Source of the DNA: Thermodesulfobacteriota bacterium | GTDB lineage: Bacteria > Desulfobacterota > Desulfobacteria > Desulfobacterales > Desulfosalsimonadaceae | Assembly: GCA_051745395.1 (NCBI GenBank) | Contig: JBNJEA010000001.1 | Coordinates: forward strand, 2,201-66,200 | Direction of reading: 5' to 3' | Length of the DNA stretch: 64,000 nucleotides | Program-made: the position numbers and the translations under genes | Part shown: in pieces, positions 1 through 64,000 of the stretch | Layout: the number at the start of each line of letters is the position of its first letter | How positions within the stretch are numbered: position 1 is the stretch's first letter | The notes under the pieces: generated by a model | What the model was told of the DNA's origin: nothing | Databases searched by the model: none | The model's input: the letters and a program-made list of their open reading frames with translations, nothing else

Positions 1-216
1 GTCATCGACATAAATAAATGCCGCCCGGTTAGCGCCGATATCGACGAAAGCGGCCTGCATGCCCGGCAAGACGCGCTGGATACGGCCCTTGTATATGTTG
101 CCCGTGATATTGGATTCGTCCCGGCGCTCGATATAGATTTCGACCAGGATCCCGTTTTCCAGAAGGGCCACCCGGATTTCAGGACCCACGGCGTTGATGA
201 CAAGTTCCTTATACAT
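1..216 (-). CDS. rng: Ribonuclease G/E family protein, N-terminal 72 codons (gene continues past the left edge)
   Basis: Absent from the ORF track because the frame has no stop inside the window. Reverse translation from the ATG at 216-214: MYKELVINAVGPEIRVALLENGILVEIYIERRDESNITGNIYKGRIQRVLPGMQAAFVDIGANRAAFIYVDD. The GNIYKGRxxRVLPGMQAAFVDIG S1-domain signature is that of RNase G/E. Confidence 0.85.
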   Translation of the reverse strand, partial: MYKELVINAVGPEIRVALLENGILVEIYIERRDESNITGNIYKGRIQRVLPGMQAAFVDIGANRAAFIYVDD

Positions 217-236
217 AGAAAAAACCTTTTTGATAT

Positions 237-2795
237 TTACAGCTGAAACCCTTCGTCGGCATCGATGGTTTCCGATGGGGGCAGCTTGACAATCTCGGCC
301 CGGCAAAGCGCCGTCTCGGATACGGCAAAGACCTGCCGAAGCACTTCCGCCGGCCGGACCGAAGCCCCGCTCCCGCCGGCAAGCCGAAGCCACAGGCAAT
401 GGGGAGACAACAGTTGCATTTCCCGTACCAACTGTTTTAAATCGATGGTTTTCGGCTTCCCCTTTTTGGTCAGCCGGGTGAATTCAAAGGCCGGTGCCGC
501 CCAAAAGGCCTGGAGCCGGGATGGATCAAACGCCGCTTCCGCCAGACAGATCCGGTACACAAAGGTTTCCGGCCCTTTGCCGGCGGCTTTTTCAATCACG
601 TGACGGCAGTCGGTAACGGTTAGTCCCTCGGGCAGCTGCGCATTTACATCCGCGATGAGCCGGCCGCAATTCACCGAGTGCTCGAGAGTCATCCGAAACG
701 ACTCGCTCCTGCTTTCCACGCCCAGGGGCAGGGCGTCTTCGAAGACGATTTTCGGCTTGGGATGATAGCCGCCGGAAAACGCCATGGCGATTTTGGCCCG
801 GCCGATGGCCCGGATCATGATATTGACCAGTTCCAGATGACCGAAATACCGGGCCCGGCCGAGCTTGGTATAAAAAACTTCCACATGGTCGCCGGTATTC
901 GAATTTGCAGCGCCGGCCGCATCCGGCCGGCAAAAAAAGCCTGCCGTGCGGGAAGGCTCCTGCTGTGCAGCGATTTTCGGCGCCACCTGCTCAAAGTCGC
1001 AGACCCCGCATCCCTGGCAGTCATCCTGCCGGCAATCCGGTGTTGCGGTCTCCGTTACGGCCCTTTCGTATTCTTTTTTTAAAAACGGCTTGGCCACCCG
1101 GGTGTCGATATGGTCCCAGGGCAGGGGCGCATCGGGATGACTTCCCTTCTTCATCCGGGCAGCCGGGTCGATGCCGCATTGGTCAAAGGCCTTCTGCCAG
1201 GCGGCAAAATCGAAGGTATCGCTCCAGCCGTCAAACCGGCACCCCTGTTGATAGGCCCGGGTCAAAAGCGCGGCCAGCCGGCGGTCGCCCCGGGCCCACA
1301 ACCCTTCGAGAAGGCTGGTTTCCGGGTCCTGCCACTTGAACTGCACCCCGCCTGTTTTCAGTTTGCGCCGCAGCCACTCGATTTTTTCCCGGGCACAATC
1401 TGCGCCGATCTGTTGGCTCCATTGAAACGGCGTATGGGCCTTGGGAATAAACGTGGCCACGCTGACATTGATCTGGGCCCGCTTGCTGTTGAAAGGCCGG
1501 CATTTTTTCAGCCGGCGCACCAGATCGACAATGGCGGACAGATCGGCTTCGGTTTCCGTGGGCAGCCCGATCATGAAATAGAGCTTGATCAACTGCCAGC
1601 CCAGGTCAAAGGCCGTGGAAACCGTCTCCACGATTTCGGCCTCGGAGATGTTTTTATTGATCACCGCCCGCAGCCGTTCGCTGCCGGCTTCCGGGGCGAT
1701 GGTAAAGCCGGTTTTGCGGACCTGCCGGATTAAGCCCATCATTTCCGGTGTCAGCGTCCCCGCCCGAAACGAGGGGATGGAGACGGCCAACTGCCGGTCG
1801 CCATATCGGTCCGTCAACTGCTGCATCAGCGGCGTCAGACAACTGTAATCCCCGGTGCTCAAAGACAGCAGGGAAAGATCGCTGTAGCCGGTCGCCGCCA
1901 GCGCACGTTCGGTCAGCCCCATCAAGTGCGAAGGACCGCGTTCGCGCACGGGGCGATAAATCATGCCGGCCTGGCAAAACCGGCAGCCCCGGCTGCAGCC
2001 CCGGGCGACTTCCAGGCGGAGCCGGTCGTGGACCGGCCGGCCGAACGGTACAATCGGGGCATCGGGAAACGGCACCTGGTCGAGATCGGCGGCGACAGCG
2101 CGCGTGACATGATCATAGCCGGCAATCAGGGGCATTACCCGCTGCCGGCCGGCACTGTCGTAGTCCGGCTCGAAAAAGGCCGGCACGTAGACGCCTTCAA
2201 TGGCGGCCCATTGCCTGAAAAGCCCCCGGCGATCTCCGCCGCCGCGGTCTTGCCAGTCCATATACGCCCGGGCCATCTCCAAAATCACCGATTCGCCGTC
2301 CCCGACGACCATGGCATCGAAAAAAGGGGCCATGGGCTCCGGGTTGACCGTACAGGGGCCGCCGGCGATCACGAGGGGATGGGCGCTGCTGCGATCGGCC
2401 GCATAAAACGGGATACCGGCCAGATCGAGCATCAGCAGCACGTTGGTATAATTGAGCTCGTATAACAGGGAAAAGCCGATAATATCAAACCGGGCAAGCG
2501 GCGTGGCCGTTTCGAGCGACACCAGGGGGCGGCCGGCGCTTTCCAGCTCGGCCGCCATGTCCGTGCCCGGGGCAAAGACGCGTTCTGCGGCGATATCGGT
2601 CTGCCGGTTTAAAATATGGTATAAAATCTGTATACCGAAATGCGACGTGCCGATTTCGTAGACATCCGGAAAGGCCAGGGCCAGGTGCAGGCGCACCGCC
2701 CCGGGATCTTTTCTGACCGCATTGATTTCCGTGCCGAGGTAGCGGCTGGGCTTGGTCACCCGGGGCAGCAAATCATCGATAACATTGGAATGCAT
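237..2795 (-). CDS. Radical SAM protein (TIGR03960-like) fused to a radical-SAM-linked DUF2344/TIGR03936-like C-terminal domain, 852 aa
   Basis: Track ORF. N-terminus LPRVTKPSRYLGTEINAV and CxxxCxxC motif (ARGCSRGCRFCQAG). The C-terminal ~230 aa (VEVFYTKLGRARYFGHLELVN...) look like the usual partner protein. The stop lies 20 nt upstream of rng. Confidence 0.8.
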   Translation of the reverse strand: MHSNVIDDLLPRVTKPSRYLGTEINAVRKDPGAVRLHLALAFPDVYEIGTSHFGIQILYHILNRQTDIAAERVFAPGTDMAAELESAGRPLVSLETATPLARFDIIGFSLLYELNYTNVLLMLDLAGIPFYAADRSSAHPLVIAGGPCTVNPEPMAPFFDAMVVGDGESVILEMARAYMDWQDRGGGDRRGLFRQWAAIEGVYVPAFFEPDYDSAGRQRVMPLIAGYDHVTRAVAADLDQVPFPDAPIVPFGRPVHDRLRLEVARGCSRGCRFCQAGMIYRPVRERGPSHLMGLTERALAATGYSDLSLLSLSTGDYSCLTPLMQQLTDRYGDRQLAVSIPSFRAGTLTPEMMGLIRQVRKTGFTIAPEAGSERLRAVINKNISEAEIVETVSTAFDLGWQLIKLYFMIGLPTETEADLSAIVDLVRRLKKCRPFNSKRAQINVSVATFIPKAHTPFQWSQQIGADCAREKIEWLRRKLKTGGVQFKWQDPETSLLEGLWARGDRRLAALLTRAYQQGCRFDGWSDTFDFAAWQKAFDQCGIDPAARMKKGSHPDAPLPWDHIDTRVAKPFLKKEYERAVTETATPDCRQDDCQGCGVCDFEQVAPKIAAQQEPSRTAGFFCRPDAAGAANSNTGDHVEVFYTKLGRARYFGHLELVNIMIRAIGRAKIAMAFSGGYHPKPKIVFEDALPLGVESRSESFRMTLEHSVNCGRLIADVNAQLPEGLTVTDCRHVIEKAAGKGPETFVYRICLAEAAFDPSRLQAFWAAPAFEFTRLTKKGKPKTIDLKQLVREMQLLSPHCLWLRLAGGSGASVRPAEVLRQVFAVSETALCRAEIVKLPPSETIDADEGFQL

Positions 2796-2821
2796 TGGCT
2801 CTGATCCGGCTTGAAACGGCT

Positions 2822-3583
2822 TTATTGCATGCTGGCTTGAACGAATTCCAGCGTCTGCCGGACATCATCGCGGAAAAAACAATCCAGGCCGTCATGCCAG
2901 TTCTCCTCGGCCAGCTTGGTCCGGATACGCCGGACGACATCCTGGCGCGCCAGTTCCTTCATCCGGATAAACGGCCGGTTCGGCGTGTCGATCCACTGGG
3001 CGACCACGGCCTTGGCCCGTTCAACGAGCTGGTCTTCATTCACGATTTCATCGACCAGGGCAAGTTCTTTGGCCCGGTAGACATCGACCATCTCCCCGAA
3101 AAACATGATATCGCGGAACTTGAGATTGCTGTCGAAGCCAAAGCGCATGACCTCGTGCTGGGCGATGGTCAGCGGCAGCCCGATCTTGATCTCGGACATG
3201 CCGACTTTGATCTTGGGGTGCTCCTTGACGATGCGGTAGTCGGCGGCCATGGAATAGATCAGCCCGCCGGCGGCACAATGGCCGTTAATGGCCGATATCA
3301 CCGGCTTGCTGCAGGCAAACAGGGAAGTTAACACCTTCTCCTCATACTCGAAAAACTCGACGGCCTCTGCCTTGTCCTTGAAATTGATAAAAATGGGCAA
3401 ATCAAACCCGCTGGAAAAAAACCGGCCCTCGCCGGTCAATACAATGCCCTTGGGCACGGGGTTTTCGTCGGCTTCACGGATGATGTCGGCCAACTGCTGC
3501 AGCATCTCCCGGGTAATGGGATTGGTCTTTCCGTTTTTCAGGGTTACGATCTCGATGTCGTCCTGGCGGCTGGTTTCGAGCAT
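2822..3583 (-). CDS. Enoyl-CoA hydratase/isomerase (crotonase) family protein
   Basis: 253 aa. Crotonase pattern VLTGEGRFFSSGFDL ... INGHCAAGGL. Lies 26 nt upstream of the radical SAM gene on the same strand. Confidence 0.8.
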   Translation of the reverse strand: MLETSRQDDIEIVTLKNGKTNPITREMLQQLADIIREADENPVPKGIVLTGEGRFFSSGFDLPIFINFKDKAEAVEFFEYEEKVLTSLFACSKPVISAINGHCAAGGLIYSMAADYRIVKEHPKIKVGMSEIKIGLPLTIAQHEVMRFGFDSNLKFRDIMFFGEMVDVYRAKELALVDEIVNEDQLVERAKAVVAQWIDTPNRPFIRMKELARQDVVRRIRTKLAEENWHDGLDCFFRDDVRQTLEFVQASMQ

Positions 3584-3867
3584 GCGGTTTGTCTCCTTTT
3601 GTGACAGCGTATTCTATATTTTTGATAATATTGAAAATTAAAATACCAAAACTTTTGAAAAATATATTAAAATAGGAAATTTTTGCACTTGATGTCAAGC
3701 AGGAAAAATCGGTTTGACGCGGTATTTCAACGCCCCGGCACGAAATCGGCTGCGGACCGATTGACACGGACCGGTTTTCTTTATTATATACGGTTTCAAT
3801 CCAATCCGGCAATCCCGGCGCCGGCCGTTTTTTAACCCAAATTAACGCGCAGCAAGGACGACTATCG

Positions 3868-5094
3868 ATGATTACAATCAACGAAGCTTTTTTAAAGCTC
3901 CAGACCTCTTACCTGTTTTCCAACATTGCCGCCAAGATCGCCGACTTCCAGGAAGCTCACCCGGATACGGAAATCATCAAGCTCGGCATCGGCGACGCCA
4001 CCCAGGCCCTGCCGCCGGCCTGCGTGTCGGCCTTTCACAAGGCGGTGGACGAAATGGCAGACGATGCCTCCTTCCGGGGCTACGGCCCGGAACAGGGCTA
4101 TCCGTTTCTGCGGGAAAAAATCGCCGAACATGACTTCCGGGCCCGCAACGCCGATATCGGACCGGACGAAATCTTTATCAGCGACGGGGCCAAGTGCGAT
4201 ACCGGCAATTTCCAGGAAATTCTGGCCACCGACATCCAGGTCGCCGTGCCCGACCCCGTCTACCCCGTCTACGTGGACACCAACGTCATGGCCGGCCGCA
4301 CCGGCGCCTTCAAAGACGGCCGCTTCGAAAACATCGTCTACCTTGAATGCAGGAAAGACAACGATTACACGCCGCCGCTGCCGGACGTGCCGGTGGATCT
4401 GATTTACCTGTGCTTTCCCAACAACCCGACCGGGGCGACCATCTCCAAAGCCGCATTGGCCGAATGGGTCGACTATGCGCGGCAAAACAACGCCTTAATC
4501 CTCTATGATGCGGCCTACGAGGCCTTTATCCGGGATGAGGAAATGGTGCATTCGATTTACGAAATCCCCGGCGCCCGGGAAGTGGCCGTGGAATTTCGAA
4601 GCTTTTCCAAGACCGCCGGCTTTACCGGCACCCGCTGTGCCTTTACCGTGGTGCCCAAAGACTGCCGGGCCTTTGACGCCCAGGGCAACACCCACTACCT
4701 GCACGGCCTGTGGAACCGCCGGCATTCCACCAAGTTCAACGGGGTCTCCTATCCCGTCCAGCGGGCCGCAGAAGCGGTCTACAGCGAGGCCGGGCAAAAA
4801 CAGGTGCAGAAAATCATCGATGACTATATGAAAAACGCCGACCGGATCTGCCGGGAAATGGAAAACTTGGGCTACGACTACGTCGGGGGAAAGCATTCGC
4901 CCTACATCTGGATCGAGGCCAATACCGATTCCTGGGATTTTTTCGACATGCTGCTCAAAAAAGCCGGGGTGGTCTGCACGCCCGGGGCGGGCTTCGGCGC
5001 CTGCGGCCAGCGCCATATCCGGCTGAGTGCTTTTAACAGCCATGCCAATGTCGAAGCGGCCATGGGGCGCATCCGGGATGCGCTCGGCGGGTAA
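3868..5094 (+). CDS. dapL: LL-diaminopimelate aminotransferase
   Basis: 408 aa. N-terminus INEAFLKLQTSYLFSNIAAKIADFQEAHPDTEIIKLGIGDATQALP and the PLP-lysine region SFSKTAGFTGTR match DapL-type class I aminotransferases. Confidence 0.85.
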   Translation: MITINEAFLKLQTSYLFSNIAAKIADFQEAHPDTEIIKLGIGDATQALPPACVSAFHKAVDEMADDASFRGYGPEQGYPFLREKIAEHDFRARNADIGPDEIFISDGAKCDTGNFQEILATDIQVAVPDPVYPVYVDTNVMAGRTGAFKDGRFENIVYLECRKDNDYTPPLPDVPVDLIYLCFPNNPTGATISKAALAEWVDYARQNNALILYDAAYEAFIRDEEMVHSIYEIPGAREVAVEFRSFSKTAGFTGTRCAFTVVPKDCRAFDAQGNTHYLHGLWNRRHSTKFNGVSYPVQRAAEAVYSEAGQKQVQKIIDDYMKNADRICREMENLGYDYVGGKHSPYIWIEANTDSWDFFDMLLKKAGVVCTPGAGFGACGQRHIRLSAFNSHANVEAAMGRIRDALGG

Positions 5095-5111
5095 GGTTTT
5101 TTACACGATCT

Positions 5112-7370
5112 TTACAGCACCGCCGCGTTGATTTGCCGGCAAAGCCCCTGTTGCGGGGACAATTTTGTGCCGGTAATATCGATTACCGCCACGGCCCCCA
5201 TCAAGGAGTTGGTCACCATCACCGTGTCGAAATCCGGGATTTCGCCGGGGACCACCCGCCGGTGGGAAATCTCAAAACCGCTGTCCGCCAGGTATTGCGT
5301 CACCTTTTTTTCCATCACCCCGGACAGAACGTGCGGCGAGACCGGCCGGATTACCGTATGGCCCCGGACCATCAAGAGATTGCCCGTATTGGTCTCGGAG
5401 ATGCTGCCGTCGGCGTTGGTGATCAGCGCCTCATCTGCCCCCCGGGCTTTGGCCCACTTGCCGGCCAGCAGATAGTACAGGTAATTCAGTGTCTTGTGAT
5501 CGGCCAGCGGGCTCTGGCGGGCATGCGGGTATGCCGCCAGAGACAACCCCGATTTCCGCAGTTGCGACAGGCGATGCACATAGGGGCGGGCCGTGACCAC
5601 AAGAGACGGCCCGCCCCTATGTGCATCGCCTGTGCCCCGGGTGGCCATCAGCTTGACCGCCGCCGTGCTGCTTTCCAGCCCATTGGCCGAAATCACGGCC
5701 GCCATAATCGCCTGCCAGCTCAAATCCGGCGGCGTTGTTTCAAACAGCGTCTGCCAGGTGGAACAAAACCGTTCCAGGTGATCGTCCAGCCAGCAGGGCG
5801 AGCCGTTTTCCGCCCGAATGGTTTCGAAAAAACCGAAACCGTATTGGATGCCTTCATCGGTTACGGGCAGACAGACGTCGGATAAGGGCACGATCCGCCC
5901 GTTAAACCAGGCAAAACGGACCTCGGGGGCTGACGCGGCGCGGTTTTTAAACACCCCCATAACCGACCGGCCCTTGTCTATGGTTTCTTCGTATTCCTCG
6001 GCCGGGTCCGAATCGAACACCACCCCGCCGCCCACGGAAAACACCATCCGGTTGCCCGCGATGGTGGCCGTCCGGATGGCAATGGAGAGATCGGCCGTGT
6101 CGTCAAAGCCGATATAGCCGATCGATCCGGTATAGATATGCCGCCGGCAGGGTTCGAGTTCGTCGATGATTTCCATGGCCCGGATCCGCGGACAGCCCGT
6201 AATCGATCCGCCCGGAAAGGCGGCCCGGATCAAATCCACGCTGTCTTTGCCTGCTTGCAGCCGGCCCTCGACAATCGATACCAGGTGAAATACGTTTTCA
6301 TAGGCTTCCAGGCGCTTGTGGGCGGTCACCTTGACGGAGCCGCCGCGGCAGACCCGGCCCAGGTCGTTTCGCATCAAATCGACGATCATGGACAGTTCCG
6401 CATCGTCTTTGCCGCTGGCCTGCAAGGCATCGGCATTGGCGCGGTCTTCGGCGGCGGTTTTGCCCCGCGGGCGGGTTCCCTTGATGGGCCGGGTTTCCAC
6501 CTCTGTACCTGCGCGCCGGACAAAACGTTCCGGCGAGGTGGATACAATCCGGTGGTCGCCGGCGTGCACATAGGCGTAAAAAGGCGCGGGAGCGGTTTCA
6601 AAGAGGGTTTGAAACATCGCAAAAGAAGAGCCGTAAAAATCGGTTTCAAACCGCTGGGACAAATTGACCTGGTAAATATCGCCGGCGCGGATGTAGTCTT
6701 TCACGCGCTCCACGGCGGCCATATAGGACCTGCGGTCAAACCGGGCGGAAAATCCCGCACTGTTGCCGGAAAATGATTTTGCGGAGCCCCGCTTTGCCGC
6801 CAGCCGGTCATAAAACGCCTGCCAGGCCGCGTCACCGGTTGCGGCCGCAGAAGCCCCGCCGCCGGGTTTGCGCACCGGCACGTGCAATCGGTTTTCCCCG
6901 GTCTGCCGGTCATGGACGACGATTGCAGAGGGGGCATACAAACAAAGCTGCGGCAGGCCCAGGTCATCGATGGTCGTTTTGGGCAGCGTTTCGACAAAGT
7001 CCTTTAGATCATAGGCGAAATAGCCGAACAACCCCGCCGCAACCGGGCCGAACAACGCAGGGTCGCGAAAGCCGAAACCGTTTACAAGCCCCTGTACCAT
7101 ATCCAGCGGGTCGCCGTTTTCGCGCCAGACCTGATCACCGGCCTCAAAGACCACCTCACCGCCGTGGCTTTTCACAGCCAGCCAGGGTGCGGTGGCAAGG
7201 ATATGATAGCGCGCCGCGTCATGGCCGCCGCCGCTCAACAAAACCACAGTGCCCGGCAGATCGGCAAACCGTGCGGCCAGATCCGTAAAGCCTTCCGCAG
7301 ACGCCAAATTTTCCGTATGCACCCGCTCGATTGGGCCGGTAGAGGCGATGATGTTGCGTATTATATCCAT
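5112..7370 (-). CDS. pabB: Aminodeoxychorismate synthase component I fused to an aminodeoxychorismate lyase-like class IV aminotransferase domain (PabB-PabC)
   Basis: 752 aa. The N-terminal ~470 aa are a chorismate-binding enzyme (STSPERF, FPGGSITGCPRIRAMEIIDELE, RHIYTGSIGY). The C-terminal ~270 aa have a class IV aminotransferase fold. Overlaps the amidotransferase gene by 10 nt. Confidence 0.8.
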   Translation of the reverse strand: MDIIRNIIASTGPIERVHTENLASAEGFTDLAARFADLPGTVVLLSGGGHDAARYHILATAPWLAVKSHGGEVVFEAGDQVWRENGDPLDMVQGLVNGFGFRDPALFGPVAAGLFGYFAYDLKDFVETLPKTTIDDLGLPQLCLYAPSAIVVHDRQTGENRLHVPVRKPGGGASAAATGDAAWQAFYDRLAAKRGSAKSFSGNSAGFSARFDRRSYMAAVERVKDYIRAGDIYQVNLSQRFETDFYGSSFAMFQTLFETAPAPFYAYVHAGDHRIVSTSPERFVRRAGTEVETRPIKGTRPRGKTAAEDRANADALQASGKDDAELSMIVDLMRNDLGRVCRGGSVKVTAHKRLEAYENVFHLVSIVEGRLQAGKDSVDLIRAAFPGGSITGCPRIRAMEIIDELEPCRRHIYTGSIGYIGFDDTADLSIAIRTATIAGNRMVFSVGGGVVFDSDPAEEYEETIDKGRSVMGVFKNRAASAPEVRFAWFNGRIVPLSDVCLPVTDEGIQYGFGFFETIRAENGSPCWLDDHLERFCSTWQTLFETTPPDLSWQAIMAAVISANGLESSTAAVKLMATRGTGDAHRGGPSLVVTARPYVHRLSQLRKSGLSLAAYPHARQSPLADHKTLNYLYYLLAGKWAKARGADEALITNADGSISETNTGNLLMVRGHTVIRPVSPHVLSGVMEKKVTQYLADSGFEISHRRVVPGEIPDFDTVMVTNSLMGAVAVIDITGTKLSPQQGLCRQINAAVL

Positions 7371-8047
7371 TCGGGCCGGTTTTGATTGGGGGCTTGGTTT
7401 TTCGGGGGGCGATACCGGGTAAAGGCCATGGCCTCTTCGGCGATTACCAACCCGTTTTCCAGTTTTTCGGCCAGAGGGCCGGTCTTTAAAAAATTTTCCA
7501 CCAACCGGAAGCCGCCCTCGGTCAAAAAGCTTTCCGGATGGAACTGGACGCCGTAGACGTCGAGTTTTGCGGCAGCCAATCCCATGATGTCGCCGTCTTC
7601 GGAAACAGCGTTTACGACAAGCTCTGTATCCCGGGGATCTGCCACCAGGGAATGATACCTTGCCGCCGTAAACGGATCGGCCACGCCGTTGAATATACCG
7701 GTTTTGTCATGGAACACCCGGCTGGTCTTGCCGTGCATCGGCACAGGGGCCCGCAGGGTCGTGCCGCCGAAGGCTTCATTGATGCACTGCATTCCCAGAC
7801 AGACCCCCAGAATCGGTATACGGCCGGCAAAGGCCCCGACAACTTCAACGGAGATCCCGGCCGCCGCGGGATTTTTCGGACCCGGACTGATTACGCAATA
7901 ATCCGGGGCAAGGGCCGACAGGGCGCCGACATCGATCGTATCGGCCCGGTATACCGCTATGGACAGATCATAAAGCGAAAACATCTGCACGAGGTTATGG
8001 GTAAAGGAATCATAATTGTCAATGACCACAAGCCTTGCCGATTTCAT
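7361..8047 (-). CDS. pabA: Aminodeoxychorismate/anthranilate synthase glutamine amidotransferase component II
   Basis: VIDNYDSFTHNL, GVCLGMQC (nucleophile Cys) and GVQFHPES. I start it at ATG 8047 (GGGAGG 4 nt upstream) instead of the track's TTG 8059. About 40 extra C-terminal residues overlap the pabB start. Confidence 0.8.
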   Translation of the reverse strand: MKSARLVVIDNYDSFTHNLVQMFSLYDLSIAVYRADTIDVGALSALAPDYCVISPGPKNPAAAGISVEVVGAFAGRIPILGVCLGMQCINEAFGGTTLRAPVPMHGKTSRVFHDKTGIFNGVADPFTAARYHSLVADPRDTELVVNAVSEDGDIMGLAAAKLDVYGVQFHPESFLTEGGFRLVENFLKTGPLAEKLENGLVIAEEAMAFTRYRPPKNQAPNQNRPEWI

Positions 8048-8312
8048 GCCGCCTCCCAATAAAAAAACGCCACCCCGCGGAGTCTGGGTGGCGTTTGCCT
8101 ATTGCATAACTCTCTTGAAACGAAAAACACTTTTTTCGTATATCCTAATCGAGCCGTTTACCGCTGTCAAGCCCTGTGCGATGAAAATTCATTTCAGCTT
8201 GACACGGGAAGGGAAAAAAAATAGGATAAATAATTGGAAATTTTTAATCGAATATTCTACCAACCCGGGAAAACCGGCGCGCGCCATCAGAAACACACAG
8301 GAACGCCTTTAG

Positions 8313-9449
8313 ATGAAACACATCTTTTTTTTCCTGCTCATTGCGGCTTTGCTCCCGATTGTCAGCTGCAGCCGATCCTTTCAGACGCAATACTTCGGCG
8401 TAGAAGATGAAGCCATTGTAGCGCCCAAAGAATTCAAAGAGACCATGGATGTCGTGGAAAGGGCCAAAAAAGAAGCCGCCGCCGATTACCAGTACAAAAA
8501 GATCGAAGAGGCCATGAAAAAAGGCAAACTGGCATCGACGACCTACTGGGAATGCTACGACGAAGAGGCCAAAGCCGTTCTGGCCCGGGCCCGGCAGGCC
8601 GCCCAGCGGGCGGAGATGTATCATCCCCAGCCGCCGCCGCCCGACACCGCCCGGAGCTCGGCCACGGTGGCCCCGCCCGCTGCCGAAAGCCCGGACGGAC
8701 CAGAAAAACCGGATACAGGGTTTGCTTCCATTCCGCCGGTCATGATCCTGGAAACCGTCCAATTCCCCTTTGATGCCGCAACCCCCAAAAAGGGCGAAAC
8801 CGACGAACTGGACAAATATGCGGCCATGATGCAATCGGCCTCCCAATTTGAAATCGCCGGCCATGCCGACAACCGCGGCGATCCGGGATACAACCAGCGC
8901 CTGTCGGAGCGCCGCGCGCAATCGGTGATCGAGAGATTAAAGGAAAAAGGCGCGGACGCAGCCGAGATGATCCCGGTGGGATACGGCGAAGGCTACCCCA
9001 CGGCCTCGAATCAGACCGAGGCCGGGCGGAAAAAAAACCGCCGGGTGGAAATCCGGGCATTGCCCCCGGTTTTTGAAACCCCGGCCCCGCCGTATTATGC
9101 CGCCATGTCAGCCGGCACCGCCATCGCCGTGGTCCACTTCAATTTCGATTCCGATCAACTGCTGCCCGCCCATAAAGCCGCGCTCGACCACCTGGCCGAC
9201 ATGCTGGAAAAGGAACCTTCGGTTACCTTAGACGTCACCGGCTATACCGACAATACCGGCCCGGCGGGGGCAAACCGCGAGATATCGCAACAACGGGCCC
9301 GGATCGTTGCCGACTACCTGGCCGGAAACGGGGTTGACAATACGCGCCTGAGCGTATCCGGCCAGGGAGAAGCCGATCCGTTTGCCCCCAATAAAACCAG
9401 CCACGGGCGGGCGCTAAACCGCCGGGTAGAACTCACGATCTCCGAATAA
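8313..9449 (+). CDS. OmpA family lipoprotein with two tandem OmpA_C-like peptidoglycan-binding domains
   Basis: 378 aa. Signal peptide with lipobox (LLPIVSC). Two copies of the OmpA_C pattern (GHADNRGDPGYNQRLSERRAQSV...NRRVEI and GYTDNTGPAGANREISQQRARIV...NRRVEL). Confidence 0.75.
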   Translation: MKHIFFFLLIAALLPIVSCSRSFQTQYFGVEDEAIVAPKEFKETMDVVERAKKEAAADYQYKKIEEAMKKGKLASTTYWECYDEEAKAVLARARQAAQRAEMYHPQPPPPDTARSSATVAPPAAESPDGPEKPDTGFASIPPVMILETVQFPFDAATPKKGETDELDKYAAMMQSASQFEIAGHADNRGDPGYNQRLSERRAQSVIERLKEKGADAAEMIPVGYGEGYPTASNQTEAGRKKNRRVEIRALPPVFETPAPPYYAAMSAGTAIAVVHFNFDSDQLLPAHKAALDHLADMLEKEPSVTLDVTGYTDNTGPAGANREISQQRARIVADYLAGNGVDNTRLSVSGQGEADPFAPNKTSHGRALNRRVELTISE

Positions 9450-9770
9450 CTTCGCCCGCATGGGCCGTCCGAAAAACCGATTTAAACCTCTCCTGCATAA
9501 GGACTTTTTCCCTGTTTCTACACCCCGCCATGGACTGCTCAGGCCGACGGTGCCGGTGCTTTGTCGCCCAAGCGGATGAAAAAAAGACTTGAATCAAAAT
9601 CCATGACTCGTTACACGCTTTCTTTGCCGGTTTTCTCCGCCGCCGGTTTTTTCACCGAATGGTAAGGGCGCAAAAAAACCCGCTTTTTCATTGTTTTACA
9701 AATTGGAAGAGATTACTTATTGTTATAAGGATTAACGGGACATATTTACCCTTTATAAAGGATTCGGAAG

Positions 9771-10781
9771 TTGACGCTTTCCGCGACGACAAAATTGCAA
9801 CATGTCCTTGACCAGTTTTCCGGGGCCGATCACGTGCTGATATTAATCAACGCGGACCCGGATGCCATCTCCAGCGCCATGGCCTTTGAGCGCCTGCTCT
9901 GGCGCCGGGTCACCCGCATCAATATTTCAAACATCAACACCATTACCCGGCCGGACAACATGGCCATGATCCGCCTTTTTGATGTCACATTGATCCATGT
10001 GACCAAGATCGAACCGCATCATTATAACAAAGTCATCATCCTGGATTCCCAGCCGGCCCATAACGAAAGTTTTTCCCACTTCAAGTTCAATGTCATCATC
10101 GACCATCACGAGCCCACGGGCTATCCGGCGGCGTATTCCGATATCCGCCCCGAATACGGAGCCACGGCAAGTATTATGACCGAATATCTTAAAGCCGCCA
10201 AAATCAAGCCATCGGACAAGCTCGCCACCGCCCTGTTTCACGGCATCAAGACCGATACCAACAATTTCGAGCGCATGGCCACCAATGCCGATATCCGGGC
10301 GTTTCAGTTTTTGTTCCGCCATGCCAACATCCATTTGGCCCGGCGCATCGAGCAGGTGGACCTGCGCATGAACTTTCTCGATTACTTCCAGAAGGCCATC
10401 GCCGATCGCATTGTGGACAACACCCGGATTTTCGTCCACCTCGGCCCGGTGGAAAACCCCGACATCTGTGTGTTGATCGGCGATTTTTTCATGCGGGTCA
10501 ACACGGTGACCTGGAGCATTGTCAGCGGCGTTTATGAAGACCGGCTCATCATTATCCTGCGAAACGACGGTCTGCGCAAAGAAGCCGGCAGTGTGGCCCA
10601 GAAGCTTTTTGCCGACCTCGGCTCAGCCGGCGGCCATAAAAGCATGGCCCGGGCCGAAATGCCGCTGGAAAAGGTGAAATCCCGAATCGGCGGACTGGAA
10701 AAACAGGCCATCCAGAAGTGGATTATGCAACAAATCGACAGCCTCCTGGCGCCCGAGGGCCATGAACAAGACAATGCCTGA
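9771..10781 (+). CDS. DHH family phosphoesterase (NrnA-like oligoribonuclease/pAp phosphatase)
   Basis: 336 aa, TTG start as in the track (no in-frame ATG upstream). DHH motif VIIDHHEPTG and a DHHA1 GGGH-type motif LGSAGGHKSMA. Confidence 0.75.
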   Translation: MTLSATTKLQHVLDQFSGADHVLILINADPDAISSAMAFERLLWRRVTRINISNINTITRPDNMAMIRLFDVTLIHVTKIEPHHYNKVIILDSQPAHNESFSHFKFNVIIDHHEPTGYPAAYSDIRPEYGATASIMTEYLKAAKIKPSDKLATALFHGIKTDTNNFERMATNADIRAFQFLFRHANIHLARRIEQVDLRMNFLDYFQKAIADRIVDNTRIFVHLGPVENPDICVLIGDFFMRVNTVTWSIVSGVYEDRLIIILRNDGLRKEAGSVAQKLFADLGSAGGHKSMARAEMPLEKVKSRIGGLEKQAIQKWIMQQIDSLLAPEGHEQDNA

Positions 10782-10805
10782 TACCATCAATGTGACGGAA
10801 AACCC

Positions 10806-11498
10806 ATGAAATATTACCCTGTATGTCTGGATGTCAGCAACCGCGATTGCCTGGTGGTCGGCGGCGGGGCCGTGGCCGCGCGCAAGGTCAAAACCCTGGC
10901 GGAATGCAACGCCTGTGTTACCGTGATCAGCCCCCGTTTTACCGAGCCACTGGAGAAAATGAAACGGCAACCGGCCGTCCACCTGATCGAGCGCCCCTAC
11001 GCCGCATCCGATATTTCCGGCCGGTTTCTGGTCATCGGGGCCACCGATGATGAATCGTTAAACCGTCAGATCAGCGCCGATGCCGAACGGGAAAATATTC
11101 TCTGCAACATTGCCGATGTGCCGGATGCCTGCAATTTTATTCTCCCGTCGATCGTGGACCGGGGCGATCTGATCGTGGCCGTTTCCACTTCCGGCAAAAG
11201 TCCGGCCTTTGCCCGGCGCCTGAGAAAATCCCTTGAAAATCTCTTCGGGGACGAATATAGGGAGTTTCTTCGGCTCATGGGCGCCATCCGGCACCAGCTG
11301 CTGGCCACCGACCACGCCCCGGAAGCCCATAAGCCGTTGTTTGAAACCCTGATTGACCGGGGGCTGCTGGAACTGGTCCGGGACGGCAAAACCGCAGATA
11401 TCAACGGCCTGCTCCGGGAAGTGCTCGGCGAGGGCTATGATTACCGCAGCCTGATGCAGCCTGACACGGATAACGAATTAGGGCCCTGTAATGAATGA
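10806..11498 (+). CDS. sirC: Precorrin-2 dehydrogenase / sirohydrochlorin ferrochelatase (siroheme synthase N-terminal type)
   Basis: 230 aa. Rossmann motif VVGGGAVAARK and CysG_N/Met8/SirC-like length. Overlaps the next gene by 8 nt. Confidence 0.75.
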   Translation: MKYYPVCLDVSNRDCLVVGGGAVAARKVKTLAECNACVTVISPRFTEPLEKMKRQPAVHLIERPYAASDISGRFLVIGATDDESLNRQISADAERENILCNIADVPDACNFILPSIVDRGDLIVAVSTSGKSPAFARRLRKSLENLFGDEYREFLRLMGAIRHQLLATDHAPEAHKPLFETLIDRGLLELVRDGKTADINGLLREVLGEGYDYRSLMQPDTDNELGPCNE

Positions 11499-12312
11499 GT
11501 GGTTTTTGCCCATAATCGGATTCTACATCGCCAGTTCCGCCGGATACGGCGGTTACCTGTTCATCCAGAAAGAAGCCTATCACCGGGCGGCCTACGGCCT
11601 GATGGTGGCAGGTTTTGCCCTGCATACGCTTTTGGTGATAACCGAATGCATGCTTGCCGGCAGCATTGCGGTCCGAAACCTTCACGAAACGCTTTCCTTT
11701 GCGGCCTGGGCGCTGGCGGCGGTCTTTCTCGCACTTCGGTTCCGCACCCGTTTGAAAATCCTCGGGCTGCTGGCCGCGCCGTTTATCACCCTGATGACCG
11801 TGGCGGCGTTTTTCATACCCGACACCGCGGTGCACAGCAAAACCTCTTTTACCAACATCTGGGTGATCGCCCACGTGGTGATAATTTTTATCGGCGAAGC
11901 CGCCCTGGCCCTGGCGTGCGCGACCGGAATTTTGTATTTAATCCAGGAGCGCAGCATCAAGAGCAAAAAACACCGGTTTTTCTTCCGGCGGCTGCCGTCG
12001 CTGGAACTGCTCGACAGCACCGGATACGCCTTTATTATCACCGGTTTTACGGCGCTTACCGTCGGGCTGATCACCGGATTTGTCTACGCCCAGGCCACCT
12101 GGGGCCATTTCTGGAGCTGGGACCCCAAGGAGGTCTGGTCCGGTATTACCTGGCTGATTTATGCCGCGCTGCTCCACGAACGCCTGGTGGCCGGCTGGCG
12201 CGGCAGAAGGGCGGCCATTTTTGCCATTATCGGGTTTGCCGCCCTGTTATTTACCTTTTTGGGGGTCAATTTTCTGCTGGAGGGCCATCACAATGAATTT
12301 ACCCGATGGTAA
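11491..12312 (+). CDS. ccsA: Cytochrome c assembly protein, CcsA/HemX-like
   Basis: 273 aa, polytopic. Trp-rich haem-handling motif WGHFWSWDPKEVWS. Sits directly upstream of hemA, as hemX-type genes do. Confidence 0.75.
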   Translation: MNEWFLPIIGFYIASSAGYGGYLFIQKEAYHRAAYGLMVAGFALHTLLVITECMLAGSIAVRNLHETLSFAAWALAAVFLALRFRTRLKILGLLAAPFITLMTVAAFFIPDTAVHSKTSFTNIWVIAHVVIIFIGEAALALACATGILYLIQERSIKSKKHRFFFRRLPSLELLDSTGYAFIITGFTALTVGLITGFVYAQATWGHFWSWDPKEVWSGITWLIYAALLHERLVAGWRGRRAAIFAIIGFAALLFTFLGVNFLLEGHHNEFTRW

Positions 12313-13630
12313 ACCCGACAGCCCGAACCCGGCACCCGCGACCCAACCCCAGGAGCTGCCCCGGATTCTTTTGATCGGGTTAAACCATACCTCCGCACCG
12401 GTGGACCTCCGGGAATGCCTTGCGTTTTCCGACACGGAAACCAAAGGGGTCATGGCGAATTTAAAACGCCACGCCGCGATGGAAGAAGTGCTGATCCTGT
12501 CGACCTGCAACCGGATGGAAGTCCTTTTGACCACCCATGACCCGGCCGGTGCCGAAAAAACGGTAAAATCGCATATCGCCGAAACCAAATCCGTGCCGCT
12601 TCACCGGTTTGAATCCGCCATGTATCTATATACCGGCGATGCCGCCGTGCGCCACGTCTTCCGGGTGGCCGCCAGCCTGGATTCCATGATCGTGGGCGAA
12701 CCCCAGATTTTGGGCCAGGTCAAAAGCGCCTACAAAACCGCCGTGGACAACAAGGCCACCGGCGTGATCATCAATCGTCTGATGCACAAGGCCTTCTCCA
12801 TTGCCAAGCGGGTGCGCAGTGAAACCGGCATCGGCGACCGCGCGGTATCGATCAGCTACGCGGCCATCGAACTGGCGGGCAAAATCTTCGGCCGCCTGGA
12901 AGACAAAACCGTTTTGCTCGTCGGCGCCGGGGAAATGGCCGAACTGGCCGTCGAACACCTCCACCGCAGCGGGGCGTCCGGGCGGCTGTTTGTGGCCAAC
13001 CGGACCTTTGAAATCGGCGTCGACCTGGCCAATCGGTTTGCCGGCACCGCCATCCGGTTTGCCGAAATCGGCGAAACCCTAAAAACCGCCGACATTATCA
13101 TCAGTTCCACCGGATCGCCCGATTGGGTCATCACCAGAGATGACGTCCGGCCCATTATGCGCAAGCGCAGAAACCGGCCCCTGTTTTTCATCGATATCGC
13201 CGTGCCCCGCGACATCGACCCGGCCATCAACCGCCTGGAAAACGCCTACGTCTATGATATCGACGACCTGCAAGGCGTCATCGAGGAAAATATGGCCACC
13301 CGCGCCGACGAATCGGTGAAAGCCGAGCGCATCATCGACGAGGCCGTGCTTCGCTTCAACCAGTGGTACGACAGCCTAAACGTCGTGCCCACCATCAAGG
13401 ACCTGCGGAAAAAACTCATGACCATCGCCGAAGCCGAGCTGGCCAAGACGACAGCTTCCATGGACGGGCTTTCCGAAGAAGACTTCCGGGCCCTGCAACG
13501 GATGACCGAGGCCATGGTCAAAAAAATGCTCCACGACCCCACGCGTTTTCTCAAAAGCCCCGGCACCCACCGCAACCGTTCCCTGTATATCGATGTGACC
13601 CGCCAAATTTTCAATCTGGAAGACGAATAG
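12293..13630 (+). CDS. hemA: Glutamyl-tRNA reductase
   Basis: The track ORF opens at 12161 but that part overlaps ccsA; ATG 12293 gives 445 aa. Active-site motif LILSTCNRMEVL and NADPH motif VGAGEMAEL. Confidence 0.9.
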   Translation: MNLPDGKPDSPNPAPATQPQELPRILLIGLNHTSAPVDLRECLAFSDTETKGVMANLKRHAAMEEVLILSTCNRMEVLLTTHDPAGAEKTVKSHIAETKSVPLHRFESAMYLYTGDAAVRHVFRVAASLDSMIVGEPQILGQVKSAYKTAVDNKATGVIINRLMHKAFSIAKRVRSETGIGDRAVSISYAAIELAGKIFGRLEDKTVLLVGAGEMAELAVEHLHRSGASGRLFVANRTFEIGVDLANRFAGTAIRFAEIGETLKTADIIISSTGSPDWVITRDDVRPIMRKRRNRPLFFIDIAVPRDIDPAINRLENAYVYDIDDLQGVIEENMATRADESVKAERIIDEAVLRFNQWYDSLNVVPTIKDLRKKLMTIAEAELAKTTASMDGLSEEDFRALQRMTEAMVKKMLHDPTRFLKSPGTHRNRSLYIDVTRQIFNLEDE

Positions 13631-13924
13631 GCCGCAGCTGAAAGATTGCATGGCGTGTAGCGTCCATTTTGCCGCCATGGAGGACATCACATCATGCGGC
13701 TTGCTTTTTCGCCGTGCCATTGTTATACTTTTTCTGCCGAAACGGTGCATGGAAAATAGATAGGACCCCGGAATTTTCGGCCGGAAAAAAGGCGATAGCC
13801 GATTTTGCACTTTACAGACAAAAAACGGGTATGATAAGGAAGAAATCTTTAAAATGCATCTGGTTTTGTTCCCAAAGCATTTGCATTGAATCACAGGTAG
13901 TACTTCACTACTGGAAAAAGGACT

Positions 13925-14293
13925 GTGGGAATGGATGAAAAAGACATCGAATATTTCAAGGAATTGTTGACCAACCGTTTGGACGAGCTTCTCAATCAGG
14001 CCGGTGATACGGTCTCCGAGATGCACGATACCAAGGCAAACTTTCCCGATCCCACGGATCGGGCTGCCTATGAAGCGGATCGGAACTTTGAGCTGCGGAT
14101 CCGGGACCGGGAGTACAAGCTGATCAAAAAAGTCAAAAAGGCCTTGGAGCGCATTGACGACGGCACTTTCGGCATATGCGAAAAATGCGGCGACGATATT
14201 TCCTTCAAGCGGCTCAAAGCCCGACCGGTCACCACGCTTTGCATTGAATGCAAAACCAAAGAGGAAGCCCACGAGAAAGCCCTTGGACTCTAA
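13925..14293 (+). CDS. dksA: RNA polymerase-binding transcription factor, DksA/TraR family
   Basis: 122 aa. C4 zinc finger CEKCGDDISFKRLKARPVTTLCIECK plus a coiled coil with an acidic tip (DPTDRAAYEAD). ATG 13931 is an alternative start to the GTG at 13925. Confidence 0.85.
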   Translation: MGMDEKDIEYFKELLTNRLDELLNQAGDTVSEMHDTKANFPDPTDRAAYEADRNFELRIRDREYKLIKKVKKALERIDDGTFGICEKCGDDISFKRLKARPVTTLCIECKTKEEAHEKALGL

Positions 14294-15194
14294 GCCGGGC
14301 ACGATCGATCTCCACGTTCACTCCAGCGCATCCGACGGCAGCTTTTCCCCGGCACAACTCATAGAACATGCATTGGCCCTTGACCTTGCCGCCATTGCCA
14401 TTACCGACCACGACACGGTGGCCGGTGCGGCAGAGGCCCTCGCCCACGGTATACAGCCCGGTCTTGAATTTTTAACCGGCGTGGAAATCAGTGCGGCGTA
14501 CCCGCCGGCGTTTCCACAGGGCGGAAGCCTCCATATCCTGGGCTACGGCATCCGGACAGACCATGGCGGGCTAAACGCGCTGTTTGAAAAACAACAAAAC
14601 GCCCGGGCGGACCGCAATCCTCTGATTATCGAAAAATTAAACGCCCTGGGCATTCCCGTGCGCTTAGATGCCATTGCCGCCGATTGCGGCAAACCGGCCG
14701 TGGCAAGACCCCATATCGCCGAATACCTGGTCAAAACCGGCCATGCCACAGACATTGATGAGGCTTTCGACCGATGGCTGGGAAAAGGGCAGCCCGCCTA
14801 TGTGGACAAGTTCCGGGTTGCCGCCCAAGACGCCATCGCCCTGATACGAGATGCCGGCGGCCTTGCGGTCATGGCGCATCCGGTCCTGTTTGCACCCGCG
14901 CCGGATTGCCCCCTTGAAGAACTGGTAACCACCCTTGCCGCGATGGGACTTTCCGGTATCGAGGTCTACTACCCGGGTCAGACGCCGGCCCAGACCGAAT
15001 CTTTTGAAAAGCTCGCCGGCCGGCACGGGCTGTTGATGACCGGCGGTACCGATTTTCACGGCGATATCAACCCCGATATCCAAATGGGCTCGGGGCTGGG
15101 CGATCTGGAAATCCCCTATGCAATCTTTGCCCAACTCAAAGACGCCCTTGATCGACTTCAACCGCAAGCAACGAAAAACAGCAAAACCCCATGA
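14283..15194 (+). CDS. PHP domain phosphoesterase (TrpH/YciV-like)
   Basis: N-terminal PHP motif IDLHVHSSASDG. The track ORF (from 14154) would overlap dksA by 140 nt, so I use the in-frame TTG 14283 that overlaps the dksA stop; the start is uncertain. ATGA overlap with rnc. Confidence 0.7.
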   Translation: MDSKPGTIDLHVHSSASDGSFSPAQLIEHALALDLAAIAITDHDTVAGAAEALAHGIQPGLEFLTGVEISAAYPPAFPQGGSLHILGYGIRTDHGGLNALFEKQQNARADRNPLIIEKLNALGIPVRLDAIAADCGKPAVARPHIAEYLVKTGHATDIDEAFDRWLGKGQPAYVDKFRVAAQDAIALIRDAGGLAVMAHPVLFAPAPDCPLEELVTTLAAMGLSGIEVYYPGQTPAQTESFEKLAGRHGLLMTGGTDFHGDINPDIQMGSGLGDLEIPYAIFAQLKDALDRLQPQATKNSKTP

Positions 15195-15880
15195 CCATGA
15201 ACCACCCCCTGCACGAACTCGAACAACATCTTTCCTACACGTTTTCGGACAAGACCCTGCTGGAAACCGCACTGCGGCACAGCTCCTATGCGCACGAGCA
15301 ACCCGGGGAGATGGAAAACAACGAGCGCCTGGAATTTTTGGGCGATGCCGTATTAAACCTCATCGTCAGCCATCTGCTCATGGAGCGATTCCCGGCGTTA
15401 AATGAAGGCGATCTGTCACGGCTGCGGGCGAGTTTGGTCAACGAGGACCGCCTGGCCTCGGTGGCAAAAACCCTTGCACTGGGGGAATTTATAAAGCTGG
15501 GCAAAGGCGAGATGCAATCTTTCGGTCGGAAAAAAAAATCGATTCTCGCCGATACCCTGGAAGCCATCTTTGCCGCCATCTATCTCGACAGCTCGTTTAA
15601 CCGGGTCCACGACATCGTGGGCCTTCATTTTGCCGCCCATTTCGAAACCATTGCCGGCATGCAGCCCGTCTACGATTACAAGAGCCTGCTCCAGGAACTG
15701 ATCCAGAACCGCCACCACCAGATGCCCCAATACGAAATCATTGGGGAAAGCGGACCGGACCATGACAAAACCTTCCAGGTCGCCCTGACCATTAACGATT
15801 TCCGGACCGAAGGGGTGGGCAAGAGCAAAAAAAGCGCCGAACAGGACGCGGCCAAAAACGCCCTCGAACAGCTCCAATAA
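15191..15880 (+). CDS. rnc: Ribonuclease III
   Basis: 229 aa. RNase III signature ERLEFLGDAVL and a C-terminal dsRNA-binding domain (KSLLQELIQ...GPDHDKTF...AEQDAAKNAL). Confidence 0.9.
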   Translation: MTMNHPLHELEQHLSYTFSDKTLLETALRHSSYAHEQPGEMENNERLEFLGDAVLNLIVSHLLMERFPALNEGDLSRLRASLVNEDRLASVAKTLALGEFIKLGKGEMQSFGRKKKSILADTLEAIFAAIYLDSSFNRVHDIVGLHFAAHFETIAGMQPVYDYKSLLQELIQNRHHQMPQYEIIGESGPDHDKTFQVALTINDFRTEGVGKSKKSAEQDAAKNALEQLQ

Positions 15881-15891
15881 GTTCTGCTGCC

Positions 15892-16929
15892 ATGGTTTTT
15901 TCCTGCAAACCCTTTGTCGTGCCCATCTTCATCCCCCACTCGGGATGCCCCCACCGCTGCGTGTTCTGCAACCAGGAGGCACTTGCCGGTACCGAAACCG
16001 CCATGCCGGCGCCTTCGGCCATCTCCGCCGAAATCGCCCGGTTTCTCGCCTTCCGGAAAAAAAACCGCCACCCGGTGGAAATCTCGTTTTACGGCGGCAA
16101 TTTTCTGGGGCTCGATGCCGCTCTGGTAAAGACCTTGCTGGAAACGGCCGCCGCCTTTGTCGAGGCCGGCAAAGCCGACGGCATCCGGTTTTCCACCCGT
16201 CCCGATACCATCGACGACCAGCGCCTTGCCGCCATTTCCGCCTTTCCGGTGACCACGGTGGAACTCGGGGTCCAGTCCATGGATGACGCTGTGCTTTCCC
16301 GCACCCGCCGCGGCCACAGTGCCGATGATACCCGGCAGGCGGTTTCGCTGCTCAAAGCCCGCGGTTGGCAGACGGGATTGCAGATGATGGTGGGCCTGCC
16401 GGGTGAAAGCCGGCAGACAACCCGGACCACCGGCCGGGCCGTGGCCGCCCTTGCCCCGGATTTCGTCCGGATTTATCCCACCCTGGTGCTGCGGGGCAGC
16501 CGGCTTGCCATGTGGTATGAAGCCGGCACGTACAAGCCGCTTGAAATGGCCGACTGCATCGACCGCCTCAAGGCCCTTTACCGGATGTTTACCGGTGCCG
16601 GCATCCCGGTGATCCGGATGGGCGTGCAGCCCAACGAGGGAATCGATTCCGGAGACGATGTACTGGCCGGCCCCTATCATCCGGCCCTGGGCCACAGGGT
16701 CAAATCCGAACACTTTTTTGATGTTGCCGCCGATGCCATTGAAGCCCTGCCGCAGCAACCCGCACGCCTGGCCCTTTGCGTGGCCCCGCGGCAGGTCTCG
16801 GCCATGCGGGGGCTGAAAAACGAAAACATCGAACGCCTGCACCGCCGGTTTGCCGCGATTGACGACTTTGATGTAAAAGCCGATGCCGCAGTGGGGGAAA
16901 TGAATGTGAAGGTATCGGTTGGATCGTGA
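15892..16929 (+). CDS. Radical SAM protein, ELP3-like core without an acetyltransferase domain
   Basis: 345 aa. FIPHSGCPHRCVFCNQ (CxxxCxxC) close to the N-terminus. Lies 11 nt downstream of rnc. Confidence 0.7.
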   Translation: MVFSCKPFVVPIFIPHSGCPHRCVFCNQEALAGTETAMPAPSAISAEIARFLAFRKKNRHPVEISFYGGNFLGLDAALVKTLLETAAAFVEAGKADGIRFSTRPDTIDDQRLAAISAFPVTTVELGVQSMDDAVLSRTRRGHSADDTRQAVSLLKARGWQTGLQMMVGLPGESRQTTRTTGRAVAALAPDFVRIYPTLVLRGSRLAMWYEAGTYKPLEMADCIDRLKALYRMFTGAGIPVIRMGVQPNEGIDSGDDVLAGPYHPALGHRVKSEHFFDVAADAIEALPQQPARLALCVAPRQVSAMRGLKNENIERLHRRFAAIDDFDVKADAAVGEMNVKVSVGS

Positions 16930-16936
16930 TCGGTGC

Positions 16937-19114
16937 TTACAAACCGGCGCGGTCCAGAAACCGCCGGTACTCGTACATTTTGGCCAGGGATTTGACCGCC
17001 TGTTCCGGGGTGGGGAAAAACAGGCCCTTATATTGTTGGTTTTCCAGGGAATAGACGGTCTTATCCGATTCGCCCCGCAGGATATTTACGCCGAGCACGG
17101 GCTTTTGCCAGGTTTCCATCAATGAAACCAGGTGGGCGATGTAGCGTTTTTCAAAGTCGTCGAGCGATTCCAGCACGGAATCGAGAAAGCCGTCGGGACA
17201 CGACGGATCGGCCTTGTGCACGGAATCGGCCAACCGGTAGACCATGTGCCGGCGGCCCACGATGCCGAGATTGATCACCGCATCGCAGCCGTCCCATTTC
17301 ATCAACTCCTCCATGACCACCATGGGAATTTCCGGATCGTTTTCGCCCACCAGGTCCACCGGGTTGGCATGGCTCCAAAACGGCGGCAAAATTTGACTGA
17401 TCCGCCCGATCAGCTCCGGGCTCAGTTCCGGGACGGTCAAATCATAGTGTTCACACAGGTCGGAGGTCACCACGCCCCAGCCGCCGCCCAGGGTCATAAT
17501 CGCCACCCGGCTTCCGCGGGGCAAAGGGATAGAGGAAAAGGCCGCGGACAGATCGAGCAGGTCCATGGGTTTTTCGACTTTCACGACACCGGTTTGCCGG
17601 CAGACGGCGTTGAAGACCTCGATGTTGGACGTCATCGCCCCCGTGTGACTCGATGCCGCCTTGTTGCCCGATTCGGTCTGGCCGCCCTTGAGCAGGATCA
17701 CGGGTTTTTTCCTGCTGACCCGGCGGGCGCTTTCAAAAAACCGGCGGGCGTTTTTGACGCTTTCCAAATACACCATGACGGTTTCGGTGGTCGGATCGAC
17801 TTCAAAGGCGTCCAGGTAGTCTTCTATGGTGATCATGGCCTCGTTTCCGGATCCGCAGAACGCCCGGATGCCCACGCCCTGGAGCTCGGCAAATGCCAGC
17901 AGCTGGTTGCCCATGTTGCCGGACTGGGCCACCACGCCGACCGTACCGGCCTCCGGACGCACATGGGTGCCGGTGCAGTAAAACTGGATATGCGGATTGC
18001 AGATGCCCATGGTATTGGGCCCGATCAGATAGATGCCGGCCTGCCGGGCTTGTTTTACCAGTTGCTGTTCCTGCCGGACGCCGTCCTGGCCGGTTTCCCC
18101 GAAACCCGAGGCAATGAGCAGCATGTAGGCAATGCCTTTTTCCTGCATCTGGGGAATTAAATCGGGCACTTTTTCGGCCGGAATCGTCACCACCGCCACA
18201 TCGACGGTGCCGGCGATATCGGTGACGCGCTTATACACCGGCCGGCCGGCGATGGTGCCGCCCTTGGGGTTGACCAGGTAGATATCGCCTTCGTAGCCGC
18301 CCCCTATGGTATTGGTCAACAGGTTATAGCCCCATTTGCCGAGCTGGGCCGAAGCGCCGACAAAAGCCACGGAGCGGGGGTGAAACAGCGCGGCCACCAC
18401 GCCCGGGTCAATGGGGGGCAGAAATTGCATTTTTTCGGCCGGCTTTGATTTGACCACCAGGGCATCCACTGCCACCGGCCGTCCATCCGGGCCGATTAAC
18501 AGCGGATTAATATCGATTTCCGCAATTTCGGGATGTTCGATGCCCGCCCGGGAAATGCCCATCAATGTCTTGATCAGCAGGTAGCGGTCCGCGGCGGCTT
18601 CACCGCGGAAGGCATCGAGCAGACCCCGGGAGCGGATTTCATCGATCATGTCCGCGGCATCGATTGCAGACAGGGGCGCGACCCGGAAACTGACGTCGGA
18701 CAAGACCTCGGTGAAAATGCCGCCGAGGCCGAACATGACCACCGGACCGTACTGGTCGTCTCGGAAAAGGCCCACCACGAATTCCCGCTTGCCGGTCACC
18801 TGGGGCTGAACCAGAAAGCCCTCCAACGCATCGCCGGCCCGATCGGCGATGGCGGCGGCGGCATCGGAAACCGAGGGATCATCGGCTATGTTTAAATGCA
18901 CCAATCCGCCTTCGGTCTTGTGGAGCAGGGACTGGCCCAGGCCTTTTAGCACCACCGGATAGCCGAGGGTGTTGGCGGCGTCAACGGCCTGGTCGGCACT
19001 TTCGGCTACAATTTCTTCCACCACCGGCACGTCAAAGGATTTCAAAAACTGCTTGGATGCCCATTCGCTCAGGAAGATCCGCTCCGATCCGCCGGAATTA
19101 TTTTGCCTTGTCAT
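16937..19114 (-). CDS. ADP-forming acetate/acyl-CoA ligase family protein with the ATP-grasp domain at the N-terminus
   Basis: 725 aa. ATP-grasp region (YPVVLKGLG...EIDINPLL), then the CoA-binding domain (PRSVAFVGAS...), then a succinyl-CoA-synthetase-like domain with the phosphohistidine segment ASSHTGAMTS, then a C-terminal ligase-CoA domain. Confidence 0.8.
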   Translation of the reverse strand: MTRQNNSGGSERIFLSEWASKQFLKSFDVPVVEEIVAESADQAVDAANTLGYPVVLKGLGQSLLHKTEGGLVHLNIADDPSVSDAAAAIADRAGDALEGFLVQPQVTGKREFVVGLFRDDQYGPVVMFGLGGIFTEVLSDVSFRVAPLSAIDAADMIDEIRSRGLLDAFRGEAAADRYLLIKTLMGISRAGIEHPEIAEIDINPLLIGPDGRPVAVDALVVKSKPAEKMQFLPPIDPGVVAALFHPRSVAFVGASAQLGKWGYNLLTNTIGGGYEGDIYLVNPKGGTIAGRPVYKRVTDIAGTVDVAVVTIPAEKVPDLIPQMQEKGIAYMLLIASGFGETGQDGVRQEQQLVKQARQAGIYLIGPNTMGICNPHIQFYCTGTHVRPEAGTVGVVAQSGNMGNQLLAFAELQGVGIRAFCGSGNEAMITIEDYLDAFEVDPTTETVMVYLESVKNARRFFESARRVSRKKPVILLKGGQTESGNKAASSHTGAMTSNIEVFNAVCRQTGVVKVEKPMDLLDLSAAFSSIPLPRGSRVAIMTLGGGWGVVTSDLCEHYDLTVPELSPELIGRISQILPPFWSHANPVDLVGENDPEIPMVVMEELMKWDGCDAVINLGIVGRRHMVYRLADSVHKADPSCPDGFLDSVLESLDDFEKRYIAHLVSLMETWQKPVLGVNILRGESDKTVYSLENQQYKGLFFPTPEQAVKSLAKMYEYRRFLDRAGL

Positions 19115-19327
19115 ATCTCATGTCCTTATACAGGAGTAAACCGGATAACCGGGTTTAAAATATAATAGCGTCAAAAATTTGTCAAAGCACTTGATTGACG
19201 GCCACCGGCAAAAACCATGGCGTTTTTTTCCAAAATATTTTACCTTTTACCGGAAAAAAGGGAAACATCTGCCGGACCATCGGGGCTTGAAAACAACGAT
19301 GGTGTTGTCTTGCAAACGGAGATCCAA

Positions 19328-19819
19328 ATGACGAAAACCACCCCCAAACTTGCCTTGCTTTGCGCTTTGCTGCTGTTTGCTGCCTGTGAAAGTATATCAC
19401 CGTTTTTTGCCAGCCCCGAAGTCCGTTTCGAAGACATGGAACAGGCAAAGGGTTCCATGCTGGAAAGCACCCTGCACTTTAGCTTCCGGATCCACAACCC
19501 CAACCCCCTGGCCGCCAAACTTGTCCGCGTCTTTTATACACTGACCGTGGCCGATCAATCGGTGGCCCGGGGTCGGATAAAATTAAACCACCGCATACCA
19601 CCGGCCGGCACCCGGACCGTGGTGGTGCCGGTGGCCCTTCATTTCAGGGATTTCATCGCCGCCGCCCCCGGGTTTATCCACCGGGATACCATCCCCTATC
19701 GCATAACCGGAAGTTTTGAAATCATGGGCTTTAACCGGCCCTTTGCAACCAGCGGCGAGATTCAAAATAGCCGACACCGCCTTTTCAGAGGCCCGTCCCA
19801 ATTGTATTGTGACCATTGA
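19328..19819 (+). CDS. Lipoprotein, possibly LEA_2 (water-stress/NDR1-HIN1-like) domain
   Basis: Track ORF trimmed to ATG 19328: MTKTTPKLALLCALLLFAAC is a signal peptide ending in a lipobox Cys. The rest is beta-rich (HFSFRIHNPNPL...VVVPVALHF). The family call is tentative. Confidence 0.55.
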   Translation: MTKTTPKLALLCALLLFAACESISPFFASPEVRFEDMEQAKGSMLESTLHFSFRIHNPNPLAAKLVRVFYTLTVADQSVARGRIKLNHRIPPAGTRTVVVPVALHFRDFIAAAPGFIHRDTIPYRITGSFEIMGFNRPFATSGEIQNSRHRLFRGPSQLYCDH

Positions 19820-20276
19820 CACCCAAAGCAAAACCCCCGCCGCCTTCCTTCTAAGGAACTCAAGGTTCAAGGTCTGGGGTTTACGGTATAAGGTAAAAAA
19901 ATTCAAAGCCTTAACAAATGAACCCGGCTTAAGAGTTCCTTATAGGCTCAGTTTCCCGGGTCAAACCCGGGAGGGAATTACTTCCAAACACCGAAAAAGA
20001 TACACAAAAAGATACAGTTTCATTGTATCTGCGGCAAACCGGCAAATCGTTCCCATTACAGGGCAAATATAGCTCTTTTTCTTTTTTTTCAGAAACGTAA
20101 CGACCTACCTCTCTGCAAAGTCTTTCATACCAAGCGTTTCGCGATTTCGAACGATCACATTTTTATACTACCGTATATGATAGTATACAGTTTGCATGGT
20201 GCCGGGCTGGATTTTTTAACGAGTCGTCGATTAATTTTTTCTGTTCTCGCGTAAAGCCCCCAAGAGCGCCAAGCAT

Positions 20277-20368
20277 GGCTTGAAAACTTTGCGGCTTTGC
20301 TTCTTGGCGCGAAAATTTGCCGTTACTGGAATAAATCGGATAACCGGGAAACGAATTTGCGGTTTTTG
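20277..20368. repeat. Dispersed intergenic repeat, copy A (partner at 27688-27778)
   Basis: Hand alignment: TTGAAAACTTTGCGGCTTTGCTTCTTGGCGCGAAAAT..GTTACTGGAATAAATCGGATAACC here, against TTGAAACTTTGCGGCCTTGCGGCTTGGCGCGAAAAT..GTTACCGGAGTAAATCCGGATCACC in the partner. Confidence 0.6.
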
Positions 20369-20480
20369 GAAAGGCAATCGGTTTCTTTAGTTGACCTGAT
20401 AACTTCAATAATCAGAAATATCAAAATATTATAACATACAAACCGTTTTTTGTTCTTTTTTCAATCTATAGAATCTTCAT

Positions 20481-20496
20481 TGGCATCGGCTTTGCA
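20481..20496 (+). promoter_or_regulatory. Candidate sigma-54 (-24/-12) promoter
   Basis: TGGCAT-CGGCT-TTGCA against the consensus TGGCAC-N5-TTGCW, with correct GG/GC spacing. No credible ORF lies downstream for about 700 nt. Confidence 0.35.
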
Positions 20497-20748
20497 TTAA
20501 ATATAACCGTTATTGCAATTCAATGGGGCCAACGGTCCTTTACGGAAACCTTTTGAACGCAAAAAAAAAGGAGGCAGTAACGAAACACAAAAAATGATTC
20601 AATTTTTTGGGCACCAATTTCGGAATTCATGCAGATTTTTTTTGATTCCTGCCTTTTTATGGTGATCGATGCCCTGATCGATCCACCGCATGTCCTTTCC
20701 GGTTGGTGTGATTGTACCCGCTTAAATCCCCCCTTACCCCTCCCCTCT

Positions 20749-20784
20749 CATATTCCCCGATCCGATTTCGGATCGGGGAATATG
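20749..20784. repeat. 36-nt perfect palindrome
   Basis: CATATTCCCCGATCCGA-TT-TCGGATCGGGGAATATG. No T-run follows, so it is not a canonical terminator. Confidence 0.7.
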
Positions 20785-20971
20785 GGCCGCCCTGCTTGCC
20801 AGCAAACCCCGCAGCCAACAAAAAGACACACCCGATTCGGACCTAAACCGCAACGCAGCGTTGTTTTCGGAAACGGTATCATATCCGGTTGAGCGTTTCA
20901 GCTTTTTTAAAAATCAGACGGAAAAACCGCTACGTACGGCAAATGCGGAAAAAAATAAGCTGCCGGATTTT

Positions 20972-21015
20972 TGACCAAATGACAGACTTTTGACACCCGG
21001 GACAAATATTTGACA
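20972..21015. promoter_or_regulatory. Phased direct repeats TGACC/TGACA/TGACA/GGACA/TGACA (TGTCA on the other strand)
   Basis: The GAC cores are at 20973, 20981, 20992, 21001 and 21012 (spacing 8-11 bp). No matching -10 hexamers sit 17 nt downstream, so they look like binding sites rather than -35 boxes. Confidence 0.3.
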
Positions 21016-21188
21016 TCTTCTGCCCCCGATCCGGTCCTTTCCGGCCGAATAACCGATTGAGAATAAACATTGCTTTTTCGGGAGACGTTATTTATTTTTA
21101 GGATGGATTTTCACAAAAACTCGACTTTTCGGCACATGCAGGCTTTTCATAACTTCCGTTTTAACCATTATATATCCGAGCGGGGCCC

Positions 21189-21794
21189 ATGAAAGACGAA
21201 CCCACAGTCATCAACCAATTCGAGTGCCGATTGATATCAAACCAGGCCAGGGGCGCGCCCGTCATTTTTCTGCACGGCTACATGTTTACCAGCGATATAT
21301 GGAATGAAATCGGGTTGCTCCGTGAACTCGAAACCCGCCGAATTCCTTTTACAGCCGTTGATATGCCCTATGGCAAACTCAGTGAATGCCAACCCAAATC
21401 CAATAACCCGGATGAAAATGTGGCCATCGTCGCCGCCATTGCCGACAGCCGGCCGCCGGTGATCGTCGGCGCCAGCCTGGGCGGCTATATCGCCCTGAAA
21501 TACAGTGTCAGCCACCCTGTTGCAGGCCTGCTCCTGGTTGCCCCGGTCATGAGCCTTCAAGAAGATCTGACCCGTCACTATCCCGATATGGATGCAAAGG
21601 TCCGCATTGTCTACGGGGATGGCGACAACATCGTATCCAGAAAAGAGATGAACCGGTTGTCCCGATTATTTAAAACCGAGCTTTGCGTCTTTGAAGCCGC
21701 CGGACATCCGGCTTACATGGATGATCCGGACCGATTCGGCAAAGAGGTGGTGGATCTGTATACCGCCGCCACCGCTACTGAATCCCTTTTTTGA
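21189..21794 (+). CDS. Alpha/beta hydrolase
   Basis: 201 aa. Nucleophile elbow GASLGG, acid GDGDNIV and His AAGHPAYMD. The 3' end overlaps the convergent PBP gene by 20 nt. Confidence 0.7.
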   Translation: MKDEPTVINQFECRLISNQARGAPVIFLHGYMFTSDIWNEIGLLRELETRRIPFTAVDMPYGKLSECQPKSNNPDENVAIVAAIADSRPPVIVGASLGGYIALKYSVSHPVAGLLLVAPVMSLQEDLTRHYPDMDAKVRIVYGDGDNIVSRKEMNRLSRLFKTELCVFEAAGHPAYMDDPDRFGKEVVDLYTAATATESLF

Positions 21795-24138
21795 AAAATT
21801 CGTCGGTTTCCGTGATTTCATCGGGCCGCTGGGTGTGCTCGCGGGGCACTGTTCCTTCCTTGAAGCATTCGTATATCACTTTTTGGGATGCATTGCTGGG
21901 CCGCAGCCCGGTTTTGGCATCAATCTTGGCAAACACTACGTTATCGGGCACCGGAAAGACACGCTCCGGCTTGCCCTCCAAAACCGTCTGCATATAATCC
22001 AGCCAGATGGGGCTGGCCGCCCGGGAGCCGGTTTCCTTCTCACCCATTGACCGCTCCTGGTCAAAGCCCACCCATACCCCGGTGACATAGCGCGGCGTGT
22101 AGCCCATAAACCAGGCATCATTTAGGTTATTGGTCGTGCCCGTCTTGCCGGCCACCGGTCGATTCAATGCCTTGATCCGCCGGCCGGTACCATGCTCGAC
22201 GACTTCTTCGAGCAAATGGGTGATGATATAGGCGGTGCTTTTGTCGATGACGCGCTCCGGTCCGGGATCGCTTTCATAGATCACTTTTCCGTTTCTGTTT
22301 TCAATCCGATCGATAAACACCGGGGCGATGTATTGCCCCCGATTGGCAAACACCGAATAGGCGCGGACCAGTTCCAACAGCGACATGCCCGACGAGCCCA
22401 GCGCCAGGGAAAGATTGCGGTCCAGGTGGCTCGTAATGCCCAGATCGCGGGAATAGTCGATGATATAGTCAATGCCGATGTCGCGCAGGATCTTGACAGT
22501 GATCACGTTTCTTGAGTGGATCAGCCCGTCGCGAAACAGGGTAAATCCATGAAAGGTTTTATCGTAATTCTTGGGCTTCCAGGTAAAATCCTCCTTGGTG
22601 TCCTCAAATACAATGGGGGTGTCGGCAATTACGGTGGCCGGGGTATATCCCTTGTCCAGGGCCGCTGCATAGATGATGGGTTTAAAGGCAGATCCCGGCT
22701 GCCGGCGGGATCGGACGGCGCGGTTGAACTGGCTTTGGGCAAAATCGCGGCCCCCGACCATGGATTTGACGTGACCGTTGTCCGTGGACACGGACATCAG
22801 CGCCGATTGGACTTTCGGCGTCTGTTCCAGAAAAAGCCGCCACCGGTTTTGCTCGGACTGCCATTTTTCCAGCCGCACCCGGATGACATCGCCGACATCC
22901 AAGACCTCGCCGGGGCTTTCGGCCACAACCCGGCTTTCGGCCACTTCCGGGGCCGGCTGAAGGGCCCAGCGCATGTCTTTTAACGCAATGGTGCCCACCG
23001 CCTTTCCGATGCGCACATCGACCCGGTCGGCCCCGTCGTTGACAGCAATGACGACCCCCTTGGTGATTAGATCTTTGTGCAGGCCTTTTTTATCGATTTT
23101 TTCCTGAAGCCCGCGGCAATAATTTTCAATTTCCTCTTTTTCCAGGTGCCGGATCGGCCCCCGGTATCCCCGGCGCTTGTCCAGTTCGCGCAACCCCGTT
23201 TCAACGGCGTTGCGCGCGGTCTCCTGCATTTCGATATTGACGCAGGTATAGACCTTCAAACCGCCTTTATAAAGTTTTTCCCGCCCGTATTTTTCCTCTA
23301 TCATCTGCCGGACATGTTCGGCGTAATAGGGCACGTTGTCCATAAACCAGTTCGGCCGGCTTTTGACGGCCACGTTGGTGGAAATGGCCTCCGATGCCTG
23401 GGCGTTGGTGATAAAGCCTTCGGCCACCATGCGGTTTAAGACATAAATCTGCCGATCCTTGGCGCGCTGGAGATGGCGATGGGGCGAATACCGGCTCGGG
23501 GCCTGGGGCAGGCCGGCAAGCATGGCGCATTCGGCCAGGTTGAGCTCCTTGGCCGTTTTGCCGAAATAATTCTGGGCGGCAGCTTCGACGCCGTAGGCGC
23601 CGTGGCCCAGATAAATCTGGTTCAAATACAGGTACAGGATTTCATTTTTTAAAAAATACTTGTCGATTCGGTAGGCCAGTATGGCTTCCTTGAGTTTGCG
23701 GGTATAGCTGCGCTTCGAAGTCAGAAAGAAGGACTTGGCCACCTGCTGGGTAATGGTGCTGCCGCCCTGGACAATGGTGCCGGCCTCTATGTTTTTCGAA
23801 AAGGCCCGGACAATGCTGTAAAAATCGATTCCCTCGTGTTGATAAAACCGGGCATCTTCGGCGGCCACAAACGCTTTTACCAACTGGTCGGGCATTTCCG
23901 ACATGGGGATGACAATCCGGCGTTTCTTGTAAAACTCGGCAATTTTGCGGCCGTCGTCCGAAAAGAAACTGGTGACCACCGGCGGCTGATAATCCGCCAG
24001 GGAAGTGATTTGGGGCAAATCCCGGCTGAAATAAAAATACACGGCGCCAATGGTGACACCGCCGATGATCAACCCCGCCAGCACCAGCCGCAATATCCAT
24101 TTTAAAACTGCCAAAAGCCATCGCTTCATCGCATCCAC
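21775..24138 (-). CDS. mrcA: Penicillin-binding protein 1A (bifunctional glycosyltransferase/transpeptidase)
   Basis: 787 aa. N-terminal TM anchor, GT51 motifs EDARFYQHEGID, GGSTITQQ and RKLKE, and transpeptidase motifs GSAFKP (SxxK), SRN and GKTGTT. Confidence 0.9.
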   Translation of the reverse strand: MDAMKRWLLAVLKWILRLVLAGLIIGGVTIGAVYFYFSRDLPQITSLADYQPPVVTSFFSDDGRKIAEFYKKRRIVIPMSEMPDQLVKAFVAAEDARFYQHEGIDFYSIVRAFSKNIEAGTIVQGGSTITQQVAKSFFLTSKRSYTRKLKEAILAYRIDKYFLKNEILYLYLNQIYLGHGAYGVEAAAQNYFGKTAKELNLAECAMLAGLPQAPSRYSPHRHLQRAKDRQIYVLNRMVAEGFITNAQASEAISTNVAVKSRPNWFMDNVPYYAEHVRQMIEEKYGREKLYKGGLKVYTCVNIEMQETARNAVETGLRELDKRRGYRGPIRHLEKEEIENYCRGLQEKIDKKGLHKDLITKGVVIAVNDGADRVDVRIGKAVGTIALKDMRWALQPAPEVAESRVVAESPGEVLDVGDVIRVRLEKWQSEQNRWRLFLEQTPKVQSALMSVSTDNGHVKSMVGGRDFAQSQFNRAVRSRRQPGSAFKPIIYAAALDKGYTPATVIADTPIVFEDTKEDFTWKPKNYDKTFHGFTLFRDGLIHSRNVITVKILRDIGIDYIIDYSRDLGITSHLDRNLSLALGSSGMSLLELVRAYSVFANRGQYIAPVFIDRIENRNGKVIYESDPGPERVIDKSTAYIITHLLEEVVEHGTGRRIKALNRPVAGKTGTTNNLNDAWFMGYTPRYVTGVWVGFDQERSMGEKETGSRAASPIWLDYMQTVLEGKPERVFPVPDNVVFAKIDAKTGLRPSNASQKVIYECFKEGTVPREHTQRPDEITETDEFFKKGIQ

Positions 24139-24556
24139 TATCCTTTCAATTGAGTCTTTTTCCGCATCAAGGAGTTATCATATATGCATTATAAAGGCAA
24201 GTCACCGGATCGGCAGACAAACCATTGTAAAAAATAAAAATTGACATTATCTTTTCAAGTAAGATAAGGAAAATGACAATCATAGGCCGAAGCCTATTTT
24301 TCATTGCGTAAAACATCACAAATTCGACAATTTCATCTGAAACCGGCAGAATAAACCACGAAGGCAACGTATCATGAAGGTACGCATTACCAGTGGTTTT
24401 TTTTTGTTTAAAAACCGGAGGCCAACAGAACCGAGGATTTGACCGCTCCACTCGGAAAAAAGAACGGATTTGGAACCCGGACCGATGTTGCCGGTCAAAT
24501 TTCACCCCTGGCAAAACAAATCAATTCATCCGGTTTAATAGGGCAGGAAACATAGC

Positions 24557-25156
24557 ATGCATATCAGCGAAGGCATCCTTTCATGGCCGGTTCTGGCCGC
24601 CGGAGCGGCCGCCGCCGGGGCGGGCACCGTAGTGGGACTAAAACGACTCAACCACGAAGATATCCCCAAAACCGGTATCATGTCGGCCGCTTTTTTCGTG
24701 GCCTCCCTTATCCATGTGCCGCTCGGGCCCTCAAACGTTCATTTAATCCTAAACGGCCTTGTGGGGCTGCTGCTGGGCTGGGCCGCATTTCCGGCCATTT
24801 TGGTCGCTTTGCTGCTCCAGGCGATTTTTTTCCAATACGGCGGCATCACCACCCTGGGTGTTAACACCCTACTCATGGCCCTGCCGGCCGTGCTGTGCTA
24901 TTATTTGTTTCATCCGTTAATGAAGAAAAAACCGGGGATTTACCTGGCAGCCGGTTTTGCCTGCGGGGTTTTGGCCGTGTTTTCAAGCGGCCTGATCCTG
25001 GGGGCGGTTTTACTTCTCACAGGTCAGCATTTTATGGAAGTCTCAGTACTTGTGGTATCAATACACATTCCCGTTATGATCGTGGAAGGTATTGTGACCC
25101 TGTTCTGTGTTGGCTTTTTAAAAAAAGTACAACCCGTATTGCTGGAAAATAATTAA
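24557..25156 (+). CDS. cbiM: ECF transporter substrate-capture component CbiM/NikM (cobalt or nickel)
   Basis: 199 aa, polytopic. The N-terminus MHISEGIL matches the metal-ligating Met-His N-terminus of CbiM/NikM. Confidence 0.85.
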   Translation: MHISEGILSWPVLAAGAAAAGAGTVVGLKRLNHEDIPKTGIMSAAFFVASLIHVPLGPSNVHLILNGLVGLLLGWAAFPAILVALLLQAIFFQYGGITTLGVNTLLMALPAVLCYYLFHPLMKKKPGIYLAAGFACGVLAVFSSGLILGAVLLLTGQHFMEVSVLVVSIHIPVMIVEGIVTLFCVGFLKKVQPVLLENN

Positions 25157-25157
25157 T

Positions 25158-25268
25158 ATGAAAAATCGATATTTATCCGTATTCGCAACACCGTTGATGG
25201 TATTGGCTATATCATCGGCCTTTTCGGCATTGCCGCCTGTGTGGCATCGAGAAGGAAAGAAACCATGA
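25158..25268 (+). CDS. 36-aa single-TM micro-protein in the position normally held by cbiN
   Basis: Below the track's size cutoff. The ATG is 1 nt after the cbiM stop and the TGA overlaps the cbiQ ATG (ATGA). Sequence MKNRYLSVFATPLMVLAISSAFSALPPVWHREGKKP. Coding status is inferred only from the tight coupling. Confidence 0.35.
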   Translation: MKNRYLSVFATPLMVLAISSAFSALPPVWHREGKKP

Positions 25269-26026
25269 TCGAAGAACCCTTTGCCCACGGCAACTCGATC
25301 CTCCACCGTCTCGACCCCCGGGTCAAAATCGTCACCGCCGTGGTCTATTCCGTCGTGGTGGCCGTGGTCTACCAGTTCCCCGCCCTGGCGGCCGCGTTTG
25401 TCATTTCAACGCTTCTGCTCCGTATGGCCGGGCTGAACCTGAAAACCGTTGTCAAACGGCTGGCCCTGGTCAACGGGTTTGTGCTGATGTTCTGGTTGAT
25501 TTTACCGTTGACCGCCAACGGGCAAATCCTCTATCAATGGGGACCGATGGCCATCTATCAGCCCGGAGTGATTATCGCCGCCCAGATTACCTTAAAATCC
25601 AATGCCATCTTAATGGCCCTGATCGCGCTGGTGGCCACCATGCGTTTCGCCACGCTCGGCCATGCCTTGAATCGCCTGCGCTTGCCGGAAAAATTTGTTT
25701 TTTTATTCATGTTGACCTATCGCTATATTTTTGTCATTGAAGCCGAATACAAACGCATCTGGCGCGCGGTGAAAATCCGGGGGTTTTACCCGAAAACCTC
25801 CATCCACTGCTATAAAACCTATGCCTATATGATCGGCATGCTCTTTATCCGGGCCGCCAACCGGGCGGAACGGGTATACCGGGCCATGCGGTGCCGGGGG
25901 TTTACGGGCCGCTTCTACAGCCTGGCCGAATTTCGCCCCTCGGCCGGCAGTTGGATCTTTTCGACCTTTATGGCTTTCATTTCCGCCGGCCTTATCTTTC
26001 TGGAGTGGTTTTCCCATGGTTTATGA
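25265..26026 (+). CDS. cbiQ: ECF transporter transmembrane (T) component CbiQ
   Basis: Polytopic 253 aa. I use ATG 25265 (GAAGGAAAG upstream) rather than the track's GTG 25241. Overlaps cbiO by 11 nt. Confidence 0.8.
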   Translation: MIEEPFAHGNSILHRLDPRVKIVTAVVYSVVVAVVYQFPALAAAFVISTLLLRMAGLNLKTVVKRLALVNGFVLMFWLILPLTANGQILYQWGPMAIYQPGVIIAAQITLKSNAILMALIALVATMRFATLGHALNRLRLPEKFVFLFMLTYRYIFVIEAEYKRIWRAVKIRGFYPKTSIHCYKTYAYMIGMLFIRAANRAERVYRAMRCRGFTGRFYSLAEFRPSAGSWIFSTFMAFISAGLIFLEWFSHGL

Positions 26027-26753
26027 TCCACCTCAATCTCCTGTCATTTCCCTGCGGGGTATCCATTTTAGCTATCCGGGACGACAGGCGGTATTTTCCA
26101 ACCTGGATTTCGATTTTTACCCCGGCGACCGGGTCGGTTTGCTTGCCCCAAACGGCAGCGGCAAAACCACCCTGTTTCATTTGATCATGGGCCTGCTTGC
26201 ACCGGATGCCGGCCGCATTGAAATCTTTTCCAAACCCGTGGTCACGGAAAAAGACTTTGTCGGCGTGCGCCGGCGGATCGGGCTGCTGTTCCAGGATGCC
26301 GACGATCAACTCTTTTCCCCCACCGTGATCGAGGATGTGGCCTTCGGGCCCTTAAACATGGGAAAATCCAAGCAGGACGCCATTGACATCTCCCGGCGCA
26401 CCTTGTCTTTTCTGGGCTTGTCCGACTTTGAGGACCGCATCACCTTTAAACTTTCCGGCGGGGAAAAACGCCTCGTTTCCCTGGCCACCGTGCTTGCCAT
26501 GAACCCGGAGGTTTTGCTTCTCGATGAACCAATGAACGGCTTAGACGCCGATACCCGGTTAAAACTCAAAGAGGTATTGGACACCATCGATATTTCCTAC
26601 ATGGTCATCTCCCATGACATCGATTTTTTAATCGAGGCCACCGGTACCATCTATACGCTCACAGACGGTCGGATCATGAAAGATGAGAAGGATTACGTCC
26701 ACCGCCACGATCACGCCCACTTGTTCGGGCATGTGCCGCATCAGCATAAATGA
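26016..26753 (+). CDS. cbiO: ECF transporter ATPase CbiO with a His-rich C-terminal tail
   Basis: Walker A LAPNGSGKTT, signature LSGGEKR, Walker B LLLDEP. The tail is HRHDHAHLFGHVPHQHK. Confidence 0.85.
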   Translation: MVYDPPQSPVISLRGIHFSYPGRQAVFSNLDFDFYPGDRVGLLAPNGSGKTTLFHLIMGLLAPDAGRIEIFSKPVVTEKDFVGVRRRIGLLFQDADDQLFSPTVIEDVAFGPLNMGKSKQDAIDISRRTLSFLGLSDFEDRITFKLSGGEKRLVSLATVLAMNPEVLLLDEPMNGLDADTRLKLKEVLDTIDISYMVISHDIDFLIEATGTIYTLTDGRIMKDEKDYVHRHDHAHLFGHVPHQHK

Positions 26754-26963
26754 TGGCAAAATAAAAAGTCCAATATCTGCGTTGCCATCTGAAACCGACT
26801 TTTTACGAGACCATCACAAACAGTGCCCGGACAAGTGTGGGCGTTTAATAGACATTTTCTTATTCGGGTTTGAAATCCGGCATAAAATACGTATATTATA
26901 ATTAAAACAGATAATTATTTTAAACAGAAATATCCAGCAGACAAGGAGATACGGAGGAGAAAG

Positions 26964-27647
26964 ATGGCAGTCGAAGCATCCGACAAGCCGGACACCCCGT
27001 TGACCCGGGTTTTTGATCAGCTCGCTGACGGCATTGACACCGCCGACGGCCGGATTTTTGCAGATTCCATCCAGCGGGGCCGCTTCCAGGAAGAACGCAA
27101 CATGACCCTGTATTTTCAAATCGGCGACAGAAAATGCCGCCTGATGCAGGCCACCATTTTTTTCGGCCGTTCTGCCATATTTAAACCATGGGCGGAATTA
27201 TACAATATCGAAAACCGGTTGCTTATCGACAATAAGACCTTTATTTTCCCCGATTCCGACCTGGAATATGGGGTTATTGAACTGCTGCTGCCGGTCATCG
27301 CACCGGGCGGTAAAATATTTGTGGAATACGAAAACGATCCGGAAACCCGAAAGGCCCTGGAAATCGGTGTTCCCGCCGCAGCTTCGCGCATGGGCTATAT
27401 TTTGTTTCAAAACGGGGCCACATGGTTTAAAGACTGGTATTTTTCCGAAGGCTACATGGAAGGCGGCAGAAAACTCCAGGGGGAAAAGGCCATCAAACCG
27501 CAAGTAAAAAACCGCCACATGGAAAACATCGTGCACCAGTTACAAAATTTCCTGCAAACCCGCCCCGAATCACAACGCGAAAGCGAGGCGATAAACCGGG
27601 CCATCAAGCGGGCAAAAACCGTACTGGACTCACTCGGTGGCACCTAA
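26964..27647 (+). CDS. Hypothetical protein, 227 aa
   Basis: Strong Shine-Dalgarno (GGAGGAG 5 nt before the ATG) and ordinary globular composition. I do not recognise a family. Confidence 0.6.
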   Translation: MAVEASDKPDTPLTRVFDQLADGIDTADGRIFADSIQRGRFQEERNMTLYFQIGDRKCRLMQATIFFGRSAIFKPWAELYNIENRLLIDNKTFIFPDSDLEYGVIELLLPVIAPGGKIFVEYENDPETRKALEIGVPAAASRMGYILFQNGATWFKDWYFSEGYMEGGRKLQGEKAIKPQVKNRHMENIVHQLQNFLQTRPESQRESEAINRAIKRAKTVLDSLGGT

Positions 27648-27687
27648 ATTTAGATGGCGTATAACCGGTAAAAAATGCCGCGAGGGA

Positions 27688-27778
27688 GGCCTTTGAAACT
27701 TTGCGGCCTTGCGGCTTGGCGCGAAAATGCAATTGCGGTTACCGGAGTAAATCCGGATCACCAAATTTCGCTTTTGCC
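27688..27778. repeat. Dispersed intergenic repeat, copy B (partner at 20277-20368)
   Basis: See copy A. Lies in the convergent gap between the 227-aa and 99-aa genes and contains the hairpin GGTTACCGGA-GTAAA-TCCGGATCACC. Confidence 0.6.
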
Positions 27779-27794
27779 CGGCCCTATTATTCCC

Positions 27795-28094
27795 CTATGA
27801 TTCATTGATATCGGTTGGGCTGCGATCCGACTTTCCGCGGACGATCCGGTATACACCGACCATCCGGTATACAAATCCGATCACCAGCACGAGGCTGATC
27901 AGGATGATCAGGTTGGAAGCAAAAAAACACATAATAAAGTCAAAGGGGTCGTTTAACCGATATGCGTGGATTACGAGCTCAATGCCGACATACAGAAAAA
28001 AAAAGGCAAACAGGACAAGAATGATTTGCCAGGGCCACCATAAATATCTATAATAAATCATTTTTATTTTTCGAAACAGTTCCGGTTCCTCCAT
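27795..28094 (-). CDS. Small membrane protein, 99 aa, two predicted TM helices
   Basis: Hydrophobic stretches WQIILVLFAFFFLYVGIELVI and FFASNLIILISLVLVIGFVY. GGGGA lies 7 nt upstream of the ATG. Confidence 0.5.
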   Translation of the reverse strand: MEEPELFRKIKMIYYRYLWWPWQIILVLFAFFFLYVGIELVIHAYRLNDPFDFIMCFFASNLIILISLVLVIGFVYRMVGVYRIVRGKSDRSPTDINES

Positions 28095-28331
28095 GGTTAT
28101 CCCCTTGACAATTTAATATTGATATTTTGTTGATAACCGAATAGTTTTAAACAATTTTCAATGGCCGGATCAAAACGCATATTTTTTCAATGAAATGTAA
28201 ACCAATTATTCAATAGCAAAATTAAATATTTTATCTTTTAAAATAAATATGTTATCAAATTCTTTAAATTATTGACACCCCTTATTATTTAATAATGGTT
28301 TTTAAATTAAAATAATATATAAGGAAAGGGT

Positions 28332-31912
<3,581 letters not shown>

Positions 31913-32068
31913 GACTGATCTTGTAAAGTAACACCTGCAAAGCCTGCCTTATAAAACCGTTTCCATTCAGTGGCCGGGCGAAAACAAGGAATTTTCGTCC
32001 GGCCACCATTTCTCCTTAATTTGGCTTTATTTGATCCACGGTCAAACAGCGTTATATTTAAAATTGCA

Positions 32069-34027
32069 ATGCCGCGGTTTTACACAAACGGAAAGAAAAC
32101 AGACGGGTTTGCGATTTTATCCATGATTGACTTTTTGATTCGACTATTAAAAAAACAATATCGGACCGTCGAATCCCAAAACACCGGGCAGCAGGATGTG
32201 GAAGCGCGGTTGAACGAAATAGAGATGTTTGTCGAACAAAATCTCGACAGCATGGACAGCCATATCTGTGTGCTGGATTGCAACGCCGATATTGTTTTCG
32301 TAAACGAGGCCTGGCGGCGATATGCCGATGAAAATCGTATGGGGTGGCCGGATTACGGGGCGGGTCGAAATTATCTGGCCGTATGCGATGCAGCCGAAGG
32401 GCCCGGCAGCGAAGGGGCAGATAAAGTGGCCCGCCGGCTTCGGGATCTGATTGCTGGCGGCACCAACCGGTTTCATCATCAATATTTTTGTCCCGGCAGC
32501 GACCGGGAAAATTGGTTTTTGCTTCGCGCCACCCGCATTTCCACCCACGATCGCATCCGCATCATCATGGCCCACGAAGATATCACCGACCAGATTGCCG
32601 CCCAAACGGCCCAGCGGAAAACCGAAGAACGCCTTCGGACCATGACGCAAAATGTTCCCGGCGTGGTCTACCGGTGCAAGATGGATTCTTTTTGGACCAT
32701 GTTTTTTATCAGCGACGCCATTTCCGATTTGACCGGTTATAAGGCCTCGGATTTTATTCACAATGAAAAACGCAGTTATGCGGATGTCATTGATCCCCAG
32801 GATCGCCGAATGGTCGAAGATCAGGTATCGCAGGCCGTTTCGGAAAACCGGCCTTTTGCCATTGAATACCGGATCATTCATGCAGACGGAAGCCCCCGCT
32901 GGGTGTATGAAAAAGGCATAGCGGCCGCAGGGGAGCAGTCCGATAACGGCCAGCAGATGTTAGACGGGGTCATGATCGATATTTCGCCCCGCAAACGGAT
33001 GGAAAAGGAGTTGCGGCATGCCAAGGAAGCCGCCGATGCGGCCAACAAGGCCAAAAGCACCTTTCTGGCCAATATGAGTCATGAAATTCGAACCCCCATG
33101 AATGCCATCCTTGGCTATTGCCAGTTGTTAAAACGCGACCCGGCGCTTACTGCCATCCAGGCCCGATATCTCGATACCATCAATAGCAGCGGCCAGCACC
33201 TGCTGGAACTGATCAACGATATTCTGGAAATGTCGAAAATCGAAGCCGGCCGGGTGACCGTGAAACCGGAAATTTTTGAGCTGCCGGCCTTGATTGCCGA
33301 TTTGGAAAACATGTTCCGGGTCCGCACGGAAGAAAAGAATTTGACCATCCGGATTCAAAGCGACAGCCTGGTGCCGAAGTACGTGCGGGCCGATCAGAAC
33401 AAAATCCGCCAGATTCTCATCAACATGTTAGACAATGCGGTCAAGTTCACGGAAACCGGCGAAATTGTGATGCGGATATCGGGCGGTGCCATAAATGAGA
33501 AATACTGGCGCATTGTTATTGAAATCGAAGACAGCGGCATCGGCATTTCAGATGAAGAGCAGGAAAAAATTTTTGAATACTTTACCCAGACCGACAGCGG
33601 CCGGAATCAATTACAGGGAACAGGCCTGGGAATGCCTTTGAGCCGCAAATATGCCCGCATGATGGGCGGTGAAATAACAGCCAGCAGCCGGTTTGGGCGG
33701 GGCAGCCGGTTTGATTTCAAATTGGATGTCGAAGTCGCCCAAACCGGGGAAATAGCCGGCCGGAATCAATATCGTTCCATTCAACCCACCGCTGGTAACC
33801 CGTCCGGCCAATATAAAAAAACCAATACCGCCGCGATTTCAAAAATCTCCGAAGACCGCCGGCAAAAAATTCGGTCGGCGGTCCTGGATGGGGATATATC
33901 CGGCATTCTGGCCGAAATCGAGACGGTTTCGCGTTTCGATACCGATTTGGCCGCGCATTTGCGCCAACTGGCCGAAGCCTATGAATATGACAATATTTTA
34001 AAAACTCTCGCTTTGGAGGAATCATGA
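32069..34027 (+). CDS. PAS-domain sensor histidine kinase (apparently cytoplasmic)
   Basis: H-box [15 protein letters not shown]-box [11 protein letters not shown]-boxes EDSGIGI and GTGLGM, with two PAS-like regions upstream. The start is uncertain (track GTG 31970; ATG 32069 or 32123). Overlaps the response regulator gene by 4 nt. Confidence 0.8.
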
Positions 34028-35145
34028 ACCAGGTAACACAACAAGAACCGACATCCACGATCATGGTGGTCGATGATACACCGGCCAACCTGAGAATGCT
34101 CGACGAAATGCTCCGGGACCTGGGCTATCGCGTGGTTGCATTTCCCAAGGGGGAGCTGGCCGTCAAGGCGGCCCACAGAAACCCGCCCGATTTGATCCTG
34201 CTCGATATCCGGATGCCGGACATGGACGGCTATGCCGTCTGTCGCCACATCAAGGCCGACGACCGGCTCCACGACATTCCCGTCATTTTCATCAGTGCCT
34301 TGCGGGAAACCATGGACATGGTCAAGGCCTTTCAGGTCGGCGGCGTCGATTACGTCACCAAGCCGTTTCGCTTTGAAGAAGTCCATGCCCGGGTGGAAAC
34401 GCATTTGAAAATCCGGCGGATGCAGAAGGAACTCGAACGCCACAATCTCAACCTCCAGGAGCTTGTCGAAGAACAGGTCCGGGAAATATCCGATGCCCAG
34501 ATGGCCATGATATTTGCGTTGGCCAAACTGGCCGAATCCAGGGATGACGATACAGGCAAACACATAGAACGCGTGCAGTCCTACTGCCGGCTTCTTGCCG
34601 AGGCCCTTATTGAAAATACGCATTATAAGCCCGGCCTTGACCATCGGTTTGTCAAAAATATTTTTTATGCCAGTCCACTGCATGATATCGGCAAGGTGGG
34701 CATATCCGACAATATATTGCTAAAACCCGGAAAATTGACAACCGAGGAATATGAAATCATGAAAACCCATACCCTCATCGGGGCCCGGACCCTGGAGGCC
34801 GTAAGGGAAAAATATCCCCAGAACGATTTTATTAACATGGGCATTGAAATCGCGCGGTGGCACAATGAAAAGTGGGACGGGTCCGGGTATCCGGACGGGC
34901 TATCCGGGGAAAAAATACCCCTATCGGCCCGGATCATGACCGTCGCTGATGTCTATGACGCCCTTCGCTCCAAGCGGTGCTACAAACCCGCCTATAGCCA
35001 TGAAAAAGCCACTGAAATTTTAAAAAACGATGCCGGCTCTCACTTTGATCCCCTGCTCGTGGAAATCTACATGTCTTTGGAAGACCGGTTTGAACAAATC
35101 CAGCAAACCATGTATGGGCAGCGGGAATCGGAAATGACTTGTTGA
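34024..35145 (+). CDS. Response regulator receiver + HD-GYP domain protein (putative c-di-GMP phosphodiesterase)
   Basis: Receiver motif [18 protein letters not shown] motifs HDIGKVGI and [14 protein letters not shown]. Confidence 0.85.
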
Positions 35146-35164
35146 AACGTCCTTTCCTTTTTCA

Positions 35165-36553
35165 TCAAAATTCAATACTGCCCGGTGTCCGGGGAAAGGC
35201 AATCACATCCCGGATGTTGGAAATGCCGGTGACCAGCATAATAAACCGCTCGAACCCGAGCCCGTAGCCGCTGTGCGGGACTGAACCGTAGCGGCGTGAA
35301 TCCAGATACCACCAGTATTGCGCCGGATCGATGCCGGTTTCATGCATGCGCGCTTCGAGAACCTCGAGGCGCTCTTCGCGCTGGCTGCCGCCGATGATTT
35401 CGCCGATGCCGGGCACGATCACATCCATGGCGCCGACGGTTTTTCCGTCGTCATTGACCCGCATGTAAAAGGGTTTGATGGCACGGGGGTAGTCATGGAC
35501 AATTACCGGCTGTTTGAAATAAGACTCCGCCAGAAACCGCTCGTGTTCGGTCTGTAAGTCATCGCCGAAATCAATTTTGTATTCGAATTTCTGACCGCTT
35601 TGCTTTAAAATGGCCACGGCCTGTTCATAGGGCAGCCGGATAAAATAGTTGGCGGCGATGTTTTCCAGGGCCGCGGGCAGGGTTTTGTCCACAAACCGGG
35701 AAAACAGGGCCAGGTCTTCGGCACAATGGGTGTGTAAATGCGAAACCAGATGATGGACCAGGGCTTCGGCATTGTCCATGTTTTCCGCCAGGTCGCAGAA
35801 GGCCATTTCCGGCTCCACCATCCAGAACTCCGCGGCATGCCGGCTGGTATTGGAGTTTTCCGCCCGGAAGGTGGGGCCGAAGGTATAGACATCGCCCAGG
35901 GCCAGGGCATACATTTCGGCGGCCAATTGCCCGGAAACGGTCAGATTGGCCCTTTGGCCGAAAAAATCGTTTTCATAGGGCGCCTGCGGGTCGGCGGCGG
36001 CCATATCCGGCGGCGCAAGCGCGGTGGCGGTAAAGAGCTCGCCGGCGCCTTCGCAGTCCGAGGCGGTCAGAATGGGGGTATGCACGTAGACAAAGCCCCG
36101 GTCGCGGAAGAACTGGTGGACGGCAAAGGCCATTTCGGAACGGATTCGGAAAGCCGCGCCGTACTTGTTGGTACGCGGGCGCAGATGCCCGATGGTGCGC
36201 AGAAATTCGTCGGAATGCCGTTTTTTCTGCAGCGGGTAGGTGACCGGGGCGATCTGGTAGATATAGACCCGGTCGGCGGCAATTTCCCAAGCCTGTCCTT
36301 TTCCGGGAGAAGGCCGCAGGGCGCCTGTCACGGCCACCGCTGATCCGGTGGTCAACTGCTTGATTTGCCCGTAATTCTCCAGATGGTCTTCTGCGACCAC
36401 CTGGATGCTGGTCAAACAGGAGCCGTCGTTTACCTCGATAAAACAAAAGGTTTTCGAATCCCGGCGCGTGCGCACCCACCCCTTTATCAGGACCTGGTCG
36501 GCCGGGGCCTCTGCGGCCAGCAGTTGTTTGATTTTCTCTCGTTTCATGGCCAT
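35165..36553 (-). CDS. asnS: Asparagine--tRNA ligase
   Basis: 462 aa. OB-fold N-terminus IKGWVRTRRDSKTFCFIEVNDGS, FRAENSNTSRHAAEFWMVEPE, and the C-terminus AFPRTPGSIEF. Confidence 0.9.
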   Translation of the reverse strand: MAMKREKIKQLLAAEAPADQVLIKGWVRTRRDSKTFCFIEVNDGSCLTSIQVVAEDHLENYGQIKQLTTGSAVAVTGALRPSPGKGQAWEIAADRVYIYQIAPVTYPLQKKRHSDEFLRTIGHLRPRTNKYGAAFRIRSEMAFAVHQFFRDRGFVYVHTPILTASDCEGAGELFTATALAPPDMAAADPQAPYENDFFGQRANLTVSGQLAAEMYALALGDVYTFGPTFRAENSNTSRHAAEFWMVEPEMAFCDLAENMDNAEALVHHLVSHLHTHCAEDLALFSRFVDKTLPAALENIAANYFIRLPYEQAVAILKQSGQKFEYKIDFGDDLQTEHERFLAESYFKQPVIVHDYPRAIKPFYMRVNDDGKTVGAMDVIVPGIGEIIGGSQREERLEVLEARMHETGIDPAQYWWYLDSRRYGSVPHSGYGLGFERFIMLVTGISNIRDVIAFPRTPGSIEF

Positions 36554-36585
36554 GTGTCCTTCGTTTGGTGTTTGATGCTGCAGAG

Positions 36586-36614
36586 ATTATAACCCACCCG
36601 AAGCGGGCAGACAA
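36586..36614 (-). promoter_or_regulatory. Candidate sigma-70 promoter of asnS
   Basis: On the minus strand TTGTCT-N17-TATAAT, about 35 nt upstream of the asnS ATG. Confidence 0.35.
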
Positions 36615-36717
36615 GCCCGCCGGCCGCAATAGCGGAGGGCGAAAACCAAGGGGCCGGTCTGTTGCTGCTCATGTAATCATCGATCGGCGTGAAGTCAAAT
36701 GTTTTTGCGCAATTTGC

Positions 36718-36755
36718 TTGACAAGGCATCGGGTTTTGCATATAGTCGATGCCTT
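36718..36755 (+). promoter_or_regulatory. Near-consensus sigma-70 promoter with a 9-bp inverted repeat bracketing the -10
   Basis: TTGACA (36718-36723), 17-nt spacer, TATAGT (36741-36746). AAGGCATCG (36723-36731) and CGATGCCTT (36747-36755) are perfect inverted repeats. Confidence 0.5.
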
Positions 36756-36862
36756 TGAAAATCGAATGGAACATTCGTTTGTTCGTCTTTCGTATAATCA
36801 AGATATTTCTGTAAAGCCGGCGGCCGGTGAGATCAACGGCAATTTCGGCTGAAGTGTAAAAC

Positions 36863-37399
36863 ATGGCATCCCGACAGATATTTGAAGAAAACAGAAAAAA
36901 ATGGGTCGATAAGTGGCTCGATGTGGTGATTGATACATATCCCCAGGAATCGGGCTATTTTTTTAAAGAAACCGGCGACCCCTTTGCCAACCCGGTTGGC
37001 GCCACCTTAAAGCGCGGTATAAACGAATTATACGACGTTTTGGTGGCGTCCAAATTCGACCGGGATGCCGCCCGGCAGGCCCTGGATCCCATGATTCGTC
37101 TTCGGGCGGTCCAGGAGTTTAGCCCGGCCGGCGCGATCGGGTTTCTTTTTGAGCTCAAGCGCATCCTGGCCAGTGACCTGGAAAAGTCCCGGGCCCGTGA
37201 AAAGGACATCGCAGAAAAAATGGCCGTCATTGACAGCCGGATTGACGAAACATCGCTGATGGCCTTTGACCTGTACATGGACTGCAAAAAGAAGGTATAT
37301 GAGCTCAGGGCCAATCAGGCACGTGACAGTGTCAGGCAATTGCTGCTCAAAAAGGGTTTGGTCAGTGAGCTGCCGGAGACGGATCCGGAGCTCGGATAA
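36863..37399 (+). CDS. Hypothetical protein, 178 aa, first gene ahead of dsrMKJOP (possibly an RsbRD-N-like sensor-type domain; tentative)
   Basis: Track ORF, helical composition, same strand and 96 nt upstream of dsrM. The domain suggestion comes from recall only and needs an HMM search. Confidence 0.6.
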   Translation: MASRQIFEENRKKWVDKWLDVVIDTYPQESGYFFKETGDPFANPVGATLKRGINELYDVLVASKFDRDAARQALDPMIRLRAVQEFSPAGAIGFLFELKRILASDLEKSRAREKDIAEKMAVIDSRIDETSLMAFDLYMDCKKKVYELRANQARDSVRQLLLKKGLVSELPETDPELG

Positions 37400-37495
37400 T
37401 TAGGATAACAATGGTTTTAACCGGCAGACCGGCCGCGATCGGATAAGGAAAACCCTTTATTCGGCCACAGGGCCGGCAAAGTGAGGTGGTGGTCA

Positions 37496-38506
37496 ATGAA
37501 TGCAGCATACTTGTATTCCCTCATTGCAGTCGTCGTTTTGGGATTAATTGCTTTTGCGGGGGTTGAAGCGGCGGGATTGGACGGGTTGTTTGGAATATTG
37601 ATTCCCTATCTCGCCCTGGTCATTTTTATTGTGGGATTTGCCAACCGGATTATCGACTGGGCCAAGTCCCCGGTTCCGTTTCGTATTCCCACCACAAGCG
37701 GCCAGCAGAAATCGCTGGACTGGATCAAGCCCAACCGGATCGACAGCCCGTATACCAGGGGCGCTGTCGTGGTTCGGATGGCGCTGGAAATTTTGTTGTT
37801 CCGCTCGTTGTTTAAAAATACCCGCTCGGGATTTGCCAAAGCCGGCGATTCGGACAGGCTGACCTACAAGTGGGTGGTCTGGTTGTGGCTGTTTGCGATT
37901 TTGTTCCATTACTCCTTTTTCGTGGTGGTCATCCGGCATATCCGGTTTTTTGCCGAGCCCACGCCGTTTTTTGTCAGCGCACTGGAAAAAGTCGACGGCA
38001 TCCTCCAGATCGGGCTTCCCGGGCTGTTTATCTCGGGTGTCGCCCTGCTTGCCGGCGCCACCCTGCTGCTGTTCCGGCGGGTTTTTCTGCCCAAGGTGAA
38101 ATATATTTCCCGGGCAGCCGATTACTTTCCGCTGTTTCTCATTATCGGCATTGCGATTACCGGTATTATGATGCGGTATTTCACCAAGGTCGACGTGGTC
38201 AAGGTCAAGGAACTGACCATGGGCCTGGCGAGTTTCCAGCCCGCAATTCCCGAAGGCGGGCTCGGCGGCCTGTTCTACGTGCACCTGTTTTTTGTCGCCA
38301 TTCTCGTGGCCTACATTCCGTTTAGCAAGCTCATGCACATGGGCGGCGTCTTTATGAGCCCGACCCGGAATCTGCCCAACAACAGCCGGGCGGAGCGGCA
38401 TATTAATCCGTGGAATTATCCGGTCGCAACCCATACCTACGAAGAGTATGAAGACGATTTCAGGGAAAAAATGAAAGAGGCTGGCCTTCCAGTTGAAAAG
38501 GAGTAA
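37496..38506 (+). CDS. dsrM: DsrM, NarI/HdrE-like haem b membrane subunit of the DsrMKJOP complex
   Basis: Polytopic. I use ATG 37496 (GAGGTGG upstream) rather than the track's GTG 37481. First of five tightly packed genes in dsrMKJOP order. Confidence 0.85.
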   Translation: MNAAYLYSLIAVVVLGLIAFAGVEAAGLDGLFGILIPYLALVIFIVGFANRIIDWAKSPVPFRIPTTSGQQKSLDWIKPNRIDSPYTRGAVVVRMALEILLFRSLFKNTRSGFAKAGDSDRLTYKWVVWLWLFAILFHYSFFVVVIRHIRFFAEPTPFFVSALEKVDGILQIGLPGLFISGVALLAGATLLLFRRVFLPKVKYISRAADYFPLFLIIGIAITGIMMRYFTKVDVVKVKELTMGLASFQPAIPEGGLGGLFYVHLFFVAILVAYIPFSKLMHMGGVFMSPTRNLPNNSRAERHINPWNYPVATHTYEEYEDDFREKMKEAGLPVEKE

Positions 38507-38512
38507 GTAGTC

Positions 38513-40132
38513 ATGGCAGAGACCCCCAAACCAGAAGAGCTGATTCAAGATATTGATCATACCCCGCCGGAAAAGGACTGGGAGGATATACCGCCGGATA
38601 TGTCACCCGGCAAGTTCTGTTATCCTACAAAAAACAAGAACCTGCAATATCTGGGCCTGCCCACCCCCCAGGCCGAGGAATGGTCGCCGGCCGATGAGCA
38701 GTGGCCGCTGCCGGACAACTGGCAGGAAATCATATATGAAGGTTTCCGGGATCGCCTGGACAAATACCGATCCCTGAAGATATTTATGGACACCTGCGTG
38801 CGCTGCGGGGCCTGTGCGGACAAGTGCCATTTTTTTATCGGCACGGGCGATCCCAAGAACATGCCGGTGGTACGGGCCGAACTGCTTCGGTCGATCTACC
38901 GCAAGGACTTTACCACGGCCGGCAAGATCCTCGGCCGGATCGCCGGCGGCCGGCCCCTGACCCAGCAGGTGATCAAGGAATGGTTTTCCTATTTCTACCA
39001 GTGCACGGAATGCCGGCGCTGTTCGGTCTACTGCCCCTACGGTATTGATACGGCCGAAGTGACCATGATGGGCCGGGAATTGCTGACGCTTCTGGGCATC
39101 AACATCAACTGGATCCTCGAGCCGGCGGCCAACTGTTTCCGCACCGGCAACCACCTGGGCATCCAGCCGCACGCCTTCAAGGAAATGATCGAGTTTTTCT
39201 GCGACGACATCGAGGAAATCACCGGCCTGAAATTAAACCCAACCTTCAACCGCAAGGGCGCAGAAATCCTGTTTATCACCCCGTCCGGCGATGTCTTCGC
39301 CGATCCGGGTACGTATACGATGATGGGCTACCTGATGCTTTTCGAGCATATCGGCCTGGACTACACCCTGTCCACTTATGCTTCCGAGGGCGGCAACTTC
39401 GGGCTGTTTACCTCCTCGGAGATGATGAAGCGCCTAAACGCAAAGATGTATGCCGAGGCCAAGCGGCTCGGGGTCAAGTGGATTCTCGGCGGCGAATGCG
39501 GTCACATGTGGCGGGTGATTCACCAGTACATGGATACCATGAACGGACCGGCCGATTTCGGCGAAACCCCGGTCAACCCGATTACCGGCACCCGGTTCGA
39601 CAACGCGGCGGCGACCAAGATGGTCCATGTTGCCGAGTTTACAGCCGATTTGATCCGCAACAACAAGTTAAAGCTCGATCCCAGCCGGAATGACAAGTTC
39701 AAGGTCACCTTCCACGATTCCTGCAACCCGTCCCGGGCCATGGGCTTGCTCGAAGAGCCCCGGTATGTGCTCAAGCATGTATGCAACAATTTCTATGAAA
39801 TGCCGGAAAACACCATACGCGAGCAGACCTTCTGCTGCGGCAGCGGCTCCGGGTTAAATACGGAAGAGATCATGGAATTGCGGATGCGCGGTGGTCTCCC
39901 CCGCGCCAACGCGGTCCGGCACGTGCACGACAAATACGGGGTCAACATGCTGTCTTGTATTTGCGCCATCGACCGCGCGGCATTTCCGCCGTTGATGGAC
40001 TACTGGGTTCCCGAAGTCGGTGTCACCGGCATACACGAGCTGCTCGGCAACGCGCTGGTAATGGACGGCGAAATCGAACGAACCACCGACCTGCGCTTCG
40101 AACCCCTGACAGAAGAAGAAACGGAGGAGTAA
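38513..40132 (+). CDS. dsrK: DsrK, HdrD-like iron-sulfur subunit
   Basis: 539 aa. Ferredoxin-type clusters CVRCGACADKC and CTECRRCSVYCP. CCG-type Cys motifs FHDSCNPSR and TFCCGSGSG. Confidence 0.9.
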   Translation: MAETPKPEELIQDIDHTPPEKDWEDIPPDMSPGKFCYPTKNKNLQYLGLPTPQAEEWSPADEQWPLPDNWQEIIYEGFRDRLDKYRSLKIFMDTCVRCGACADKCHFFIGTGDPKNMPVVRAELLRSIYRKDFTTAGKILGRIAGGRPLTQQVIKEWFSYFYQCTECRRCSVYCPYGIDTAEVTMMGRELLTLLGININWILEPAANCFRTGNHLGIQPHAFKEMIEFFCDDIEEITGLKLNPTFNRKGAEILFITPSGDVFADPGTYTMMGYLMLFEHIGLDYTLSTYASEGGNFGLFTSSEMMKRLNAKMYAEAKRLGVKWILGGECGHMWRVIHQYMDTMNGPADFGETPVNPITGTRFDNAAATKMVHVAEFTADLIRNNKLKLDPSRNDKFKVTFHDSCNPSRAMGLLEEPRYVLKHVCNNFYEMPENTIREQTFCCGSGSGLNTEEIMELRMRGGLPRANAVRHVHDKYGVNMLSCICAIDRAAFPPLMDYWVPEVGVTGIHELLGNALVMDGEIERTTDLRFEPLTEEETEE

Positions 40133-40136
40133 GTCG

Positions 40137-40523
40137 ATGTATGATAAGGGCAAAGTGATCGCCGGTTTGGTCATATTTTTTGCGATCCTGACGTTTCCGT
40201 TCTGGTACAATCATGGTTCCGCCGACTCCGCCCCGGAGCCGGAGTTGACCAAAAAGGCGAAAAAGGCCGAAACCTGCATCGCCGAAACGGATTACATGCG
40301 GACCGAGCACATGCAGATACTGGATCAATGGCGGGATACGACGACGCGCGACGGCAAACGCGTCTATGTCAATGAAGACGGCGAAGAATACACGGCCAGT
40401 TTGTCGAATACCTGCATGGATTGTCATTCCAACAAGGAAGATTTTTGTGACGAATGCCACGATTATGCTTCTGTCTCGCCCTACTGCTGGGATTGTCATA
40501 CCTACCCGGAGGAGAAGGAATAA
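40137..40523 (+). CDS. dsrJ: DsrJ, trihaem cytochrome c
   Basis: 128 aa. N-terminal membrane anchor, three CxxCH sites (CMDCH, CDECH, CWDCH), and a conserved upstream Cys (ETCIAE). Confidence 0.9.
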   Translation: MYDKGKVIAGLVIFFAILTFPFWYNHGSADSAPEPELTKKAKKAETCIAETDYMRTEHMQILDQWRDTTTRDGKRVYVNEDGEEYTASLSNTCMDCHSNKEDFCDECHDYASVSPYCWDCHTYPEEKE

Positions 40524-41329
40524 TGGATAACAGCAGACGAAAATTTCTGAAAACCGCCGGATATTCGGTGATCGGAATTGGTGCGGGCTCGATGCTGATC
40601 ACCCTGGCGCCGAAAATCACCCGTGCCAGCCAGGAAAAATCCAAGCCGCGATACACCGACCAGCCCGAGGCAAAGAAGGCCACACGGTGGGGTATGGTGA
40701 TCGATACGCGCAAAATCGATTCCGCTATCAACCGCAAAATCCAGGATGCCTGCCATAAGGTCCACAACGTGCCCGACCATGTGGCCGAGTTCGACAAAAA
40801 AGACCATGAAATCAAGTGGATCTGGTCGACCGGATATCTGCACGCATTCCCGGGCCGTGAAAACCAGTTTTTGACCGACAAGCTGGCGGACAAAAAAATC
40901 CCCGTGCTGTGCAACCATTGCGACAATCCGCCGTGTGTCCAGGCCTGTCCGACCAAAGCGACGTTTAAGCGCGAATCCGACGGCATCGTGTTGATGGATT
41001 TTCATCGCTGCATCGGCTGCCGCTTCTGCGTGGCGGCCTGCCCCTATGGGGCCCGGAGTTTTAATTTCCGCGATCCCCGGCCGGCCATTAAAGAGGAAAA
41101 TCCGGATTTTCCAACCCGCATGAAAGGCGTCGTGGAGAAATGCAACTTCTGCGCCGAACGCCTGGCCGACGGCAAAATGCCGGCTTGCGTGGAAGCTTCT
41201 GAAGGAGCACTGGTTTTCGGCGATTTAAACGACCCGGATTCCGAGATCCGGAAACTGCTGGCTGATGAATATGCCATCCGGCGGAAAGTGAGCCTCGGTA
41301 CGTACCCGTCCGTATTTTATATCGTATGA
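40523..41329 (+). CDS. dsrO: DsrO, periplasmic ferredoxin-like FeS subunit (Tat-exported)
   Basis: ATG 40523 overlaps the dsrJ stop (TAATG). Twin-arginine signal MDNSRRKFLKTAG. Cys clusters CNHCDNPPCVQACP, CIGCRFCVAACP and CNFCAERL. Confidence 0.9.
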   Translation: MDNSRRKFLKTAGYSVIGIGAGSMLITLAPKITRASQEKSKPRYTDQPEAKKATRWGMVIDTRKIDSAINRKIQDACHKVHNVPDHVAEFDKKDHEIKWIWSTGYLHAFPGRENQFLTDKLADKKIPVLCNHCDNPPCVQACPTKATFKRESDGIVLMDFHRCIGCRFCVAACPYGARSFNFRDPRPAIKEENPDFPTRMKGVVEKCNFCAERLADGKMPACVEASEGALVFGDLNDPDSEIRKLLADEYAIRRKVSLGTYPSVFYIV

Positions 41330-41347
41330 TCATCGTATGAGGGAGCT

Positions 41348-42505
41348 ATGCTAGAAAAAGCGCTAAAAGGAAACAAGTCATACTGGATGTGGCTGGGGGC
41401 GCTGGTGGTAATCACCGCGATCGGGTTTGTGTTTTATTTGCGCCAGCTGGAATTCGGCCTGGGAATTACGGGCATGAACCGCGACGTTACCTGGGGCTTC
41501 TACATTGCCCAGTTTACCTTCCTGGTCGGTGTGGCGGCCTCGGCCGTGATGCTGGTGCTGCCCTATTACCTCCACGATTATAAGACCTTCGGCAAAATCA
41601 CCGTGCTGGGCGAATTTCTGGCGGTGGCCTCGGTGCTGATGTGCATGCTGTTTATCGTGGTCGACCTCGGCCAGCCGATGCGGCTGATGAACGTCATTTT
41701 TTACCCCTCGCCCAAGTCCATGCTGTTTTGGGACATGATCGTCTTAAACGGCTATTTGTTTTTAAATATCATTATCGGATGGAACGTGCTGGATGCGGAA
41801 CGAAACGGCGTGCCGGTTGAGAAATGGGTCAAGCCGCTGATTTATATCTCCATCCCCTGGGCCATCAGTATCCATACGGTAACGGCCTTTCTCTATTGCG
41901 GTCTGCCCGGCCGGGGGTTCTGGCTGACAGCCGTGTTGGCCCCCCGCTTTCTGGCCTCCGCTTTTGCCGCCGGTCCGGCCTTTTTGATCCTGCTGAGTTT
42001 CATCCTTCGCAAGTTTACCAATTTTGACCCGGGTGACAAGCCGATTCAGACACTGGCCAAAATCGTGGCCTACGGCGCCATTGCCAACCTGTTTTTCTTC
42101 GGCTGCGAGGTCTTTGTGGCGGCCTACAGCCAGATTCCGGAGCACACGGCGCATTTGAAATACCTGTTTCTCGGTTTGCACGGCCACGGCGTGCTGGTGC
42201 CCTGGATGTGGAGCTCGGTTGCCTTGATGCTGGCGGCCATCGTTTTGCTGCTCATTCCTTCGGCCCGGCAAAACAATGCCGTTCTCGGCGTGGCCTGCGC
42301 GATGATCTTTATCGGTGTCTGGATCGATAAGGGCCTGGGCATGATTTCCGGCGGTTTTATCCCCAATCCGTTGCATGAGATCAACGAATACGTGCCATCT
42401 GTACCTGAAGTGATTATTACCATCGGAGTGTATGCTGTGGGATTACTTGTTCTGACGTTGCTCTATAAAGTGGTTGTGGGGGTTAAGGAAGAAGTCGGGG
42501 GATAA
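41348..42505 (+). CDS. dsrP: DsrP, NrfD/PsrC-like integral membrane subunit
   Basis: 385 aa, about 10 TM helices. GAGGGAG Shine-Dalgarno. Last gene of the cluster, followed by a terminator. Confidence 0.9.
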   Translation: MLEKALKGNKSYWMWLGALVVITAIGFVFYLRQLEFGLGITGMNRDVTWGFYIAQFTFLVGVAASAVMLVLPYYLHDYKTFGKITVLGEFLAVASVLMCMLFIVVDLGQPMRLMNVIFYPSPKSMLFWDMIVLNGYLFLNIIIGWNVLDAERNGVPVEKWVKPLIYISIPWAISIHTVTAFLYCGLPGRGFWLTAVLAPRFLASAFAAGPAFLILLSFILRKFTNFDPGDKPIQTLAKIVAYGAIANLFFFGCEVFVAAYSQIPEHTAHLKYLFLGLHGHGVLVPWMWSSVALMLAAIVLLLIPSARQNNAVLGVACAMIFIGVWIDKGLGMISGGFIPNPLHEINEYVPSVPEVIITIGVYAVGLLVLTLLYKVVVGVKEEVGG

Positions 42506-42526
42506 CCCCGCCGGATTTTTTGTATA

Positions 42527-42574
42527 AAAAGGGTTTGTCCAACCGGGTTGGATAAACCCTTTTTATGTTTTTTG
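42527..42574 (+). terminator. Rho-independent terminator after dsrP
   Basis: AAAGGGTTTgtCCAACCgGGTTGGatAAACCCTTT followed by TTATGTTTTTT. Confidence 0.6.
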
Positions 42575-42602
42575 TTGACAATAAAAGATATTATCCTATA
42601 CT
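42575..42602 (+). promoter_or_regulatory. Near-consensus sigma-70 promoter of the rplU operon
   Basis: TTGACA (42575-42580), 16-nt spacer, TATACT (42597-42602), about 50 nt upstream of rplU. Confidence 0.5.
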
Positions 42603-42655
42603 TTTCTGGTTTAAACTTATAAACCATCAAGCGGGCAAGAAATGGAGGTTGGACC

Positions 42656-42970
42656 ATGTATGCAGTGGTTGCCACGGGCGGCAAACAATATAAGGTGGCC
42701 GAAGGCGATGTCTTGCGCATCGAAAAGATTCCCGGCCAAGTCGGGGATACGGTAAGCTTAGACGAGGTGCTGATGGTCGCAGACGGTGACCGAGTCGATA
42801 TCGGCCGGCCCAAGGTGGCCAATGCCGCCGTCAATGCGCGTATCGTCGAGCAGGGCAAGGGCAAGAAGGTGCTTGTTTTCAAGTACAAGCGCCGCAAGCG
42901 CTATCGCCGGATGAAGGGGCATCGGCAGCCGTTTACCGCCGTTAAGATCGACAATATCGTCAACGGCTGA
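42656..42970 (+). CDS. rplU: 50S ribosomal protein L21
   Basis: 104 aa. MYAVVATGGKQYKVAEGDVLRIEK... Confidence 0.95.
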   Translation: MYAVVATGGKQYKVAEGDVLRIEKIPGQVGDTVSLDEVLMVADGDRVDIGRPKVANAAVNARIVEQGKGKKVLVFKYKRRKRYRRMKGHRQPFTAVKIDNIVNG

Positions 42971-42978
42971 AAAGTCCC

Positions 42979-43077
42979 TTTATGTTCAATTTCTGCGTCA
43001 GGCTCAAATTTTAATCCTCGAAATACTTCAGTATGTCTCCGGTTAAAATTTTCGCCTTCCTTGAACTTGAACATAAA
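42979..43077 (+). other. Extended imperfect hairpin filling the rplU-rpmA spacer
   Basis: TTTATGTTCAA (42979-42989) pairs perfectly with TTGAACATAAA (43067-43077). GGCTCAAATTTTAA (43001-43014) pairs 12/14 with TTAAAATTTTCGCC (43043-43056). The apical stem is GAAATAC-ttca-GTATGTC. Confidence 0.45.
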
Positions 43078-43148
43078 TTGAACTTTTCAGAGTCGTTTGC
43101 AGGAAATTCATATTATACAACAATTCTTTGTTTGCAGCAGAGGTTGAA

Positions 43149-43403
43149 ATGGCACACAAAAAAGCAGGCGGCAGTTCAAAGAACGGTCGGGACAGCCGCG
43201 GACAACGACGGGGTGTAAAGCGTTACGGTGGCCAGCAGGTACGCGCCGGCAATATCCTGGTGCGGCAGCTTGGCACCAAGATCCATCCCGGCGAAAACGT
43301 CGGAATGGGCAAGGATTATACGATTTTTTCAAAAATCGACGGCGTGGTCGCCTACGAGCGGATGGGCAAATCCCGGAAAAAAGTCAGCGTACATGCAGCG
43401 TGA
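43149..43403 (+). CDS. rpmA: 50S ribosomal protein L27
   Basis: Track ORF trimmed to ATG 43149: [24 protein letters not shown]... Confidence 0.95.
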
Positions 43404-44407
43404 AATTCATTGATGAAGCCGTCATTACTGTTGCCGCCGGAAACGGAGGACGCGGTTGCGTCAGTTTCAGGCGCGAAAAATACGTACCGCGGGGCGGCCC
43501 GGATGGCGGTGACGGCGGCGACGGCGGCGATGTCATAATCCGGACAACCGCCCGCCGGCGGACCCTTTACCAGTTCCAGTACAAAAAGCATTTCAAGGCC
43601 GCAGACGGCGGGGCCGGCCAGGGCAAGCAAAAAACCGGCCGAAGCGGCCGGGACGTGGTGCTCGAACTGCCGCCCGGCACCGTTGTCCGCGACGGCCAAA
43701 CCGGGGACTTGGTCTGCGATTGCATCGAAGACGGTCAAACCCTCGTAATCGCCCGCGGCGGCCGGGGCGGGCGCGGAAACATGCGTTTTGCCACCTCCAC
43801 CAACCGGGCTCCCCGCCATGCACAGCCCGGACTGGCCGGCGAGAGCAAAACCCTGCAGCTGGATTTGAAACTGATAGCCGATGTCGGCATCATCGGCATG
43901 CCCAACGCTGGCAAATCCACCCTCATCAGTCGGCTTTCCGCTGCGCGTCCCAAAATCGCAGATTATCCCTTTACCACCATTTATCCGATCCTCGGTGTTG
44001 TTGCCGCCGGTGACGCGGAGCCGTTCGTGCTGGCCGATATTCCCGGTTTGATCGAGGGGGCCCACCAGGGCGCCGGTTTAGGGACTCGCTTTTTGCGGCA
44101 CGTGGAACGGACCCGATTGTTGCTCCACCTCATGGATGCCGCCACCATTGATCCGCAAGATCCCCTGGCCGCCTATCATATCATCAACAACGAACTGGCC
44201 GGTTTTTCCGAGACGCTGGCGCAAAAACCCCGGATCATCGCCGTTAACAAAATGGATCTTTCCGACAGCGCCACTTTGTTGAACCGGGTGGCCGAGGCGT
44301 TGCCCGAAATCCCCGTATTCGGAATTTCCGCCGCCACCGGCCAGGGCCTCGATTCATTGCAAAACGCATTGATTGCGGCCGTTTTTTCCGACCGAGCCAC
44401 CGGATAA
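43400..44407 (+). CDS. obg: GTPase Obg/CgtA
   Basis: 335 aa. The GTG start overlaps the rpmA stop (GTGA). [40 protein letters not shown], with G1 motif GMPNAGKST. Confidence 0.95.
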
Positions 44408-44412
44408 AGCCG

Positions 44413-45579
44413 ATGGCCAACCACCGGACTTGCCCCATGACCTTTGATCGAGCCCCTTATTTCAATCAGCTCCGCCGCGTGGTCATCAAAATCGGCAGCG
44501 GGGTCCTCACCGGCGCCTACGGGCTAAACAACGCCGTGATCGACCGGTTGAGCCACCAGATCAATGATTTGCTCGATTCGGGCATAGAGGTGTTGCTGGT
44601 CTCTTCCGGGGCCATGGCCGCCGGTCAGAAAAAAGTCGGCCTGGACCGCCGGCCGGATGAAATCCCCAGGCGCCAGGCTGTGGCGGCCGTGGGCCAGGCC
44701 GGGTTGATGCTGACCTATGAAACGGCCTTTGCCCGCTATGATCGCAAGGTGGCCCAAATCCTTCTGACCAACGATGATTTAAGCGTCAGCCGCCGCCGGT
44801 ATTTAAATGCCCGCAATACCCTGCATACCCTGCTGTCCTGGCAGGTGTTGCCGATTATCAATGAAAACGACACCGTGGTGGTCGAAGAAATCAAGTTCGG
44901 CGACAACGACAATCTGTCGGCTTTGATTGCCTTGATGATGAATGCCGATGTGCTGATCAACCTCACCGATATCGATTCTCTGTATACCGGCGATCCTCGT
45001 TCGGATCCGGCCGCGCAAAAGATTGAAGTGGTCGACGACATCAACCGGGAAATCGAAACAGTGGCCAGCGGCCTGCCCGGGGCCCTGGGCACCGGCGGCA
45101 TGCTGTCGAAAATCAAGGCCGCCCGGAAAGTCACCGCGGCCGGCATTCCCATGGTCATTGCCAACGGGGGGGCCGAGGATATATTACAGAAACTTTTTTC
45201 GGCCGCTTCGTGCGGCACCTTTTTCGTACCGGCCCGTGCCAGGCTTTCCAACCGGAAATGCTGGATCGGTTTTACGGTCAAGCCGAAAGGCACCATTACC
45301 ATCGACGACGGGGCAGTGGCCGCCATTATGGAGAAAGGAAAAAGCCTGCTGCCCGGCGGCATCGTCAAGGCCGAAGGCGAGTTCGGCATCGGCGCGCCGG
45401 TGATGATCAAAGACCGCCGCGGCCGGGGGTTGGCCACCGGCCTGGTCAATTACAGCGCCTCTGAAATTCGCAAAATCATGGGGTGCCAGTCTCACCAGAT
45501 CAAGGAGGTGCTGCATTACAAGCCCTATGATGAAGTCATCCATCGCGACAACATGGCCGTGCTGGGCGAATGCGAGTAA
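44413..45579 (+). CDS. proB: Glutamate 5-kinase (with PUA domain)
   Basis: 388 aa. Amino-acid kinase N-terminus RRVVIKIGSGVLT and a C-terminal PUA-like region. ATG 44434 is an alternative start. Confidence 0.9.
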   Translation: MANHRTCPMTFDRAPYFNQLRRVVIKIGSGVLTGAYGLNNAVIDRLSHQINDLLDSGIEVLLVSSGAMAAGQKKVGLDRRPDEIPRRQAVAAVGQAGLMLTYETAFARYDRKVAQILLTNDDLSVSRRRYLNARNTLHTLLSWQVLPIINENDTVVVEEIKFGDNDNLSALIALMMNADVLINLTDIDSLYTGDPRSDPAAQKIEVVDDINREIETVASGLPGALGTGGMLSKIKAARKVTAAGIPMVIANGGAEDILQKLFSAASCGTFFVPARARLSNRKCWIGFTVKPKGTITIDDGAVAAIMEKGKSLLPGGIVKAEGEFGIGAPVMIKDRRGRGLATGLVNYSASEIRKIMGCQSHQIKEVLHYKPYDEVIHRDNMAVLGECE

Positions 45580-45767
45580 AAAAGGGGTCGGCGGCACAAA
45601 GCGGGCCCGGCAAAGAACCTTTTTTGCGGTTCGGCAATTCGTAATTGATCATCACGCAAAAGTGACGTATTTTGGAACTGTTTTTTATCGGGCCGAACCA
45701 ACAGTGAAATTATGGAAGACCCCCACGGAGACAAGCGACGCAGGGAGGGGGAAAGGATGGAATTGTC

Positions 45768-47024
45768 ATGACGATTGAATCGATTGTCACGGAAATGGCC
45801 GGTGCGGCACAGTCGGCCGCCGGTAAGCTGGCCGGCTTTTCATCTGTGGAAAAAAACGCGGCACTGGAAAAGATCGCGGAAAAGCTCGTCAAAAACGCAG
45901 ACGCCATCCAGGCCGAAAACAAGCGCGATACGGAGAAGGCCCGGCAAAACGGATTGCCGGCAGCACTGATTGATCGCTTGACCATCACGGATCAAACCAT
46001 TTCCTCCATGGCCGACGGCCTGCGGGAGGTGGCCGCCCTCGAAGATCCGGTCGGTTCGGCCGATAAGACCTGGCTGCGCCCCAATGGCCTGGAGGTTTCC
46101 CGGGTCCGGATTCCACTGGGTGTTATCGGCATTATTTATGAATCCCGGCCCAACGTGACCATTGATGCAGCCGGGTTGTGCATCAAATCCGGCAATGCCG
46201 TTATTCTGCGCGGCGGCTCAGAGGCGCTTGCCTCCAACCGGGCCCTGGCGCAACTGATCTCCGAAGCCCTTGACGATGCCGGCCTGCCCCCCAAGGCCGT
46301 TCAGATCGTCCCGGTGGCCGAGCGCGAAGCCGTCACGTACCTGTTGCAGCAGCAAGACGCCGTGGACCTGATCATCCCCCGCGGCGGGGAGGGCCTGATC
46401 CGCTATGTGGCGGAAAATTCGAGCATTCCCGTTTTAAAACATTACAAGGGCGTCTGTCATGTCTACGTGGATGACGGGGCGGATCTGTCCATGGCCGCCG
46501 ATATCTGCTTAAATGCCAAGGTCCAGCGGCCCGGCGTCTGCAACGCCATGGAAACGCTGTTAATACATCGCAATATGGCCGAAACCTTTCTGCCGGAAAT
46601 GGCCCAACAGTTCTTCGAGGCCGGTGTTGCGCTCCGGGGTTGCGAACAAACGCAGAAGCTGGTGCCCGAAGCCGTCGCCGCTACAAAAGACGATTGGTCC
46701 GAGGAATACCTGGACCTGATTTTATCCGTAAAGGTCGTCGACGACATGGCCGCTGCCATGGACCACATTGCCCGTTACGGCTCCCGCCATACCGAGGCCA
46801 TCGTAACCGCGGACTATCAGCGGGCCCGGCGGTTTTTGCAGCGGGTTGACTCCTCGGTGGTTTTGGTCAATGCCTCGACCCGGTTCAACGACGGCGGGCA
46901 ACTGGGACTGGGCGCGGAGATGGGAATCAGCACCTCGAAACTCCATGCCTTCGGCCCCATGGGGCTGGCGGAGTTGACCACCACGAAATTCGTGGTCCGG
47001 GGCGAGGGACAGGTGCGGACGTAA
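45768..47024 (+). CDS. proA: Glutamate-5-semialdehyde dehydrogenase
   Basis: 418 aa. Catalytic Cys region [12 protein letters not shown]. Confidence 0.9.
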
Positions 47025-47142
47025 GACACGGTTTTAAGGTGAAAGGTCCGGGGTTTAGGGTTCAACGTTACCGGCCGGACGCGGGGAAAGGGGTTCCCAT
47101 GCGGCGGCCGAAGGGGGTAAATGGTTTGAAACTTGCATCTGA

Positions 47143-48222
<1,080 letters not shown>

Positions 48223-48230
<8 letters not shown>

Positions 48231-49776
48231 TCCGCCGAAGAAGCGATGTCTGCTGTTAATACTCGATGGCTGGGGAATTGCCGACCCGGGCGAACACAAT
48301 GCCGTGTGGGTGGCCAAGACCCCGTTTTTAGACGGCTTGAAAACCGAATACCCCAACACCCAACTCGCGTGTGCCGGAAAAGCCGTGGGCCTTCCCGAAG
48401 GCATCATGGGCAATTCAGAGGTGGGGCACTTAAATATCGGCGCCGGCCGGGTAGTCTACCAGGCCCTGTTGCGCATTGACGTGGCCATCGAAGACGGGTC
48501 GTTTTTCGATAACCCCGCGCTGGTCCACGCCATGGAAGCCGTGGACCGGCGCGGCACGGCCCTGCACCTGATGGGGTTGGTATCCGATGGCGGTGTTCAC
48601 AGCCAGATGACCCACCTGTATGCCTTAATCGATATGGCGGCCCGTTTCGGACTGGAAAAGGTTTATGTGCATGCCATTTTAGACGGCCGCGACACTCCGC
48701 CTGACAAGGGGGTGACCTATATCAGCCGGTTGCAGCAGGCGCTCGATGAAAAAGGGGTCGGCCAAATCGCCACCGTTTGCGGCCGTTATTACGCCATGGA
48801 CCGCGACAAACGCTGGCAGCGTACCGAACTGGCCTATCGGCTCTACACCCTGGCCGAGGGAGAAGCCGAAACCGATCCGGTTGCCGCCGTCAAAAATGCA
48901 TATGCCCGGGGCGAGACTGACGAGTTTGTCAAACCCGTGGTGATAACGGCCAAAGACGGCCACCCCCGGGCCACGGTGGACGACGGCGATGGGGTGATCT
49001 TTTTCAATTTTCGCCCCGATCGCGTCCGTCAGATCACCCGGGCGTTTACGGCCGCGGAATTCGACGAATTCCAGCGGCCGAAAGTGCCCGCCCTGGCCGA
49101 TTATGTCTGCATGGCCCCCTATGATGAGACCTTTGACCTGCCCGTGGCCTTTACGCCGATGCAGCCGGAAAATATCCTCGGCGAAGTCATCAGCAACGCG
49201 GGGCTGCGGCAACTGCGCCTGGCGGAAACGGAAAAATACGCCCATGTAACCTATTTTTTCAACGGCGGCCGCGAAGTACCGTTTGCCGGTGAAGACCGGA
49301 AATTGATTCCCTCGCCCCGCGAGGTGGGCACCTATGATGAAAAACCGGAAATGAGCGCCCATGAAGTAGCCGATGAAGCCGTAACGCGCATTGAAAAAAA
49401 TACGTATCACCTGGTGGTGATCAATTTTGCCAACCTGGACATGGTGGGGCATACGGGCAGCCTGGAAGCCGCCGTCAAAGCCTGTGAGGCCGTTGACACA
49501 AGTGCGGCCCGGGTGGTGTCGGCAGCACTGGACAACGGCTATAGCGTCATGGTCACCGCCGATCACGGAAACGCGGAGCAGATGGACGATGCCGGCGGAC
49601 CGCATACCGCCCATACCTTAAATCCCGTGCCGTTTGTCCTCATCGATGACCGCTACGGCAGCCGTTGTGTTCTTCGGGAAGGTGTGCTCGGCGACATCGC
49701 CCCCACGGTGCTCGATATTATGGGCATTGCCCAGCCCCCGGAAATGACGTGTCGGACACTGATTGAAACGGAGTGA
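48223..49776 (+). CDS. gpmI: 2,3-bisphosphoglycerate-independent phosphoglycerate mutase
   Basis: Track ORF trimmed to ATG 48223 (overlaps the rsfS stop). LLILDGWG, GNSEVGHLNIGAGR (catalytic Ser) and TADHGNAE. Confidence 0.9.
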
Positions 49777-49804
49777 AAAACACCTGAAAAACCGGTGAAA
49801 ATCA

Positions 49805-50365
49805 ATGGATAATTTCTCCAAACCCTATCAAATGATCACGGATTTCGTCACGGAAAAGCCCGTGCCCGATGTCGGCGCCGAGGCCAACCGGCAGGCCGTG
49901 GAACGCTACCTGGTCAATGAAAAAGGCTACCGGCGAAACGACATCAGCGTGGATATGGACCTGGATCTGGAAGTTGCCGGAAATCGCTATAAGACCCGGT
50001 TGGACCTTGTGGTTTTCGTCGACGGCACAGCGGCGATGGTGATCAAGTGCGCCGCCGGATCACTCGATTCCCGGGAAAAGGAAGTCATCGCCGCGGCCCG
50101 GGTTGCCGCCGGGCGGCCCATGCCCTATGCAGCGGCCTCAGACGGACAAACCGCCCTTGTATATGATGCCGTCAACCGGAAAAAATGCGGCCAGGGCCTT
50201 GCCAGCCTGCCGTCGCCGGAGGCCCTTCGGCAAAAGTTGGCCCAGGATCGGCCGGCAGCGATTTCTCCCGGCCGCCTGGAGAAGGAAAAATTGATTTTCC
50301 GCTCCTATGACCTGATGAATATCAATGTCGGCCGCAACATTGCGGATGGCAAAAACCCGGATTAA
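49805..50365 (+). CDS. HsdR N-terminal-domain-like (PD-(D/E)xK fold) stand-alone protein
   Basis: 186 aa. The pattern VPDVGAEANRQAVERYLVNEKGYRRNDISVD...RLDLVVFVDGTAAMVIKCAAGSL resembles type I restriction enzyme R-subunit N-terminal domain proteins. Lies 28 nt after gpmI. Confidence 0.55.
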   Translation: MDNFSKPYQMITDFVTEKPVPDVGAEANRQAVERYLVNEKGYRRNDISVDMDLDLEVAGNRYKTRLDLVVFVDGTAAMVIKCAAGSLDSREKEVIAAARVAAGRPMPYAAASDGQTALVYDAVNRKKCGQGLASLPSPEALRQKLAQDRPAAISPGRLEKEKLIFRSYDLMNINVGRNIADGKNPD

Positions 50366-50379
50366 AGACATTACGCCCT

Positions 50380-52641
50380 ATGGCTGACAATGCGTCACGG
50401 AAAAAGGCCCTGGATTTTCTGTTCGTGTTCAATGCGGCGATTACCAATATGCGCCTCTATCCACCAACCAGTGCCATCATTCAACACTCGGTGGAACGGA
50501 TGAACAAAGTCCTTGCCGATACCTTTGCCATCGTCTCGCCCCTGGAATACGCGGAATCGGAAAAAAACCTCCTGGTTCTGGGCGATCCGCTGCCGGAAAA
50601 AGAACAGCAAAAGCCACAGGTCAGCACCTTTCTGGCTTTGATGCTCGATATGGGCATCCGCAGTATCTCCATTGAAAAAGGCATTACCGCGGAGCAAATC
50701 ACCGCCTTTCTGTCGATCGTGGCCAGATCGAAAGACGAAATCGCCGCGGGCGGCGGTCTGCAGACGCTCATGGACCAATCCGATATCCGCCATATCACCA
50801 TCGATGAAAAGATCTATGTGGGCATGGATTCGGAGCATAGCATCATGTCGGGCCTCGGCATCAGTGACGCCGATTTTGCCCGGTATTTGACCGGCGAGCA
50901 GGAAATATCCAAGGAGGTCCTCGAGCAGGTGCGCCAGATTGCCGGTAATCCCGAATGGTTTTCCGAAGCCTTTTCCTCCGGAGTGAAGCAGCTCATGGAA
51001 GGCGATGTTCAAAAGAAAAAGCAGGCGGACCTGTCCAAGGCGTTTGCCGGGATGATCAGTGCCTTGGACGGCATCACCGACGCGGACAAAGACGATATCG
51101 CCCGGTATATCATCCAGTCCATGTCGGAAATGGACGAGGACGTGCTGGCCACTGTGCTGACCCAGAACCTGGATGCGGTCTTTGGGGAAGATTTCTTTTC
51201 GGAGTTTGTGGAACAAATCGATACCCAACGGTTTCAAAAGCTTTTTTCCCGCCTCGGCGAAATGCTGGAAAAGCGGGAAAGCAAGTCGCGTGATCCATCG
51301 GAATCCGAAGCCATTGAGCGGGTCTATCACCTGCTCGAGCAAACGGAAAAAGGGCAAGCCCTCCAGGCAGGAGCCGGCGGGACCGGGGAGCAAAGCCAAT
51401 CGGCCGATACCGGCGAGGCGGCAACGGGGAAAGGATCGCAAGACCGGCTCCATCATTTGAAAAACCAGTTAAACCGGATCATGAAAGGCGACGCCGGGGC
51501 CTTCTGCGAAGACGTGGTCGGAAGTAACCTGGCCGAGACCTATGAAAAATTAATCGCCAGCGGCAAAACCGATATCGCGGAGCGATTAAACGGTCGGATG
51601 GGCGATGCGCTGTTAAACGAGGACCCCGCGGTTCGAAAGGCCGTCGCCGGTATTATGGCCGAAATTGACGAAAAGCTGGCCGCCGCCGATCGTCTCGATG
51701 AACGGATGGAACTGTCGAAAAAGCTGGCGGATTGGGTGAAATTTGAAACGGCCGTGACAACGGAGTTTGAAAGGGTCACCGGGCAGATGCAGCAACTGTC
51801 GCAGGAATTGATTGAAAACGACCGGGAACAGGACGCCGAGCAGATTCTGGAGGCCTACCATTTAGTGGCCCGGGGCAATCTGGAAAAAGACGAAGCCATC
51901 CAGGCCCTTGCCGGGAATATGTTGCAAAACGTCGCCACAGACGCTATCCTCGACACCCTGTTGAAGGAAAAAAAATCGGGGCAGAACCGGCCCAAGGACG
52001 ATATTTACAGCCTGGTCATTCTCGGCTCCACAACGGTGGAACGGTTGCTGGACCGATTGTATGACAGCCGCAACATGTCGGAGCGCAACCGGATCATCCA
52101 GGCCATCGGCCAGATCGGTAAACCGGCGCTCGGCCCGGTAATCGAGCGGCTGCATCAGGGCGGTCCCTGGTATTACCTTCGCAACCTGGTGTTGCTCGCA
52201 GGGCGGCTCGGGGATGAAAGGCAGCTTTCGACACTGGCCACAATAGTGGGGCATGCCGATTACCGGGTGCAGCTCGAGGCCATTAAAAGCATTCAAAATA
52301 TCGGCGGCTCCGAGGCGGGCCGGATTTTATATGAACACATTGATACCATTGACGATCAGCTCAAGGGGTATATGATCTCGGTACTCGGGGCGTTGCGTTA
52401 CCGGCCGGCCGCCCCGTATCTCATTGACCTGATCACATCCAGGGCCCCGGGAAAATCAAAAGCCGATCACGCGGAAATCCGGGAAAAAACCTGTGAAGCC
52501 TTAGGGCGGATGCAGGCGCAGGAGGCGGTGACCGCCCTGGAAAAGGTGGTCCGCAGCAAAGGCGTCCTGGGCAGGAAAACCCATCCGGAAAACGTCCGAT
52601 CAGCGGCCGCCAGAGCCCTGTCCAACATCAAACGGGGATAG
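50380..52641 (+). CDS. HEAT/PBS-lyase-repeat protein, 753 aa
   Basis: The C-terminal third has repeated HEAT_PBS-like units (RNRIIQAIGQIGKPALGPVIERL; VQLEAIKSIQNIGGSEAG; IREKTCEALGRMQAQEAVTALEKV; VRSAAARALSNI). I do not recognise the N-terminal ~450 aa. Confidence 0.6.
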   Translation: MADNASRKKALDFLFVFNAAITNMRLYPPTSAIIQHSVERMNKVLADTFAIVSPLEYAESEKNLLVLGDPLPEKEQQKPQVSTFLALMLDMGIRSISIEKGITAEQITAFLSIVARSKDEIAAGGGLQTLMDQSDIRHITIDEKIYVGMDSEHSIMSGLGISDADFARYLTGEQEISKEVLEQVRQIAGNPEWFSEAFSSGVKQLMEGDVQKKKQADLSKAFAGMISALDGITDADKDDIARYIIQSMSEMDEDVLATVLTQNLDAVFGEDFFSEFVEQIDTQRFQKLFSRLGEMLEKRESKSRDPSESEAIERVYHLLEQTEKGQALQAGAGGTGEQSQSADTGEAATGKGSQDRLHHLKNQLNRIMKGDAGAFCEDVVGSNLAETYEKLIASGKTDIAERLNGRMGDALLNEDPAVRKAVAGIMAEIDEKLAAADRLDERMELSKKLADWVKFETAVTTEFERVTGQMQQLSQELIENDREQDAEQILEAYHLVARGNLEKDEAIQALAGNMLQNVATDAILDTLLKEKKSGQNRPKDDIYSLVILGSTTVERLLDRLYDSRNMSERNRIIQAIGQIGKPALGPVIERLHQGGPWYYLRNLVLLAGRLGDERQLSTLATIVGHADYRVQLEAIKSIQNIGGSEAGRILYEHIDTIDDQLKGYMISVLGALRYRPAAPYLIDLITSRAPGKSKADHAEIREKTCEALGRMQAQEAVTALEKVVRSKGVLGRKTHPENVRSAAARALSNIKRG

Positions 52642-52675
52642 CCCGGCCATAAGCAACCATCAAAGGAGGATACCG

Positions 52676-53683
52676 ATGGCCGATCTTGCCAGCCAGGAAG
52701 CGCTACTGGATCAATACATCAGCGAAAATAAAACCGAAGAAGCTCTCAAGCTCCTGTTCGACCTGATCGTGGCGCATGCAAAGGAAAAAAATTTTGAAAA
52801 GGCCGAGGCTTTGCATGAAAGACTCTATGATGTAGACCCCATGGCCTTGACCGAAATCGTTCGGGCCGGTGAAATTATTGAAGAGGCCAAAAGCGAAAGC
52901 CTGGACAAGGAGCACCTGGAAATCTGGGCCGATCTGTATGAAAACCTGTCGGCCGCAGAAGGCAATGCACTGTATTATTCCATGAAACCCCGGGAATTTG
53001 AGGCCGGCGAGCCGATTGTGGAGCAGGGCGCCATCGACAACCGCCTCTACTTCATCAACAAGGGGGAGGTCAAGGCTGTTTTCCGCAAAGAAGACAAGGA
53101 AAAGCTTTTGCTGACATTGGGCGTGGGCGATATTTTCGGCCAGGACCAGTTTTTTTCCGCCACCGTGTCCACGGTTTCCCTGATACCGCTTTCCCGGGTC
53201 AAGGTTACCTGCCTGGAAAGCGATGTGTTGAAAAAATGGAAAAACGATACCCCGGCACTGGAATCCAAACTGTTTGACTATTGCCGCTACCGCGACAAGA
53301 TCAAGCAGACCCTCGGGGCCAAGGGCATGGAACGCCGGGAGTATACGCGCACCCCGCTTTCCGGCAAGATGGTGTTTCACCTGCTCGACGGGGCGAACAA
53401 AAGCATGGGAAAGGCGTATAAGGGCGAGATTTCCGATATTTCCGCCGGCGGACTTTCCTTTCTGATCAAAACCTCCAAGCCGGAAACCATCCGCATGCTG
53501 CTCGGCCGAAGGCTGCAGGTGAAATTCGATCTGGTCTTAAAAGACGGGCAGCGCCGCACCGTGGACCAGCCCGGCCACGTCATTGCCGTGCAGTCCCAGG
53601 CATTTGATGACTTCTCCATTCATTTAAAACTCGACACCCCGCTGGATCAGTCGCTGATCGAAGCCATTACGCAGGGCGATTGA
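52676..53683 (+). CDS. Cyclic-nucleotide-binding-like domain + PilZ domain protein
   Basis: AAGGAGG Shine-Dalgarno. CAP/cNMP-like beta-roll (GEPIVEQGAIDNRLYFINKGEVKAV...GDIFGQDQFF). PilZ motifs RREYTR (RxxxR) and DISAGG (DxSxxG). Confidence 0.7.
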   Translation: MADLASQEALLDQYISENKTEEALKLLFDLIVAHAKEKNFEKAEALHERLYDVDPMALTEIVRAGEIIEEAKSESLDKEHLEIWADLYENLSAAEGNALYYSMKPREFEAGEPIVEQGAIDNRLYFINKGEVKAVFRKEDKEKLLLTLGVGDIFGQDQFFSATVSTVSLIPLSRVKVTCLESDVLKKWKNDTPALESKLFDYCRYRDKIKQTLGAKGMERREYTRTPLSGKMVFHLLDGANKSMGKAYKGEISDISAGGLSFLIKTSKPETIRMLLGRRLQVKFDLVLKDGQRRTVDQPGHVIAVQSQAFDDFSIHLKLDTPLDQSLIEAITQGD

Positions 53684-53757
53684 CCGCTTTATTACTTTGA
53701 TGTTTATTACTTTGCCATCTGAAAAATAACTATTTACGGCAGCAGCATATGCTGCAC

Positions 53758-53801
53758 AAAAAAAGGCTTTGCCCGCAATTGTTCGGGGCAAAGCCTTTTT
53801 T
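53758..53801. terminator. Bidirectional rho-independent terminator between convergent genes
   Basis: AAAAAAGGCTTTGCCC-gcaattgttcg-GGGCAAAGCCTTTTTT, with an A-run on one side and a T-run on the other. Confidence 0.6.
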
Positions 53802-53831
53802 GTTTTGGTGGAAAAACGGCCGGCGGCGGAT

Positions 53832-54509
53832 TTACTTGCCGGCGACCTCGTTATTGCAGTGCTTGCAAACTTTTGCGCGCTTTTTGATGACCTCTGCGCA
53901 AAACGGGCATTCCCGGGTGAAATGACGTTCATGAATTTTGGTTACGGCATCATTTACCGTATTTTGAAGTGCTTGGTTTCCGAATTTGTGGCTGTTGAGC
54001 AACTCGACGGCTTCCAGATCGGCCATGTCGCCCGCCATTTCGGCGGCTTTGATCCGCACCCGCGACGGCTCCGTGGCATCGAGCAGCATGCGGACCACAC
54101 TGATGGCATCATTGGAGACGTAGCACTCCGAAAGCACGGAAAAACCGCGTTTGGTCTGTTCCTTGAGCGCTTCGCGTTCGGCCACTTCCTGTTCATCGAT
54201 AATTTGGGCCTGACCGCCCACGGAACTAAAAACGGGCATCAGTTCAAAATTTTTGTCATTCGGGCTTTTAATGCAGCGATAGGAAGCGTTCTGGGAGTAA
54301 TTTTCCCACAGGTTTTCCCATCCCTGCACATAGAGCGGACATTCATCGTTAAAGCAGACGAACATGTAAGGCGAATCCCAGCCCAGCCCGTCGCCGACTG
54401 CCACCGGCGGAATTTCCCATATTTTCATTTCGGTGCCGCAGTGCGGGCACACCGGTTTTTCCTGTTCCAGTACCCGTTCAAGGACTTGTTCCTTGGTCTC
54501 AAACATCAT
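53832..54509 (-). CDS. Zinc-ribbon protein, 225 aa
   Basis: N-terminal CPHCG...CFNDECP and C-terminal CPFCAEVIKKRAKVCKHCNNEV zinc ribbons flank a helical HEAT-like middle. Confidence 0.6.
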   Translation of the reverse strand: MMFETKEQVLERVLEQEKPVCPHCGTEMKIWEIPPVAVGDGLGWDSPYMFVCFNDECPLYVQGWENLWENYSQNASYRCIKSPNDKNFELMPVFSSVGGQAQIIDEQEVAEREALKEQTKRGFSVLSECYVSNDAISVVRMLLDATEPSRVRIKAAEMAGDMADLEAVELLNSHKFGNQALQNTVNDAVTKIHERHFTRECPFCAEVIKKRAKVCKHCNNEVAGK

Positions 54510-54562
54510 AGGGTTTTCTCCTTATATTTTTATACCTGTTATCCGCCGGTGCGAAAATGCGA

Positions 54563-54976
54563 TCAGGATTGCTCGTCTTCTTCGCCTCCCTCTTCTTCCT
54601 CCGCGTCATCTTCGAGCAGGTCCTCGATTTCAACGGATTCATCAGCGGCGGCTTCTTCAGGCGGTTCAGGGGTTTTAAACAGATCCACGTCATCGACGAC
54701 CAGTTCGACGGGGCCGGTCTGTTCTTGATCCTTTTCATACAAATCGACGACCGTGTCGGCGATTTTGTCGATATAGGCGGAAATCGGGTACAGGTTCGGG
54801 GTCCGCAGGGTGTCGATGAGGATTTTTTTATCCTGCTTTACCGCGGATGCAACCGTTTTGCCGTCATAAGACTCCTCGCATATCAGGGAAAAAAGGTCTT
54901 TGCTTAATTCGGCATATTCCTGGATGGTGAGGGCATCGGTCTGATTGTCTTTTAAAATCGTATACTTCTGTTTCAT
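54563..54976 (-). CDS. Hypothetical protein with a strongly acidic C-terminal tail, 137 aa
   Basis: Track ORF trimmed to ATG 54976 (GGAAGGA upstream): MKQKYTILKDNQTD... ending EPPEEAAADESVEIEDLLEDDAEEEEGGEEDEQS. Lies 53 nt upstream of the zinc-ribbon gene. Confidence 0.5.
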   Translation of the reverse strand: MKQKYTILKDNQTDALTIQEYAELSKDLFSLICEESYDGKTVASAVKQDKKILIDTLRTPNLYPISAYIDKIADTVVDLYEKDQEQTGPVELVVDDVDLFKTPEPPEEAAADESVEIEDLLEDDAEEEEGGEEDEQS

Positions 54977-55207
54977 GTGGGGTTCCTTCCAAAAATATTG
55001 CCACTGTTTGCAAAGCGGCCGTGCCTGTTTTATGGTACGATTGTCAATGGCCTTATAATAAGTCAAATTTCAATCATGTCAATATCCAATCACACAAAAG
55101 CCAAGCGGCACAAACCGCGATCTGAAAGCGGCTTGTGCCGGCAAACACCGATAAAATTATTGACCGTTGGATTTGTGTTCTGGTATGCAGGAAAACGATA
55201 TCATTGC

Positions 55208-55293
55208 GGAGGGATGGCCGAGTGGCTTAAGGCGGCGGTCTTGAAAACCGTTGAGCGAAAGCTCCGTGGGTTCGAATCCTACTCCCTCCGCCA
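55208..55293 (+). tRNA. tRNA-Ser (anticodon UGA), CCA encoded
   Basis: Acceptor stem GGAGGGA/TCCCTCC, anticodon loop CTTGAAA, long variable arm, T-loop GGTTCGAATCC, 3' GCCA. Confidence 0.95.
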
Positions 55294-55329
55294 TGGAAAC
55301 TGAAAAATTCATTATGTAATTCATCATAC

Positions 55330-55422
55330 GGAGAGATGGCCGAGTCGGCTGAAGGCGCTCGCCTGCTAAGCGAGTAACGGGGTAACACTCGTTCGAGGGT
55401 TCGAATCCCTCTCTCTCCGCCA
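55330..55422 (+). tRNA. tRNA-Ser (anticodon GCU), CCA encoded
   Basis: Acceptor stem GGAGAGA/TCTCTCC, anticodon stem CTCGC/GCGAG with loop CTGCTAA, long variable arm, T-loop GGTTCGAATCC, 3' GCCA. Confidence 0.95.
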
Positions 55423-55435
55423 TTTCAAATACTTG

Positions 55436-55461
55436 GCCCGGTCGATTGACCGGGCTTTTTT
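55436..55461 (+). terminator. Rho-independent terminator after the tRNA-Ser pair
   Basis: GCCCGGTC-gatt-GACCGGGC followed by TTTTTT. Confidence 0.7.
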
Positions 55462-55465
55462 ATAT

Positions 55466-55505
55466 AAAAAGACCCACGGTTTAGCGTGAAACCCTGGGTC
55501 TTTTT
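55466..55505. terminator. Hairpin flanked by an A-run and a T-run, likely the hsp20 terminator (bidirectional)
   Basis: AAAAAGACCCAcGG-tttagcgtgaaa-CCcTGGGTCTTTTT, 22 nt beyond the hsp20 stop. Confidence 0.5.
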
Positions 55506-55527
55506 CAAGAGGGACATGCAGAAGCTG

Positions 55528-55974
55528 TTACTTGACCTCAATCTTTTTTGTCTGACTTTCCTCGGTTTTGGGAACGGTGATTTTCAGCACGCCCTCCTCG
55601 AACTGGGCGTCGATTTTATCGGCGTCCACGTTGTCGGGCAGCGTGAAGGCACGCTGGAACTTGCCGTAAAACCGTTCCCGGCGATAGAAATTCTCCTCAT
55701 TGACGTCCTCATCATAGTTGCGTTCCCCGCTGAGGGTCAGCACGTTGTTCCGGACATCAATGGAGATATCATCTTTTTTGATGCCGGGCAGTTCCGCCCG
55801 GATTTCTATCGCATTGTCTTTTTCAACAGTGTCCACCGAGGGCTGCCAGTTGAAAAAGCCCGTTTGGTCTCTTTCAGTCGCCGGCAGCATTTCATCAAAG
55901 AGCCGATTGATTTCGTTCTGTAAAGTCGGTTTGGTCATCCACGGATCCCTTCGCATCAGTGCCATAACCGTCAC
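55528..55974 (-). CDS. Hsp20/alpha-crystallin family small heat-shock protein
   Basis: 148 aa. Alpha-crystallin domain (PSVDTVEKDNAIEIRAELPGIKKDDISIDV...FTLPDNVDADKIDAQFEEGVLKITVPK). Confidence 0.9.
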   Translation of the reverse strand: MTVMALMRRDPWMTKPTLQNEINRLFDEMLPATERDQTGFFNWQPSVDTVEKDNAIEIRAELPGIKKDDISIDVRNNVLTLSGERNYDEDVNEENFYRRERFYGKFQRAFTLPDNVDADKIDAQFEEGVLKITVPKTEESQTKKIEVK

Positions 55975-56134
55975 CTCCTTTTATAACAGCTTGGATTTGT
56001 TTTTTATCCCTCTTTTTCAACTCCAACTATAAACATCCTGTTTGGGTATGCAAGGGGTTGAATTTCAATCGATTTCATATTGCCTGATCCGCTGTTCAGA
56101 AGAAGCGTTTCGTTTCTCCACGACCCTGATTTTT

Positions 56135-57052
56135 TTATTGGCGTCGGCAGCCCTGCCGCAGGCCCCGGTCCGCCATGGTCTGCTGAATCCGGGCCAGGGT
56201 GCCGCGCTTGTCAAGCGCCCACTCGGGGGCGATCAGCTCGTCCCGGTGCGGGTCGCCGGTCAGGCGCTGGACGACCACGGTTTCGGGCAGGCGTGTCAAA
56301 AATTCGCAGACGAGATCCACGTATTGCCCCTGGGATAGGCAGGTGTAGTTGCCGCGGCGGTACCAGTCGGCCAGCACCGTATCGCAGACCACGTAGAGCA
56401 GGTGCAGCTTGATGCCGTCGATGCCGAGATTTGCCAGAAAGTCTGCGGTCTGCATCATCTGTTGCCGGGTTTCGCCGGGAAGGCCCAGGATGACGTGCAC
56501 GCAGAAGGGGATACCGCGGTTTTTCGTGGCCGCCACGGCCTGCTGGAATGCGGCTGCGTCGTGGCCGCGGTTGATGCGGGCAAGGGTTTCGTCGTGGGCC
56601 GACTGCAGGCCGTATTCCACCCAGACGAGAAAATCACTGGTATAGGATGTCAGCAGGTCGATGATGTCTTCGTCCACGCAGTCCGGCCGGGTGCCCACGC
56701 ACAGGCCGACCACGCCGTCGACGGCCAGGGCTTCGTCGTAGAGGGCCTTCAGTTGTGCTGCGGGCGCATAGGTGTTGGTATAGGATTGAAAGTAGGCCAG
56801 GAACTTTTTGGCCTTGTAGCGTTTGGCCAGGGCCGCTTTGCCGGCTTCGAGCTGCTGCGTGATGGAGATATCCCAGCGGTGGGCGCCGGTGCCCGAGCCG
56901 TGGGCGTTGCAGTAAATGCAGCCTGTGCGGGAAAGCGTGCCGTCGCGGTTCGGGCAGGACAGGCCCGCGTCGATGGTGATTTTCTGGACCCGGCAGCCGT
57001 ATTGCTGCCTGAGGTACGTGTTGAAATCGAAATATCTTTTCAGGTCATCCAT
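56135..57052 (-). CDS. TIGR01212 (YhcC-type) radical SAM protein
   Basis: Track ORF trimmed to ATG 57052 (306 aa): MDDLKRYFDFNTYLRQQYGCRVQKITIDAGLSCPNRDGTLSRTGCIYCN, the extended Cys motif typical of this family. Confidence 0.8.
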   Translation of the reverse strand: MDDLKRYFDFNTYLRQQYGCRVQKITIDAGLSCPNRDGTLSRTGCIYCNAHGSGTGAHRWDISITQQLEAGKAALAKRYKAKKFLAYFQSYTNTYAPAAQLKALYDEALAVDGVVGLCVGTRPDCVDEDIIDLLTSYTSDFLVWVEYGLQSAHDETLARINRGHDAAAFQQAVAATKNRGIPFCVHVILGLPGETRQQMMQTADFLANLGIDGIKLHLLYVVCDTVLADWYRRGNYTCLSQGQYVDLVCEFLTRLPETVVVQRLTGDPHRDELIAPEWALDKRGTLARIQQTMADRGLRQGCRRQ

Positions 57053-57404
57053 TGCTATACTTGACCGGTTAGAAAAGGGGATATAAGATGCTTTCCTTTT
57101 ATACCAGCCGAATACCACATCCGGTTTGACACCGCAATCGGCTGGCCTGGCGGTAGAGAAGAAAATATCCAAAAAGGACATTGCTTCTTCCGTAATGCTC
57201 GCGAAAGCGGGCATCCCGTTTTCCAGGCGGCAAGAAAAACCTGGATGCCTGCCTCCCGAAAGGGTCCGGGACAGGTTCGCAGGCATGACAGACGCAGCAA
57301 TATTGCTGTTTTTGTTCGGTCACGGCAGCTCATGAAGCCTTTTATCAGAAGACAAAAGCAGAAACTGGAATATTACGGATAACCAGGTGACCCTAATTTA
57401 AGAC

Positions 57405-59309
57405 ATGGCAGCTTATACCAAAACATACGACGTTATCGTGGTCGGCGCCGGTCATGCCGGCTGCGAGGCCGCGCTGGCCGCGGCCCGGATGGGGTGCGCG
57501 GTGCTGCTGGTGGCCATCGACCTGGACAAGATCGCGGCCATGCCCTGCAGCCCGTCGATCGGCGGCATGGCCAAGGGGCAGCTCGTCCGGGAAATCGACG
57601 CCCTGGGCGGGGAAATGGCAAAGGTCACCGACAAAACCGCGATTCATTTCAAGACGTTAAATACAAGGAAAGGCCCGGCGGTCCAGTCCTCGCGGACGCA
57701 AAACGACAAGCTCCGCTACCACATGGTCATGAAGGCGGTGCTGGAAAGCACGCCGAATCTCGATGTCAAGCAGGCCATGATCGAGCGCCTGGTCATGGAA
57801 AACGGCCGGGTCGTCGGCGTGGCAGACCAGACCGGCTTCGGCTATACGGCGCCGGCGGTGGTGTTGGCCACGGGGACGTTTCTGGGCGGCCGGGTCTATA
57901 TCGGCCAAAACGCGTTTGCCGCCGGCCGGGCCGGCGAGTTTTCCTCGGAAGGACTGCCGGCAAGCCTGAAGTCCGTCGGATTTTCCATGGGGCGGTTGAA
58001 AACGGGCACTCCGCCCCGGCTGCACAAAGAAAGCATCGATTTTTCCCGGCTGACCCCACAGGCCGGAGACGAACGGGTGCGGCCGTTTTCCTTTTCCTCC
58101 GAGAACCTGCCGCTGCCCCAGGTGTCGAGCTATATTGGCGCGGTTAACCGCAAAACCATTGAAATAGCGTCGCAAAACCTGTCGCGGTCCTCTCTTTACG
58201 GCGGATTGATCCAGGGGGTGTCGGCCCGGTATTGCCCCTCGTTTGAGGACAAGGTGGTCAAGTTCCCGGACCGCGACAGCCACCAGGTCATCCTGGAGCC
58301 GGAGGGCTTAGACACCAGCGAGATCTATATCAGCGGGCTGGGCAACAGCCTGCCCCTGGAGGTCCAGGTGCAGCTCGTCCGCAGCATCGAAGGGTTGGAA
58401 TGCGCGGAAATCATGCGGCCGGGCTATGCCATCGAATATGATTACATCGATCCCGTGGAATTGAACCCCACCCTGGAGACCAAGCGGGTTTCGGGCCTGT
58501 ATCTGGCCGGCCAGATCAACGGCACCTCCGGCTACGAGGAAGCCGCCGCCCAGGGCATGTGGGCCGGCATCAACGCGGCCTGCCGCATCCAGGGGCGCCC
58601 CGCCTTTGTCCTGGACCGCTCCCAGGCCTACATGGGCGTGATGATCGATGATCTGGTCACCAAGGGGACCTCGGAACCCTACCGGATGTTTACCTCCCGG
58701 GCCGAGTACCGCTTGCTGCTGCGCGAAGACAATGCGGATTTGCGCTTGACCGGCATCGGCCATGAACTCGGGCTCATCGAGGCCGACCGGTACAGGGATT
58801 TGGCGGATCGAAAGCAGCGGATCGATGAAGAAATCGACCGGTTGCGCAAAACCGTGCTGTCGCCGGATCAAAGCGTCAATGCCTTTCTAGCCGCGCGCGG
58901 ATCGCCGCCCATTAAAACCGGCGTGCCCGCCGATCAGTTGCTCAAACGCAATGAACTCGATTATGAACTCGTCCGGCAATTTGCCGAACCGCCCGCCGCA
59001 GTCGACGACCGGGTGGTGCGCCAGGTGGAAATTGCGATCAAATATGCCGGCTACATCGACAAGCAGTTAAAGGAGATCGAGAAATTCAGGGCCCTGGAAA
59101 CCACCACAATACCGGCGGATTTTGATTATCATGGCGTCGCCGGCCTGTCCAACGAGCTAAAGGAAAAACTCTTTGCCCTGCGGCCCGTGAATCTGGGCCA
59201 GGCCGCCCGGATGGACGGCATGACCCCGGCGGCGATTTCCGTGCTCATGGTGGCATTAAAGGCCGCCGGGGGACGGTCAAATGTCGAAAAACATGACAAA
59301 TCGGTTTGA
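57405..59309 (+). CDS. mnmG: tRNA uridine 5-carboxymethylaminomethyl modification enzyme MnmG (GidA)
   Basis: 634 aa. [23 protein letters not shown] and the full-length GidA pattern. Confidence 0.95.
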
Positions 59310-59426
59310 TATGTAGGTTTTCCGGTCTGTTCGGCGGCACAGACCCCCTTGACAAGCCACCGATCCGGATTATTGTTAGGCTTTACCTGTAAACGAAAAA
59401 TTTCAATACCAATAGGGTGATGCAAT

Positions 59427-60374
59427 ATGGCCCAGAAAGATTATTACGATATTCTCGGGGTTTCGAAAAACGCGTCGGAAGACGAGATCAAAAAGGCGTA
59501 CCGAAAGCTCGCCATGAAATATCATCCGGATCATTCCTCCGGATCCAAGGAAAACGAGGAAAAATTCAAGGAAATCAGCGAGGCCTATGCGGTCTTGAGC
59601 GATCCGGAAAAGCGCAAGCAGTATGACACTTACGGTTCCGAGGATTTCCAGCAGCGCTACAGCCAGGACGACATTTTCAAGGATTTCGACCTCGGCGATA
59701 TCCTGCGGGAATTCGGCTTCGGCGGCTCCTCGTTTTTTTCCTCCGGGGGCCGGGGCGGCCGCGGCCGGCAATCCGGGCGCCAGTTCTCATTTGACCCGGA
59801 GTCCATGTTCGGCATGGGCGGCGGCGGCGCCCAGCAGCAGGCCCAGATGAAGGGGCGGGACGTGGAATATGAACTGCCCCTGAGCTTGCAGGAAATCGCT
59901 ACCGGCACCTCGAAAACGATTACCGTCCGCACGCCGTCGGGCGGAACCGATACCCTGACGGTTAAAATTCCAAAGGGGTTGATTGACGGCAAAAAGGTCC
60001 GGCTCACCGGCAAAGGCGAGCCGAGCCCCTATGGCGGACCGGCGGGCGATCTGTTTATCCGTTCCAAGGTCACGGGGGATGCCGCCTATTCGAACAAGGA
60101 TTTCGATGTCTATGTCAACAAGGATATTAAGCTCACCGAGGCGCTGCTCGGCACAAAGGCGACCGTGACCACGCTGGAAGGCAAGCAGCTTTCCCTGACC
60201 ATTCCGCCGGGCACCAAGCCCAAAAGCAAGTTCCGCATCAGCGGGCAGGGCCTGCCCCACATGAAAGGCGGCGGCAGGGGCAACCTCTACGTGGTGGTCA
60301 ATATCGATATGCCCAAGAAGCTGAGCAAAAAACAAAAAGAACTGGTGGAAAAGCTGGCCGAGACCGGCTTGTAA
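59427..60374 (+). CDS. DnaJ-class co-chaperone without zinc finger (CbpA-like)
   Basis: 315 aa. J domain with HPD ([15 protein letters not shown]), a G/F-rich linker and DnaJ C-terminal domains. No CxxCxGxG repeats. Confidence 0.8.
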
Positions 60375-60404
60375 TACAACTTTCTGTTTTTCCAAAAGTT
60401 TATA

Positions 60405-60436
60405 AAGCCGATGGCGCCCGCCATCGGCTTTTTTTA
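60405..60436 (+). terminator. Rho-independent terminator
   Basis: AAGCCGATGGCG-cc-CGCCATCGGCTT followed by TTTTT. Confidence 0.65.
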
Positions 60437-60723
60437 TCTGGATTTGCTCTCACCTTTCCCCCCTTCCGGTTGCCCGTTTTTCTCCGTATTTCGGGTAAAT
60501 CAACGAATCCCGTAAATTTATTGACAAAAGGGGATCGTTCATATAGATTCACCATGAAGGCAATATGCCCAAATATACTGTTTAATTTGTTATATTGCTA
60601 TAAAAACAGTTGGTTAAAAAACGTAAATCGCTTGCCCGTATTGTAATAGAACTTACATGATATGACTTCTGCCGGTTGTCTTTCCCAAAAACTGTCTTTG
60701 TAATGACACGTCAAAGATTGGAT

Positions 60724-61263
60724 ATGCCCAAACTTCTTCCCGTCCTCACCGAAAATGACATTCGCACGAAAGTTTCAATTGTGGCACAGCAGATTTCGTC
60801 GGATTATCAGGACAAAGAGCTTGTTCTGGTGGGCGTGCTCAAGGGGGCGTTTGTCTTTCTGGCCGATTTGATCCGGCAGTTGACGATACCGGTCACGATT
60901 GATTTCATATGGGTGTCGAGTTACGGCTGCGCCGATACCACGTCGGGGACGGTAACACGGGTCTCCGACATTACTACCGATATTTCCGGAAAACAGGTTC
61001 TGATTGTCGAAGACATCCTGGACACGGGGCTGACCGTAAAAGAGCTGATCGGCTGCCTGGCCGCGCACAACCCGGCAAGCATCGGGGTCTGCGCATTTGT
61101 TGACAAAAGCGTTCGGCGGCAGAATGATTGCCGGGCCGACTACGCCTGCCACCGGGTAGAAGAGGGGTTCCTTGTAGGGTATGGCCTGGATTTTGCAGAG
61201 AAATACCGGCATTTGCCTGCGCTATATGAATTAAATAATACAATCAGCGAGGAAGTAAAATGA
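60724..61263 (+). CDS. hpt: Hypoxanthine phosphoribosyltransferase
   Basis: Track ORF trimmed to ATG 60724 (start uncertain). PRPP-binding motif VLIVEDILDTGLT. Confidence 0.85.
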   Translation: MPKLLPVLTENDIRTKVSIVAQQISSDYQDKELVLVGVLKGAFVFLADLIRQLTIPVTIDFIWVSSYGCADTTSGTVTRVSDITTDISGKQVLIVEDILDTGLTVKELIGCLAAHNPASIGVCAFVDKSVRRQNDCRADYACHRVEEGFLVGYGLDFAEKYRHLPALYELNNTISEEVK

Positions 61264-64000
61264 TCATCACCTGCGAAGCCTGCGGAACAACCTACAAATT
61301 GAACGCCAGTCTTCTGCAATCAACCGGTTCGACGGTGCGGTGTTCCAACTGTGAACATGTTTTCGTGGCTTATCCGCAGGGTGCCGGAAAGGAAAAACCC
61401 GCTGAATTTCATACAGATACCGATTCTTCCCAAAAGACTTACGACCCGCCCATCACCGAAGATATGTATAAAGAGGCCGAGGAAACCGAAAGGGAACTCG
61501 ATGCCATTTTTGACGATGAAGACGAAGAGGATGATGATGGTGCGCCGGGTGCGGAACTACCCGAAAACATAACGGAAACATCCCCGGAAGACGCTGCCGG
61601 GGGCCGTGAGGCAACAAGCGGGACCGAAACGGAAACAGCCGATTTCGACGCCGGCGATTTGAGTTTTTTGGATGAAACCGAACCCGCCGGCAAAAAACCC
61701 GCGGACCAGGAAATATCCGGGATTGGAGCGCCATTTTCAGACCAGGGCAGCCGGACGGCGGGATCGGAAACGGCCGGATCTGAATCTGAATCTGAAGATG
61801 CCTGGGATGCCGGGGTGGAAATGCATCTCGATGACCTGGAGTCCGAGCAAGACATCGTGGGTCTGGATTCACTGACCGCAGAAGCCGAGCCGGTGATGGA
61901 GCTCGACGATCTGGGCCCTGCCGCTGCAGAAGATGACACGGTGGAAGAGGAAACCGTTAATCTGGGGGATTTGGCCACAACCGCCATGGAAGAGGGCGAT
62001 TCCGTCGATCTTTCCGAACTGAGCCGGACGGCCATGGAGGGCGAAACTGTTGGTCTCGACGATATCGGCCGCACCGCCGCAGAAGGCGATTCGGTCGATC
62101 TCTCCGAGTTGAGCCGGACGGCCATGGAGGGCGAAACCGTTGGTTTTGATGATGTAAGCCGCACCGAAGCAGAGGGAGACTCGGTTGCCCCAGGCGACCT
62201 GGAAAGCCCTGCTGCCGGGCAGGAAAGCGTTGCGCTCGATGAGTTGGGCCGCACCGCCGTGGAAGATGATACCGTAGGAGAAGACACCGTTAGCTTTGAT
62301 GAGCTGGCCACGACATCGGTCGAAGAAGCCGACGAATCCGCGGGCCTCGATGAAGCCGATCGTACCGCAGTGGAAGGCGAGTCAACGGGTGTTTTTGACC
62401 TGGATGATTTCGAAGCCGAGCCGACCGCCGAAGCGGCAGAGACGGCAGAAGACGAAGCGGATCTGGATTTTTCGGAGGCCTTCGACGATCTGTCAGACGA
62501 TCTGTCAACGCAAGCCGAGGCAACCTCGGAGGAAGAAATCGAGCCGGTCGAAGATCTGGAAGAGGGGGTTCAACCGCTGGATACGCAAGCGGAGGAACCG
62601 GAAGCGCAAACCGAAGAAAAAGGAGGATTTGTATCGGAATTGGGGGATTTTGATCAACAACCGGAGAGCGAAAAACCCCCGAAAAAAGACAAGGACACCG
62701 GCGAAGAAAAGGACAAAGCGACATCGCCGGAGGGTGAAGACGAAGATACGGATGAATTTGATCTTGATTTCGAGCTTGACCTGGCGTCCGAAGACGGGGG
62801 TGAGGCTGCCGAAGCCGCATCAGAAGATGCAGCGCACGACCTGGAGGAGACAGATCTTGATTTCGACGACATGGAGACAGATCTCAACGAACAGGCGGAA
62901 ACACCGGCAACCGGCCCCGGTCAAAGTGAACCAAAATCGACCACCGAAGAATTTGACCTGAATTTGGAGGAAACAGCGGAAGAATCGGAACTGGGTCTGG
63001 ATTTCGACCTGGATGAGTTTGACCTGGACCTGGAAGAATCCGAGGAAACCGCAAAAACCGGTGACGCAGACGAATTCGACCTGGATTTGGAAGAAGAAGG
63101 CGCAGCGGAAGCTGAAGAAGGCGAGGCCGACGCCGGTGAATTTTCACTGGATCTGGACCTCGACGCCGACGAAGAAGGCGTTGCGGCAGAAAGCGCCGGT
63201 GCGGAGGAGGCGGAATTCGAGCTCGACCTCGACGTCGAAGACGAAGGCGAAGCGGCTCCGGCTGCCAGCGGCGCCACCGCTGAAGCCGAAGACGAGTTCG
63301 AGCTGGACCTGGATCTCGGCGCCGATGAAGCGGCCGAAACCGCCGGCGAAGAAACCGGGGCGACCGATTCGTTCGACCTCGACCTCGGTTTTGACGCCGA
63401 CGCCGCAGCGGAAGCTGAAGAAGGCGAGGCCGACGCCGACGAATTTTCACTGGATCTGGACCTCGACGCCGACGAAGAAGGCGTTGCGGCAGAAAGTGCC
63501 GGTGCGGAGGAAGCGGAATTCGACCTCGACCTCGACGTCGAAGACGAAGGCGAAGCGGCTCCGGCTGCCAGCGGCGCCACCGCTGAAGCCGAAGACGAGT
63601 TCGAGCTGGACCTGGATCTCGGCGCCGATGAAGCGGCCGAAACCGCCGGCGAAGAAACCGGGGCGACCGATTCGTTCGACCTCGACCTCGGTTTTGACGC
63701 CGACGCCGCAGCGGAAGCTGAAGAAGGCGAGGCCGACGCCGACGAATTTTCACTGGATCTGGACCTCGACGCCGACGAAGAAGGCGTTGCGGCAGAAAGC
63801 GCCGGCGGGCAAGCAGACGAATTCGACCTCGACCTGGAAGAAGAAGGCGGGGCACCGGCCGGGGCAACGGCGGAAGTCGAGGATTTTGAATTGGACTTGG
63901 ACCTCGGCGAGGAAGAAGCCGGGGCGGCCGAAGAAGAGACATCGACTGCTGCCGCTGAGTCCGCCGGGCAGGACGAATTCGATCTGACCGACGTGGAAGA
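61260..64000 (+). CDS. MJ0042-type zinc-ribbon protein with a giant acidic repeat region (5' partial; continues past the right edge)
   Basis: Not in the ORF track (no stop inside the window). ATG 61260 overlaps the hpt stop (ATGA), with GAGGAAG upstream. My hand translation found no stop through 64000 (913 codons). N-terminus MIITCEACGTTYKLNASLLQSTGSTVRCSNCEHVF, then Asp/Glu/Ala/Gly/Thr-rich sequence with many EFDLDL-type motifs. Confidence 0.75.
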   Translation, partial: MIITCEACGTTYKLNASLLQSTGSTVRCSNCEHVFVAYPQGAGKEKPAEFHTDTDSSQKTYDPPITEDMYKEAEETERELDAIFDDEDEEDDDGAPGAELPENITETSPEDAAGGREATSGTETETADFDAGDLSFLDETEPAGKKPADQEISGIGAPFSDQGSRTAGSETAGSESESEDAWDAGVEMHLDDLESEQDIVGLDSLTAEAEPVMELDDLGPAAAEDDTVEEETVNLGDLATTAMEEGDSVDLSELSRTAMEGETVGLDDIGRTAAEGDSVDLSELSRTAMEGETVGFDDVSRTEAEGDSVAPGDLESPAAGQESVALDELGRTAVEDDTVGEDTVSFDELATTSVEEADESAGLDEADRTAVEGESTGVFDLDDFEAEPTAEAAETAEDEADLDFSEAFDDLSDDLSTQAEATSEEEIEPVEDLEEGVQPLDTQAEEPEAQTEEKGGFVSELGDFDQQPESEKPPKKDKDTGEEKDKATSPEGEDEDTDEFDLDFELDLASEDGGEAAEAASEDAAHDLEETDLDFDDMETDLNEQAETPATGPGQSEPKSTTEEFDLNLEETAEESELGLDFDLDEFDLDLEESEETAKTGDADEFDLDLEEEGAAEAEEGEADAGEFSLDLDLDADEEGVAAESAGAEEAEFELDLDVEDEGEAAPAASGATAEAEDEFELDLDLGADEAAETAGEETGATDSFDLDLGFDADAAAEAEEGEADADEFSLDLDLDADEEGVAAESAGAEEAEFDLDLDVEDEGEAAPAASGATAEAEDEFELDLDLGADEAAETAGEETGATDSFDLDLGFDADAAAEAEEGEADADEFSLDLDLDADEEGVAAESAGGQADEFDLDLEEEGGAPAGATAEVEDFELDLDLGEEEAGAAEEETSTAAAESAGQDEFDLTDVE
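61995..62174 (+). repeat. Intragenic 90-bp direct duplication (two 15-residue sub-units each)
   Basis: GDSVDLSELSRTAMEGETVGLDDIGRTAAE followed by GDSVDLSELSRTAMEGETVGFDDVSRTEAE. Period of 90 nt measured from 61995 to 62085. Confidence 0.8.
63102..63805 (+). repeat. Intragenic 303-bp tandem repeat, about 2.3 near-identical copies
   Basis: Copies start at 63102, 63405 and 63708 (GCAGCGGAAGCTGAAGAAGGCGAGGCCGACGCC...), with only a handful of substitutions between copies 1 and 2. Copy 3 diverges after about 63805. Confidence 0.85.

Follow-up and report, generated by a model that had tools for sequence, protein, structure and literature searches.

The zinc-ribbon (ZnR) protein ZitP of Caulobacter crescentus (CC_2215) has a published architecture of ZnR, cytoplasmic linker, transmembrane (TM) helix and periplasmic DUF3426 domain, in which the ZnR binds PopZ and DUF3426 recruits CpaM (Mignolet et al. 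2016, Berge et al. 2016, eLife; PDB 2nb9; PMC5182063, PMC5182065). In GltJ/AgmX of Myxococcus xanthus, the ligand of the ZnR is a short motif within the protein's own disordered linker, for which MglA-GTP competes (Attia et al. 2024, Sci Adv; PDB 7zok; PMC11135422). The defining features of a third system, the FimV/HubP family, are a LysM domain in the periplasm, a TM helix, an acidic region on the cytoplasmic side and, at the C-terminus, a FimV TPR domain (PMC12918733).

Here we analysed a gene that begins at position 61260 of a 64,000-nucleotide stretch of a Thermodesulfobacteriota genome (the window; Table 1). We assign a probability of roughly 0.6 to the reading that it encodes a bitopic inner-membrane protein of the ZitP type that serves as a motif-array scaffold and is co-transcribed with hpt.

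Table 1. Features at the hpt locus, with positions in the window and residues of the window protein
Feature	Position	Strand	Basis or remark
Terminator-like hairpin, 12 pairs then T-run	60404..60431	+	3' of dnaJ/cbpA-like gene
Sigma-70-like promoter candidate TTGACA-17-TAGATT, 10/12	60521..60549	+	Upstream of hpt; consensus match only
hpt (hypoxanthine phosphoribosyltransferase)	60724..61263	+	TIGR01203 E 2.8e-54, 183 bits (cutoff 150); PF00156
Shine-Dalgarno-like GAGGAAG	61249..61255	+	4 nt before ATG 61260; read from sequence
ZnR/acidic-linker/TM/DUF3426 gene, 5' part, 913 codons	61260..64000	+	~291 codons probably lie past window edge
ZnR, residues 1-40, C5-x2-C8 ... C28-x2-C31	61260..61379	+	PF13717/PF13719/TIGR02098; PDB 2nb9, 7zok
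Conserved acidic helix, residues 67-85 (EDMYKEAEETERELDAIFD)	61458..61514	+	AF2, block pLDDT 56-82
Array A, 9 copies V-x-(L/F)-x-(D/E/S)-(L/I/V), residues 200-349	61857..62306	+	~15 residues apart
90-bp x 2.2 tandem repeat in array A	61991-62185	+	TRF
Conserved mid-block, residues 435-485: EEGVQP...EEKGGFVSELGDF then sole basic patch KPPKKDKD	62562..62714	+	Sequence comparison
Array B, 15-16 copies (D/E/S)F(D/E/S)L(D/N)(L/F), residues 497-885	62748..63914	+	Motif count vs shuffles
303-bp (101-aa, 4-motif) tandem unit x 2.4 in array B	63101..63835	+	TRF score 1386, 96% matches
Start of conserved pre-TM block (SAGQDEFDLTDVE)	63969..63998	+	Equivalent to P0001 EEFDLTEVEDFLD; window ends inside block

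Coding status of the frame and its pairing with hpt

A first-pass annotation of the window had described a frame open for 913 codons from ATG 61260, an ATGA overlap with the hpt stop and an upstream GAGGAAG, and each of these points held. Translation of 61260-64000 (+) revealed zero stops up to the window edge (P ~1.6e-15 at the given composition), the remaining five frames contain 6-50 stops each, and the ATG at 61260-61262 overlaps the hpt stop TGA at 61261-61263. All six ORFs that had been called shadows are listed in the region, together with 61453-61872(-), and none of these matches a Pfam family at the curated threshold. The frame had been termed hidden; it is merely an ORF that runs off the window edge.

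Codon-position and codon-usage statistics, proposed earlier as a check, fell below those of the neighbouring genes (GC3 0.58 versus 0.75-0.78; synonymous-codon score 0.12 versus 0.35-0.44). Such statistics alone give weak support, and the coding frame is settled instead by protein homology: BLASTP aligned the window protein with its relative P0001 along the whole length, with the conserved blocks in order (E 4.5e-71). A chance or compositional open frame, or one created by misassembly of repeat-rich sequence, would fit the atypical GC3 and codon usage, near-identical 303-bp repeats that short-read assemblers can mis-count, and the truncation or frameshifting of some metagenome-assembled relatives within repeats; in P0003 the sequence finishes with an Arg/Gly tail of the kind that the shadow frame gives, and L007, L017, L062 and L067 are cut short. 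However, the absence of stops over 913 codons (P ~1e-15), the whole-length homology (E 1e-71), the occurrence of the family in at least 236 species genomes and the confident folding of the N-terminal domain refute that explanation for the gene itself, and we give it practically no credence. The region 61260-64000 is a real gene, present in its 5' part only, and the copy number of the 303-bp unit alone is uncertain.

The open frame of hpt extends back to 60676 and offers two in-frame ATGs, 60703 and 60724. Across the family, hpt lies directly upstream at 77 of 80 Desulfobacterales loci and at all four Desulfuromonadales loci examined (L083, L089-L091), where all other neighbours differ. This survey supports the previously proposed operon and adds hpt pairing as a new link of the gene family. 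Translational coupling, also proposed, is plausible in this genome, but the ATGA overlap recurs in only 4 of 80 relatives, most of which have a 13-21 nt gap. The conserved feature is a two-gene hpt unit, not the overlap, and the gene would be co-transcribed with hpt as part of that unit. The hairpin separates the dnaJ/cbpA-like gene from this unit, and the promoter-candidate search returned 2 hits versus 1.0 expected. No pilus, flagellar or polarity genes adjoin the gene, whose neighbours are housekeeping genes, a point that counts against the scaffold reading proposed below.

Zinc ribbon and family architecture

Domain analysis placed the N-terminus, which had been read as an MJ0042-type zinc ribbon, above the curated cutoffs of three profiles. 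Residues 1-38 match PF13717 (E 2e-12, 47.3 bits; cutoff 30.3), PF13719 (E 6.5e-12, 45.4 bits; cutoff 29.3) and, in the HMM check suggested earlier, TIGR02098 MJ0042_CXXC (E 8.5e-10, 38.2 bits; cutoff 20.9), and C5, C8, C28 and C31 are invariant across family alignments. The best PDB sequence matches are ZitP (2nb9_A, E 7e-4, residues 1-42) and GltJ/AgmX (7zok, E 2e-3). AF2 models the ZnR of the window protein at pLDDT ~91 with the same strand pattern as the ZitP ZnR, and fold comparison of the P0001-model ZnR with 2nb9 gave a TMt of 0.75 (probability 1.00). The first-pass annotation could not assign this architecture to a characterised family; these matches and the ZitP layout of the relatives overturn that statement.

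Homology searches returned 31 sequences at first and 345 later, nearly all combining a ZnR with PF11906 (DUF3426). PF11906 was detected in 29 of the 31 first-search matches and exceeds its cutoff in P0001 (35.5 bits), P0160, P0161 and P0162. Nearly all complete proteins encoded at the 80 loci kept for the survey have one TM helix ~165-190 residues from the C-terminal end and a linker containing 27-45% D+E.

Window residue 913 aligns to residue 746 of 1037 in P0001. The three closest relatives (P0001, P0160 and P0161) run on past the window's last residues with shared blocks, then a TM helix and DUF3426. About 290 further residues would give a full length of ~1200 aa. A TM or DUF3426-like end, as had been guessed, is what every close relative has, the single TM helix being preceded by a basic patch and followed by DUF3426 as a C-terminal beta-sandwich; the window itself stops earlier, within a pre-TM block found in 40 of 84 family members. 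The TM helix of P0001 lies at 876-903 in the AF2 model, preceded by KAGARGKLGRR and followed by acidic or neutral residues, and from this charge pattern we infer that the N-terminus is inside. A signal peptide is absent. With its C-terminus modelled on these relatives, the protein very probably has the ZitP-type order of ZnR, acidic linker, TM helix and DUF3426.

The likeness to ZitP thus covers domain order, probable topology and the ZnR itself (PF13719, residues 1-37, CxxC-x19-CxxC). It does not extend to the linker, which spans ~70 residues in ZitP and ~850-960 here, with ~25 linear motifs; beyond the ZnR, similarity is confined to Pfam-level DUF3426, and, unlike ZitP, the family gene follows hpt. 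A ZitP orthologue acting as a PopZ client and CpaM recruiter was rejected: ZitP needs Trp35 to bind PopZ, whereas position 35 is Phe here, invariant in a 16-sequence alignment and at least 90% conserved in a 31-sequence alignment. PopZ is reported absent outside Alphaproteobacteria, as stated for Myxococcus (PMC11135422), and together with Phe35 this implies that the partner must differ from that of ZitP.

GltJ/AgmX is likewise a bitopic membrane protein in which a homologous N-terminal ZnR leads into a disordered linker, and it offers a precedent for interplay between ZnR and linker motif. It differs in having a GYF domain, for which a Pfam search of the window protein was negative, in its periplasmic part, in belonging to the Agl-Glt gliding machine, and in carrying one linker motif against ~25 here.

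Relatives are annotated by NCBI as DUF3426 or 'zinc-ribbon domain-containing protein' in metagenome-assembled and Desulfosarcina genomes, so the gene family is already in databases; these annotations are silent on the acidic motif arrays and the hpt operon. Our literature search found no experimental study of any Desulfobacterota member of the family.

The comparison with FimV/HubP drawn in the first-pass annotation survives in part. HubP/FimV proteins of Vibrio, Shewanella and Pseudomonas likewise have a membrane-tethered, mostly unstructured acidic cytoplasmic region with imperfect repeats that differ in number and length from one close relative to the next (PMC12918733), and such a region, with 303-bp and 90-bp repeats, is present here, although it is not family-defining alone. 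Several homologues are even labelled 'pilus assembly protein FimV' by JGI, as would suit a divergent polar landmark protein of that family. However, searches of the window protein gave no LysM or FimV/TPR family at E <= 0.1, full-length relatives lack the FimV TPR domain (their sole Pfam domains are PF13717, PF13719 and PF11906), and the two groups have no sequence family in common. The membrane orientation is reversed as well: here the N-terminal ZnR is inside and the C-terminal DUF3426 outside, whereas in FimV/HubP the N-terminal LysM is outside and the C-terminal TPR inside. Membership of the family, very improbable in our estimate, is refuted, and functional analogy of the acidic region alone remains.

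The layout proposed here, with zinc bound at a cytoplasmic N-terminus, a single TM helix and a beta-sandwich in the periplasm, also occurs in many zinc-binding anti-sigma factors. A transmembrane signalling protein of this type might sense an envelope or carbohydrate cue through DUF3426 and sequester or release a regulator through the ZnR, the hpt link reflecting purine- or nucleotide-related control. Fold comparison of DUF3426 ranked carbohydrate-binding beta-sandwiches highest, the Wzt CBD among them (E 4e-3), and hpt pairing is conserved across two orders, both of which would suit this idea. Yet those fold matches are generic and weak, none of them reaching E <= 1e-3, the ZnR belongs to PF13717/PF13719 with no zf-HC2 match, no sigma-factor gene is adjacent at any locus examined, and such a model leaves the acidic linker of 850 residues without a role. 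We consider it improbable.

The acidic linker and its motif arrays

The body after the ZnR contains 37% D+E and carries a net charge of -298. In the AF2 models of the window protein and P0001, the linker is predicted to be disordered, while the ZnR and DUF3426 are confident. No folded domain follows the ZnR in the window part, where the helix at residues 67-85 is the sole other ordered element predicted; it recurs in the P0001 model and is conserved in the BLASTP alignment. The 101-residue unit, for which 41 Asp/Glu and no basic residue had been counted, comprises 40-41 Asp/Glu, the count varying with register, and is free of Lys/Arg/His. The mid-block, common to P0001, P0003, P0004, L006, P0160 and P0161, is new relative to the earlier description, as is its basic patch.

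Within array B, the 16-17 LDL-type motifs reported previously became 15 with the pattern [DES]F[DES]L[DN]L and 16 with F[DES]L[DN][LF], against 0.02 expected from same-composition shuffles. These motifs lie at residues 500-880, and in the main run, which starts at residue 565, successive copies are 19-27 residues apart. A second array, overlooked before and new here, comprises nine motifs of the VxLDDL type, such as VDLSEL and VGLDDI (0.1 expected), with equivalents in P0001, P0003 and P0004. Also new is the near-identical 303-bp tandem duplication, with 5 mismatches in 303 nt between copies 1 and 2, which change 2 codons synonymously and 2 non-synonymously; array B has probably grown by recent in-frame tandem duplication.

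Motif arrays exceed the level seen in shuffles in 20 of 29 Desulfobacterales-type linkers and, in a different flavour, (D/E)F(S/D)F(D/E), in 81 of 118 Desulfuromonadales-type linkers. The orthologue survey proposed earlier found wide variation, with 0-16 motifs in linkers of ~200-880 aa, and this variability could mean that constraint on the arrays is weak.

Such variability also suits the possibility that the acidic body acts mainly by charge, either by binding or buffering divalent cations or polyamines as a membrane-tethered polyanion, or by keeping the nucleoid and ribosomes away from a membrane patch as an entropic brush, with the motifs as by-products of repeat expansion. The charge itself, the recent 303-bp duplication and the absence of AF2 structure in the linker point the same way. 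Against this, the hydrophobic residues keep a fixed alternating register, F-x-L-x-L, through 16 copies, an aromatic-acidic motif persists in two orders despite diverged surroundings, and the longer form ELDL(S/T)D(I/V)ED(F/L)L occupies a conserved position in 40 of 84 members. We regard an effect of charge alone as unlikely.

A putative membrane-tethered scaffold

In the ZitP-type reading, the N-terminal ZnR would be a cytoplasmic protein-protein interaction module, followed by a very long, intrinsically disordered polyanionic linker; a basic patch would lead into the single TM helix, with the beta-sandwich of DUF3426 in the periplasm. The protein would act as a membrane-tethered scaffold, a function that we propose tentatively and put at somewhat below even odds. 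The ZnR and ~25 linear motifs may provide multivalent docking sites for cytoplasmic clients, or the motifs may be ligands of the ZnR itself, as in GltJ. DUF3426 might engage an envelope partner, much as that of ZitP recruits CpaM, and the acidic cytoplasmic part could play a role like that of the acidic regions in HubP/FimV-type polar organisers.

A more speculative version, which we hold to be a long shot, is a self-contained membrane-tethered organiser for bacteria without PopZ. The ZnR of one molecule would bind the VxLDDL and EFDLDL motifs of others by beta-strand addition to the ZnR sheet, and multivalent contacts regulated by zinc or clients would assemble the protein into a two-dimensional network or condensate along the inner membrane, with DUF3426 linking it to the envelope. 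Duplication-tuned motif number would set valency, and co-expression with hpt would tie protein level to purine salvage and growth state. If true, this organiser would amplify ~25-fold the switch that GltJ operates with one motif.

ZitP and GltJ establish this zinc ribbon as a polarity and localisation module, shown only in Alphaproteobacteria and Myxococcus. The family may bear on how envelope and poles are organised in Desulfobacterota, among them the filamentous Desulfonema and aggregate-forming Desulfosarcina relatives. Here, the end domains of ZitP are kept and its 70-residue linker is replaced by a polyanionic motif array of 200-950 residues, so that one polypeptide would combine the ZitP layout with the acidic-repeat principle of HubP. 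In metagenome assemblies rich in repeats, genes of this kind are easily overlooked or broken by frameshifts, and hpt stands as a strongly conserved but unexplained operon partner. With 0 to ~25 motifs, the family offers a natural valency series for studying multivalent disordered arrays at bacterial membranes.

Reading frame and relatives of the zinc-ribbon gene

Translation of 61260-64000 (+) yielded 913 codons with no stop, as the first-pass annotation had claimed; the remaining five frames contain 6-50 stops. At the base composition of this region, the probability of so long an open frame is ~1.6e-15. Its ATG (61260-61262) overlaps the TGA (61261-61263) of the upstream gene, which profile search identified as hpt (TIGR01203, 183 bits versus a cutoff of 150), and both this ATGA overlap and the preceding GAGGAAG are present in the sequence as described earlier. 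Residues 1-38 match Zn_ribbon_4/5 and, in the TIGR02098 search that had been suggested, MJ0042_CXXC, each above its curated cutoff, which bears out the proposed MJ0042-type zinc ribbon (ZnR).

The ORF list for the region consists of the six overlapping ORFs previously dismissed as shadows of this frame, plus one extra. None of the six reached a Pfam family at curated threshold, and Rfam and tRNA scans returned nothing in the region of the ZnR gene. The codon-position GC and codon-usage test proposed at first pass gave weak statistics: GC3 is 0.58 versus 0.75-0.78 in adjacent genes, and the synonymous-codon score of 0.12 (neighbouring genes, 0.35-0.44) is equalled by one reverse frame. These values were therefore not taken as decisive, and the frame rests instead on homology, which establishes it as a real coding gene; the chance that the open frame is an artefact appears negligible.

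Relatives of the window protein numbered 31 by indexed protein search and 345 by exhaustive HMMER search, nearly all of them pairing a zinc ribbon with PF11906 (DUF3426). The nearest relative, P0001 (1037 aa; E 1.4e-71), which HMMER also ranked first, aligned over the whole window protein, with window residue 913 (…DEFDLTDVE) opposite P0001 residue 746 (…EEFDLTEVE). Beyond this point P0001 and two further relatives, P0160 and P0161, continue alike, through DFLDLE, DLETMLDEE, KEVSLET, a basic patch and one hydrophobic helix to DUF3426. This shared continuation suggests ~291 residues beyond the window edge and a full protein of ~1200 aa, which should be among the longest of the family; from the same relatives we infer a transmembrane (TM) helix and DUF3426 for this genome's protein.

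A survey of one genome per GTDB species placed relatives in at least 236 genomes and contained no near-identical locus. Neither an exact search with the neighbouring DnaJ-like protein nor an exact 63-mer search among metagenome contigs gave a match, and a metagenome protein search returned nothing nearer than P0001's contig. The 80 loci kept are nearly all from Desulfobacterales (among them Desulfosarcina variabilis, D. widdelii, Desulfonema, Desulfosalsimonadaceae and Desulfococcaceae).

Domain architecture and motif arrays

Complete relatives span ~410-1037 aa, with a constant ZnR, a linker of 27-45% D+E and 1-11% K+R, and a single TM helix ~165-190 residues before the C-terminus. AlphaFold2 modelled P0001 as a confident ZnR (residues 1-40, pLDDT >90), a short helix (67-84), disorder (86-875), a TM helix (876-903) and a confident beta-sandwich (919-1036, pLDDT ~95). 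The window protein gave a corresponding ZnR (pLDDT ~91) and helix (67-85), with 838 of 913 residues below pLDDT 50. Taken together, a ZnR/linker/TM/DUF3426 architecture is very probable. In P0001 there are basic residues ahead of the TM helix, and no signal peptide was found, so the ZnR and acidic body would be cytoplasmic and DUF3426 periplasmic. We regard a transmembrane signalling or anti-sigma-like identity as very unlikely. Fold search of the PDB with the DUF3426 beta-sandwich returned nothing at E <= 1e-3; the matches (Wzt carbohydrate-binding domain, DUF1425, IrmA; E ~4e-3 to 2e-2) are weak and generic, and we thus draw no specific function from them.

The disordered body carries two motif arrays (table). 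The earlier count of about 16-17 short F-x-L-D-L motifs agrees with the 16 found in array B, versus 0.02 in composition-preserving shuffles, and the count of 41 Asp/Glu with no Lys/Arg/His per 101-residue unit was likewise correct. All motifs have hydrophobic and acidic residues in alternation (F-D-L-D-L), an amphipathic beta-strand pattern, and the KPPKKDKD after the mid-block is the sole basic patch in the window part of the body. The acidic helix, array A, the mid-block and the start of the longer conserved motif are additions to the first-pass annotation.

Features of the ZnR gene, its product and associated loci
Feature	Position	Strand	Details
DUF1122 gene	26964-27647		
dnaN	28332-29450		
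gyrB	29450-31912		
Terminator-like hairpin	60404-60431		strong; after dnaJ-like gene
Promoter-like site	60521-60549		before hpt
GAGGAAG	61249-61255	+	before ZnR gene start; read from sequence
Conserved acidic helix	residues 67-85		window protein
Array A	residues 200-349		nine V-x-(L/F)-x-(D/E/S)-(L/I/V), ~15 residues apart; 0.1 expected
Tandem repeat	within array A		90 bp x 2.2
Conserved mid-block			EEKGGFVSELGDF, then KPPKKDKD; common to relatives P0001, P0003, P0004, P0160, P0161
Array B (EFDLDL array)	residues 500-880		F[DES]L[DN][LF] x16; 19-27 residues apart from residue 565
Start of longer motif	window end		(D/E)(F/L)(D/E)L(T/S)x(I/V/L)(D/E)(D/E)x(L/I/F); carried by 40/84 family members
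Linear-motif peptides			EFDLDL, VDLSEL, EEFDLTEVEDFLD; candidate ZnR ligands
hpt-ZnR/DUF3426 pairs, Desulfuromonadales MAGs	L083 3130-5537; L089, L090, L091 about 3420-5700		gap 21-44 nt

Array B includes a duplicated unit of 303 bp, encoding 101 aa with four motifs; the two full copies differ at 5/303 nt, which points to a recent in-frame expansion. Copies this similar could also be miscounted by short-read assembly. Several relatives from MAGs stop early within the acidic repeats: L007, L017, L062 and L067, and also the NCBI MAG protein P0003 (844 aa), whose final Arg/Gly-rich stretch, GSHGGRWGIGRGGFRSRP, is typical of the shadow frame and which has neither the TM helix nor DUF3426. Such early ends, probably due to frameshifts or misassembly of the repeats, make the copy number of the window's 303-bp unit uncertain too.

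The orthologue survey suggested at first pass gave strict motif counts of 15 in the window protein, 11 in P0001 and 0-7 in other relatives. In a more distant branch, from Desulfuromonadales, the linkers measure 200-460 residues and carry another motif flavour, (D/E)F(S/D)F(D/E). Aromatic-x-hydrophobic-acidic motifs exceeded shuffles (z > 3) in 20/29 Desulfobacterales-type and 81/118 Desulfuromonadales-type linkers. Enrichment in both linker types indicates that the motif-array principle is a family trait, of which the window protein is an extreme example. A body acting by charge alone, as a polyanion or entropic brush, is unlikely in our assessment.

Pairing with hpt and genomic neighbourhood

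Of the 80 loci whose flanks were long enough, 77 have hpt directly 5' of the ZnR gene. Desulfobacterales also keep the wider order radical-SAM(-)/mnmG/dnaJ-like/hpt/ZnR gene, so that hpt adjacency there could by itself be plain synteny. Four Desulfuromonadales contigs (L083, L089-L091) nevertheless keep the pair while all other neighbours differ: on the upstream side there is a divergent Rieske/cytochrome b cluster, on the downstream side ferredoxin and ackA, and the linkers carry (D/E)F(S/D)F(D/E) motifs in place of EFDLDL. This persistence shows that the two-gene unit is conserved in its own right.

Translational coupling, as first proposed, is plausible in this genome and is not a feature of the family, since in most of the 80 loci 13-21 nt separate the two genes and four show the ATGA overlap. 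The hairpin after the dnaJ-like gene and the promoter-like site before hpt are consistent with a bicistronic hpt-ZnR operon. A second sigma-70-like match, TTGACA-17-AATGAT (10/12; 61100-61128, +), falls within the 3' portion of hpt, ~130 nt before the ZnR start; it may mark an internal promoter but is a consensus match only, at about chance rate.

Cumulative GC skew reaches its minimum at ~28 kb, in a 680-nt gap between the DUF1122 gene and dnaN/gyrB. This gap looks like a replication origin region, with no dnaA directly 5' of dnaN; the ZnR gene lies ~33 kb from the presumed origin, co-oriented with replication.

Other features of the window were also recorded. Paralogous radical-SAM proteins with Radical_SAM_C are encoded at 15892-16929 (+) and 56135-57286 (-), the latter being the divergent mnmG neighbour kept in all Desulfobacterales loci examined. 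One protein (52676-53683, +) combines cyclic-nucleotide-binding and PilZ domains and adjoins a 753-aa HEAT-repeat protein (50380-52641); in a Desulfosalsimonadaceae relative, the same gene cluster likewise has a cNMP-binding protein (L003 31-1071) upstream. At 37481-42505 (+), membrane redox genes for a NarI-like gamma subunit, an NrfD-like protein and two 4Fe-4S proteins form a run similar to the DsrMK/Hme-type complexes known from sulfate reducers, in keeping with Desulfobacterales as the source of the window. Two adjacent tRNA-Ser genes (55208-55422, +; anticodons TGA and GCT) were the only Rfam or ARAGORN matches in the window.

Relation to known systems and proposed function

The first-pass annotation could assign the architecture to no characterised family, which does not hold: zinc-ribbon/DUF3426 annotation already exists in databases, and the layout is that of Caulobacter ZitP, namely ZnR (PF13719, residues 1-37), linker, TM and periplasmic DUF3426 (PMC5182063, PMC5182065), with TM and DUF3426 inferred here. 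The top PDB sequence matches of the window ZnR were ZitP (2nb9, E 7e-4), on which the modelled ZnR superposes, and Myxococcus GltJ/AgmX (7zok, E 2e-3). In ZitP, the ZnR binds PopZ, a polar matrix protein, in an interaction that requires zinc binding by the four cysteines and is disrupted by W35I; in pilus biogenesis, the DUF3426 domain of ZitP recruits CpaM (PMC5182063, PMC5182065). Unlike ZitP, the window protein has a polyanionic linker >10x longer, Phe rather than Trp at residue 35, and no pilus context around its gene; PopZ is reported absent outside Alphaproteobacteria (PMC11135422).

For a ZnR that interacts with linear motifs of the linker next to it, GltJ is a direct precedent. The GltJ ZnR binds a short motif (L86-L103) in the disordered linker of the same protein; MglA-GTP is a competitor for this motif, and the ZnR, once released, recruits MglB (PMC11135422). 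A self-associating network, in which ZnRs would bind motif arrays on adjacent molecules, is quite unlikely.

The earlier comparison with FimV/HubP stands for the acidic region only. The defining features of that family are LysM, a TM helix, an acidic region in the cytoplasm and a FimV TPR domain at the C-terminus (PMC12918733); the ZnR family has only the acidic region in common with it and lies in the reversed membrane orientation, and we rejected membership as highly improbable. JGI labels some homologues 'FimV', a label that matches no defining FimV domain and reflects at most shared acidic composition. A magnetosome/biomineralisation-type acidic protein was also rejected, because topology places the acidic region in the cytoplasm; the housekeeping, origin-proximal neighbourhood and presence throughout the order count against it too.

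A scaffold or organiser function is the best-supported reading, at a tentative probability of roughly one in three. The protein would be a bitopic inner-membrane scaffold, its ZnR and ~25 linear motifs serving as multivalent docking sites in the cytoplasm, on a tether that is long, flexible and charged, and DUF3426 would couple this docking to a periplasmic or envelope partner. Literature on DUF3426, MJ0042, or zinc ribbon with Desulfobacterales yielded just the two ZitP papers and otherwise unrelated mentions, and no study of any member of this Desulfobacterota branch was found there. The family itself is known, already annotated as zinc-ribbon or DUF3426 proteins; what is new is a ZitP-type variant whose linker is a giant acidic motif array and which occurs widely across Desulfobacterota, locked to hpt.
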